This document shows positions 1 through 64,000 of a stretch of 64,000 nucleotides of DNA, piece by piece. The notes under the pieces are model-generated. The model saw only the letters and a program-made list of their open reading frames with translations. It was not told the DNA's origin and made no database searches. The stretch lies in assembly GCF_963921235.1 (NCBI RefSeq), contig NC_086108.1:54066001-54130000 (forward strand), given 5' to 3'. Origin of the DNA: Mobula hypostoma (lineage: Eukaryota). The first letter of the stretch is position 1. Each line of letters begins with the position of its first letter. The translations under genes and the position numbers were made by a program.

Positions 1-1690
1 GCCTTCTGTCAATCAGCCCTTGCTTTATCCATGCTAGTATCTTTCCTGTAATACCATGGGCCTGTAGCTTGTTAAGCAGCCTCAAGTGTGGCACCTTGTC
101 AAAGGCCTTCTGAAAATCCAAGACCACAACATCAACCAATTCTCCTTTGTCTGTCCTGCTTGTTATTTCTTCAAAGAATCCCAGCAGATTTGTCAGGCAA
201 GCTTTTCATGCTGACTTTGGCCTATTTTATCATGTGCCTCCAAGTACTCTGAGACCTCATCCTTAATAATTCACTCCAACATCTTCACAAACACTGAAGT
301 CCGACTACTTGGCCTATAGTTTCCTTTCTTCTGCCCTTTTCCCTTCTTGAAGCGTGGAGTGTCATTTTCAATCTTCCGGTCTTCTGGAACCATTCCAGAA
401 TCTAGTGATTCTTGAAAGATCATTATTAATACCTCCACGATCTCTTTAGCCACCTCCTTCAGAACCCTGAGGTGTACACCATCTGGTCCAGCTGACTTAT
501 CTAGCTTTGGGTCTTTCATAGAACATGGAAAACTACAGCACATTGCAGGCCCTTCGGCCCACAATGTTGTGCCGAGGTAAGTTTCAGTTTCCTAAGTACC
601 TTCTCTTTAGTTATGGTAACTTCACACACTTTATGCCCCCTGACACCTTGAACTTCCATCCTACTGCTAGTGTCTTCCACAGTGAAGACGGACCCAAAAT
701 ACTTAGCTTGTCTGCTATTTCTTTGTCCCCCATTACTACCTCTCCAGCATCATTTTCCAGTGGTCCACTCTTGCCCCTATTTTACACTTTAGTTATCTGA
801 AGAAACTTTTGGTATCCTCTTTAATATTATTGGCTTGCTTACTTTTGTATTCCATCTTTACCTTCTTAATGGCTTTTTCGTTATCTTCTATTAGTTTTTA
901 AAAGTTTTCTAATCCTCTGACTTCCCATTAAGTTTTGCTCTTTTATATGCCCTTTCTTTGGTTTTGATGTTGACTCTGACTTCTCTTTTTAGCCACGGTT
1001 GTGTCACCTTGCCTTTTGGATGTTTTGTCCTCTTTGGGATATATATATCCTGTGCCTTCCAAATTACTTGCAGAAATTCCAACCATTACTGTATTGATAT
1101 ACAGGCAGCTCAACCTTTTGATTCCTATCTTTGTTTGAAACCTTACCAAAATCTGCCTCTGCAACCTCTCCACTCACTGTTCTGGCATTCTGGTTCCCAT
1201 CCCCCTCCAACTCTAGTTTAAACCCCACTGTGCAGCATTAACAAATCCTTCCCGCTAGGATATTAGTTCCCCTCCAGTTCAGGTGCAAACTATCTCTTCA
1301 GTGCAAGTCCCACCTTCCTTAGAAGAGAGCCCAATGATCCAAAAATCTTATTCCTTCCCTCCTACACCAACTTCTTAGCTACATATTAAACTGTATAATA
1401 TTCCTAGTTCTGGCCTCACTAACACGTGGCATGGGTAGCAATCCTGAGATCACATTCCTGGAGGCCATGCCCTTAAGTTAACACCTAACTCCCCGAACAC
1501 CCTCTGCAGAACCTCATCACTCGTCCTACCCATGTCATTGGTACCTACATGGACCACAACTTCTGGCTGTTCGCCCCCCATTTAAGAACGCTGAGGACTC
1601 GATCCAGGAATCTTATTCTCTCCTACAGAACCTCCTGTCCATTTCCCTGACTAACAAATCCCCTATCACCACAGCATGCCTCAGATAGCC
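1..1690 (-). mobile_element. Degenerate CR1 LINE (ORF1 esterase end, EN start and RT pieces, internally deleted); a short CR1 3'-end fragment is embedded at ~517-575
   Basis: ORF 271..564(-) 'GPDGVHLRVLKEVAKEIVEVLIMIFQESLDSGMVPEDRK...GNYRP' resembles the CR1 RT at 60096..61169; 1215-1680 resembles the ORF1 region at 62170-62690. Confidence 0.85.
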
Positions 1691-2796
1691 TGTGTTCTGT
1701 AATGATGAACTTCCTGACCAATCGTGGAGTCCTATAATTAATCTCTGGAAAACTCAGATTCTAGACAAGGCCAACCTCCCATCTTTGGTAACCGCAAGTC
1801 CAGAAGTAATCTCTTCCATCCTAATACACTCCACTTACATTGGCTCAAATTACAACCCAGATGGTAATTTGGTAGCCAAGTCTGAAAATTACTCAAATAA
1901 TAGATGATGAAGTATAATAAGTATTAGTAGTTATGTTACGTCATATTTAAGGTAAGTGGGGGGAAGGTCTTGGAGATGAATAATTGAAGCCATAGAAACT
2001 AATTATATAGAATTTGATTTCAACATGGGATAAAGTGTATATAAGTGTATATATAAAGTGTATTAGTATCCAATTCTTTGAAAGTTAATACATTCTGAAG
2101 CCCTGACTAATCTTCCTTTGACACATTCCCTTCAACAAGTGCAAAGGTTTTGTGTTGGTTGCTTTATTGCATGGTTACTACTTAAAATAACCTTGGCTAA
2201 ATCATCACATATATTCATGAGGTAAACTTACTGTGAACATTTAATCCCTGTGGGCTCGATTGAAGCTCTATCTCGTGTGTTTTTTTTTACCGCAACAACA
2301 AAATGTTTTAAACTCTGAAGGCTGTGCATGTTTTGATAACGGTGGGGGAATCCTGACCAATAAGAATTGGCTAATAAAAGGAAAAATAAGATTACAAACA
2401 TCACTTCTAAATGTGGATGCAGATTTATACTCTGAGCACAGTTGTTTTACCATGATCTTCTGGGATCAGCCTATAATAAATTCTATACTGAAGGATTCTA
2501 TTTTTGAAAAGGGAAATATGAATATTTTGCACACTCCTGAGTCTTGTGAAAGCAGCCAGACAATTCCTATATGTTTTAACTACTGAGCAATTTAGATTTT
2601 TATTAGGGTTTCTCCTGATACTTACTAATTTAAAAAATCTGCCCTCTTTCAGAGTTTATTGCAGATTATTTTTAGTCCTTAACTCTCCAAATTTCTAAAA
2701 GAATGACCCAAAGGTACAGAGTCACTTGGGACCAGCAACACACCCAAAATGCTGGTGGAACACAGCACGCCAGGCAGCATCAATGGGAAGAGGTAC

Positions 2797-2832
2797 AGTC
2801 GACGTTTTGGGCCGAGACCCTTCGTCAGGACT
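2797..2832 (-). ncRNA. Minimal hammerhead ribozyme motif, degenerate (GAAA to AAAA)
   Basis: Reverse complement AGTC CTGACGA AGGGTCTCGGCCC AAAAC GTC GACT. Confidence 0.6.
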
Positions 2833-3780
2833 AAGTGAAAGAAGAGATAGTAAGAGTCTACTATAAGCCTATGGACTCTCACAGCTACCTGGACTATTCC
2901 TCTTCCCACCCTGTCTCTTGCAAAAATGCCATCCCCTTCTTGCAATTCCTCTGTTTCCGCAGCATCTGCTCTCAGGATGAGGCTTTTCATTGCAGGACGA
3001 AGGAGATGTCTTCCTTTTTTAAAGAAAGGGTCTTCCCTTCCTCCACCATCAACTCTGCTCTCAAACGCATCTCCCCCATTTCACGCACATCTGCTCTCAC
3101 CCCATTCTCCCGCCACCCCACTAGGAATAGGGTTCCCCTTGTCCTCACCTAACACCCTCCCAGCCGTTGAGTCCAACATACACTTCTCCGTAACATCCGC
3201 CACCTCCAACAGAACCCCACCACCAAACACATCTTTCCCTCCCCCCCCCTTCCTGCTTTCCACAGGGATTGCTCCCTACGTGACTCCCTTGTCCATTCAT
3301 CCTCCCCATCCCTTCCCACCGATCTCACTCTGGGCACTTATCCTTGTAAGCGGAACAAGTGCTACACATGCCCTTACACTTTCTCCCTCACCATCGTTCA
3401 GGGCCCCAGACAGTCCTTCCAGGCGAGGCGACACTTCACCTGTGAGTCGGCTGGGGTGGTATACTGCTCTCGGTGCTCTCTGGTGCTCTCGGTGCAGCCT
3501 TCTGTATATTGGCCGGGAGACCGTTTCGCTGAACACCTACGCTCTGTCCGCCAGAGAAAGCAGGATCTCCCAGTGGCCACCCATTTTAATTCCATGTCCC
3601 ATTCGCATTCTGATATGTCTAATCACGGCCTCTTCTCCTGTAAAGGTGAAGCCACACTCAGGTTGGAGGAACAACACCTTATATTCCATCTGGGTAGCCT
3701 CCAACCTGATGGCATGAACATTGACTTCTCTAACTTCCGTTAATGCCCCTCCTGCCCTTCCTACACCATCCCTTATTTAT

Positions 3781-3822
<42 letters not shown>
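3781..3822 (+). repeat. (ATCT)n microsatellite within the PLE pseudo-LTR
   Basis: About 10 tandem ATCT units just after the PLE stop codon. Confidence 0.95.
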
Positions 3823-4093
3823 CTCCTCTCTCCCCCCCTCTTTTTTTTCCTCCCTCTGCCCCTCTCACTATAACTCTTTGCCTGCTCTCCATCTTCCTCT
3901 GGAGTTCCTCTCCCCCTTTCTTTCTCCCTAGGCTTCCCGTCCCATGATCCTCTCCCTTCTCCAGCCTTCTATCCATTTTGCCAATCGACTTTCTAGCTCT
4001 TAGTTCCATCCCTCCCCCTCCTGTCTTCTCCTATCATTTTGGATCTCCCCCTCTCCCCAACTTTCAAATCTCTTACTATCTCTTCTTTCAGTT

Positions 4094-4129
4094 AGTCCTG
4101 ATGAAGGGTCTCGGCTCGAAACGTCGACT
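4094..4129 (+). ncRNA. Minimal type I hammerhead ribozyme motif, core intact
   Basis: AGTC CTGATGA AGGGTCTCGGCTC GAAAC GTC GACT; helix I AGUC/GACU; predicted cut after 4125. Confidence 0.8.
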
Positions 4130-4310
4130 GTGCTTCTTCCTGTGGATGCTGAATGGTCTTAGCCTGTTCTCCCTGCAGCACAGGAGGCTAAGTGGTTACT
4201 TTATAAAATTATGAGGTGGAGAGTCGGTCTTTTTCCAAGAGTAGTGGAGTCTAAAATTGGAGTAAATAGGATCAAGGTGAGAAGAAAAATATTTAAAGGA
4301 GAAAATATTT

Positions 4311-4957
4311 AAAGGGGAGGGATAGAGCTAAGAGCTGGAAAGTTGATTGGCAAAAGGGATACAAGGCTGGAGAAGGGAGAGGATCATGGGACATGAGGCC
4401 TGGGGAGAAAGCAAAAGGCTATCCAGATGGAATATAAGGTGTTGTTCCTCCAACCTGAGTGTGGCTTCATCTTTACAGTAGAGGAGGCCGAGGAAAGACA
4501 TATCAGAATGGGAATGGGATGTGGAATTAAAATGTGTGGCCACTGGGAGATCCTGCTTTCTCTGGCGGACAGAGCGTAGGTGTTCAGCAAAACGATCTCC
4601 CAGTCTGCGTTGGGTCTTGCCAATATATAGAAGGCCACATATGGAGCACCGGACGCAGTATATTACCCCAGCCGACTCACAGGTGAAGTGTCACCTCACC
4701 TGGAAGGACTGTCTGGGGCCCTGAATGGTAGTGAGGGAGGAAGTGTACGGGCATGTGTAGCACTTGTTCCGCTTACAAGGGTAAGTGCTGGGAGGGAGAT
4801 CTCTTACTATTTCTTCTTTCAGTTAGTCCTGACAAAGGGTGTCGGCCCGAAACGTCGACTGTGCTTCTTCCTATGGATGCTGTCGGGCCTGCTGTGTTCC
4901 ACCAGCATTTTGTGTGTGTTGCTTGAATTTCCAGCATCTGCAGATTTCCTCTTCTTT
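4311..4957. mobile_element. Rearranged Penelope-like copy: GIY-YIG and pLTR piece on - (4311-~4798) joined to a + pLTR 3' end with tail; hammerhead motif at 4825-4860 is degenerate (CTGACAA)
   Basis: ORFs 4328..4543(-) and 4384..4638(-) match the PLE endonuclease; + tail 'gcttgaatttccagcatctgcagatttcc'. Confidence 0.9.
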
Positions 4958-4959
4958 AA

Positions 4960-7420
4960 GACCATTCAATCTCTTCTTGCTAAATCTCTCCTGTCCAGGC
5001 ATCTTCCTGAATCCCTTCTGCACTCTTGGTGTTATCATATCCTTTCCTTTCTCTGGAGTGGTGACCAGAACTGCACACAGTGTTCCAGCTGTGGCCCAAA
5101 CAATGCAAGATGCAACATGCTGTGCCAATTCTTACACTCAGTATCTATGAAGACAAGCAAGCTAAACAACTCCTTCAGTGGCCTACCTATCCGTGTTGCC
5201 ATTTTCATGGAGTTATGAACTTGCACCCAAAGGTCCCTGTGGGCAAGATGTTTTGGTGCTGGAATGTTTGGCAACGCTTGTGGGCTGCCCTAGCTCATCC
5301 CTGGGTTGCGTTTGATTGTTAATGTAAACATCACATTTCACTCTGTTTTGATATAAATGTGATAAATAAGTTTATCCAAATGCAAATCTGTTTGTCATAG
5401 CTTCTTAAGGTCAATTCTATTTATTATGTATGTATGTGTGCCAGTATTAGAGGACCCAGGATCATTACCTCTTCACTTGCCACCACTCCACCCATTTTTT
5501 CAGCTGATTTACATCCTTCTTTATCCTTGAGCAACCATTCCCTTGTTCTACAACTGCACTAATCTTTGTATCATCAGCAAACATATTATCAGACCACAAA
5601 ACTTCTCATCCAAGCCACATATACAATATATGACAAAAGAAGCTTCAGCACTTATCGCTGTGGTACACCACTCATTGCAGACGCCCAATCAGAAACGCAA
5701 CCTTCCAGCACTACCCTCTGCCACCTACCTTTAAGCTTGTTTTCCAAAACACTTTGGACCTTGTGCTCTAACTTTTTGATCTAGTCAACCATGTAGGCCC
5801 TTGTCAAAAAGCCTTACTGATGTCCATATCTTCTATGTCCAGTGTCTCGTCTTCATAAACTTCCTTAGTAACATAATAAAAAAAATCTATCAGTTTGTGA
5901 AGCAAGATTTCCATTTACAAAACCATGCTGACTCCATGATATTAATCCCAACTGTTCCAAGTGATTATAACTCCCATTCCTAAAAACAAATCTAATAGTT
6001 AACCCTACGATCAACATAATGCTTACCTGGCTGTACTTTCCTGGCTTATCTCTACAGCTCTTGAATATGAAACAACATTACCTTCCCTCCAGTCTCGTCC
6101 ACGTCTAAAGGTCATGCAAAAATCTCTGTTAGAGCCCCTCCGATCTCCTCCCTTTCTTCCCATAACATGCTGGTATAGACTTTATTAGGCCCTGGAGAAT
6201 TGTTCACCTTAATTTTCATGAATATCTGTAAATCATGCTCTTTCCTCATATACAGATGCTCTAGACTATCAGTCTACACCACCTCTAATTCTCCATCCTC
6301 CCCATCCTGCTCCCTGGTGAATTCTGGCATGAAGTATTTATTCAGAACACCACATGTATGTCCTCGTTCCACACAAAGACTTCCCTTTTGATCCCTGAGG
6401 GGACCTATTGTTTCCCAAACAACCCTTTTGCTTCTATTATTTTCTAAAAGACTTTAGAATTTTCTTTACTTCTGTTGACCAGGGCCATTTCATGTCTTCC
6501 TTTTCCCCCTCTTAACTGTTTTTTCCCTAAGATCTCCTATATTGTCTGTAAGCATTGAAGATTACTCAATTGATAACAACTTCCTATACTTCGGCTTCCT
6601 TTTTACTGACCAAACTCTTGTTAACCAAGATTCCCCAATCTGTCTTTTTTTGCTACTTTAACCTTACTGGTAACACTGACCTGCTCTGCTGACTCTGAAC
6701 TCAAACTCCTCTCAGTTATCGAATGGGAGCTGCTGCTATTGCCTGCTCCTGTCTTGTACTGTTGAAGTCAACCTTCCCTGAATTTAAGACCTCGGTGCTA
6801 GGTCCAGTCTTATCCTTTCCTTTGATTATCTTAAAGCTTACTGGTTCATTGTTCACAAAGGATTTTTCCACAGACGATTACACCACTTGCCTGTCCTTGT
6901 TCTCTAAAGTAAGATCAAGTACAACTCACTCCCTATAGTAGGACTAAATTTAAAAACCCTTCCTAGATGGATTTAACAAATTTCACCCCATTCAGGCCCC
7001 TTAAGCTAAGGCAGTCCTTGCCAACATAGGGAAAGTAAAATCCACCCACTATGACAACTCTATTGCTTTCATATTGTTCTGCTATTTGTTCTTCCAAATC
7101 CAGTTGACTATTTGGAGGGCTACATCATAATTCATTCGAAATCATCGGCTCTCTTTTATTTTTATGTTTAGCTCTTATAACTTTGATTGCTAGTTTCTCT
7201 AGGATATCCTCCCTGAATCCTACCGTAAGCTCTCACTGATTGGGTAATGCAACACTCCCTCCTCTTTTGGAATTCCTTGATTGCCGCAATATTATAATCC
7301 CACGTGTTAATCCATGCCCCCCAATCTTACCTGCAAGGCTTCTTGCAATAAAGTAAATGCAGTTAAGCCTACCTACTTTCTATGTTCTCCATCCATCTTT
7401 TATTCCATGTTTACTTGAAT
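4960..7420 (-). mobile_element. Old, highly degenerate CR1 LINE fragments
   Basis: 'PQLEHCVQFWSP' in ORF 5035..5274(-); scattered similarity to the CR1 EN/RT at 59400-62050. Confidence 0.65.
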
Positions 7421-9293
7421 TGCCTGCTCCATTTGCCACAAATGATTCTCCTACATAATGATTATTGTGGTGGTCTCACTGTTTCCAGTCCTGTGATTAG
7501 TAAATACAACACAAAGCAGAGATCGAATCGTCAACATTGGTACACAGTATTTTGCCAGAAACGTGTTGAAAATCTTAAATGGTACAGATGATAATAGAAG
7601 TTTTTTTAAAAAAAGCAAATGATTTCACTCATTTGAAAGATGATAATATTAAAATGAGTTAAAACAACTCACTGAGGAAAAATGATCATTTATTCCACTG
7701 AAGCGGTCTTTTCAGTAGTTTTGTCTGCCAGTCTAACATCTATTTCAATTTTTCATGACTGAAGTGTTTCATTTTGACCAAATTGTGTGATAAAATTATT
7801 CCGGATATTTACTGTTGAGGCTCTTTAAAATAACCATACCTATCTGATGGACACTGAGGGTTGTATCTTTGGGGCAAAGTTGTCGTCGTTCCTCCATCAG
7901 GACTCAATTATGGTAATCGTGTAAGAAGTGCAAAACTTATTTGATTAAAACAATCAGTTCCACTGAGCAAAACATTTTTTTTGTGCTAGCTGTTTCAAAT
8001 TTACTTTTCACATATCAAAGTTTATGGCATCTGTTCCTACTTTCCTGAATTCCATTGGAATTATCTGGTTTATTTGTTATATTTAATATATTTTTTGCAG
8101 TTTGTCATTTATCTTTGTGAATCACCTCTTATTTTAAAACAGTTATTAAATTTCTCTTTAACTTTATAACTTCATAACTTTTAATTTTAGCATTGTTTCT
8201 GGTTTATTTCACAATTTTATTCATTGTTGTATAAGTATTGGATTTAAATATTGTACAATTCGACCTCTGCTTTAGCCAGTACATTGTCAACTTCTAGCAT
8301 TTCTCAGTACATTTGTAATCTGTTGCTGCTGATGAATCCCAGCAATCAAATTGATTAGAAATACTCCTTTGCTGCTTTGTCTAGACTTTGTAAATGATGT
8401 GTTTGAGGAAAGGGCTTCCATTTATGCTGTACCTTTCATAACCTCCAGATGTCCCAAAGCACTTTCCAAGCAATTAAGTACAGTACTTTATGTAATGCTG
8501 GAGCCTGCTCTCCTTACGCCAGTTCACTTCCTTTCACCGTAGACGCAACAACCTTTTATTTTGTTTTTTTTATCTGCTGAGTTTCGCAGACCAATGCACG
8601 TCTGTTACTGCATCTTTGTTCGTGTGCTACTTTGAAAATTGGACATGCTTGCATTTGATTTTGGCGTTGAAGCCAATGATGCAGTGTAGAAACAACAGCG
8701 GGCTAAGCAGTGGCCAGCACTCGATGCCTGCCTCCAATCTGAGTGTCCGTTGCTGAGTGATTACCAGATAGCGGTCTGATTTAGGGCTTGAGTAATTGGT
8801 ACAAAGTATTCAAGCTTTGATCTTACTTCTCGTTATGCCATCTGGCCCTGTTAATGAAATTGTCTGGCAACTGTTACCAAACCATAGAGGTCACTGGCAA
8901 TATTTTTCTTACAATTTGAAGTTCTCTTCTGCTGAATGTCTCTTGAGCAGCTTCAGTGGTCACGGGTTATGAATTCCCAGGAGAAGGCAAAGATGTAGCT
9001 TTCAAGGAAACTTTAAGAACACCCTTGAATTTTTTCCTTATCCATCTGGTAATCCTGTCCCTAGATAGGCAGTGGAAAAGATTGTCTGAAAAGATATGGC
9101 TTTCCCAGTAGAGCCAGTTCAATGTAATTAGGGTCACAGTCCTGTGGTAATTGGCTTGGGAGAATACATTGACATTAGTTATCCTTTCAATGGATTGAAG
9201 AATTTAATCGAGGCCATGTGAGTAGTGTTTTTGTAGTATTTCAAGTTATCCACTGTGGGTAGTCCTGTTCTCAGCAGTATAGTGGAAGGCAAA

Positions 9294-9935
9294 ACAAATC
9301 AAATCAAGTTTAATTATCATTCAGACTATACATGGATACAGTTGAATGAGACAGCTTTCCTCTGAGGCCCAGGTGTATTTATACATTCAAAATGGCAAAA
9401 GAGAGGGAAAAAAAGACACACATCATTGTACAAAAAAAACACATGTACAGCCCAAGTCCCTGAGCAACATGCACATTGATGGTCCAGCTCCCGGCAAACC
9501 AGCCTGTCCTTCCGCACGTCAAACACTGGAGGGCAGCACTTATGGGAAAAGCCAGCTCCAAACCAAGCATGGCTGCCCTATACTACACCTCCTGTAGTGT
9601 CGTTTCACCCGGACTGCAGCAGCAGGCAAGCCCGGTTGAGGCCTCGTCATCACTGCAACCGAGGTCACACTGCTGCCTCGTCGCCTGACTCACTACCGAA
9701 TGAGGAAAATAGACCTACGGCATCTCACATTATCAATGTCCAACAGGGTTAACAGCTCACTGCTACCCAGAAAAACACTGAGGTAGTGCTCATGGTTTCA
9801 TAGCCTGTTAGGAAATTTGATGGTGGTGGGGAAGAAGCTGTTCCTGAAGCATTGAATGTGTGTCTTCAGGCTCCTGTACCTCCTTGTTGATGGTGGCAAT
9901 GAGAAGAGGGCATATCCTGGATGATGGGTGTCCTT
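9294..9935 (-). mobile_element. Rex1/Babar-type LINE 3' fragment
   Basis: 'ggggaagaagctgttcctgaa...cttcaggctcctgtacctcc...gatggtggcaatgagaagagggca' shared with 13425-13560 and the 3' end of 50516-52836; (TGATT)n-like tail at 9295-9310. Confidence 0.6.
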
Positions 9936-9936
9936 G

Positions 9937-11200
9937 CATTGAAATAGGCACATTTCAACCCATCCAACTGACTGCAATTATGCCCTATGAGCTGCCTACC
10001 TTTCCTCATAGCTTCTCTATAGGGGTTCCCATCCTTTGTTATGCCATGGACAGTGCCATTAAGCAAGGGGTCCATGGATCCCAGGTTGGGAACCCCTGTT
10101 CTACATGCTGCAACTACCTTTACACTAATGCTCTGATCTATCGCTCTGATTCCCATACCCCTCCCAAACTAGTTTAAACCCTCCCCGATAGCGTTAGCGA
10201 ACCTAGCACATGTTCCCTCTTATGTAACCCATCCCTTTTATTCAGGTTATGTATTCCCCCGAAGAGATCTCAGTGATCCACAAATCTGAAACCCTTCCCC
10301 CTGCGCCAATTCTTCAGCCACACATTTATCTGCCATACCATCTTATTCCTACGCTCACTATTGCGTGGCACAGGCAGCTTTCCAGAGATTATTACCCATC
10401 AGGTTCTGCTTTTTGGCTTTTTCCTAGCTATCTATATTCTCTCTTCAGGACCTCATCCCTTTTTCCTACCTATGTTGTTGGTACCAATATATATTTCATG
10501 ACTTCTGGCTGCTCACCCTGGAAGGCAACCTACCATCAGGGAATCTCTTTCACATCCACAAAATCTCCTGCCTTTTCCCATAACTACTGAATTTCTGTCA
10601 CTACTGCTCTACTCTTCTGTTCTGAGTCACAGAGCCAGATTCAGTGTCAGATACTTTGGTCACTGTGGCTTCCCCTCGTAGGTTTTATCCCCAGTAGTTT
10701 GTACCCCCAATTTTGTCCATGCTTGTTATTGAGAACAGCCACAGAAGCTGCCTACTCTCTTTCCTTCTCCTGACAGTCACCCAGGTACCTGCCTCTGGCA
10801 ACTTAGGGGTGACTACCTCCCTCTGGTTTTTATCTATCACCTCTTCATTCTTCGGAATGAGCCATAGGTCATCGAGCTCCAGCTCCAGTTCCCTAACGTG
10901 ATCTGTATGGAGCTGCAGTTCATGCAGAGGTAGCAATCAGGAAGAAAGGTCTACCAGATCTCTCACATCTTATGAGGAGCACACCAGTGACCTGAGATCC
11001 ATTCTCACTACTCTAGTTGGGCACTAAAAAAGAACGAAAACAAAACTTGATGGGGAAAAATAACCTCAACCTAGTCTTTGCCTCTCCTTGCTGAGGCTGT
11101 TTTAAGCCAAAGCCTCAGATCCCACTCTGACTCTGTCCCACTCCAACAACGGCCCCACTTAACCTAACTTTTTATTGGCAAGGGCCAATAACCTCACAAT
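9937..11200 (-). mobile_element. CR1 5' portion (ORF1 and EN start), degenerate
   Basis: 'GLKCAYFNAR' (EN N-terminus) in ORF 9866..10156(-); 'DHVRELELELDDLWLI...GTWVTVRRRK' ORF1-like in 10685..10936(-). Confidence 0.75.
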
Positions 11201-12590
11201 CCAAATGATTTCAAGCTCTAGAAAATCCTGCCAGGTCCACAAACTTTGTAAACCTGACACTACACTCCACAAGTAACTGTTCCTGCAATTTTAAGCTAAT
11301 TGTATATCAAAGACTTTCAGAAATCTCATTTTAAAAATATCCTTTTATTGATAGATTTTTGATGGGAGAGAATTCTAGATTTCAACTCCTCAATTTTTGA
11401 AAATGTGGTTTTGGGTCTTGTTCTCAATCTAAAGGGAATAGATTTCAATCAACCCATACACATCTTAAATACCTCTTTAGGTCACTGAGCTCAATGGAAT
11501 ACCAAGCAAAATCAGTGCAACCAGTGTTCATAATTTAACCTTGGCTGCAATATTGATCCAATGTGTTTCTGCTCCCAAGGTGCTGACAGGACTCGTGAGT
11601 ATTTATAGCATTTTCTAGTTGTAGTTATTCTCAGCATCTGCTATTTTTGTATCCTGAGTTTTCAAATTGCAATAAAATGACCTCAAGTATCTATCATCTT
11701 ATTGATAATTCTGTGTTTGTTAGTTGTATTGTGGCTTGTCTGCAATGTGTCTTCCAGAAATAATTTGTGGCCAGATTTTTTTTTGTTTAGCGACAGCTAT
11801 GTGGTTTAACATATATGTCAAAGCTAAAAGCACTGCAAGCAGGGATTGATAATCAAAATTGGCCTTTTGAGTGTGGAGTTTTCTGTACCTTTACATATTT
11901 GTCTCTGGACTTTATGCATTGCGGCCCTGGTCTTTGCATTGTGAGCATGATTATCTGCAAAGAAAACTGCTTGCTGGATACTGTATAATGCTTGCTGATT
12001 TCCAGCATTTGCAGATTTTCTCTTGTTTGCTGTGCATTGCAGTTTGAGGTATAGGAAGGGAGCTGGTTCAATTGAGTCTTAAGTTTTATAAGAAATTGCT
12101 GTTTGGTGAATATGTATATTTAAGTTATAAATACTTTAGTTGCGAAATGTATTTTGCATGTTATTGAAACCTTCTGTTTACCTTACAGAAAACAGATTCC
12201 TTGGGCTGCTTTGTTTGTTGTGATCTGCCCATTGTGGTTGGAGTTTAATAGATGTTGATGTAGCCTGTGATAATTGTGTTTTACTGGCCAGTGGAAAACC
12301 TAAGCTAGTACTGTTGTAAAGCAATTACTAATGTATTGTTCGTGCAAATATAATACATTCTGCAGATGTCGAGGAAAAACCGGAAAGTTGGAAAATTTGA
12401 AGAGGCTGGGCGCTTTCTTTTGCTTCTCACCTGGAGGCACACGCATTACTGGGAAATAGATCTATTTGCTCTCTGCACCCACTACTATGCCAGATAATTA
12501 ATATTTAGATTGCAAGTTGAAATAGGTAATAATCAGGAGTTTGAGTTTATCTTTTTTTGTATTGACACCAAATCATTAAAATTTTAACAA

Positions 12591-12632
12591 TGCAAACACG
12601 AGAAAATCTGCAGATGCTGGAAGTTCAAGCAG
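12591..12632 (-). mobile_element. 42-bp Penelope 3'-tail-only insertion with an 11-bp TSD
   Basis: 'tgcaaacacgagaaaatctgcagatgctggaagttcaagcag' flanked by aattttaacaa at 12580-12590 and 12633-12643. Confidence 0.8.
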
Positions 12633-12666
12633 AATTTTAACAAGACTTAATGTACAACATTTTTGA

Positions 12667-12895
12667 TGCAATACACACAAAATGCTGGAGGAACTCAGCA
12701 GGCCAGGCAGCATCTATGGAAAAAAATTATAGTCGACATTTCGGGCCAAAACCCTTAGGTAGGACTGGAGAGAAAAGGCTGAGGAGTAGATTTCAAAGGT
12801 GGGGGAAGGGAGAGGAGAGAGAAACTCCAGGTGATAGGTGAAATCTGGAGGGGGAGGGATGAAGTAAAGAGCTGGGAAGTTGATTGGTGAAAGAA
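12667..12895 (-). mobile_element. Older Penelope pseudo-LTR fragment; degenerate hammerhead motif at 12731-12766
   Basis: 'aaaatgctggaggaactcagcaggccaggcagcatct...agtcgacatttcgggcc' is similar to the other pLTR copies. Confidence 0.75.
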
Positions 12896-13218
12896 AATGG
12901 GGGTTGATTTAAGCTAATCACAAAAACAAATTGAGGTGAGGAGGCAGAAAGGCTAACAGAAGAAAACCAACAACAGTGGAGTAAACTGTACTATGAGCAA
13001 GAGACCAGAAATGAAAGAGCACCAATGGCTGCAGGGGATCAGTGATGGGAGGGAGTGACAGTGAAACAATTTAAAGATAGAAGATTCAGAATGGGAGGCC
13101 GCTTAACTTTCAACCCAACCACTGTGGATGAGGGGAATAGGACAGAGTGACAGTGGGACAATGCTGTTCAGTAACCTTACTCAGCGATGTGTGTATCCCA
13201 TCTGAGTTAGGAAAGGTG

Positions 13219-13565
13219 AATCAGAATCAGATTTATTATCACCGCATGTGAAATTTGTTAACTTCGCAGCAGCTGTTCAATGCAATACATAATATAGAAG
13301 AAAAAAAATAAATCTATTACAGTATATATATATAGAATAGATTAAAAATTGTGCAGAAACAAACTATATATTAAAAAAAGTGAGGTAGTGTTCACAGGTC
13401 CAATGTCCATTTAGGAATCAGATGGCAGAGGGGAAGAAGCTGTTCCTGAATCGCTGAGTGTGTGCCTTCAGGCTCCTGTACCTCGTTCCTGATGGTAACA
13501 GTCAGAAAAGCGCATGCCCTGGTGTTGGAGGTCCTCAATAATGGATGCTGCCTTTCTGAGACACC
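13219..13565 (-). mobile_element. Rex1/Babar LINE 3' end
   Basis: (CTGATT)n tail with AATAAA on the - strand; C-terminal LLPSG...FFP coding remnant. Confidence 0.7.
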
Positions 13566-15796
13566 GTTTGGTGATGATTCTTCGTGTCAAATCATGCAAA
13601 ATGATTCTGTGAGGAGTTAATTATACTATCTGTATCCTATATTCTTTTAAACTGTTCAGTCTTTAATAATAAAAAATAACCTTTCATTACTTGTGAATGT
13701 AACATTCTCAAGTTGCAGATATTTTTCCAGAGTAAATTGTGAAGTTTTGGTCAGCTTAATTTGAAATTAAAATATCTTGGACCAAATAAGAATAAATGGA
13801 TATCAAATGAAGACTGAAATAGATTCAACTTTGCTCTTTCAGAATTTTGTGTTCATTTCTTAAGTTCACATGATTTAAAGTATTAATATTTGATGCCAGT
13901 GGAAAAGGTGCATCTTTTAGGTGAAGGGTGCATGGTAGGGTGAGGGAAGGAACAAATATGTAAATACCAAGCTTTGAAACTCTCACTATAAATCTGATAC
14001 CTGGCATTGGAATATTGGTTTTGGCAACATTGGTAGCAGTAAATTCCAGGCCTAAAGATGAAAGCATCTGTTGTCCTTCAATTGGAGTAAAATTGAATCA
14101 TACATCCTCGATGGAGTTATGTATTGTACAAAACAAAAATGCATTTTATTCCAGAAAAAATATGAACTGTAACAGTCTTTCATTTCATTTGTTTTCCTGG
14201 TTCCAAAAAGTAAAGGGATGTTTTTGAAAGTGAATGTTTTCCATTTTGGATGCCTAACCATTATCAAATATCTCATTATATCCTGGGCAGCAGTATCATG
14301 GGCAATGGAATGCCAGCTCAGCCTGCCAAGCCTAAATTGTTTTAAAGAATATAATACATGTATACATAAAACTTTGAAAAAAAATTTTGCTCCAACATTA
14401 TGCCAAAATTCAGAGTTTCAGAAAATAATCCCAGGTACGTTCCACATCATTAGCTATCGTTTTGGCTGTTGGAGCAGGGTTGTGAAATTATTAATTTTTG
14501 GCTTTTATTAAATAATGACATTTTGTATTGGGGACATAATTCCAGATGAATATATGTTTAGATTGCCCGAGTCTCTTCTCAAATTCCTGCTTGCAACTTT
14601 TTAGTGGAGATTTTTGATAGCTGCAGCTGAAATGGAGTTTATGATAGCTGCAAGTTCCAGAGATTGAAATAGATGGCCGAACATTGATTTGTAACCTCTT
14701 GTGAAATTTTGCTTTGGTTCATTATTTTCACTTGTACCAAATGCAGTGAAAAGCTGGTTTTGTAGCTGATCAAATCCTGACACTGTGCTTTGAGATAGGA
14801 GAAGGCAAAACAATAACAATGAAGCCTATAGAGTAAAAGTTACGTAAAAGAAGTTAATCCTGCAAATGTGGAAAATGGACTCTGTGCCTACGTACGATCT
14901 GTGGCTGAGAGAACTGGCAAATACTTTACATTTGGAGAGACTGAGACTATATAATGAGGACAGAGGGGACATCTTTGAAAGGATATGGGGCCCTGTATTG
15001 GACTTTCTCACGGGGTGAGGACTGAGGTTTATTGGTGTGGTGCACTTCTGCTGTGTATGTTTACTTTTGCCTTTATATTTTTCTCCCTTTTGCTGCTCAG
15101 TATTTAATTTGATTTTGTTATGGTTGTGGTTTTTGGATGTGCTGTTCTTTTTTGTGTTTTTTTTTGTTTGTAATAAATTAAAATAAAATAAATAAATTTT
15201 AAAAAGTTACCTAAGAGGTTCAGTGCAGTTAAATGATAAAGCTCATAATGAGGTAGATTATGAGGCCAAGAGTATATCTTGTAGAGCAGTTCCATTCAAG
15301 AGTTCCTCAGAAGTCTGATAATGGGAAACAAGGTAAACTTGAGTGGAAGTCTGAACTTAAAATTGATCCAGCTTCTATTTTGTATGCAATGTACAGTAGG
15401 TTTATACCACTGCATGTGTGTTCAAGCAAATGGGGAATTCTGGGGAATAGATCCAGTTCAGTTTTCAATAGGTTTGTTTATGGAGGATGTAAAAAAAAGT
15501 GTTGTTGTGTGCTCTTAACTTCCTGCATGGTTTGTGCTTTTGTTTTTTTTCTGAAGCTTTTTTATTTTCAAGATGATTCTCAAAATGGGTGCGCATTGTT
15601 ATGAATACAGTAAATATTGCGGCTGTTCAAGCCTTTGGATGTGTGTGACCTTGCTCAGTGTTCATCATTTCCTAACAAGATGCATGGGACAGCGATCCCT
15701 GCTTACACTGTCAAAAGCCTGTTAGTGGCTGATGGTTCTCGGTAAAATCATTTAAATGGCGTTAACCTAACCAAGAAACTAAAGGAAATTGGTTAA

Positions 15797-15978
15797 GCAA
15801 CACACATAAAAGTTGCTGGTGAACGCAGCAGGCCAGGCAGCATCTCTAGGAAGAGGTACAGTCGATGCTTCGGGCCGAGACCCTTCGTCAGGACTAACTG
15901 AAGGAAGAACTAGTATCACCAGCAACTTTGATGTGTGTTGCTTGAATTTCCAGCATCTGCAGAATTCCTCGTGTTTGC
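15797..15978. mobile_element. Short Penelope pLTR-only insertion (inverted segment plus 3' tail) with an 11-bp TSD; degenerate hammerhead motif at 15860-15895(-)
   Basis: aaattggttaa at 15786-15796 and 15979-15989. Confidence 0.88.
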
Positions 15979-18319
15979 AAATTGGTTAACATGGTTTAGA
16001 AGCACATCCACTACTGTGTTCGCCTGTTTAGCCATTTGGTAAACATTGCAAAAATAGCTTGAAATGGTTGTAAAGATTGGTACCGTTAGTGAATATTCAG
16101 ACTCATTGTGTTCATCAAGGTCAGTCAGACTTGTTAAAGGGTTAATTGCTTTTGATGACTTTGAATGTTGTTGAAGCGCTGATGATTGAATTATAACGAA
16201 GAGCAGAAGAGATGTTTATGTAAATTCACTCACTTTTGATAAGGTATTTCAAAAGAAACTTGTGAGTCTTCATATGTAAAACACAGGAAGGAGTTTTGCA
16301 ATATGATGATCAAATTGATGGATGGGAATTGAGGAATCTGAATGGATACATATTGATCATATTGGGGGTGCCATGCCCAGTGTTCAGTGCACCTTTGTTC
16401 CTTGTATAAAGATGATTTCATTTAGATATCGTGAACGTGAACTCAAAACTCACTGAAGCAAATGGACGAAATCTGAAACTATTGAAGGGAACTGGTGAAA
16501 AGCTTCAGAAATACAGGTTAGTAAAAGGGAGGAAGCTGACAGATTTGCATTGGTGTTGGGTAATCATTTTGGAGGATAAACGAGACAAAGGGTTATGCAT
16601 TCAATGGCGTGTTACAGGAGGGTGTGGGTGAGCGGGTGAACAGAGTAGCTTGCTGTTCAAAAAGGCATGACTACATGTAGATGAAACCTGCAAAGAAAGC
16701 ATTTTACATACTGTAAACAGAAGCAGAAAATGCAAGATCAGTTGGTGCAAAAGATTGATTAAACAATGGTTCAGAGCACTGGCCGTGGTCTCAGGCATTT
16801 CAAAACACACGAGTAAGTCCGTGTAGATTTGCCAGCCTGGTAGTTAGAAGACATTTTCATCAAAATAGAGCAGCAAGGAGGAAATTTAAAAGCACAATTT
16901 GAATGTGCAGTGAGGAATAGGACAATACCGTTTCCTTTGGAGAAACCATGAAGAAAAATCATATGTAGAGAAGGTACGTTGGGTGCCTGTGCATTGGGGA
17001 AAATCCAGATAGGTAATATATAATCTAAAGGAAAATGTAGATAAAATTTGCAAAAGCAGCATGTAAAGAGAAGGTGTTTTGAAGTGTTTTGGCAAAGAAC
17101 CAGCATAGTTACAATAAACTGCATGGCTTCATTCCATGCTGCAAGTTTGTAGATGGCTTTATGTTTGTGGAGGTGGCTGAGATAGTTATGACTAAATCAT
17201 CTCATCTCTCCTTGAATTCTTGTAGTAACAATTTTAGATTGATGATAACCTCACAACACTGTCCTCCAACCAATAGAAATCATTCCCTATTCACTCAATC
17301 AAACTATTTAATCTACTCCTCAGGAGCCACTGCTCCAGTAGATACAATCTAAATGTGTTTCGGCTCCTTTCATAACAGTAGTTTCCTGTCCCTGGCGTCA
17401 TCCTGGTAAATCTGTACACAGTGGAGTCCTTGCCTTCTCCCATTGTTTAGGCCAGTTTGACCATTTGTGATACTTCGTTCAGCTAGATGTAACTATTTTT
17501 GCGCAACTGATAGTAATCATCAGATTAGAGGTGAAACATGGACTTTGTTTAAAGAAATCCTACTTTTATGTTGGCTTGTTGCAGTGAAAGACAAGAAAGC
17601 TGTTTTAGTTTTGATCTCTCTTTCAGAATACACCACAGTTAGGTGTTTCCAACTCATCTTTGTGTTTAGAGTTTTATCTAACTGTATAGCTAGAACGGCA
17701 ACAATATAATCCTGATCCATGTGATTGTAAAAAGTGTCTGTGAAGCACCGAGCTGGCCATGGAAACCACTTGAGGTAACAAATTTAAGGGAAAATCATTG
17801 CAGAAAATCTTAGGAAATTTATGTCTATTTTTCCTGCTGTGACATTATAATGCCAACTAAGCCTTTTGATAATACTGAATTGATAATCTTGTTTACCAGG
17901 AAGAATGCATTTGGTGGGGAAAAATGGCTGCCTGTTTTGTCCACTCAAAGCTTATGGCACTGTGGACTAAACTAGTGAACTATATATATTTTTTGCTTTC
18001 AATTGAAAATGATACTGCTATCAGCATGTACTTTATTGTCGCTTTGTTTTTGTTTTTTTCTCTGTGAGTATCCTCTGCATTTTTCTTCTGAATTCACTGA
18101 ATCATGCTGTTCCAAACATACTAATTGATATTCTACAGTATATAGAGCTGCGGAGTGTGTGTTGGCAGGCTGCTTGGTTTAGGTGAAATGTTTGAGAAAA
18201 TAAAGGGGAAACTGCAGCTGCATCATATTCTTCCACTGCAGATAATACTTCAGCTGAGCTGTGGTGTTCTTGCCATCATTTGGCTTGTCCTGCTTCAATT
18301 GGTATTAATTTTTGACAAG

Positions 18320-18950
18320 AGCAAAGCTGTAATGCTGAATCTTTATAAGGCTGGTCAGACCGCACCTGGAGTATTGTAAGCAGTTTTGGGCCTCTTATCC
18401 AAGAAAAGATGCGCTGGCATTGGAGAGGGTCCAGAGGAGGTTCATGTGAATGATTCTGGGAATGAAGGGTTAACATATGAGCATTTGATTGTTCTGGGCC
18501 TGTACTTGCTGTAAGAATGGGGGGAGGGGTGGGGAATCTCATTGAAACCTATTGAATATTGAAAGGCCTAGATCAGGGATTCCCAACCATCTTTATGCCA
18601 TGTACCCCTACCATTAATCCAAGGCTCTGTGGATGTGGAGAGGATGTTTCCTGTAGTGAGTGAGCCTAGGGAGCCTCAGAATTGAGCGATATCCACTTAG
18701 AATAGATGAGAAGGAATTTCCTGAGTCAGTGGGTGGTGACTCTGGAATTCATCGCCATGGATGGCTTTGGAGCCAAGTCATTGGGTATACTTAAAGCAGA
18801 AGTTGATAGATTCTTGGTTAGTCATGGTGACAAAGGTTACGGGGAGAAGGCAGGAGAATGGGATTGAGAGGGATAATAATCAGCCATGCTGGAATGGTGG
18901 AGCAGACTCGATGGGCTGAGTGGCCTAATTCTGTTCTTGTGTCTTATGGT
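18320..18950 (+). mobile_element. CR1 LINE 3' fragment
   Basis: 'ctttataaggctggtcagaccgcacctggagtattgt...agttttggg' ([15 protein letters not shown] remnant) and CR1 3' UTR 'atgggctgagtggcctaattctgttc...tcttatggtctt'. Confidence 0.85.
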
Positions 18951-20129
18951 CTTGGCTCTCAAAGGGGAATTGTAATACAGGTACAAAGACTTAACCAAAT
19001 ACTGCTCAGAGCCAGACACATTCTGATGAGAGTGGCCTCATTGTGGCAGAAGATGCCACTAGACACCAGAGGCAAAATGGTGCCAACAATCAGTGGCGGC
19101 GTTTTGAAGACAGCACACAAAACTACTAGATACTCTAGTAGATATACTTCTGAACTGCGATGGCTGCAGTCTGCAGCCTGTGATTGCCCTTTTAAGGATG
19201 GACTTTTGAAGCAACAAAACAATTTGGCACTTTTGCAGTTCTTAGGCAATTTGGCATACTAGATTTTCAGGTGTGCGGGTACTGTCAGGGTGGCTATCAC
19301 TGGATGTGTTCACTGCGTTGAGGCCCGATGGTGGAAGAAGAACCTGTGGTCAGCTCCATTACTCCGTGCTGATTAAAATCTTCAAGACGGAGAAGGAGCA
19401 GGTATTCAGCACTCCCTGCCTGCATTTGACCTGTCTCCCACACGTCTTGCTGCTGCTGTTGGGCGGGAGTTGCAGGAACCTAAGATCCCATGCTCCCAAG
19501 TTGGGGTGCAGTTGCTGCCTTGCGGCCATCATGCTCCTGAACAGGCTTCAGTCAGTCGCCTCAGCACTGAACGGGCTCACTTTCTGTGGACTGTGGACTT
19601 GCTTTCAGGGACTCTGCAGTTTACCTTCCATGTGCTTTTGTTTACCTTTTTTTTCCCTGCTATTTGTGCAATTTGAACTGGAGTTCAGCTCACTGCTCCA
19701 AAGTTTCCTCACCTCAGTGCTGAGCTGACTCTGCAGCTGTAGACTCACTTTCAGGGAGTCTGTAGTTCATGTTCTGTGTGTAATTTGTTGACATTTTATT
19801 GTTTGTATGATTCGCTCTTTTTTCACACATTGGGTGTTTGACAGTCTTTGTTTTGTCAGTTATTTTAATGGGTTCCATCATGTTTTGTGGCTGCCTGCAA
19901 GGTGACGAATCTCAAGGTTATATGCAGGATACATACTTTGAAAATAAATGTAGTGTACTTTAAACTCTGAACATTCTGTCCTCTGACCCTGACTACTGTG
20001 TTTTTACATTAATTGCATTGCTTAAGTTTACAGTGGATGAAGGTTTTGAAGGGTGTTCTTGTATGTCTTGATCAGTACAGCAAATTGAGCTTAGATTTTA
20101 GTGACCTTTCTTCTTGAACTGAGAGTTAT

Positions 20130-20405
20130 TCTGATAGTGGTTAGAGCATTGCTTTACAGCAGGCACAGGTCAGGGTTCAGTCCCCATTGCTGTCTGTAAG
20201 GAGTTTGCATGTTCTCCCCATGACTGTGTGTGTTTCCTCTTGATGCTCTGGTTTCCTCCCACATTCCTAATGTGTGACATGCTCTGAGTTGAGGACACGC
20301 AATGCTTGGCGGAGGAAGCAAGGCAACACTCGCAGGCTACCCAGCCCAACACTCACTGATTTTGCGACACATTTTGCTGTATGTTTCGATGTACACGTAA
20401 CAAAC
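20130..20405 (+). mobile_element. tRNA-derived SINE (V-SINE-like), degenerate
   Basis: A-box-like 'tagtggttagagc', B-box-like 'ggttcagtccc', central 'ggagtttgcatgttctcccc...ctctggtttcctcccacattcc'. Confidence 0.65.
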
Positions 20406-21620
20406 ATATCTAGAATGAGCATTGTTAAATTTCTTCAAGATGCTTAGCATGCTGTCTTATTTAAACATCTTCAGAGAGAAAATGAATTGCCTGTTCATTT
20501 ACAACCTGGGGATTAAATAAAACCATTTTAATGGAGTTCGACTGGCCTTACCTTGAGGTTGCAGGTTAAGACCTGAGGTCTCTTGTCTTTATGTTGTATG
20601 TATGTCTGGGCAAGATGAGCAACCTTGCAATGAATTGACTGAACATTATGTGGTTAATCAGCTAAATTGACTTGGATAGCACCGATGAGTTTGTGGTGTG
20701 ATGTTTAGGCTTATATTTTTTCAAAGTAACCTACAGCAAATCTCGTGGCAGGCCACTTCTAAGAAATGGAATCAGAAAAGCTAAATAATTTAATTGATTT
20801 TACTCAGTTATGGCCACATGGAAATAAATTTGGAGATATTTCAAGATTTTGGAAAAGATTGCTGGAGTTCATCTGAGCATTTGCTTTAAGTCAAGGGGTC
20901 ACATGGCTTATTTGATCTGTAAGTGGAAACAGGCTGCTGCAGACAAAGGTTGTAACACTACTTGTTTTCCTACCAGCATGATGAACTTAAAAGTGATAAA
21001 CCTTGGGTCGCAGATAAGATCAAACCGGGGATTCTTTAAGAAATAAGTGAAGAAATTATGGAATTTCTGACATGTCCTTCAGAAGTTGGGAAAGGTATCT
21101 GGAGATTACTGAACAGCAGCATATTATTTAGTATTAAAATCTTATCAGAGACCAATAACCAACAACATTGTGGCCAAAGTTATAAAAATGGTCTGGTGAG
21201 AGAGAGAAGCAGTATTACCACTTCAGGCCATGGACTGTTCAATTGAGTTCATTTGGTAAAGGGTCATCAATCTGAAATATGAACTGTTTCTCTCTCTACA
21301 GATGCTTTTTGACCTACTGAATATCCCCAGAATGTTCTGCTTTACTTAGGGAAAAACAAGGGGAGCAAGAATTGAGTATTTTACAACGGAGTCTTAATTT
21401 GTTTTAAAAGAATGGTGAAATAGTGGTTATTAAGAGCCTGGATGAGTGTTGCCAGTGAGTCTCACTTGAATCTGTTCTGGCTCTCTTTAATTTGATAACA
21501 TCACAGATGATTTAGATTAGGAACCTCAGGTTTAATAGCTCAGTTTGTCAATTCCTCGAAGTAAATGAGTGTGGTAGACCCCAGAACTGAACTGAAAAGT
21601 GAAGTGAGATTTTGAATATA

Positions 21621-22205
21621 CAATTGATTCCAGTTAATTCAGCCATCAGTTAAACAGGGCAGTTTGGGACGACTCTTAAAGGACTAAAACTAATCAGGAA
21701 AATAACTGAATTCCTTCACTTACTTAGGACATGATGCCACTTAATTGGCAACAGTGTCTATCTTACGTCAGTCGCGAGCACTATGGTGCTTAGAGCGAAA
21801 ATTTTTTAAATGTCTTCAGTTGCGTATGTTTGTGTTCAAAAAGCAGTTCATTTTGTCACTGATAGTTGGTGAGAAGTGAGTAATAAGACAATTTAGAACA
21901 GTTTTGCTCACTGTAGTTTGAAGCATTCAGGCTTGGAGATGCCAGAAATGGCCAGGAGTAAAAATGGAACCATTTTCACTACTTCAGCAAATTACGATTA
22001 TGAAGAATTTGAAAGTATCTAAAATCATTTTGAATGTTACAATGAAAATGAAGACTTGGAAGATGCAATCATTGAAAGCATTGTTTGAAGGCTGTCCATT
22101 ATCTGCTCTGATTTTGTTCATTTACAGTCAGTCAAAAAAAAAGGCAATATACACTGGGTGAATTCCTCTGTTGATAAATATAAAGAACTAACACACAGTT
22201 TAATA
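21621..22205. mobile_element. Tigger/pogo-like DNA transposon derivative (one end only); inverted relative of 29003-30022
   Basis: TA followed by TIR 'caattgattccagttaatt'; the interior matches the reverse complement of ~29400-30022. Confidence 0.7.
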
Positions 22206-22510
22206 GCTTCAAGATCTTGACCTCAATGCCAGCTTGTGCAACTGGATCCTCTTATTTCCTCACTTGCAGACCCCAGTCGGTTCAGATTGGCAACATCTCC
22301 TCCACAATCTCTATCAGCACAAGTGCACCACAAGGCTGTGTGCTTAGCCCCCCGCTCTGCTCGCTTTACACTTACGGCTGTGAGGCTAAGTGAAGATCCA
22401 ATGCTATATTTAAGTTTGGTGACGACACCACTGTCTTTGGCCAAATCAAAGGTGGTGATGAATCAGCATATAGGAAGGAGATTGAAAAGCTGGCTGAATG
22501 GTACCATAAC

Positions 22511-23115
22511 TGGACTGGTCAAAGAACACTGAGGCTGTCTACAAGAAGGGTCAGAACCGTCTCTACTTCCTGAGGAGACTGAGGTCCTTTAACATCTGCC
22601 GGATGATGCTGAGGATGTTCTACGAGTCTGTGGTGGCCAGTGCGATCATGTTTGCTGTTGTGTGCTGGGGCTGCAGGCTGAGGGTAGCAGACACCAACAG
22701 AATCAACAAACTTATTCGTAAGGCCAGTGATGTTGTGGGGATGGAACTGGACTCTCTGATGGTGGTGTCTGAAAAGAGGATGCCGTCCAAGTTGCATGCC
22801 ATCTTGGACAATGTCTCCCATCCACTACATAATGTACTGGGTGGGCACAGGAGTACATTCAGCCAGAGACTCATTCCACCGAGATGCAACACAGAGCGTC
22901 ATAGGAAGTCATTCCTGCCTGTGGCCATCAAACTTTACAACTCCTCCCTTGGAGGGTCAGACACCCTGAGCCAATAGGCTGGTCCTGGACTTATTTCCTG
23001 GCATAATTTACATATTACTATTTAATTATTTATGGTTTTATTACTATTTAATTATTTATGGTGCAACTGTAATGAAAACCAATTTCCCCCAGGATCAATA
23101 AAGTATGACTATGAC
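22511..23115 (+). mobile_element. Younger 5'-truncated Rex1/Babar LINE
   Basis: Clean ORF 22603..22977 'MFYESVVASAIMFAVVCWG...HPLH...PRCNTERHRKSFLPVAIKLYN'; AATAAA then (TATGAC)n tail. Confidence 0.85.
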
Positions 23116-23286
23116 TAACGCCAACCGCTCTCTCAATGTCAGCAAGACCAAGGAGCTGATTATTGACCAGGAAGAGGAAACCAAAGGTCTATGTGCCAGT
23201 CCTTATCGGAGGGTCAGAGATGGAGAGGGTCAACAACTTAAAGTTTCTGAGTGTTATTATTTCAAGGGGCTTGTGCACACAAGTGC

Positions 23287-24311
23287 AGTGGTGGCATCCA
23301 TTAGTCTCGCGAGACCATGGATCTGCGCCTAGAAAGTCTTGCTTCAGTTGTGTTAGAGCAGTGTCTGTTGTGGCTGTAGAGGCCCACACGGGAGTGACAG
23401 TCTCGGCTGCAGCGACTGCACTTGAAGGCGCTGTCCTCCAGTGTTGTCTTGGTGCTGTTTTTCCGACGAGTGCGCTTTTCTTCAGCAGCAAGCCTCAGCT
23501 TCTCTTCTCCTCTTTTTAGACCTCTGCGTAGTTCCAGCCTCAGTGAGAGCGATCGCTTGCGATGTCCTCCCACCTCTCGATGTTCATTTTCAGTGACTTT
23601 ATGTCTCTCTTGCAAACGTCTTTGAAACGAAGATGGGACCGCCCTTGTGTTCTCTTGCCGGAGGCCAGTTCCCCGTACAGCAGGTCTTTTGGGATCCTCC
23701 CGTCTGACATGTGGTGTACGTGGCCCAGCCAGCGGAGACGGTGTTGTTGGAGCAGGGTGAAGAGGCTGGGTATCTGGGCGTGGGCCAGGACCTCATTGTT
23801 GGTGACTCGATCAGTCCACGTGATGTCCAGGATGCGTCTCAGGCTGCACAGGTGGAAGGCGTTGAGACGCCGCTCTTGTCTGTAGTAGAGGCTCCAGGTC
23901 TTGCTGCCGTAAAGCAGTGTGCTGAGGACGCAGGCCCTGTAGACTGCAACTGTGGTGTACGTCATCAGCTTTCTCTTCTCCCAGACTCTCTTGGTCAGCC
24001 TGGCGAATGTTGAGGCTGCTCGTCCGATCCGTCTGTTGATCTTGGGGTCAAGGGAGAGGCTGTCCATGATGGTGGAGCCAAGGTATGTAAATTTGTGAAC
24101 TACCACCAGCTCATAGTTGTTGATGGTAATGGCGGGGAAGGGGGGGGGTGCTCAACGCCTTGGCCCAACACGTTGGTTTTCTTCAGGCTGATGGTCAAGC
24201 TGAAGTCCTGGCAGGCTCTTGAGAAGTTGTCCATGAGGCGTTGCAGTTGCTCTTCAGAGTGTGTTGCCAGTGCCGCATCGTCTGCAAACAACATGTCCCT
24301 GATGAGTACTT
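23287..24311 (-). mobile_element. 5'-truncated RTE-clade LINE with a 9-bp TSD
   Basis: 'MLFADDAALATHSEEQLQRLMD', 'FTYLGS', 'VYRACVLSTLLYGS', 'RLRWLGHV..M.DGRIPKDLLYGEL', C-terminal 'CSRCSRDCHSRVGLYSHNRHC'; cacaagtgc at 23278-23286 and 24312-24320. Confidence 0.92.
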
Positions 24312-26089
24312 CACAAGTGCCATTACGAAGAAAACATATTAGCGCCTCTATTTCCTGAGAAATTTACAAAGATTCAGCATGAAATCTAAAACTTTGTCAA
24401 CCTTCTATAGATGTGTAGTTGACAGGTTGCATCACAGCCTGGTATGGAGACACCAATTCTCTTGAATGGAAAATCCTACAAAAAGTATTGGATATGGCCC
24501 ATTCCATCACATATAAAGCCTTCCCCACCATTGAGCACATCTACGTTGGAGCGCTTTCACAGAAAAGTATCACCCATCATCATGGACTCCCACCATCCAG
24601 GCCATGCTCTCGTCTTAGTGCTGCCATCAGGGAGAAGATACAGGAACCTCTGGACTCACACCACCAGATTTAGGAACAGTTATTACTCCTTAACCATCAG
24701 ACTCATGAACCAGCGGGAAAACTTCACTCACCCCGTCAGTGAACTCTTCCCACAACCACTTCCAAGGACTCTTCATCTTATGTGCTTGATATTTATTTAT
24801 TATTTTTTCGTTTCTGGTTGCATAGTTTGTTGTCTTTTGCACATTGGCTGTTTGTCCAACTTGTTGGGTGCAGTCTTTCATTGATTTTGTATATGTTCCA
24901 AGCTAATTAAACTGGTAATTAAATGGTTAACTAAACTAATTCCCTCTGCCTGCACACTGTCCATATCACACTATTCTCTGCACCCTCATATTCCTATCCA
25001 AGAGCCTCTTAGGTGCCTCTATCATATTTGCTGCCTCTGACACCTCGGCAGTGCATTCCGAGACACCCACTGCTCTCTACATTTCTTAACACAAAGCTTG
25101 CCCCACACATCTCCTTTAACCTGTTCCCTCTTACCCCAAATAAATACTTTAAATAAGCTTCCAATAACACAATTTTCTCCATGTCAGGACTGAGTAGTTC
25201 TGTTGCAGGCATCCATCTGTGAAGTTGATTCAGATTTTTTTCCCTCTTTTTGCATGCTCTGACCTGCTCCACATCCCCTACAGCTCTGCGTTTCACATAA
25301 TTTACATTTCTTTGTTTCTGTTTTGTCTTTCTAATTGCCCTCATCTCACAGGTTTGATGGATTTTCATTTTCTATCTCTAACTGCCCTTATGAATCTATT
25401 AACCAGATTACCTCAGTGTTACTCCATGATCTCATGCTATTGAAATGATTCCTTTTGTGCTATGTAGCCCTTGCCTACCCTCCTTAAAGGCCTAATAATT
25501 TGCTTTCCCCCTCTTTTCCACCTCTGAAGGGTCATTTTTTCCAAGGACACTGCTTGTTCTGTTGGGTGTTTCCCGCATTTTCAGTTTTGTTTCCATTCTA
25601 TCATCACTTTTTTTCTACCCTGGTTTCCCTTGCTGCTCTGCAGATTTCTTTTATAACCGTCCTTTCTTGCCTTCCCCAGCGATCTCACTGGCCTCATTCC
25701 CTGGTCATAATAGCGTATCCTTTTCCAATCGTCTGTCACATGTCGATTTCCAATAGAAATCACCACTTAAACCAAGATGAGTCATTTTTTATTTCACTTC
25801 ACTCCATGCTGCATGGCTGCTGAAGTCAAATGCAGAGCCTCTAATGCTAACCTGACTGAAAAAGGATGCCCTCCCCTTCCTTCCCCCCCACCCCTGACTA
25901 TGAATATAGATATTGAAGAAAACAGAGCAGGACCCCCATACAGTAACCAAATTAAAAGAAATATTAAACTCAGGATTGTGAGGGAGAGCTGCACCAGCAG
26001 ATAATAAGAGTGCGCTGGTGAGACTCGCACTGATGCTCACTTGGGTGATGTGTGAGGTGATAGTTTTGTGATTTCAGGAATCAGAATTT

Positions 26090-26995
26090 AAAAGGGCATT
26101 GAGAGTACTAGTGCAGGATTCCGTAAAGGTTGAGTCAGTAGTAAGGAAGGCTAATTAAATGTTAGCATTCATTTCCAGAGGATTAGAATATGAAAGCAAG
26201 GATGTAATGTAGAGACTTTATAAGGCATTTGGTAAGAGCACATTTGGAGTATCGTGAGCAGTTCTGGGCCCCATATCTAAGAAAGAATGTTGAGAGGGTC
26301 CAAAAGAAGTTAATGAGAATGAGTCAGGGAATGAAAGGGTTAATGTATGAAGAGCATTTTTGATGGCTCTGAGCCCACACTCACTGAAGTTTAGGAAAAT
26401 GGAAGGGAGGGTGGGCATAGGGGATCTAATTGAAACCTACCAAATATAGAGTGGACATGGAGAGGATGTTTCCAATAGCGGGAGAGTCTGGGACCAGAGG
26501 GCACAGCCTCAAAGTAGAAGGCTCTGCCCTTGGAATGAAGGTGCAGAGGAATTTTTTTTTTGCCAAAGATTAAAGATTAGCTTTAAGATTAAAGACCATC
26601 TTAACTCTACATGATTGGAACATGGGAGGGAACCCGCATGGTTACGGGGAAGACGTATAAGCTCTTTACAGACAATGGCAGGAATCGAACCCTGATCGGT
26701 ACTCACTGGCTGTAAAGCTATTGCGCTAACTGCTATCCCACCATGCTGTTCCTCCCTCGCCTCCCCCCACAAGTGGTGAATTTGTAGAATTCATCACCCC
26801 AGGTGGCTGAGGAGGCTAAGTCATTGTGTACATTTAAAACAGAGCTTGGTCGGTTCTTCATCAGTCTGGGGGTCAAAAGTTATGGGGAAAAGAAAGGAGA
26901 ATTGGAATGAGAGGAAAAATATATCAGCTGTTATCCAATGGCTGTGCAAACTTGATGGACCAAATGGCCTAATTCTGCTCAAATGACTTACGCTC
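26090..26995 (+). mobile_element. CR1 3' fragment interrupted by a SINE-containing insert (~26560-26770)
   Basis: Degenerate RT C-terminus and CR1 3' UTR 'atggaccaaatggcctaattctgctc'. Confidence 0.8.
26620..26748 (-). mobile_element. tRNA-derived SINE head
   Basis: Reverse complement has 'tagcagttagcgc' and a B-box GGTTCGATTCC; similar to 20130-20405. Confidence 0.65.
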
Positions 26996-27537
26996 TTAAA
27001 GTCTCACATAACCATCTCGCCCCATGGATCATAACTTTGGAGAGTGAACAAAGTTTGGCTTCGTTACTAAGGCCTTCTTGATTTCATTTGCTTTCTCCTG
27101 CCAAGTATGAAATGCTTCTCATTTAATTTGACATCTGGAACTGATTTTGCTGTCTTCAGTGTGTCCGATGATTATCAACTCTTCCTGGTTCCTTCACAGA
27201 CTTGTCATATATTCTAGGAGTTCATAAATGTCTACAGTTTCAAAGACTCACTTCCTTAAGACTCTTTATTCTTTTTTGCAAACCTACCATGATGTAACTG
27301 TTTTTACAACATTACAGAATTCTTGCGTAAGAAATGAATTTTTCTCATAGTTTTCTCCAAGCCAGCTAGCAATCCATGATTTTTCCCCCTACTTCATCCA
27401 ACCACATGTCTCCACAGTATACATTTGCTTAATTATTCTAAACAGAGTAAATTACAAGTGTATGCATATCTTTACATATGTTTGCATGCCTCTAAGTATA
27501 TATATTCATTTGTGTATGCTAAGGTTATTATGTGTAT

Positions 27538-27540
27538 GTG

Positions 27541-27572
<32 letters not shown>
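27538..27572. repeat. (TA)n(TG)n microsatellite
   Basis: Direct reading of the sequence. Confidence 0.9.
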
Positions 27573-29002
27573 GTTTTAAATATATGTAATACAGCATTTT
27601 ATACAGTATATATTACATATGCACTATTTATTTAACAAACTATATATCATGTTTAATTCACCTGTGTTTATTTTAACACTCTACCTACGCATTTATGGTT
27701 TGTGTATGTGTGTGTATTTAACACTTTATAATGCTCAGATGTCAGTCTTGGAATACTGTAGTTGTTCAAGTAGCTCAGTTAGGAAGTTCTGCAGGGAATA
27801 TTGGCCAAATATATTTTCAGAAGGTTGGGAAGGAGATGTTTATATGATCTTTAGCTAGTGGGGATGGACAGGAAGAAGATTGTGATTTTTGGGTTTTCAG
27901 TGAACACTAAAGGTGAAAAGTGATATGGGGCATAGAGACTGTTTGTGTGCTGGTTGACTGAGCTATGCTCATAGTTTCTACGCATGATGATGCTGGAGGT
28001 TGATTTGGGTGGTAATTTTGATTTCTCTGCAATATGAAGGTTGGATTTTAAAGGTTCATGAGAGTGAATTATTTTCAGTACTTAAGTCCAAAAATTCTTT
28101 TTGGGGACTTGGAGGAATCTGAGGTTAGTGTTAGGAGCATAAAAGTGAAGCTTCCCAAAGTGGGGCTCAGCAGAAGAAATTGGGAGTCTCTGGTCTAGTT
28201 AATCTAAATAAGTGGATATGTGCGTGGTCAAGTGTTTGCTGTCCTCTGGGGTTGCCTCAAGTTGTGCCCATTCCAGAAGATTAGCTTTTCCTTATGTCCT
28301 TAGCACATTGACTATGGACTTGCTGAGGGGCCTCCTGTATCGCAAGCCCTAAGGACCCTACTGCTGCCAGTTTATTTGTATCCTTTCAGTCACTGGTAGA
28401 AGGAGGAACAGCAAAGCTCAGAATGTTGGAAATAACCAGCTTATAAGGTCCTGAAGCACTGGATGCTGGAAACTGAGATAAGGTGGTATTAGAGATTGGG
28501 GCTATTTGGACAAGAGTGCCAGCCGAGGAAGTAGAAGATGCAAACCTTTGGGAGTTACAGTCCCTTTACTGCTAAGAAGCTGTGAACACAACAACATATT
28601 AAGTTTATGTTATAAGTGTGGGGATGGGAATTTATAATAAACATCTATTGAAACCGTTTTGTCACTAGGAAGTATGTTTTATTTATTTAAGGATATAGAA
28701 CAGCAGACATCCTGTGCTGAATTTGCAAACATCTATTTTGCTGTGAAGCATTTGGCCACAAAAGCAAGTGTTGTGTGTTTTAGTTTTTTTTTGAACTAAA
28801 GAAGTAATTTCATCAAAGCAAGCTGCAGCATTATTTGGTCAACAATCGGTTGTTACATCTGACGATACAACAATATCATGACCTTGAGAACTGTTTCCTT
28901 GATGAGGGATGGAGTTGGGGAAGGGCAGGGTGAAATCCTTGGTTCTTCATGTGATGATTATTTCAGCACATTTCCTGGAACCAATCTAAATTCTTAGGAA
29001 TA

Positions 29003-30022
29003 TAGTGTATTCTGGATAATTGGGACACATCAGGACCAATTTGCCCCAATTAAGTGGCTGGTCCAATGAGTTGAAATTTCATGGAAATAGTTAAAAAGTA
29101 TAAAAGTGTGTTTAAAAAAACTATTTAATAGAAATACAGAAAGAATGGAACACTGCCAATACTACTACAGTATAATAAAACTGTTAGTTCCTAATAGTGC
29201 AAACACGAGGAATTCTGCAGATGCTGGAAATTCAAGCAACACACATCAAAGTTGCTGGTGAATGCAGCAGGCCAGGCAGCATCTCTAGGAAGAGGTACAG
29301 TTGACGTTTTGGGCTGAGATCCTGACCAAAGGTCTGGGCCCGAAACATCGACTGTACCTCTTCCTAGAGATGCTGCCTGGCCTGCTGCGTTCACCAGTTC
29401 CTAATAGTTATTGAGGTAATAGTTCAGGCCTGCAATCTTTTGATTGTAAATGAACGAACTCAGTTCAGACAGCATCATGAGTGGACTGCCTCATTGCCTT
29501 CCTGCATAAAGTCAAACTTAAAAACCCAAAATAATCAAAAATCACTGCTTTTTGAATTGTCATCTGCCAGCCCAAATGGATAACAGAGCACAAACACATG
29601 CAACTGATGCTGTTTAAAAACTGTTCACTCCAAAATGTCAAAAAGCTGTTTCTGACATCTCCATGCCTGAATGCTTGAAACCACAATGAGCAAACCAGTT
29701 CTGAGTTGTCTTGCTGATTATTTCTTGCTAACTATCAGTGACAAAAATCACTGCTTTTTGAACATGAACACAATAATTTACTCTATTTTAAAAACAGTTC
29801 ACTCTAAGCACAGTGTATAGTCAAATGGCCACATAAGTGCCCATGACTGACATTAATTAGAAATTGTCTGGCAACAGAACTATGTCCCAATTAAGCGGCA
29901 TAGCATCCTAAACAATTGAAAGGAATCCCCAATATTTTCTCGATTAGTCTATTTCTTTAAGAGTTGTCCCAACTCAATGACTGTTCCATTTAATTGATAG
30001 CCCAATTAACCGGAATTGACTG
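29003..30022. mobile_element. Non-autonomous Tigger/pogo-like DNA transposon (TA TSD) containing a PLE insertion
   Basis: Imperfect TIRs 'tagtgtattctggataattggg' and 'cccaattaaccggaattgactg' flanked by TA. Confidence 0.7.
29199..29395. mobile_element. Short fold-back Penelope pLTR insertion with a 13-bp TSD; two partial, degenerate hammerhead motifs back to back
   Basis: agttcctaatagt at 29186-29198 and 29396-29408; inverted arms around ~29322. Confidence 0.88.
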
Positions 30023-30065
30023 TATTTGTAATACAACTATTTAGGTAATTGCCTTGTGGAATAAT

Positions 30066-31035
30066 TAATACACATAAAATGCTGGTGGAACGCAGCAGGC
30101 CAGACAACATCCATAGGAAGAAGCACAGTCAACGTTTTGGGCCGACACCCTTCGTCAGGACTAACTGAAAGAAAAGATAGTAAGAGATCTCCCTCCTGGC
30201 ACTTATCCTTGTAAGCGGAACAAGTGCTACACATGCCCTTACACTTCCTCCCTCACCACCATTCAGGGCCCCAGACAGTCCTTCCAGGTGAGGCGACACT
30301 TCACCTCTGAGTCGGCTGGGGTGATATACTGCGTCCGGTGCTCCCGATGTGGCCTTCTAATATTGGCGAGACCCGGCGCAGACTGGGAGATCGTTTCACT
30401 GAACACCTATGCTCTGTCTGCTAGAGAAAGCAGGATCTCCCAGTGGCCACACATTTTAATTCCACATCCCATTCCCATTCTGATAATGTCTATCCACAGC
30501 CTGCTCTACTGTCAAGATGAAGCCACACTCAGGTTGGAGGAACAACACCTTATATTCCGTCTGGGTAGCCTCCAACCCGATGGTATGAACATTAACTTCT
30601 CTAACTTCCGTTAATGCCCCTCCTCCCGTTCTTACCCCATCCCTTATTTATTTAGTTATCCTCTCTCTGTCCCTCTCACAATAACTCCTTGCCTGCTCTC
30701 CATCTTCCTCTGGAGCTCCCCTCCCCCTTTCTTTCTCCCTAGGTTTCCTGTCCCATGATCCTCTCCCTTCTCCAGCCTTGTATTCCTTTTGCCAATCAAC
30801 TTTCCCGCTCTTAGCGTCATCCCTCCCCCTCCTGTCTTCTCCTATCATTTCAGATCTCCCCCTCCCACTTTCAAATCTCTTACTATCTGTTCTTTCAGTG
30901 AGTCCTGACAAAGGGTCTCGGCCCAAAACGTTGACTGTGCTTCTTCTTATAGATGCTGTCTGGCCTGCTGTGTTCACCAGCATTTTGTGTGCGTTGCTTG
31001 AATTTCCAGCATCTGCAGATTTCCTCGTGTTTGCG
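30066..31035 (+). mobile_element. 5'-truncated Penelope-like element (linker + GIY-YIG + pLTR + tail) with an inverted 5' pLTR segment; hammerhead motifs at 30127-30162(-) and 30901-30936(+) are both degenerate
   Basis: 'RRHFTSESAGVIYCVRCSRCGLL', 'LEEQHLIFRLGSLQPDGMNINFSNFR*'; imperfect TSD gtggaataatta / gtggtataataatta. Confidence 0.92.
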
Positions 31036-31634
31036 TGGTATAATAATTATTTCACTTGACATCTGTGGCACTGTAGCTCCTTGGTTTAATGCCATCTCTC
31101 TACTCCCAGCTATTCTACAGAAAAACAACTATACCCAAACTATTTTTTTCATACCAACGTTGTTATGGTGTAGAACACTGGATATTGGAGCATCTTCTGG
31201 CTCTTTGAGCCTACCCTTTTCTGCCTCTGCTCCATCTTCTATCACTATCCCCATATTCCTGCTTTTCCGTAGTATCCAGAACCCTATTGGCCTATTTGCT
31301 GAATGAACACAGAGACTGAGCCTCCACAGCAGTGTCGGGGTAGACACTTCCAGAAGCTGATCACTTTCTGAGTTTAGAGACTTTTCTTAGTAACAGTCGT
31401 AAACAGCCCAGCCTTTATTCTGAGCATACAACCCGTGGTTTAGGAACACCTAGCCTGGGGATATATTCTCCTTGTGCCTAGCCTGCAAATGCCCTTTAAC
31501 AATTTTTAAAAGTTTTAATGTGGTTTTATATCATTTTTCTCAACTCTAAGTGTGTAGACATAATCTACTCATTCTCTCCTTGTATAGCATACTGACCATT
31601 CCTTCAACCAAGTCTAGTGAATAATTCTGCATTG

Positions 31635-32405
31635 TGAGGGCCTCCGTCGGTCAGAGTTAACCATGGATATTGTGTTCTAACTGTCTAGATACACGAGCCC
31701 GGGCAGTATGATATGGAGAGCAAGCTGTTGCCAATTTAGCAAGCTCCTCCTCTCCACGCATCTTATGATCCCCAAGGAACAGCAGAGACTGGTACAGTTT
31801 GGTACCAGCAACATCACAGGAGTTGCCAGTCAACATTGACCTCAGTGTAGGACTGCCTTAGCAACTTCAGCTCTGGATTTTTCCCTCAGGGTGTATTCCC
31901 GAGCCTTCCCCATGAGTGGGTGTAGCCGCAAGGCAGTGGATGTTTGAGATCAGAGCTTTGCTTCTCCGAGCTCCAGTTGTCATGGTTTCCATGCCATTGG
32001 AATCAGTTGGTTGATTTGTGAAGTATTGTGTGCTTCTTGTAGTGCGGCATCAAGTACACGTTAAACAAATACACGCACAGGCGTCTTCGCTGTGTGTCGG
32101 AACGAACACCATCATCCTCAACCTCAAGGGATAGCCACGACGACGACGACGGCTTCTCCTAGATGAGCTGTCAACCATGACTAATGAGCCACATCTGCCT
32201 GTAGTGACTGGCTTTAAGGCACCAGTAACCCACCTTTGCCCCTTCTCCTGTCAGTAGAAACAGTTCTGTCATGCTTAGTAGCTAAGCCACATATGAATTC
32301 CAGGAACTGGATTTGGTTGTCAGAGGCTATTTGAGGCACAGACCATTGGGAGCATTTAATAGGTAGTGAGAGTTTGTTCCCATTACCATCCCCAGCTATA
32401 ACAAT
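31635..32405 (-). mobile_element. Probable non-autonomous RTE-related element (terminal sequences only), interrupted at 31968-32151
   Basis: Left end 'ggcctccgtcggtcagagttaaccatggat' resembles the RTE 3' terminus at 23295-23330; no long ORF. Confidence 0.4.
31968..32151 (+). mobile_element. 184-bp retroposed insert with a (GAC)n tail and 8-bp TSD
   Basis: gcttctcc at 31960-31967 and 32152-32159; ends 'catcatcctcaacctcaagggatagccacgacgacgacgacg'. Confidence 0.7.
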
Positions 32406-32630
32406 CTTTGGTTAATATATCCTTTCTTGTGTGGAGACTAAAATTACAAATAGTAGTCAATGTTCCAGTACAATTGCAGGAAGACTTTCCTTCTCCTGCA
32501 TTCAAATATCCTCATAATAAAGGATAACATTGTATTTGCTCTCAATCACATACTGTATCTACAGTGTGTGTTTGTCTTCAGGGGCTTGTATGCAAGCACT
32601 CACAATTTTCTATACTCGTAGTTACACCTA

Positions 32631-33187
32631 TACTCAGTGGCCGTTTTATTAAGTACACCTGTACGTCTGTTTGTAAATGCAAATATCTGTTCAGCCAATC
32701 CTGTGGTGGCAACTCAATGCATAAAAGTGTGCAGATATGTTCAAGAGGTTCAGGTCTTCGGACTAAACATCAGAATGGGGAAGAAATATGATATAAGCGA
32801 CTTTGACCATGGAATGATTGTTGGTGCCAGACAGGGTGGTTTGAGTAGCTCAGAAACTGCTGATCTCCTGAGATTTTCACGCACAACAGTCTCTAGAGTT
32901 TACAGAGAATGGTGCAAAAAAACAATAAAACACCCAGTGACCAACAGTACTGTTGGGGAAAAAACACCTTGTTAACAAGAGAGGTCAGAGGAGAATGGTC
33001 AGACTAGTTCAAGCTGACGGGAAGGTGACAGTACATCAGATAACCATGTATTAGAAACAGTGGTGTGCAGAAAAGCATCTCTGACTGCACAAGACATCAA
33101 ACCTTGAAGTGGACGGGCTACAGCAGCAGGAGACCATGATCATACACTCATTGGCTACTTTATTAGTCACAGAAGTGGCCACAGACG
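32631..33187 (+). mobile_element. Internally deleted Tc1-like transposon (N-terminal HTH remnant)
   Basis: 'MGKKYDISDFDHGMIVGARQGGLSSSETADLLRFSRTTVSRVYREW'; TIR-like 'actcagtggccgttttattaagtacacc' after TA. Confidence 0.85.
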
Positions 33188-34006
33188 TAGTTTAGTGTCG
33201 TTAGAAAACTTGGAAATGCGATATGTGGCTCTCTTGGCCATATTGTTCATCTAGATGGTGAAAAATCTGGGGCTGAGGCACAGGAATATGTAAATTCGGG
33301 AATAAGTAAATCATTCTCAAGTCAGTTGAGATTTATCAACTTTCATGATCGCCAACTATATACATACTGTATTTATACTGTTATCTGGCCAGTGCTCTCT
33401 TTGCTCAGCTCCTCATGCTCAGGAGATCCCTGTTCACTATTTAGTGAAAGTTCATCTCAGTGAGTTCATGCCAGTTTTGTGTAGAGAAAGATGTTCATTT
33501 CCATGCTTTTGCCCTTTTCCCACAGTCCCTTAACTCCGCCCCCCCCCACCAAGTGCCTGTGTGGTTGCCTTTTGAAAGCCATAATTTTTTTAAAAATGTT
33601 TCTCTTGCTTTTGCAAGCATTGAAACCCAGATCATCACCACTCTCTGGTTTATATATTTAAAAAAATCCTTTTTCTCATATCCTGTGGATTTTTTACCCT
33701 TCGATTTAGATTTCTGTCACCTGGTCTTTAAACGATCTGCTCCTGGATGAAGATTCTTTACTCTATCTAAACCTTTAATGATCTTGCAAAGTACCTTGTA
33801 GCTAAAATCCTTCATCCTAGAGACAGTTCTGGTAAATCTCTCCAGGACTATTCTCAAGATGCAATGAATAAATTTGTTGCAATATATCAGTTGCATGCAA
33901 AAAAACTGTGACAATCTTGTGTGTGCAGCTTTGCTTAATTATCCACAAGCCTCTAACTGAATTCACCTGAAGGCTACGCTTGATGGTTTCTTGAGGTAGC
34001 CGAGTA

Positions 34007-34914
34007 CAGGTCGAGTTCCCCATATCCAAAATACTTGGGGCCAGAAGTGTTGGATTTTGGATTTTTTTTTCCTGATATTGGAATACATAATGATCAGTAT
34101 AATTTCCAACTCTGAGTTTATGTGCTGCTGGTGTTCTACACTTGTTCATCACACAAATGTACTTAACAGTAAAAATTATTACACCTCATAACAAAAGCAA
34201 CACAGCAGCATTGGGAGAATACCTGAATCAGCTGTTGAGCAACAACAAACAACGGCAGGCTTTCAGTCTCCACCTACGATGCCGTGTTTTCATTTAAAGT
34301 TTACAGTGCACTGTATTTGTATTTTATCTTTTGTTTTAGGTTTTGTGTTAGATTTTCATCAGCAACTCTATTGGCAAACTCACCAATGGATTTCTCTGCT
34401 GCTTCACGATCAGCAGATACTTAAATTTAATGACATGCCTTTTCTTAAATTCCTGCAACTAGCCTCCTGAGTATTCACAATTACCTTGGCTGCCTGTGAG
34501 CAAACAAGTCTGAAGGTTGGACGATTTATACATTCTTTGACGATAAATGTACTTTAAAATCTTTAAAATTTTTAGTTTATTGTAATTGGCCTTTGCTTGT
34601 TTCATGATCAGCATATCGCTAAGTGACAAATGTTCACTCTGCTGACGAATCCACTCTTTCAATACACAATCAGGATCTTCTGTTTTTGCTTTATGCAGTG
34701 TTTTTTCTACTTTTCATTAACTTCTGTTCATTGCATATGTGAGGGCACTTTTCAGAACTGCCTGTGGTGGGCAGAGACCTTGCACACATCACCTGGGAAC
34801 CTTCCCAGCACCTTGTGAAATTTTCCATTTGTGACACCATGTCAGTGCTCAAAAAAATTTCAGATAATGGAGTTTTTCAGATTTTGGATCTCCGGATAAG
34901 GGGTACTCAACCTA
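34007..34914. mobile_element. Tigger-like non-autonomous DNA transposon
   Basis: TIRs 'caggtcgagttccccatatcc' and 'ggataaggggtactcaaccta', flanked by TA. Confidence 0.78.
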
Positions 34915-35709
34915 TAATATATTAATCTTAAAATGTGGCATTTGCATCTCAGAGAAGCGAGAAGTAGTTATTCGTATGCAGATTCTATGGAAAAGGCCCG
35001 CAGGGTAGTCCCTCATTACCTATAATGTTTCTCTTTACTTGGATTTCTGAGTGTTAGGATGTTACCTTTCAGGCACAAACTCTAATACTAATGGCTACTT
35101 TGCACTCTTTTCTTGATCCATGTTAAGCCCACCGTGTCATTTGCCTCCCTTGTTGCTCCAGTTACTACTGCAGTTTTTCTCGTTTATGTCCCATCATGTG
35201 ATTAGCTGCTCCTCTACTCACCTGTTGGGTGCAGCAGATGAAGCTGCATCTGAGGGAAGAGAGGGAAGAGAAACAAAAGTCTAGGATTCAGGTTGAAGGC
35301 TCTTTGTCCAGATGCTGCAAATTGGAATGAAAGCAGTTTAGACTTCCAGGTGGTATGGGTAGTGTGGGGGGGGGGGTGATGATGCTGGAAGTTATTCTTG
35401 GACAAATGCTTAAAACAGCAAGTTTCAAGCTTGTCAGTGAAGAGTTGTCACATTGTGTCTCTTGCAACCTTAGGCAAGTTCTTTTCGCCTCTGGAAACAT
35501 GTTTTGTGATCAGGGTCCCAGTTCATTGTAGTTTATTGCATCTCTACCACTGACAGCAGTGAATTATAAATGGGACACTGGGACATGAAAGAATATGAGC
35601 CTATCCAAAACTATATGTAGAAAACATTTCTCAGTATTTCATTCTTCAACATCTAATATTTCTATATGTATGGTGAGACCAAGCTTCTGGGAGAAACTCC
35701 TGTAAAAAT

Positions 35710-36876
35710 GGTATTTCCTGTTTTCAGTTCCTTCATCTCTGCCACATCTGTTCTCAGGATGTGTCCTTCCTTTCCAGGACATCAGAACTGTCTTCCTTCT
35801 TCAAAGAATGGGATTTTCTATTCCACTATTGATGCTGTCCTCACCCGCATCTACTCCATTTCCCGAACATCTGCACTCACCCCATCTTCCTGCCACTTTA
35901 TCAGTGATAGAGTTCCTCTTCTCCTTACCTACTGCCCCTTGAGCTTCTGCATTAAACACATCATCCTCCGCAACTTCCGCCATCTCCAAAGGGATCTGAC
36001 AACAAACATATCTTTACCTCCCCCTCTCCCTCCACTTTCCACAGGAATCACTCTTTCCATGATTCCCTTGTCCATTTCTTCCTCTCCACTAATCTCCCTC
36101 CTGGCACGTATCCTGGAAGCAGTCTTAAGTGTTACACCTGCCCACTTACATCCTCCCTCGCCTCCATTCAGGGCCCCAAACAATTCCTCCAGATGAGGCA
36201 ACAATTCACATGCAAGTCTGCTGGGGTCGCCTGTTGCGTATGCTGCTCCTGATGCGACCTGCTGTACATTAGTGAGACCTGTCGTAAATTGGGGGAGCAC
36301 CTTGTCAAGCACCTCCGCTCCATCAGCCAAAAACAGAACTTCCTGGTGGTCATTTTAATTCCCAAACCTGCTCCAACAAGTTGGTCCGTGGCCTCCTCGT
36401 GTGCCAAGATGAGGCCACCTTCACAGGTGGGGAAGTAATACCTTGTATTCTGTCTGGGTAGCTTCCAACCTGGTGGCATGAATATTGATTTCTTCTTACA
36501 GTTAACAAAATACCCTCCAACTCCTCCTCCCCCTCCCCTCTTCTTCCATTCCCCACTCTGGCCTTTTACCTCTTGTCACCTGCTTATCATTTCCCACTGT
36601 GTCCCCTCCTTCTTCCCTTTATCTTATGGTCTGCTCTCCCTTCCTATCGGATTCCTTTCTTTCCTTTACCTTTCAACCCTTGACCTTTTGCACCCACTTG
36701 GCTTCACCTATCACCTTCCAGCTATCCTCTATGCCCTCCCCCCACCTTTTTATTCTGGTGTTTTCCCCCTTCCTTTTCAGTCCTGAAGAAGGGTCCAGCC
36801 TGAAGTATCTGCTTATTCATTTCCATGGATGCTGCCTGACTTGCTGAGTTCCTCCTGCATTTTGTGTGTGTGTTGT
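35710..36876 (+). mobile_element. Older, diverged Penelope-like element (thumb, GIY-YIG and pLTR); vestigial hammerhead motif at ~36779-36810
   Basis: 'STIDAVLTRIYSISRTSALTPSS...RVPLLLTY.PLS..IKHIILRNFRHLQRD'; 'agtcctgaagaagggtccagcctgaag'. Confidence 0.85.
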
Positions 36877-37499
36877 TTCATGTTCCTGGATGATTTTGCT
36901 TGCTTTGAAGACGATGCCAAATTTCTTATCAAGTGCCTCCAGGTGGTTCAGTGATTCTTGGAAGCTGAAATTAACAATTGATCATAGGGCTTGTTACAAA
37001 TATGAGAAAAAAAATGGAACTGTTGATTTTTAAATTCCTAAAAAAATTGGTGAGATGCCTTTGTGTAGTTTTAAACAGTTATTAGTCACTAGCACTCTAT
37101 TCATATCCATTCCCTTCACCAGCTCTCCCCTTCCAGAACAGCAACTCCGCAAGTGCATTGTCAGTCATTTTTAACAACCGTTTCATTTATTTTGCACCTT
37201 AACTATATTATGGACCGTTGCCTCTTGCTGTCTCAGCTGCAGGATTCTCCCCATATTAATTTCCATTTTCTTGATCATTTTTTCCACTTAAGGTTACTCT
37301 ATCCTCGCATTCGCTAAGTGAAATTGTAGCTATTCTAATTCTGGAGCCCTATTTACTGATCTCCGCATCCATCCCTTGGCCGTATGATTAGTTTAAAATT
37401 ACTGTTTACTCCTTTGAGGGCAGCTAATGTCTATTTGCTGATGTTTTTACCCTTCTCTGTCCAATGGATGAAATGGGCTGGCATTTGGATAAGTCCAGT

Positions 37500-37939
37500 T
37501 ACAAACAAGAGAAAATCTGCAGATGCTGGAAATCCAAACAACACTCACAAAATGCTGAAGGAACTCAGCAGGCCAGGCAGCATCTCCGGAAAAGAGTACA
37601 GTCGACGTTTCGGGCCAAGACCTTTCATCAGGTTTGGAAAAAAAAGATGAGTCAGAGTATGAAAGTGGGGAAGGGGAGGAAGAACCACAAGGTGAAAGGT
37701 GAAACTGAGAGTGGGGAAGGGGTGAAGTAAAGTGCTGGAAGTTGATTGGTGAGAGAGATACCAGGTTAGAGTAGGGGTTTCACCCGTCACCTTGTGGCTC
37801 TTCCTCTACCCCCCCCCCACCTGTCTTACTCTGACTCCTCATTCATCCAGTCCTGATGAACGCCCGAAACGTCACCTGTACTCTTTTCCATAGATGCTTC
37901 CTGGCCTGCTGAGTTCCTGCAGCATTTTGTGTATGTTGC
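37500..37939. mobile_element. Inverted-pair Penelope pLTR insertion (older subfamily) with a probable 11-bp TSD; hammerhead motifs at 37600-37635(-, core intact, helix I broken) and 37849-37877(+, helix II deleted)
   Basis: tttggataagt at 37484-37494 and 37940-37950; tail on the left. Confidence 0.82.
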
Positions 37940-38982
37940 TTTGGATAAGTGCTTGGAAACTAACCACTTGAGCTTCCCCTCGTTCTGACTTCCTATTCAT
38001 TCATTGTGGCACTCGCTCCAGCTTTTCTTTTGCTATTATGGTTTCTTTCAAAGCATACACCGTCTCCCATGAGTGCTGTAATGCAACTAAAAATCGTCCA
38101 TTAAGGAGAACTTGTACCTTTGTGCAGGGGAACTTTAAAGAACTAGAGGTGAGAATTCGGGCCTCTACTGTTCCTGTTTTCCCAGGCCTCTGTCCTTCCT
38201 CACAACACTGTAGCAGTGTCCAATCCTGCCATAGTGGAGCAGTGAATTTCTATAATCACAGCATCTTCAGAGGGTCACATGTAGCTTCATCCATGAAGTA
38301 AATTTCTTTATTGTTGCTACGCAGTTGTATTAAAGGCACAGTAGTTCCATAGTACTTCTGACGGGGCTTTCAGTATCCCATGATTTGGAGCACCTCTTAG
38401 ATTTGCTTCTAGGTTTTCCTACTGTATAGTCAGGAGCTCGAGGAATTCTAGTCTCCTCATGATATGTCTCAACCTGATAATAAAACTGGACACAACATTT
38501 TGACTGCAGCTCATTAATTTTTTACGAATTTGGAAAACTAATTGGAAGAAACAGCAACATTTGGCTAGGTTTATTTAAAACTATGTGAAAAGCTGAATTG
38601 AATTGCGGAACACTTTATCAGCATTTATCCAATTGGAAGGTGATTTTGGAGCTAAATGTACGTTGAAAACAGAGCAAGGATTGTGATATGGTGGTCCACA
38701 TTTTGCTAGCAACAGGGAACAGTTCACCTAACTTTCTAAGTCCACGTTTACACGAGGCACAGCTCCAGACAGTGGCATTATTCGAGAAGCTGTACTGAAT
38801 CCTTCATGTTGGATGCTGTTTTGGGGCTAAATGTGATCCCATTGTGGAGCCAGAACAAACTTTGCCCATGATTGCTGGAGTGTGAGGGAACGGAGAGAAG
38901 AAACTGACATCATGCTATTAAATAACTCTGTTCAGAAATATTCACTCATCAAACATTAATAAAAATTGGACTTTTACATAAT

Positions 38983-39592
38983 AAGAACATAAGAAATAGG
39001 AGCAGGAATTGGCCATCCGGCCCATTGAGCCTGCCCCGCCATTCAATAAGATTATGGCTGATCTGTCTGTAAACTCAGCTCCATCTACCTGCCTTTTCCC
39101 CATAACCCTTCATTCCCTTGCTATGTAAAAATCTATCTAACTGTATCTTAAATATGTTTAGTGAGGAAGCCGCAACTGTTTCCCTGGGCAGAGAATTCCA
39201 CAGATTCACCACTCTCTGGGGAAAAACAGTTTCTCCTCATCTCCGTCCTAAATCTTCTCCCCTGAATCTTGAGGCAATGTCCCCTAGTTCTAGTCTCACC
39301 TACCAATGGAAACAACTTTCCTACTTCTATCTTATCTACCCCTTTCAAAATGTTGTATATTTCTATAAGATCCCCTCTCATTCTTCTGAATTCCAGAGAG
39401 TATAGTCCCAGGCAACTCAATCTCTCCTCATAGGTTAACCCCTTCATCCCTGAAATCAACCTGGTGAACCTCCTCTGCACTGCCTCCAAAGCCAGTATAT
39501 CCTTCCTCAAGTATGGAAACCAGAACTGCACACAGTATTCCAGGTGCAGCCTCACCAGTACCCTGTATAGTTGCAGCATGACCTCCCTGCTC
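38983..39592 (-). mobile_element. CR1 3' fragment
   Basis: ORF 39148..39594 'LYRVLVRLHLEYCVQFW...LEAVQRRFTRLI...RRMRGDLIE...TRGH'; (TTCTTA)-type tail. Confidence 0.92.
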
Positions 39593-39599
39593 AATTTTT

Positions 39600-40235
39600 A
39601 AATTTAAAAAAATACTTAACACATTCACAATAACTAGAATTATAAGTTTGCGAAGATTTGGCATGACATCAAATACTTTGACAAACTTCTAATGATGTGT
39701 GGTGAAGAATATATTGACTGGTTGTATTACAGCCTGGTACGGAAACACTAATGCCGTTGAATGGAAAATCCAACAAAAAGTATCAGATATAGCCCAGTCC
39801 ATTATGGGTAGATCTCTTTCCACTATTGAGAACATCTACATGGAGTGGTGTCGTAGGAAAGCAGCATGCATCATCGGGGACCCCCGTCACCCAGGTCATG
39901 CTCTGTTCTCACTGCTACCATCAGGAAGAAGGTACAGGAACCCTAGGACTCTCATTCAGGCTCTTGAACGAGTGGGGATAACTTCACACACCTTCACTTG
40001 CTCCATCACTGAACTGTTCCCATAATCTCTGGACTCGCTTTCAAGGACTCTTCTAATTTTCTCGATATTTATTGCTTTTTTTTTTCTCTCTTTTGTATTT
40101 GAACAGTTTGTTGTATTTCGCACTTTGGTTGTTTGTCTGCCCTGTTGGGTATGGTCTTTCAATTGTGGTTCTTGAATTTAGAGAGAAAAAAATTCTCAGG
40201 GTTGTATATGGTGACATATGTACTTTACTTTGAAC
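39600..40235 (+). mobile_element. Rex1/Babar 3' fragment
   Basis: ORF 39699..40025 'ILTGCITAWYG...DPRHPGHALFSLLPSGRRYR'. Confidence 0.85.
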
Positions 40236-40993
40236 TTCATGAGCTACCTATTAGTTACCAAGGCCCCTTGCCGCCATTCTCAATTACACACAATCCTGTT
40301 GATGTGGTTCAGAATGTAGCTTCCCTAACATAGATGCTAGGGAAATGCATGGCATGTGTGCTGTGCTTCCAGGCTCCATAAGGAGTCCAGTGGCAAGCTT
40401 TGATTGGTTAAAGCACCATTTGAGCACCTTTCAGGAAATCTGGGCGCTCCATATGGTTGCAGAATATGGGAGTCTCAAATGTAAGGCTTGAGGTGGGTGG
40501 GGATTTTGGGATTTGGGATGTGGTGACAAGTAAATGTGGTATCTTGAGCTTGCTTGAGGTAAAGGTGCATCATTTACAAGCCACAGCTTAAATATTTTGT
40601 CTTAATTTAAAAAAAACCTGTGACAAAGCTGGGGAGAGCTTGGGTCAATGTTTTGAAAAATAAATCTGCCAAGAGTTTTAAATATACTTTACTTACATTA
40701 CCAAGTGTAAATAGAAAAGTGTGGAGAGTTTGTACTATGGAGTCTGTGGTGACTAAATTCAGATCATTGTGATCTACAGAGACCTGACATTTTAGCTATA
40801 ATGCTACTCCCTTGAACATCAGCTAGGCTGTGATTCTTGTAAAATTTCAGCCCACAGAATTTGGAAAGGATTGCAATTACCTGAGCTTCCAGGGCTGTAG
40901 TTTAGAGAATGTGGTTGTAAAAGTAATAGAACTCGCCATTTTCTTTTTTGCGTAACCATATGTTTTATCTCACCTCTTCTTTTTAATTTTCAG

Positions 40994-41056
40994 GCGATCT
41001 ATAATTCATTTGTTTACGTAGAGAAAATCTCCAATGGGGAAACAGAAGTGCAGCAG
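40994..41056 (+). CDS. Internal coding exon of an unidentified host gene (63 nt, phase 0-0: AIYNSFVYVEKISNGETEVQQ)
   Basis: Strong acceptor (ctcac branch-like site, tcttctttttaattttcag|) and donor CAG|gtaggt; only one frame open; non-repetitive sequence. Confidence 0.75.
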
Positions 41057-41598
41057 GTAGGTAAAATTGTTTCTGCTTTTCTCTTCATAACAAGTCTTTT
41101 GTCGGGTATTTGTTTGCAGAATACTGCAGCCTATACAGTTTGAATTGTTTTGGCAGTTCGATTTGCATTCACCCTACCAAAGCTGTTAGGGGCCCCCTAG
41201 CTTCATGAGTTTCACAGCTGCCTGCCAGATTCTTTGGACCAAAGTAATATTTAGCTTGTGCAGCTTGTTACCATCAAGTTGGAAACCCTGAATGTATGAT
41301 TCCTTGTTTGTGATAAATTTGTCCCTGCATACATCTTGATGCGATTGTGGAATTTTAATTGTGGTTTCACCACTCTGTTGCTTTTTCTTACCTTGATTGA
41401 AGGAGGTAAACTCTTTGAAGGTGTCCGTACCCCCCCACCCCCCACACACACACACTCACACTCACACCATAACTAAGACTAGACATACTATCCAAAGTGG
41501 CAGTAAAATTTATCTGGGAACGTCCACATTTCAATCCTGCTTCACGTTGGGTTTATGTGAATTGAGGACTTCTTGGAAAGTGAGGTAAATAAAACAGT

Positions 41599-42441
41599 AA
41601 CACACATAAAAATTGCTGGTGAACGCAGCAGGCCAGGCAGCATCTATAAGAAGAGGTACAGTCGACGTTTTGAGCCGAGACCCTTCGTCAGGACTAACTG
41701 AAAAAAGAGATAGTAAGAGATTTGAAAGTGGGGGGGAGGGGGAGATCTGAAATGATAGGAGAAGACAGGAGGGCGAAGGGATGGAGCTGATAGCTGGAAA
41801 GTTGATTAGCAAAAGGGATGTGAAAGGATCATGGGACGGGAGGCCGAGGGAGAAAGAAAGGGGGAGGGGGGAAGCCCAGAGGATGGGCAAGGAGTACAGT
41901 GAGAGGGACAGGGAGAAAAAGGGGAGAGAGAGAGAGAAAAAAATAAATTAATTAAAAAACCTCCAACCTGATGGCATGAACATTGACTTCTCTAACTTCC
42001 GTTAATGCCCCACCTCCCCTTCGTACCCCATCCGTTATTTTCTCTCTCTCTCTCTCTCTCTCTTCCTCTCCCCCCCCCCCCTTTTTCTCCCTCTGTCCAT
42101 CTCACTCTACTCCTTGCCCATCCTCTGGGCTCTCCCCCTTTCTCCCTAGGCCTCCCGTCCCATGATTCTCTCATATCCCTTTCGCCAAATCAACTTTGCA
42201 GCTCTTAGCTCTATCCCTTTCCCCCTCCTGTCTTCTCCTATCATCTTGGATCTCCCCCTCCCCCTCCTACTTTCAAACCTCTTACTATCTCTTCTTTCAG
42301 TTAGTTCTGACGAAGGGTCTTGGCCCAAAACATAGTCTGTACCTCTTTCGATAGATGCTGTCTGGCCTGCTGCTTTCACCAGCAATTTTTATGTGTTTTG
42401 CTTGAATTTCCAGCATCAGCAGATTTCCTCATGTTTATGTC
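41599..42441 (+). mobile_element. Penelope insertion made of a nearly full inverted pLTR pair plus the last ~15 codons of the ORF; 11-bp TSD; hammerhead motifs at 41660-41695(-) and 42303-42338(+) are degenerate
   Basis: aataaaacagt at 41588-41598 and 42442-42452; LQPDGMNIDFSNFR* at ~41961-42005. Confidence 0.9.
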
Positions 42442-44084
42442 AATAAAACAGTTCCAGCTTCAGGATGAGAAATATAAATGAAGATTATTGCTCCTAATTA
42501 CAATGCAATTTGTAGAATAGGATGTGGATGTCGAGCAAGAGTAGAATTGGTTTTGGCAGCATTGTTCACTTCTTGCAGCCTCCATAATCCCTAGCTGACT
42601 GACGCTTGGTGAGTGTATTTACAAATAAACAATGACTAAAGGTCCAGAATGCCACAGGTACACTTTTAGAAGGGGGAAATTTTGTAAGAAGCAATTAAAC
42701 CAATAAGGCATTTTGACAAGAGAAATGATGAACGATCATAAATATTTGCATTAATACTTTTAAAATTTTGTGACACCTAGAGAGATTGCCTACAATTAAA
42801 GATGAGCTGCTCACAGGTCTGTCTTTGAGTTGCTGTCTGTTTGATGCTGTAGAATGGTAAAGCTGAGAGTCAAGTAGGGTAGATGCCATGTTGGGTTCTG
42901 AAATTGACCTATCTGACCTCAGTGGTCAGGAGGTGTGCTTTTCCTCGTAATTCTGGGCAAGTGCTAAACGTTTGTTTAGGCACCTGTGGAGTTTGTGAAG
43001 GAGAGCAGTTTGTTATTGTGGAGATACTGTGGTTGGAGCCAAGGTAACGCCTCATAGTTTTGTTTCACTTTTTCAAGCCAGTGTTATTAGGTAAAGGTAG
43101 TTCAGAGTTTTGACTTCCATTTATTTGAAGTATATTTTCCGGCAACAATGTTTCGTGTTTGCTTTAGGACATGGAGTCATACAGCATGCAAGCGCACCCT
43201 TCAGCTCACTGAATCCGGGCTGACCATCCAGCACTTATTTATGCTAATCAATCTTGCACTAAAGCCATTTTATTCCTTCTCCACATTCCCATCAACTCTT
43301 TCCATATTTTTCCACCTACCAAGTACTGTGGGCAACTTGCAGTGACCAATTAACCTCGAATCTCTCACATAATTGGAAAGTGGAAGGAATTGAACACAGT
43401 TATTGGGAGAAAGTGCAGACTCCACACAGACCCCACTGGAGCTGTGAGGTAACAACACTACCATCTGCACTGCTCGGCTGCCAAGCTGCACCTCTCTGCT
43501 ACTCACAATACTCTGTATAAAATTTGAACCACATAGATAAGGATTTTAATTTGGGAGTTTTTACCGGGCTATCTAATCTCACCCATGTGGAAGAGTTTTG
43601 AATTGGTTCCAGTGTTGTCAATTTAAGCAGTCAGTGTAAAGATCAGTTAGGTTTATCATCACCATCTAGTTTACATATGCAAGGATGTTTTGTCACAATC
43701 AAACAGTCCTTGGTCACAATGTCCCTCCAGACCATTTGATGAAGAATAACCATTGGACTACTGGAATCTAGTCAAGCATTGTCACTTTCTTAAAGAAAGA
43801 GAGAAAAGGAAGGGTTAAAATATTTACATTGATGAAAAGTATTGTTTTGCTTGTTAGCTTTAGCAGTGTTTGTGATTCTGTGATTAAAATTGAGATAAAA
43901 ATTGTGGCTTTTTACATAAGCAACATTTCCATGCTGAAGATTTGATAGTCAAATCAATGTTTTTTATTGCCATGGCAAAGCGAGATTGCAGATGCTGAGC
44001 TAACTGCGGGAAGAACAGTGGATCAGGCAGTGTCTGTGGAAAATAGATAGTCCATGTTTCAGGTCAAGGCTCTTCATTTGGAAT

Positions 44085-44488
44085 AAGACCATAAGATTTA
44101 GAATTAGGCCATCTGGCCCATCGAATCTCCTCTGCCATTCAATCATGACTCATCCTTTTTTTTTGTCCTCCTCAACCCCAGTTCCCGGCCTTCTCCCCGT
44201 AACCTTTGATGCCATGTCCAATCAAAAACCTATCCATCTCTGCCTTAAATACATCCAACGACAGATTCCACAAATTCGCCACCTTTTGGCGAAAGAAATT
44301 TCTCTGCATCTCTGTTTTGAAAGGGCACCCCTCTATCCTGAGGCTGTGCCCTCTTGCCCTAGACTCTCCCACTGTGGGAAACATCCTTTCCACATCTACT
44401 CTGTCTAGGCCTTTCAACATTTGAAAGGTTTCAATGAGATCCCCCCTCATCCTTCTGAATTCCAGAGAGTACAGACCCAGAGCCATCT
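44085..44488 (-). mobile_element. CR1 3' fragment
   Basis: 'LGLYSLEFRRMRGDLIETFQMLKGLDRVD...RARGHSLRI'. Confidence 0.9.
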
Positions 44489-45736
44489 CTAAAATAAAAG
44501 AATATTTTATTTTTGTTGTTTGAGGATATTCTTGATTATGTGCAGTCTTTCTACCACCTCAGCCTAGAATCCTTGTTTGCATTGACCTCTATCAATCATG
44601 TAATGGAAACCTAATATAGCCATCTCTGCTGCAGAAGGTTGTTTTGACGGCATCTTGGGAAGACCCATTTGCTCCATGAATGAACTTAATTTCATCGTTA
44701 TTAAGCAGGAAAAGGGAAATGTATTGATTGTGCAACTCTTCGCTGCTACTCGGATAATGGAGTAGTTTGAGACCTCAGGAAATGAGACTTGGGTCAACAG
44801 TCAGGCATGGGCTTATAAGTTGCAAGAAACATTGATAAAAGTGCCGGAAGTCCAATCTAAATCAAGAGGATCTAACTGTCCCCCCAGGACATTTTTGTGG
44901 CTTACCATTAACCAGATATTTAATGGTAAATTCCCCAAATGTACTGTGTCTTCAAGTGCAGGTCAGAGGTCATGCATCCTGAGATATGAATCATCTTTGG
45001 ACTTCCTTTAAAGAGTCCCATTGCTTCTGAGGCACAAGACAGGAATATAGTGAACTCATGAGTTTGAATGAGAATGCCTACAACACCATTTAAGCAGGTC
45101 AGAACCAATTTAGAAGCAGCTCACTTGATTGGCACCTCACCCACCATTTGTATCGTTCAGTCATTCCAGGTCCAGCACATCTGTGAGAATCGGCACAACA
45201 AAATTTCACGGTAGCTTCCATAAAAGGGACAGGGAAGAGGTGAATGACAGTACCATCATATGCAACCATTCCGTCACTGTTTTTGCATTAGAATACTTAT
45301 TTTCCCTTGCAGCACTGGGGTGTGTCGTGCTCCCGTAGGCAGATGTATTTCAAGAAAGCAGTTCATTGCTACCTTATAAGTTCACTTAGAGACAGGCAAT
45401 TACTATTAGCCTCAATCACTACAGACATCATAGAATGTATGTGGATGCACCCTTGTGTTAATGTAAGCACAGAAGAGAGTGATTTGTTTTCATCTTGCTG
45501 TGTTTGATCTTTCCTCCTGACCTTGTAATTTAATCACCATTAAAGGTGTCTGTGAAATCTCTCTAGCAGATCTGGTGCAGTGCCAATTTGCAACTTCAGC
45601 TCAAACCACTTGATCTGAGAATTCTGCTAACTGAACCTCTGCTGATACGGTGTTAGGTGATTACAAGGAGAGGAAAGGACTAGAATAATGACCAATGGAG
45701 CTAGGTATAAAGCAGAGGGAGGATGCTGTGGAGTTT

Positions 45737-46615
45737 TAGACCATAAAACCATAAGATAAAGGAGCAAAAGCAGGCCATTTGGAGCATCGAGTCTGCTCTG
45801 CCATTCAGTCATGGGCTGATCCAATTCTTCCAGTCATCCCTACTCCCCTGCCTTCACCACATACCTTTTGATGCCCTGGCTAATCAAGAACCTATATATC
45901 TCTGCCTTAAATGCACCCAATGATTTGGTCCCCACAGCTGCTCATGGCAACAAATTCCACAGATTTACCACCCTCTGACTAAAGTAATTTCTCCACATCT
46001 CAGTTCTAAATGGACGTCCTTCGATCCTGAGGTTGTGCCCTCTTGTCCTAGAATCCCCTACCATGGGAAATAACTTGGCTATATCTAATCTGTTCAGGCT
46101 TTGTAATATTTGGAATGTTTCTATGAGATTCCCCCCCTCATTCTCCTGAACTCCAAGGAATACAGCCCAAGACCTGCCAGACGTTCCTCCCCTTTCATTC
46201 CTGGAATTATCCTTGTGAATCTTCTTTGAATCCTCTCCAATGTCAATATATCCTTTCTAAAATAGGGAGCCCAAAACTGCACCCAATGCTCCAAGTGTGG
46301 TCTCACGAGTACCTTATAGAGCCTCAACATCACATCCCTGCTGTTATATTCTGTACCTCTAGAAACGAATGCTAACATTACACTCGCCTTCTTCACAGTT
46401 GACTCAGCTTGGAAGTTAACCTTTAGGGTATCTTACACAAGGACTCCCAAGTCCCTTTGCATCTCTGCATTTTGAATTCTCTCCCCATCTAATTAATAGT
46501 CTGCCCATTTATTTCTTCCACCAAAGTGCATGACCATACACTTTTCAACATTGTATTTCATTTGCCACTTCTTTGCCCATTCCCCTAAACAATCTAAGTC
46601 TCTCTGTAGACTCTG
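45737..46615 (-). mobile_element. CR1 3' fragment
   Basis: 'LYKVLVRPHLEHWVQFWAPY...LERIQRRFTRII'; (TTATGG)-type tail at ~45740-45757. Confidence 0.9.
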
Positions 46616-46757
46616 TTAATGTTAGCTTTAACTAGTTGGGATGTAGGACATGCACATGTACAGTAAATTTTATGTAACTTTTTTAAGAATTTGGAGCACA
46701 AACTGATTTCTGTATGTTTGGTCTTTCCATATCCACTAAAATATTTTCCTTTTTCAG

Positions 46758-46871
46758 CTATTGAAGCAGTTCATTCGATTAAGAGAGCTGTGAGCTAATG
46801 CCAATATTTGGACAGGCTCCAGGGGTTAGTGGAAGTCTGCCAAATCTTTTCCGAACTTGAGCCCAATCAGG
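46758..46871 (+). other. Candidate host exon containing a stop codon (terminal or poison exon)
   Basis: Acceptor 'attttcctttttcag|'; in frame with the 40994 exon it reads LLKQFIRLREL-TGA; possible donors GCT|gtgagc (46789/46790) or AGG|gtatct (46871/46872). Confidence 0.4.
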
Positions 46872-47244
46872 GTATCTTTTTTCATGTATAAGTGAGGATA
46901 GAATTGCATGTTGTAACTCAAGAAGGCTAAGATTCACCAGTAAATATGATCCACTTGATGTAAGGCCAATTAATTTATGGATTTGGCAGGAATTTCCTAG
47001 TTCAGATGCTTACAATTTGATTGCTGATAAAAGTTTGCTGAAAAGTTTGGGTCTTTCAAGAAAATTGCTTTGCTTTTGAGATGATTATTAAGTGTTTTCT
47101 GATCGATTTAATATTTCTGTTTTGAATTATATTTTCCTCTATTACTTCGACTTTTCATGTCACTGCAGTGTAATTTTTTTAATTGAATGCTGGGACTGAA
47201 AGTGCTAGTTGGTAAAGCCCATCAGAATGTATAGACTTTAAAGA

Positions 47245-48437
47245 GCACTGGTGTGGCTTCACTTGGAGTACTGTGAGCAGTTTTGGGCCCCTTATCTTAG
47301 AAAGGATGTGCTGAAACTGGAGAGGATTCAAAAGATGCTCATGAAAATGATTCCAGGATTGAATGGCTTCTCATATGAAGTGGATTTGATAGCTTTGGGC
47401 CTGTATTCACTGGAATTCTGAAGAATGAGGGGTGACCTCATTGAAACCTATCGAGTGGTGAAAGACCTTGATAGAGTTGATGTGGAGTGGATCTTTCCTA
47501 CGGTGCGAGAGTCCAGAACCAGAGGACGCAGCCTCAGAATAGAGGGGCATCCTTTTGGAATTTCTTTAGCCAGAGAGTGGAGAATCTATGGAATTCTTTG
47601 CCACAGATGGCTGTGGAGATCAACTCTTGGTGTACGAGGGGTGATTGATGTTCATGGCCTAAGGTAGAAGGAGTCAATTTTAGAAAACCTAGCACATTTA
47701 TTTTTCAACATAGTCCCCTCCTAAATATACACACTTAGTCCAGTGGTCGTGGAGCATACGTATCCCGTTTTTTTGTAGAAGTGGTCCACGCAGGGGTGAT
47801 TGATAAGTTTGTGACCTATGGTAGAAGGAGATGAGTTATTAACTTCAAACTTCCTGCATTATCACTCAAAGAGTTGACCTGTATGTGCATGTAACGAGAG
47901 CGTCTTGGACCTCCAGGTGGTCCACAGCAGGGGTGATTGATAAGTTCATGGCCTAAGGTAGAAGGAGATGAGTTATACAGCTCTCGTTACATGCACATGC
48001 AGTTCAACTCTTTGAGTAAAAATGCAGAAAGTTTGAAGTTTCTCTTCATCTCCTTCTACAAACGTACTTTAGGCTACAAACTTATCAATCACCCCTGCTG
48101 TGAACTACTTCTGGAGGTCCAAGACACCGACTTCTACAAAGAAGGGATCTGTATGCGCCATGACTGCTGGACTAAGTGTGTAAATGTAGGAAAAATAAAT
48201 GTACTAGGTTTTCTAAAATTGACTCTTTCTACTTTAGGCCACAAACTTATCAATCACCCCTTGTGTATGTAAGGCAACAGTTGATAGATTCTTGTTTGGC
48301 CAGGGCATGAAGGGATATGGGGAGAAGGCAGGAGTCTGGGGTTGAGAGGAAAATTGGATCAGCCATGATGAAATGGCAGAGCAGATATAATGGGCCCAAT
48401 GGCCTAATTCTGCTCCTAGATCTTACGGTCTTATGGT
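47245..48437 (+). mobile_element. CR1 3' fragment split by a mariner-like MITE
   Basis: 'MRGDLIETYRVVKDLDRVDVE...RTRGRSLRI'; 3' UTR resumes at ~48266 and ends 'tcttacggtcttatgg'. Confidence 0.88.
47635..48263. mobile_element. Palindromic mariner-like MITE with internally reiterated TIR motifs
   Basis: TA|cgaggggtgattgat...ggcctaaggtagaaggagtcaattttagaaaacctag at the left end and its reverse complement at the right end; extra TIR copies at ~47792, ~47929 and ~48047-48096. Confidence 0.8.
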
Positions 48438-48803
48438 ATAGCAGCTAAAAAAAAAAGGAAGTCCATGTGAAAAGAGGAAACAATTCTCTTAAAGCAGCTC
48501 AAGGATAAAGTTAAATTTGGAAGTTTCAAGGGCTAATGATAGACCAGAAGAATGGGAATTTTTCAGGAACATCTTATAAGAAAGTATAGAGCTGGTTTTG
48601 AGGGAATTACCTAAATCTTGTATCAAAATAAGGTTTTCTCTGAATATATGAAAAGAAAGAGTATAGCTAAGGTAAGTAAGAGACCTTTAGGTAAAGAAGC
48701 TAGTGCATTAATAACAACTAGGAAACAGAAGTTATGTTAAAGCAACAACATCAAAGTTGCTGGAGAACGCAGCAGGCCAGGCAGCATCTCTAGGAGGAGG
48801 TAC

Positions 48804-48839
48804 AGTCGACGTTTCAGGCCGAGACCCTTCGTCAGGACT
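48804..48839 (-). ncRNA. Minimal type I hammerhead ribozyme motif, intact
   Basis: Reverse complement AGTC CTGACGA AGGGTCTCGGCCT GAAAC GTC GACT. Confidence 0.8.
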
Positions 48840-48892
48840 AACCGAAGGAAGAGCTAGTAAGAGAGCTCTTCTTACTTGCTCTTCCTTCAGTT

Positions 48893-48928
48893 AGTCCTGA
48901 CGAAGGGTCTCGGCCTGAAACGTCGACT
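48893..48928 (+). ncRNA. Minimal type I hammerhead ribozyme motif, intact
   Basis: AGTC CTGACGA AGGGTCTCGGCCT GAAAC GTC GACT; predicted cut after 48924. Confidence 0.8.
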
Positions 48929-50515
48929 GTACCTCCTCCTAGAGATGCTGCCTGGCCTGCTGCGTTCTCCAGCAACTTTGATGTTGTTGCTTGAATTTCC
49001 AGCATCTGCAGAATTCCTCGTGTTTATGTTATAGCATTTTGTTTTGAATCGTTATTCACTGTGGAGGATACTGCAGACAGCCAACTGTTAAAAGATGGGC
49101 TGGTTTCAAGTAGCATGGAAAAACTAGTTAAAATCCTCAGTCACAGAGACTAGGTCTTAGAGAAAAAACCTGTGGGGCAAAGTGTGGTCAAGTCACCAGG
49201 ACCGGATGGACTGCAGCCAAGAGTTTTCAAGGTAGTGGTTGTGGACTTAGTGACAGATCAGTTGAAGATTTTGTTGAACTTGTTGAATTCTGGGAGGGTA
49301 CAAATTGATTGAAAACAGCCAGTGAGGCTTCCTTATTCAAGAAGGAAATGAAGAGACAGATAACTACAAGCCAATCAATTTAACATCTATGGTTAGGAAG
49401 GTGCAAAGAGCAATGATTAAAAGAGATTCAGAAAGCCAATCATTTGTAGCATAGGAAGCAAACCATACTGGAATATCTTGAAGCATAGCTTTAACTTTGA
49501 TTGTACTTCAGTTGTATGTTAAATGTCATTTTGTCTTAATGGTTTTAGATGACTTAATGGTTCCTCCAGTATTGTGTGTGTGTTGCTTTATATTTAATGG
49601 TTTTGAAGTTTGTTTGTATTTTATACCATTATAGAAGAAGATGCTTTTGGAGGAATAGTTTCTTTTAAACTGATGCATAATCTTATAACTTGAGCTGTTT
49701 AGGTGGAACTAATTATTGTTAAACAAGAATGAGGAGACTCAAAATCAATAAGATACTCCGAAGCTCAATATTGCAAACAAAGGCTACTCATTCCAGTTAT
49801 CCCTCATCTCACTATAAAGCAGTAAGCTAAAACAAATAAAGCCTCCCTAGAAGTAAGTGATGAGGGAACTCTAGCTTTTTTTTAAGGAGAAAGGGACTTG
49901 TGATAATGTATGGGATTAAAAGTTAAAGGAGCTGACTGAGATCAAATACTTAATTTAAGCGACACTTTAATGTCTCAGGCTCATAGTTAGTGACTTAATT
50001 AGAAGGAAGGCTTTAGACTAAAATTGAACGATGGGAAATGAAAGATGCATGAACATTGCGGTAATTTCTTCAGAGTTGGAGAGGTACTGATAGTCAAGAC
50101 AATTCTGCACTTCCCACTTAATAAGCCTCAATAAGTGAAGGTTAATGAGTTATACAGCTCATCTGAGAAAAATAGATGTTGAATTTTTGTGTTTGCAAAC
50201 TGCGCGACAGCATTGCTATTAATAGAGAATATGAACTGGGAACATGAGATCTGAGTCCAGTGACATGACTGTAGGTTCAGAATGCTTGAAAGCAAGTGAG
50301 GAACAGGTGATTGACCTCCAAGAATGTGCTGCAGTACCAGCCAAAATAATAATTCCTTCATTAGGTGATCTTCCTGCTTTAACACTAAATTGTACAAGCT
50401 TCTGTTCGTGTGAAGATACATACAGCGTGAAGAACCTTTTACCTGACAATGATTTGAATGACTTAATGTAAGAACCCTATATTATGGAAGGAATATCTTT
50501 GTTGCATCATGTATA

Positions 50516-52836
50516 AATTGAATTGACTTTATTTCTTACATCACATACATGTGTAATTCACATGTGATGTGCGATTTACAGTAATTTGTGGTAAATAGTA
50601 TGTACAACCGGACAGAAATACAGTTGTATCAGCGTGAGTCAATCAGTCTGATGACTGGTGGAAGAAGCTGTCTCAGAGCCTGTTGGTCCTGGCTTTTATG
50701 CTGCGGTACCATTTCCCAGATGGTAGCAGGGCCCTTTTTACGCACCTCTCTCTGTGAATGTCCTGAATAGTTGGAAGTTCACATCTGCAGATGCGCTGGA
50801 CAGTTCGCACCACTCTCTGCAGAGTCCTGTGATTGAGGGAAGTACAGTTCGCATACCAGGCAGTGATGCAGCCAGTCAGGATGCTCTCATTTGTGCCCCT
50901 GTAGAGTCTTAGGATTTGGGGATCCGTGCCAAATTTCTTCAACTATCTGAGGTGAAAGAGGCGCTGTTGTGCCTTTTTCACCACACAGCCGGTATGTACA
51001 GACCACGTGAGATCCTTGGTGATGTTTATGCCGAGGAACATAAAGCTGTTTACCCTCTCAACCTCAGATCCATTGATGTCAATAGGGGTTAGCCTGTCTC
51101 CATTCCTCCTGTAGTCCACAACCAGCTCCTTTGTTTTTGCAGTGCTGAGAGAGAGGTTGTTTTCTTGACGCCACTGTGTCAGGGTGATGATTTCTTCTCT
51201 GTAGGCTGCCTCATTATTATTTGGGATTAGGCCAATCAGTGTAGTGTTGCCAGCAAATTTAATTAACAGATTGGAGCTGGGGGTGGCAACACAGTCATGG
51301 GTATACAGAGAGTAAAGGAGGGACCGGACACAGCCCTGAGGGACACCTGTGTTGGGGGTCAGAGGGACAGAGGTGAGGGAGCCCACTTACCACCTGCTGG
51401 CCATCGGACAGGAAGTCCAGGGTCCAGCTGTACAAGGCAGGGTGAACGCCAAGGTCTCTGAGCTTCTTGTCAAGCCTGGAGGGAATTAAGGTGTTGAATG
51501 CTGAACTGAAGTCCAAGAACAGCATTCTCAAATAAGCATCCTCCTTCTCCAGATGTGTAAGGATGGTGTGTAGAGCTGTGGCTATTGTGTCATCTGTCGA
51601 TCGGTTATGTTGATAGGCAAAATGTAGGGGGTTCAGTGTGGGTGGCAGCATGCCACAGATGTAGTCCTTGACCAGCCTCTCCAAGCATTTGCTTATTATT
51701 GAGGTGAGTGTGACAGGATGCCAGTTGTTCAGACATGTTACCTTGGTCTTTTTAGGTACAGGAACAATGGTGGATGTTTTGAAGCAGGAGGGCACTCTAT
51801 ATTGGGAAAAGGAGGGATTAAAAATGTCTGTAAACACACCTGTCAGTTGTGCTGCCCACATCCTGAGTACCCGCCCTGAGATGTCGTCCAGTCCCGCAGC
51901 CGTGCCACTGTCCACTCGTTGGAAACACCTGTGTACTTCAGCCTCAGAGATGACCAAGGTGCAGGTCGCTTCAGCGGCTCTCCTCAGGGGCTCAGTGTTG
52001 GTGACATTGAACTGAGTGTTAAAAAGATTGAGCTCATCTGGGAGAAAGGCAGCGACATTGGGAGCACCATCGCATTTAGCTTTGAAGTCTGCGATGGTGT
52101 ACAGACCTTGCCATAAGCAGCGTGTGTTGTTGGTGGAGAATTGTGTCTGCATCTTGTCCCTGTATTGTTGTTTCACTGCCTTAATGACTTTGCACAGATT
52201 GTAGCTGCATTTCTTGAGCTCCTGCTGATTACTGGCAACGTAAGCTCTGTCTCGCATGCTAAGTGCTGCTCGCATGGAACTGATGATCCAGAGTTTCTGG
52301 TTTGGATAGACCCTGACCGGTTTCTGGGGGACAACATCCTCAATACACTTTCAGATGAAACTCATGACTCCATCTGTGAACTTGGAGACATCCTCATCAC
52401 GAAAGATATTCCAGTTGACGTCATCAAAGCAGTCCCGTATCATGGAGACCCATTGATCAGACCAACAGTGGACGGTTTTAACTATGGCCACCTCTTGTTT
52501 CAGCTTCTGCCTGTACATCGGCAGCAGCAAAATAGAGGAGTGATGGATTTTGCAAATGGGAGGTGAAGGAGCGTTTTGTAAGTGTTGCGGAAGGGAGAGT
52601 AGCAGTGGTCGAGTATACTATCTCCCTGTGTGCTCATCTGGATGTGTTGACAAAACTTCAGAGACTTTAGACAGTGTATTAAAGTCTCCGGCGACAGTGA
52701 AGTCGGCCTCTGGGTGTGCATTCTCCAGGGTGCTGATGGTCTCGTACAGTTCGTTCAGAGCCAGGTCAGTATAAGCCTGGGGCGGAATATACACAGCTTT
52801 GATTATTGATGCTGTGCATTCAAAATGGCAGTCCAC
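50516..52836 (-). mobile_element. Rex1/Babar LINE, 5'-truncated, EN-RT pseudogene
   Basis: 'AVYIPPQA', 'VAGDFN', 'ILDHCY', 'KAAG.D'-like, 'FKTSTIVPVPKK', 'FLDFSSAFNT', 'GVPQGCV', 'IKFAGNTT' (FADD mutated), 'TGCITAWY'; AATAAA plus (CAATT)n tail. Confidence 0.93.
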
Positions 52837-54339
52837 CCTCAGTAGAATTGGACAAACCCTCTACTCTTCTCTCCGTTTTGAAGAAATATCACTGGATCAA
52901 AAACTTGGTTTCTCATTCCACAGATGCTGCTTGCCTGACTGAGCTCTTCCAGCATTTCTATTTTTATTTCAGGTTCCAACATCTGTACTTTTATTTGTTT
53001 TCCAGTCACTGGGGTAGTTTGATGAAATAGGGCTAGTGGCTTAATAGTTATTTGTGTTCCTCCTGGCTTCTTGCAATGACAGCAAGTTACTCTCAAGTTC
53101 AATCCCAAGCCAAGCTTCAGAGTGCAGCAAGCGCAGCTGGTCAGAGTTGAAGTTGGATCATATATACTGTAAATCCACCTTCAATTTCATTTCTTATGCC
53201 GTCCCATGAACGTCTGGGAAGCTGTCTTGGAATGTAAGGCGTGATCCATATAGATTAAAGAATGTGGGAGAATTGGCTGGCTTTGAGATTTTAAAAAAAA
53301 TCACTGTTACTTTTTGAAAGAAAATCATCCTTGTATGTTGGGTTAAAATCTTTTGCTAAATTCGCAACTGCAGTAATGCTGCAAAGAATACTGAAGAAGC
53401 TTTTAAGACTGAAATAGATTCTGCTGATGTGGCAAATTAATGAGATTTTCTTTGCCCGTTTGAAAGTTGCCTTGTGAGAGATTGCTTTTCGCTGCCACCA
53501 CACAAGTCATATTAATCTGTCGTTAAGCTTCTGAGGGAATGGTGTTACTTTTGGGGGTGAGCAAGAATCCTTCCTTGGTAGCAGTTTTTCCCATCACCTG
53601 TTTGGAAGTTTGGGTGAAGCTACTCTGTTCGCTGCTGATAGCATTTCAGTAAATGCACTATGCCCGATATTCTGTGACCCAGTGCTTGACGATACTGCTC
53701 CGCATGTACAAACAGTAAGTTATTTGGCTGCGTTTACAATTGAAACTGGAAAAAAAACCTGCAAGTGCCTCCTGAAATTGATGGATCCTAAATGAGCTGT
53801 TGAAGTATTAATGTATTGTGGAAAACTGGTTGTTACCAGACCCCTCCACACCTTTGGGACACTTTCTTCGCTGTCTATAATGGTCCTACCCGTTATTTCA
53901 TCCTCCATCGGATCCATGCCTGCAATTGTCGTTTTTTTGACTTTGTCATGTTAGGCAAAGAACACAAGATCCTACATCTGCGGACCCCAGAGCCTGCTGG
54001 CCCTGAAACTAGCAGGCATGAACTTCAGATGGCCTCTGCCATTGATCTCGCCAGCTCCAACACCTCAGGGCATATTCAAAACCCGGACTCCAGCAACGAC
54101 CATGGACACATTCAAAGCGATTGTGCAACCACCAACTGCGACTCCAGCCTTGAACTCCAGGTCGGGTCTTTATGTGCTGCTGTTGTGACTCCCGTCTCCC
54201 CTTCCCCCACCACCACTCTGCAATCCTGTCTCCCTCAGATCCCATCGTCAGCTCCTGGGTACTCAGAGGCTCCATCTTCCTCTCACCCCAACCCTCCCCT
54301 CTCCACTGACACCCCCAGCCTCCCCCCTCCCCTCCTCTG

Positions 54340-56556
54340 ATCCCAGCTGTCATCCGTGCCGGGTCTTTACCATCCCCTCCGACCTTCAACTGTCGGAGGC
54401 AGAACGCTCTGTCCTCAGTAAGGTCTTCACCTTTGTACCCCTTCGCCCACACCTCAGCGAGTTCTGTGTTCGCCATGATGTGGTACTCTTCTTCCGCCGT
54501 CTCCGAACCTACTTCTTCGGCAAGGACTCTTCCACCCCCACCGATGACCCCTTCTCCCGTCTTCAACCCTCCTCTTCTTCATGGACACCCCGCTCTGGTC
54601 TTCTGCCTGCTCTGGATCTCTTTATTGCTAACTGCCAACGGGACATCAACCGTCTCGACTTCACCGTACCTTGTTCCCATTCCAACCTTACTCCTTCCGA
54701 ACGCTCTGCTCTCCACTCCCTCCGCACTAATCCTAACCTTACTATTAAACCCGCCGATAAGGGGGGTGCTGTTGTAGTCTGGCGTACTGACCTCTACCTT
54801 GCCGAGGCACAGCGACAACTCGCGGATACCTCCTCTTATTTACCCCTCGATCGTGACCCCATAAAGGAGCACCAGGCCATTGTCTTCCACACCATCACCG
54901 ACTTTATCCGCTCAGGGGATCTCCCATCCCCTGCTACCAACCTTATAGTTCCCACACTTCGCACTTCCCGTTTCTACCTCCTACCCCCTACCCAAGATCC
55001 ACAAACCTGCCTGTCCTGGCAGACCTATTGTCTCAGCTTGCTCCTGCCCCACTGAACTCGTTTCTGCACACCTCGACGCGGTTTTATCCCCCCTTGTTCA
55101 ATCCCTTCCTACCTATGTTTGTGACACTGCTCACGCTCTTAAACTTTTCGATGATTTTAAGTTCCCTGGCCCCCACCGCTTTATTTTCACCATGGATGTC
55201 CAGTCCCTATATACTTCCATCCCCCATCAGGAAGGTCTCAAAGCTCTACGCTTCTTTTTGGATTCCAGACCTAATCAGTTCCCCTCTACCACCACTCTGC
55301 TCCGTCTAGCAGAATTAGTCCTTACTCTTAATAATTTCTCCTTTGGCTCCTCCCATTTCCTCCAAACTAAAGGTGTAGCGATGGGCACCTGTATGGGTCC
55401 TAGCTATGCCTGCCTTTTTGTTGGGTTTGTGGAACAATCTATGTTCCGAACCTATTCTGGTATCTGTCCCCCACTTTTCCTTCGCCACATCGACGACTGC
55501 ATTGGCGCTGCTTCCTGCACGCATGCTGAGCTCGTTGACTTTATTAACTTTGCCTCCAACTTTCACCCTGCCCTCAAGTTTACCTGGTCCATTGCTGACA
55601 CCTCCCTCCCCTTTCTAGATCTTTCTGTCTCTATCTCTGGAGACAGCTTATCCACTGATGTCTACTATAAGCCTACTGACTCTCACAGCTATCTGGACTA
55701 TTCCTCTTCTCTCCCTGTCTCTGGCAAAAATGCCATCCCCTTCTTGCAATTCCTCCGCCTCTGCCACATCTGCTCTCAGGATGAGGCTTTTCATTCCAGG
55801 ACAAGGGAGATGTCCTTTTTTAAAGAAAGGGGCTTCCCTTCCTCCACCATCAACTCTGCTCTCAAACGCATCTCCCCCATTTCACGCATATCTGCTCTCA
55901 CTCCATCCTCCCGCCACCCCACTAGGAATAGGGTTCCCCTGGCCCTCACCTACCACCCCACCAGCCTCCGGGTCCAACATATTATTCTCCGTAACTTCCA
56001 CCACCTCCAACGGGATCCCACCACTAAGCACATCTTTCCCTCCCCTCGCCTCTCTGCTTTCTGCAGGGATCGCTCCCTACGTGACTCCCTTGTCCAGTCG
56101 TTCCCCCCCCCCCCATTCCTCCCCACTGATCTGCCTCCTGGCACTTATCCTTGTAAGCGGAACAAGTGCTACACATGCCCTTACAGTTCCTCCCTTACCA
56201 CCATTCAGGGTCCCAGACAGACCTTCCAGGTGAGACGACACTTCACCTGTGAGTCGGCTGGGGTGATATACTGCGTCCGGTGCTCCCAATGTGGCCTTCT
56301 ATATATTGGCGAGACCCGGCGCAGACTGGGAGACCGTTTTGCTGAATACCTATGCTCTGTCCGCCAGAGAAAGCAGGATCTCCCAGTGGCCACACATTTT
56401 AATTCCACATCTCATTCCCATTCTGACATGTCTATCCACGGCCTCCTCTACTGTAAAGATGAAGCCACACTCAGGTTGGAGGAACAACACCTTATATTCC
56501 ATCTGGATAGCCTCCAACCTGATGGCATGAACATTGACTTCTCTAACCTCTGCTAA
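54340..56556 (+). pseudogene. PLE reverse transcriptase-GIY-YIG endonuclease polyprotein, frameshifted (~54983-54990 and upstream); last 454 aa open
   Basis: ORFs 54480..55055 and 55192..56556 lie in different frames; RT YIDD reads HIDD; the EN His seen in other copies (FAEH) reads FAEY. Confidence 0.9.
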
Positions 56557-56848
56557 TGCCCCACCTCCCCCTCGTTTCCCATCCGTTATTTATTTTTATA
56601 CACACATTCTTTCTTTCTCTCTCCTTTTTCTCTCTCTGTCCCTCTGACTATACCCCTTGCCCATCCTCAGGGTTTCTCTCCCCCCCACTTGTCTTTCTCC
56701 CCAGGCCTCCTGTCCCATGATCCTCTCATATCCCTTTTGCCAATCACCTGTCCAGCTCTTGGCTCCGTTCCTCCCCCTCCTGTTTTCTCCTATCATTTTG
56801 GATCTCCCCCTCCCACTTTCAAATCTCTTACTAACTCTTCCTTCAGTT

Positions 56849-56884
56849 AGTCCTGACGAAGGGTCTCGGCCTGAAACGTCGACT
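56849..56884 (+). ncRNA. Minimal type I hammerhead ribozyme motif in the pLTR of the near full-length PLE, intact
   Basis: AGTC CTGACGA AGGGTCTCGGCCT GAAAC GTC GACT; predicted cut after 56880. Confidence 0.82.
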
Positions 56885-57916
56885 ATACCTCTTCCTAGAG
56901 ATGCTGCCTGGCCTGCTGTGTTCACCAGCAACTTTGATGTGTGTGTTACAAACATAGTTGTTTTCATAATTGACCCACATTGAACTGTATTGCTGAGAAA
57001 CTATTAAACTGAGAATCAAGGAATGGAATAAATAAGCTGAGCAATAAATGAAATTGGTACAAACTTTAAAGATAAAGGATTTTTTTCTTTTCTCCTTGTA
57101 TTACCTGAATGAATGGAATGCAAAGGACAGGGGGAAATAAGTTAAATTACAGGAGTCTCCCCCACTGCACGATCCATGTTGCTGTTCCTCCGAATGGTTC
57201 ATAAGCTGGACAGTTTGCAAATCAGAACTGAAGCTGGAAACCAAGTCAGCAGCAGCCGGCAAATCCTTTCTGCCAAGTGTTATTCATTTGTTTCAGCTGT
57301 ACGTAAGTCGGGTGTTCTTAAACTGGGGAGGACCCGCACATTTTTAGAAAAACTAATTAGAAATATTTAAGGCAAACTTCAGTGTCTAAAGGTGCAACAT
57401 GTTGGAGATGCAGCAACTATAATTTATGACCCAACAGAGATGCACGCTCGGCAATCTGCAATTCTGTGTCCCTCAGCACCGGATTTACTTCATGATTGGT
57501 TTGCCCTGCATTTAAAGATGTGTTACTTAAACTGATACATTTCACCATTACTTGAGATGAAGATGCGGAGCCTATACATTTCCCTTTTTCCCTTCAGTGG
57601 TTAAATCTAATGGATAATTCAATTGCCTTGATCATGAGCTAACTTCTTCATGTGTATTATATCGTCTGTACTGAACATTCATTGGGAGTGGATGGATTAT
57701 AACTTTCCATTTATGATGAGCTACTGACTCTTACTGCTAGCAAATACACTCATAGGTCGCTTTGTTAGATACCTCCTGTACCTAATGAGGTGGCTGCCAA
57801 GTGTATGTTCAGGGCTTTCTGCTGCTGTATCCCATCCACCTCAAGGTTCAACGTCCTGTGCGTTCAGAGATGCTCTTCTGCACAACACTGTTGTAACTCG
57901 TCGTCATTTGAATTAC

Positions 57917-58437
57917 AAACAACAGGAATTCTGCAGATGCTGGAAATTCAAGCAACACACATCAAAGTTGCTGGTGAACGCAGCAGGCCAGGCAGCAACT
58001 CTAGGAAGAGGTGCAGTCGACGTTTCAGGCCGAGACCCTTCGTCAGGACTAACTGAAGGAAGAGTGAGTAAGAGATTTGAAAGTGGGAGGGGGAGGGGGA
58101 GATCCAAAATGATAGGAGAAGACAGGAGGGGGAGGGATGGAGCCAAGAGCTGGACAAGTGATTGGCAAAAGGGATACGAGAGGATCATGGGACAGGAGGT
58201 CCGGGAAGAAAGACGGGGGGGGGGGAACCCAGAGGATGGGCAAGGGGTATATTCAGAGGGACAGAGGGAGAAAAAGGAGAGTGAGAGAAAGAATGTGTGT
58301 ATAAAAATAAGTAACAAATCTCTTACTCACTCTTCCTTCAGTTAGTCCTGACAAAGGGTCTCGGCCTGAAACGTCGACTGCACCTCTTCCTAGAGATGCT
58401 GCCTGGCCTGCTGCATTTACCAGCAACTTTGATGTGT
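57917..58437 (-). mobile_element. Young Penelope solo pLTR with an inverted segment (58317-58437) and a 14-bp TSD
   Basis: gtcatttgaattac at 57903-57916 and 58438-58451; close match to 56590-56945. Confidence 0.93.
58015..58050 (-). ncRNA. Minimal type I hammerhead ribozyme motif, intact; its partner at 58344-58379(+) has CTGACAA
   Basis: Reverse complement AGTC CTGACGA AGGGTCTCGGCCT GAAAC GTC GACT. Confidence 0.8.
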
Positions 58438-59259
58438 GTCATTTGAATTACTGTCACTTACCTGTCAGCCTGAATTAGCCTGCCTATTCTCCTCTGACCT
58501 GTCTCATTAACAAGATGTTTTCGCCAACAGAACTGCTGCTCGCTGGATGTTCTTTGTTTTTTGCACCATTCTCTGTAAACTCTACAGATGATTGTGTATG
58601 AAAATCCCAGGAGATCAGCAGTTTCTGAAATAGCTCAAACCACCCTGTCTGGCACCAGCAAACATTCCGCAGTCAAAGTCACTTAGACCACAATTTTTCC
58701 TCGTTCTGATATTTGGTCTGAACAACAACTAAACATCTTGACCATGTCTGCATGCTTTAAGCATTGAGTTGTCACCACACGATTGGCTGATTAGGTATTT
58801 GCATTAACGAGTAGGTGTACAGGTGTACCTAATAAAGTGGCCTCTGAGCGTGTATCACAATGGGCTTGTCTATTCCTGATCCAACAGTAACAATATTTTG
58901 GTGTCAGGGGCAAATCCAATCAAAAATCATCACAGAGGCATGTAGAGCAAGCTCTGCCTATAAAACGTGTGAAAAATTGTTTACAGCTAATGAAACTACA
59001 TCCACAAACATTGAATGTTTGTGTGGGTCCTTGATACCGAAGAATTCATTTACCAAACCTAAAGTGTTATGTCACCTAAATAGTTTTAGATAACAGAAAT
59101 TATTGAAGCAAATTCTAAAGTGTAAATTACATTTCATTTGTTCCTCTCAAGTCAAATAACGCACTCTATTCTGTGCAAGGCTCCTCCGCATAACATAGAA
59201 TAGTACAGCACAGTACAGGCCCTTCAGCCCACAATGTTGTGCCGACCCTCAGACCCTGC

Positions 59260-62170
59260 CTCCCATATAACCTCCCCACCTTAATTTCCTCTATATACCT
59301 GTCTAGTAATCTCTTAAACTTCTCTAGTGTATCTGCCTCCACCACTGACTCAGGAAGTGCATTCCATGCACCAACCACTCTCTGAGTAAAAAACCTTCAT
59401 CTAATACCCCCCTTGAACTTCCCACCCCTTACCTTAAAGCCATGCCCTCTTGTATTGAGCAGTGGTGCCCTGGGGAAGAGGCGCTGGCTATCCACTCTGT
59501 CTATTCCTCTTATTATCTTGTACACCTCTATCATGTCTCCTCTCATCCTCCTTCTCTTCAAAGAGTAAAGCCCTAGCTCCCTTAATCTCTGCTCATAATG
59601 CATACTCTCTAAACCAGGCAGCATCCTGGTAAATCTCCTCTGTACCCTTTCCAATGCTTCCACACCCTTCCTATAGTGAGGCGACCAGAACTGGACACAG
59701 TACTCCAAGTGTGGCCTAACCAGAGTTTTATAGAGCTGCATCATTACATCACGACTCTTAAACTCTATCCCTCGACTTATGAAAGCTAACACCTCATGAG
59801 CTTTCTTAACTACCCTATCCACCTGTGAGGCAACTTTCAGGGATCTGTGGACATGTACCCCCAGATCCCTCTGCTCCTCCACACTACCAAGTATCCTGCC
59901 ATTTACTTTGTACTCTGCCTTGGAGTTTGTCCTTCCAAAGTGTACCACCTCACACTTCTCCGGGTTGAACTCCATCTGCCACTTCTCAGCCCACTTCTGC
60001 ATCCTATCAATGTCTCTCTGCAATCTTTGACAATCCTCTACACTATCTACAACACCACCAACCTTTGTGTCGTCTGCAAACTTGCCAACCCACCCTTATA
60101 CCCCCACATCCAGGTCGTTAATAAAAATCATGAAAAGTAGAGGTCCCAGAACAGATCCTTGTGGGACACCACTAGTCACAATCCTCCAATCTGAATGTAC
60201 TCCCTCCACCACAACCCTCTGCCTTCTGCAGGCAAGCCAATTCTGAATCCACCTGGCCAAACTTCCCTGGATCCCATACCTTCTGACTTTCTGAATAAGC
60301 CTACTGTGTGGAACCTTGTGAAATGCCTTACTAAAATCCATATAGATCACATCCACTGCACTACCCCCATCTATATGCCTGGTCACCTCCTCAAGGAACT
60401 CTATCAGGCTTGTTAGACACGATCTGCCCTTCACAAAGCCATGCTGACTGTCCCTGATCAGACCATGATTCTCTAAATGCCTATAGATCCTATCTCTAAG
60501 AATCTTTTCCAATAGCTTTCCCACCACAGACATAAGGCTCACTGGTCTATAATTATCCGGACTATCCCTACTACCTTTTTTGAACAAGGGGACAACATTC
60601 GCCTCCCTCCAGTCCTCCGGTACCATTCCCGTGGACAACGAGGACATAAAGATCCTAGCCAGAGGCTCAGCAATCTCTTCCCTCGCCTCATGGAGCAGCC
60701 TGGGGAATATTCCGTCAGGCCCCAGGGACTTATCCGTCCAAATATATTTTAACAACTCCAACACCTCCTCTCCCTTAATATCAACATGGTCTAGAACATC
60801 AACCTCACTCATATTGTCCTCACCATCTTCAAGTTCCCTCTCATTGGTGAATACCGAAGAGAAGTATTCATTGAGGACCTCACCCACTTCCATAGCCTCC
60901 AGGCACATCTTCCCACCTTTATCTCTAATCAGTCCTACCTTCACTCCTGTCATCCTTTTTTTCTTCACATAATTGAAGAATGCCTTGGGGTTTTCCTTTA
61001 CCCTACTCGCCAAGGCCTTCTCATGCCCCCTTCTTGCTCTTCTCAGCCCCTTCTTAAGCTCCTTTCTTGCTTCCCTATATTCCTCAATAGACCCATCTGA
61101 TCCTTGCTTCCTAAACCTCATGTATGCTGCCTTCTTCCACCTGACTAGATTTTCCACCTCACTTGTCACTCATGGTTCCTTCACCCTACCATTCTTTATC
61201 TTCCTAACCGGGACAAATTTATCCCTGACGTCCCGCAAGAGATCTCGAAACATCGGCCACATGTCCATAGTACGTTTCCCTGCAAAAACATCATCCCAAT
61301 TCACACCCGCAAGTTCTAGCCTTGTAGCCTCATAATTTGCCCTTCCCCAATTAAACATTTTCCTGTCCTCTCTGATTCTATCCTTTTCCATGATAATGCT
61401 AAAGGCCAGGGAGTGGTGGTCACTGTCCCCCAGATGCTCACCCACTGAGAGATCTGTGACCTGACCCGGTTCATTACCTAGTACTAGATCTAGTATGGCA
61501 TTCCCCCTAGTCGGCCTGTCCACATACTGTGACAGGAATCTGTCCTGGACGCACTTAACAAACTCTGCCCCATCTAAACCCTTGGAACTAATCAGGTGCC
61601 AATCAATATTAGGGAAGTTAAAGTCACCCATGATAACAACCCTGTTATTTTTGCACCTTTCCAAAATCTTCCTCCCAACCTGTTTCTCTGTATCTCTGCT
61701 GCTACCAGGGGGCCTATAGAATACCCCCAGTAGAGTAACTGCTCCCTTCCTGTTCCTGACTTCCCCCTGTACTGACTCAAAAGAGGATCCTGCTACATTA
61801 CCCACCCTTTTTGTAGCTGTAATAGTATCCCTGACCAGTAATGCTACCCCTCCTCCCCTCCCCCCCCCACCCCTATCACTTTAAAGCACTGAAATCCAGG
61901 AATATTGAGAATCCATTCCTGCCCTGGTGCCAGCCAAGTCTCTTTAATGGCCACTACATCATAATTCCATGTATGTATTCAAGCTCTCAGTTCATCACCT
62001 TTGTTCCTGATGCTTCTTGCATTGAGGTACACACACTTCAGCCCTTCTACCTTACTACCTTTACACCCTTTATTCTGCTTCGCTTTCCTCATAGCCTCTC
62101 TATATGTTAGATCTGGCTTTACTCCATCCACTTCTCTCACTGCCCTATCGCTCCGGGTCCCATCCCCTTT
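59260..62170 (-). pseudogene. CR1 ORF2: APE endonuclease plus reverse transcriptase, interrupted
   Basis: 'GLKCVYLNARSIRNK', 'GVFYRPP', 'IMGDFNFP', 'ILDLVL', 'LGDSDH', 'DNYRPVSL', '[10 protein letters not shown]', 'YMDFSKAF', '[10 protein letters not shown]', KFADDTK (~60063-60083), 'VRPHLEYC'; stops at 61170 and 60096. Confidence 0.95.
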
Positions 62171-62175
62171 GCAAA

Positions 62176-63214
62176 TTAGTTTAAACCCTCCCGAACCATG
62201 CCAGCAAACCTACCTGCAAGGATATTGCTCCCCCTCGAGTTCAGGTGCAACCCATCCAATCTGTACAGGTCCCACCTTCCCCAGAAGAGATCCCAATGGT
62301 CCAAAAATCTAATACCCTGCTCCCTGCACCAACTCCTCAGCCGCACATTCAACTGCCATCTCCTCCAATTCTTACCATCACTGTCACGTAGCACCGGCAG
62401 CAATCCTGAGAACGTCACCCTTGAGGTCCTGGTCTTCAGTCTTCTGCCTAGTTACCGAAACTCACACTTGAGGACTTCATCCCTCTTCCTGCCTATGTCG
62501 TTGGTATCAACGTATATCACGACTTCTGGTTGCTTTCCCTCTCGTACCAGGATGTCGTGCACCCGGTCAGAGACATCCCGGACCCTGGCACCCAGGAGGC
62601 AACAAACCATGCGGGTGTCCTTCTCACGTCCACAAAATCTCCTGTCTGCTCCCCTGACTATAGAGTCTCCAATGATGACAGCTCTCCTCTTCTCCGTCCC
62701 ACCCTTCTGCACCACCGGGTCAGACTCTGTGCCGGAGGCCCTGCCACCTTGGCTCACACTTGGTCGGTCGTCCCCGCCAACAGTATCCAGGACGGTAAAC
62801 ATTATTCAGGGGAATGGCTACAGGGGTGCTCTGCACTACCTGTCTGCTCACCTTCGCTTTCCCTCCTCTGACTGTCACCCAACGACCTGCTTCCGACAGC
62901 CTAGGTGTGACTACCTTCCTGTAGCTCTCATCTGTGACTGCCTCATTCTCCCTTATGAGTCAAAGGTCATCGAGCTGCTGCTCCAGATTCCTTACATAGT
63001 CTTCCAGATCGCCCAGCTGTATGCACTTCTGGCAGATGTGACTCTGTGGGAGAGGGTTGTTCCCCCAAGACTGCCACATCTCACATGAGAGACACATCAC
63101 CATCTCAGGAGGCATTGTAAAGACTAACTGCGAGCAAGCTTGTCCTCCGCCTCTTCTCGTCGAAGCCTCTCGAGTCAAAACCTCAAAGTTCCACTCCTTC
63201 ACTGGCCCACTCAC
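62176..63214 (-). pseudogene. CR1 ORF1: zinc finger, coiled coil and SGNH/GDSL esterase, interrupted
   Basis: 'CLSCEM...HICQKC', 'LEDYVRNLEQQLDDL', 'VIIGDSIVRG', 'CCLLGARVRD', 'VDTND', 'DGLHLN'. Confidence 0.9.
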
Positions 63215-64000
63215 TCACTGGCCGCTTTCCAACTGCTGACTGAACTTTGTGAGATGCAGCATAGTAGCACATTTGGGGAAATCGCTGGTGAACTTTGGTC
63301 AGCAAGTTCAGATGTTAGACATAGGGAACTGTGCTGAGAAATAGTTCTACTCCGAATTGAGTATTTCCCAGCAGGTTCTGGTCAAAGCTAAACACTGCGT
63401 TCTGAAGAACTTCTCGAGTTGAGTCAATTGGTTGTTGTTTAGAAGTAATTGGGATAGTAGAATGCCAGTACCTAGTAACTTGGAGTCTTTGACTTTCCAT
63501 GTGTTTTTCTGCACAATGTGTCAGCGTATTGACAATGTTGTTGCATATAGGTGTAGATCTCCACAACTTCTTGGTGGTGAGAGGGAAGAGTATCCCCACT
63601 GTATTTCACAGGAGACCCCGTCTGATTTTGTGTAGCACTTGGCTGCTGATGCGGGTGTCTCCCAGCACGCTTGTTCTTCACCACACATCAATTACAAGGT
63701 GTATTTGTTTGAATATTTTGATTTTACTGTTATTTTATTCCTGTATTATCTAAAATCATTCTTAATGTAGTGACCCTGCAAGGAAAATGGCCAGACATTC
63801 TGCTTTAACTGTGAATTCTCAAGGAATGTGGACAAGAGGTTTGTTAGTGCGGACCATGAATTGATAGATTTGGTGTTGGAATGGAAAACAATGAAATCAG
63901 GAACTTGGCTACTTCCAGTGTACAGGTCATCCAGACAAAGCGAAGGAGATGTGGGCCGAGTTGGGTGTTATTTTTTTATACGAATTTAAAGCAAGATGGC

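Follow-up and report, generated by a model that had tools for sequence, protein, structure and literature searches.

A minimal, helix III-less hammerhead motif in the pseudo-LTR of a Penelope-like element: predicted cleavage as a dimer and templates copied uncut

The window analysed here is a stretch of 64,000 nucleotides from the cartilaginous fish Mobula hypostoma (contig NC_086108.1), and all coordinates given below are positions within it. At 56849..56884 on its plus strand lies a 36-nt motif, AGTC-CTGACGA-A-GGGTCTCGGCCT-GAAAC-GTC-GACT by direct reading, which is also picked up by the core pattern and the descriptor given below. It contains the complete conserved core of a hammerhead ribozyme (HHR), namely C3 U4 G5 A6 N7 G8 A9, G12 A13 A14 A15.1 and U16.1 H17, in the arrangement of a minimal type I hammerhead. 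Its parts, all on the plus strand, are a helix I of AGUC/GACU (56849-52 with 56881-84; 4-5 bp, a fifth pair 56848/56885 being possible), the core CUGACGA (C3-A9, 56853-59), an extra A after A9 (56860), a helix II of 4 bp (56861-64/56869-72) with the tetraloop CUCG (56865-68), G12 A13 A14 (56873-75), the palindrome ACGU standing in place of helix III (A15.1-C15.2-G16.2-U16.1, 56876-79) and C17 (56880). The extra A between A9 and 10.1 is present in 140 of 141 copies. With C17 at 56880, the numbering of the motif puts the predicted cut between 56880 and 56881, the bond named in a preliminary description of this DNA. An Rfam search, which that description had offered as a check, returned no hammerhead family at the gathering score or even at E <= 10, a miss that is expected because those models include helix III. 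Weak Rfam miRNA and snoRNA matches were rejected as palindromes or low-complexity junctions of inverted arms.

Besides 56849(+), the 36-mer is repeated exactly at 48804(-), 48893(+) and 58015(-), and six further matches with 1-3 mismatches lie at 2797(-), 4094(+), 4825(+), 15860(-), 41660(-) and 58344(+). The window thus holds 10 matches at up to three mismatches against an expectation of 0.00 from 100 shuffles, which bears out the motif as first described, and the core pattern CTGAYGA-N13-GAAAC is found 6 times against 0.05 expected. We also used a generic descriptor of minimal hammerheads (min-HHRs) from which the helix sequences of this family were left out, consisting of CTGANGA, a helix II of at least 3 bp, GAAA, a palindromic helix III of 2, 4 or 6 nt, T-H (U-H in RNA) and a helix I of at least 4 bp. 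Exactly five window copies pass it, at 4094+, 48804-, 48893+, 56849+ and 58015-, and these are the very five that had been called intact. Over 1.064 Mb the descriptor gave 26 matches, all in the same Penelope-like family, and 0 in each of five block-shuffles. A local-alignment scan of the window recovered every site listed earlier except 37849, which is a copy all the same, and added one very decayed copy at 44049(-). The listed sites (19 places, given as about 18 copies) therefore stand, but the total becomes 20 HHR copies, decayed and partial ones included.

The two exact copies at 48804..48839 (minus) and 48893..48928 (plus) are intact HHRs in the left arm (48748-48864) and the right arm (48870-48984, with a tail extension) of a head-to-head mini-palindrome spanning 48748-48984. 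The third, at 58015..58050 (minus), is intact by the descriptor and belongs to a head-to-head pair, where it occupies the left and longer arm (57955-58315); the short right arm (58315-58439) carries an HHR with G8A at 58344..58379 (plus). The intact copy at 4094..4129 (plus) has U7 and a G-U pair at 10.2/11.2 in helix II and stands at the end of a 1.3-kb arm (2856-4159), and the short inverted arm adjoining it (2738-2856) has an HHR with G12A at 2797..2832 (minus). Two overlapping partial copies, at 29299-29323 (minus) and 29320-29353 (plus), form a palindrome with its junction inside the HHR.

Defects of the non-intact window copies are mostly CpG transitions, for example G8A, G12A, G16.2A and C17U. 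G12A occurs at 41660..41695 (minus), G12A together with C17U at 30127..30162 (minus, by local alignment), the triple G8A, G12A and C17U at 30901..30936 (plus, by local alignment) and G8A with a loop change at 4825..4860 (plus), while the copy at 15860..15895 (minus) is changed at 15.1 and 16.2. The copy at 37600..37635 (minus), found by the core pattern and by local alignment, has an intact core and a broken helix I, and that at 37849..37877 (plus) has helix II deleted. Decayed copies are found at 12731..12766 (minus), belonging to a subfamily with C at core A6; at 36779..36813 (plus), of an old subfamily with A at N7; and, by local alignment, at 42303..42338 (plus) and 44049..44084 (minus), the latter being the very decayed copy new to the list.

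The motif at 56849..56884 lies in a copy of a Penelope-like element (PLE) at 53837..56947 on the plus strand. This copy, the window's own long one, is 5'-truncated at about 53837 and for that reason has no upstream pseudo-LTR; compared with fuller copies it is also short of about 410 nt of leader, and it is without a tail extension of about 35 nt. Its reverse transcriptase (RT) and GIY-YIG open reading frame (ORF) occupies 54189..56556 (plus) and is split between two frames (54189-55055 and 54949-56556) by a single frameshift at about 54980-55005. The single ORF 54949-56556 matches RVT_1 at residues 73-185 and then GIY-YIG at residues 438-512, both matches lying below the Pfam cut-off. Homologues of the ORF number 706 at E <= 0.001 (best E 2.8e-220), and in many of them both PF00078 and PF01541 are annotated. 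Among those with a named source the closest belong to rays (76-91% identity), followed by sharks (60-69%), which marks the window as DNA of a ray-like cartilaginous fish. Full-length homologues of 800-930 residues are collinear over 54320-56550. The linker between RT and endonuclease (EN) contains C-x4-C-x2-C about 30 residues before GIY-YIG. In the accessible part of Craig et al. 2021 (PMC8557442) a CX2-5CxxC linker motif is assigned to Neptune and Nematis, not to Penelope/Poseidon. From this linker motif, rather than from a phylogeny, we infer that this EN+ element is probably of the Neptune/Nematis type.

The hammerhead lies 293 nt past the ORF stop, and 63 nt separate it from the 3' terminus of the unit. 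Together with the 3' tail at 56885..56947 (plus) it forms a 99-nt module that is common to the older subfamilies, the tail being more diverged between them than the HHR. The window copies all stop at reference positions 56940-56950 on the 3' side, whereas their 5' ends vary; eight to nine of them are head-to-head with a short inverted arm, and 25 of 48 young arms are head-to-head. We compared 31 long copies (L004 as the reference, 29 aligned to it, and L128 without an alignment), and in 8 of the 31 a direct upstream pseudo-LTR is present, that is, a piece of the previous unit with its own hammerhead. The motif is found inside the pseudo-LTR, as had been claimed, and in these copies the leader holds a second motif that precedes the likely start codon by about 590 nt. 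An extension of roughly 35 nt past the usual 3' end is common to about 23 of 35 young copies; of four head-to-head pairs that we inspected, three have it on a single arm. According to Craig et al. 2021 (PMC8557442), PLEs are structurally recognisable by partial tandem copies, a truncated partner in inverted orientation and a tail of 30-40 bp on one side. Hence the pseudo-LTR, the inverted truncated partner and the one-sided tail, alongside the RT and GIY-YIG ORF and its homologues, make the earlier assignment to a Penelope-like host well founded. We rejected an ORF start just past the cut site, of the kind seen in the Anolis element, as the ATG 21 nt after the cut meets a stop about 16 codons on in two fuller copies.

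In the 3.48-Gb genome of the species itself we counted 55,586 exact 28-nt cores (Y at N7 and 11.1), and 0 for the reversed control. U stands at 11.1 in 46,306 of the 55,586 and C in 9,280, so that the commonest form has a G.U pair at 10.1-11.1, or an A-U pair should the extra A take part, and not G-C. A random genome sample (100 x 10 kb from 18 contigs) held 122 modules covering the motif start in its 1 Mb, and the window supplied 19 such rows. Extrapolated from the random sample, module copies number about 4 x 10^5 genome-wide and copies passing the descriptor about 7 x 10^4, the latter estimate resting on the 21 of 26 passes that fall in the sample.

With a loop-less ACGU a monomer cannot form helix III, but two strands can do so in a domain-swapped manner in which both helices I are intermolecular. 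By nearest-neighbour energy the double-hammerhead dimer comes to -12.1 kcal/mol, compared with -22.6 kcal/mol for two rod-like monomers and -30.9 kcal/mol for the best other dimer. The 38-nt monomer favours a rod of -11.3 kcal/mol in which the core GACG is paired with CGUC. Nearest-neighbour folding, as a model, disfavours the predicted active dimer form. The 124-nt arm that holds the motif folded no better than its shuffles (z = 0.37).

Clustering of 139 copies by their tails gave four groups of 57, 18, 7 and 7. The subfamily majorities differ at 2-4 of the 36 HHR positions as against 10-20 of the 63 tail positions, a difference that is significant in one of three comparisons (Fisher p = 0.20, 0.19 and 0.03). 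Within the HHR the majority differences fall mostly at N7, loop 2, 11.1 and H17, which are positions free under the hammerhead model, with further differences at 10.2 and 15.2 in one old cluster of just 7 copies. Apart from A6, no subfamily majority departs from the other 13 core letters. Alignment of the subfamilies fails upstream of 56849. Furthermore, in contigs of four coded runs, for which the label RNA is a guess, similarity breaks exactly at 56849 and 56884, and the only within-motif variants that reach 10% are at N7, loop 2, 11.1 and CpG sites. The conservation of the HHR fits a hammerhead, but it is modest. The preliminary description had looked to both core conservation and helix covariation among the subfamilies. 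The former is found, except in the A6-to-C subfamily; the latter is not, with 0-4 compensatory cells of 141 per pair and stems that are invariant between subfamily majorities.

The exception at A6 is a subfamily in its own right. C replaces A6 in 13 of 141 copies, about nine of which share a loop variant and an upstream flank, and the exact 28-mer with this change occurs 71 times genome-wide compared with 383 for the same background with A6. This is too many for independent decay, and so the A6-to-C subfamily has been amplified. By textbook accounts A6 is needed for catalysis, a requirement credited to Ruffner, Stormo and Uhlenbeck (1990).

The decay of the CpG sites was also examined for signs of selection. 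Each CpG should go equally to TG or to CA unless one of the products is propagated or purged, and under selection on active masters the harmless product is expected to be commoner than the harmful one. Among exact copies, the CpG at N7/8 gave 5,050 with C7U and 3,029 with G8A, the lowest of the half-CpG classes. The loop control gave 4,208 TG and 5,662 CA, the site at 15.2/16.2 gave 4,530 with C15.2U and 5,377 with G16.2A, and G12A on the C11.1 background was found 2,326 times. We see no depletion of predicted-harmful CpG products that is specific to the ribozyme, G16.2A being no rarer than C15.2U. With an uneven loop control and no shortfall of G16.2A, what these counts record is decay that followed insertion, and they are uninformative on selection.

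If cut RNA were copied, it would give DNA copies starting at 56881 or ending at 56880. Among 48 young arms (at least 88% identity), 17 exceed 250 nt in length, 22 more start at 56800-56855, one starts at 56880 and five at 56885 or beyond, so that 1 of 48 has its 5' start within 56878-56884. Young short copies often start exactly at the 5' edge of the motif, position 56850. In a set of 234 HSPs, 106 have the normal 3' end, three end at 56884, which we read as alignment breaks or truncated copies, and none ends at the cut site. Of the 8 copies bearing a pseudo-LTR, none starts 3 nt or less from the upstream cut site, and in 6 the upstream HHR is complete. Genomic copies thus retain an uncut site at both motifs, and hence the RNA templates were uncut there. 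This argues that cutting, if it occurs, is not on the path to new copies, and since the copies carry the uncut site it is likely that the predicted cutting would serve some step other than copy-making.

The sequence TTAGTCC at 56849/56850 has what we take to be a resemblance to an initiator. A transcription start at this point was rejected, the 8 pseudo-LTR 5' ends falling elsewhere.

The arrangement of neighbouring modules bears on which transcripts could hold two motifs. In 1.064 Mb we found 23 neighbouring modules no more than 400 nt apart, of which 20 are head-to-head, at most 3 are on the same strand and none is tail-to-tail. As most pairs are head-to-head, their read-through RNA would have one sense and one antisense motif and would form a hairpin, not a double hammerhead. 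Two sense motifs occur only in the masters that bear a pseudo-LTR, where they are about 3.5 kb apart. The earlier proposal, in which ribozyme cleavage matures the tandem or read-through transcripts of this family, is the usual hypothesis for such hammerheads. It is left unsupported by the uncut templates, the amplification of the A6-to-C subfamily, the missing G10.1-C11.1 pair of the commonest subfamily, the lack of helix covariation and the disfavoured dimer fold.

Collectively these data are best explained, and we think probably so, by a minimal hammerhead without helix III in the terminal repeat of a PLE, predicted to cut as a dimer, whose templates are copied uncut. Two motifs would pair in a domain-swapped fashion, ACGU with ACGU across the strands and the 5' strand of helix I of one motif with the 3' strand of the other, creating two active sites as has been proposed for min-HHRs. 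Cutting after C56880 is predicted only when two copies of the motif pair in this way, and would likely be aided by the protein of the element. It would be inefficient or limited to a share of the transcripts, and might serve, for instance, to free or curb read-through RNA or to produce a message. The reverse transcriptase would copy uncut RNA from the 3' tail.

A further suggestion, which we make tentatively and hold to be possible rather than probable, is that hammerhead cutting stands outside the copy-making path, may even be dispensable, and that the motif is kept for another job. It draws on the uncut templates, on a changed-core subfamily at tens of thousands of copies and on the weakened 10.1-11.1 pair of the top subfamily. 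A candidate for the other job is a folded landmark at which the Penelope enzyme binds, stops or switches strands, and a landmark role would also account for the young short copies that start at 56850.

The rival that survives best, unlikely but deserving of serious weight, holds that the motif is of hammerhead descent and is no longer a ribozyme, being kept with the tail for recognition by the RT or endonuclease, or simply hitch-hiking. All of the templates being uncut, the spread of copies with C at A6, a commonest subfamily without G10.1-C11.1, the persistence of CpG products predicted to be harmful and the disfavoured active fold would all follow from such a loss, and what the subfamilies have in common is the whole 99-nt module, which extends beyond the HHR alone. 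Craig et al. 2021 (PMC8557442) raise the possibility of HHRs being parasites of PLEs, and point out that Naiads do well in the absence of HHRs. A sequence free of catalytic duty is, however, harder to reconcile with 13 core letters held constant while most changes fall at N7, loop 2, 11.1 and H17, or with an HHR block that is more conserved than the tail and at both edges of which similarity breaks exactly. In addition, a PLE hammerhead from Anolis cleaves when protein is present, according to the accessible part of PMC11167929.

It is very unlikely that the short HHR units are animal non-LTR retrozymes, that is, tandem units cut by their HHR, circularised and copied by the PLE enzyme. Most copies are indeed short (about 95-135 nt) and non-coding, and the preprint by Li, Clavereau and Pollet (2026), in its accessible portion, links retrozymes with pseudo-LTRs and reports them from one cartilaginous fish. 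In 1.064 Mb, however, there are no tandem arrays, and the close pairs (20 of 23 head-to-head, at most 3 on the same strand) have the wrong orientation; the unit ends lie off the cut site, and the short units match the coding element collinearly at its 3' end and have the same tail extension. Chance resemblance of the letters to a hammerhead within a repeat, which would agree with the missing Rfam match and the missing covariation, is of negligible probability given 26 real descriptor matches against 0 in five shuffles, pattern expectations of 0.05 and 0.00, and a location in the PLE pseudo-LTR where the class is known to reside.

We conclude from the sequence that the motif is a genuine member of the known minimal hammerhead class of Penelope pseudo-LTRs, with cleavage as a prediction. 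Both the kind of motif and the class of element are already known, and the annotation is in itself ordinary. Its value lies in the competing roles given to Penelope hammerheads, transcript processing as proposed in 2014 and, in the accessible account of the 2024 in vitro work, a cleavage that is dispensable for insertion. Tens of thousands of young, near-identical copies form a large natural record of the RNAs that were actually copied, and this record of uncut templates, together with the spread of a changed-core subfamily, narrows the possible roles of the ribozyme. Organism and sequence are well suited to informative end-specific RNA sequencing.

Our literature search returned no description of the motif in this lineage, although precedent may be held by the 2026 preprint, the accessible portion of which deals with retrozymes and PLEs in one cartilaginous fish, or by the work of Lunse, Weinberg and Breaker. 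The latter is known to us through the accessible part of a 2019 review (PMC6765202), in which PLE hammerheads with a short or absent stem III are active as dimers; by that description the motif resembles their variants in being associated with a PLE and lacking stem III, a likeness of description and not of compared sequences. With the retrozymes of Li, Clavereau and Pollet (2026), as far as the preprint is accessible, it shares a type I HHR, a short non-coding unit and kinship to pseudo-LTRs. Animal non-LTR retrozymes are also the subject of Cervera and de la Pena 2020 (PMC7229834). Retrozymes form head-to-tail arrays, whereas in our 1.064 Mb the close pairs are head-to-head and there are no arrays.

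The closest experimental counterpart is the Poseidon element PAc of Anolis carolinensis, studied in vitro by Frangieh 2024 (PMC11167929). In the accessible part of that paper the HHR cleaved only with protein, insertion was normal for ribozyme mutants, and among public RNA-seq reads none had an end at the cut site. The uncut templates found here agree with those results. As far as that text goes, the two systems also have in common a pseudo-LTR hammerhead, insertion from unprocessed RNA, the 'tail' signature and an absence of observed cut ends. They differ in layout. In PAc, according to the same text, the ORF starts inside the hammerhead and the cut falls 26 bp past the start codon, whereas here the motif precedes the likely start codon by about 590 nt and follows the stop by 293 nt. 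Our element is also unlike Penelope/Poseidon in its C-x4-C-x2-C linker, which the accessible part of PMC8557442 connects with Neptune/Nematis. Cleavage of PAc was shown in vitro, whereas the present motif is known from its sequence alone.

The class itself was defined by Cervera and de la Pena 2014 (PMC4209133), who described min-HHRs in metazoan PLE pseudo-LTRs with low in vitro activity, seen only as dimers, and it is summarised in the same terms in the accessible text of PMC6765202. In their description a min-HHR has an extra nucleotide between 9 and 10.1, a palindromic 15.2-16.2 and a 'highly conserved' G10.1-C11.1. The motif at 56849-56884 agrees with this class, as had been suggested for a minimal type I hammerhead whose helix III is reduced to a loop-less ACGU. 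It shares the type I topology, the full core, a helix I of 4-5 bp, the unpaired nucleotide between A9 and 10.1, the lack of helix III and loop 3, the palindromic 15.2-16.2 and the pseudo-LTR site, and its copies are likewise massive in number and mostly single or on opposite strands 100-700 bp apart. Helix II has 4 bp here but 7-8 bp in the Schistosoma min-HHRs, 11.1 is U in the dominant subfamily in place of the conserved G10.1-C11.1, and the sequence of the motif varies little, in contrast to the extreme variability reported in PMC4209133. Finally, the host is a cartilaginous fish, a group with no member listed in that paper, and its 55,586 exact cores compare with about 4,000 motifs in the coelacanth and about 9,000 in Xenopus, the richest vertebrates in PMC4209133.

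The 5′ edge of the hammerhead is a strikingly frequent start of young short copies of the module, the 99-nt 3′ part of the Penelope-like element (PLE) that comprises the hammerhead and tail. Among the 48 module copies at 88% identity or more (young arms), 10 begin at 56846-56855 in the numbering of the window copy 53837-56947 (+), and six of these start exactly at reference position 56850 (L015:7485, L053:6595, L091:5360, L105:5732, L104:864 and L036:3548, loci from a random sample of the same genome), the upstream DNA being unrelated in four. This peak coincides neither with the cut site predicted at 56880/56881 nor with the starts of the pseudo-LTRs. None of the explanations tried accounts for the peak.

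The window also holds mini-palindromes in which two inverted 3′ modules are joined head-to-head at their 5′ ends, with one hammerhead per arm (48748-48984, the junction at 58315, 29239-29397, 30070-30995 and 41600-42396). Some have arms of equal length (reference 56824/56826 and, in other places, 56850/56852), and these look like products of snap-back or two-sided priming. A weak mir-4667 match at 48820-48912 is the mini-palindrome 48748-48984 itself. Where two inverted arms meet at 41883-42106, a palindromic sequence rich in GA/CT is weakly matched by several plant miRNA models; such hits arise by chance in hairpins of low complexity.

About 23 of 35 young copies share a common extension of ~35 nt beyond the usual 3′ end (for example, window 48985-49020 and L104:7517 onward), which is the ‘tail’ of PLE insertions. 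Head-to-head pairs usually carry it on one arm only, and the PLE copy with the motif at 56849 lacks it. The fuller copies L004 (reverse strand) and L008 have in their leader, about 60-460 nt past the upstream cut site, an open frame of ~130 codons that ends at a stop common to both; it may represent a small upstream ORF or have arisen by chance.

One module subfamily combines a change of the conserved core position A6 to C with a UUCG-type loop in helix II. It accounts for 13 of the 141 copies in the sample, including L081:2630, L097:4955 and L057:5606, and includes window 12731-12766 (-); its exact 28-mers number 71 genome-wide.

Other reverse-transcriptase sequences lie nearby. Three adjacent ORFs at 59397-61880 (-), with Exo_endo_phos and RVT_1 domains, are a LINE-type retrotransposon with no relation to the hammerhead finding, and an ORF at 51295-52350 (-) with an RVT_1 match (E 3.5e-10) is a further remnant.

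Thousands of pieces of the module (window 56700-56947), at 85-100% likeness, occur in contigs of the sequencing runs X1, X2, X19 and X20, whose labels denote four different coded organisms. The PLE family is therefore common to several related species or samples.
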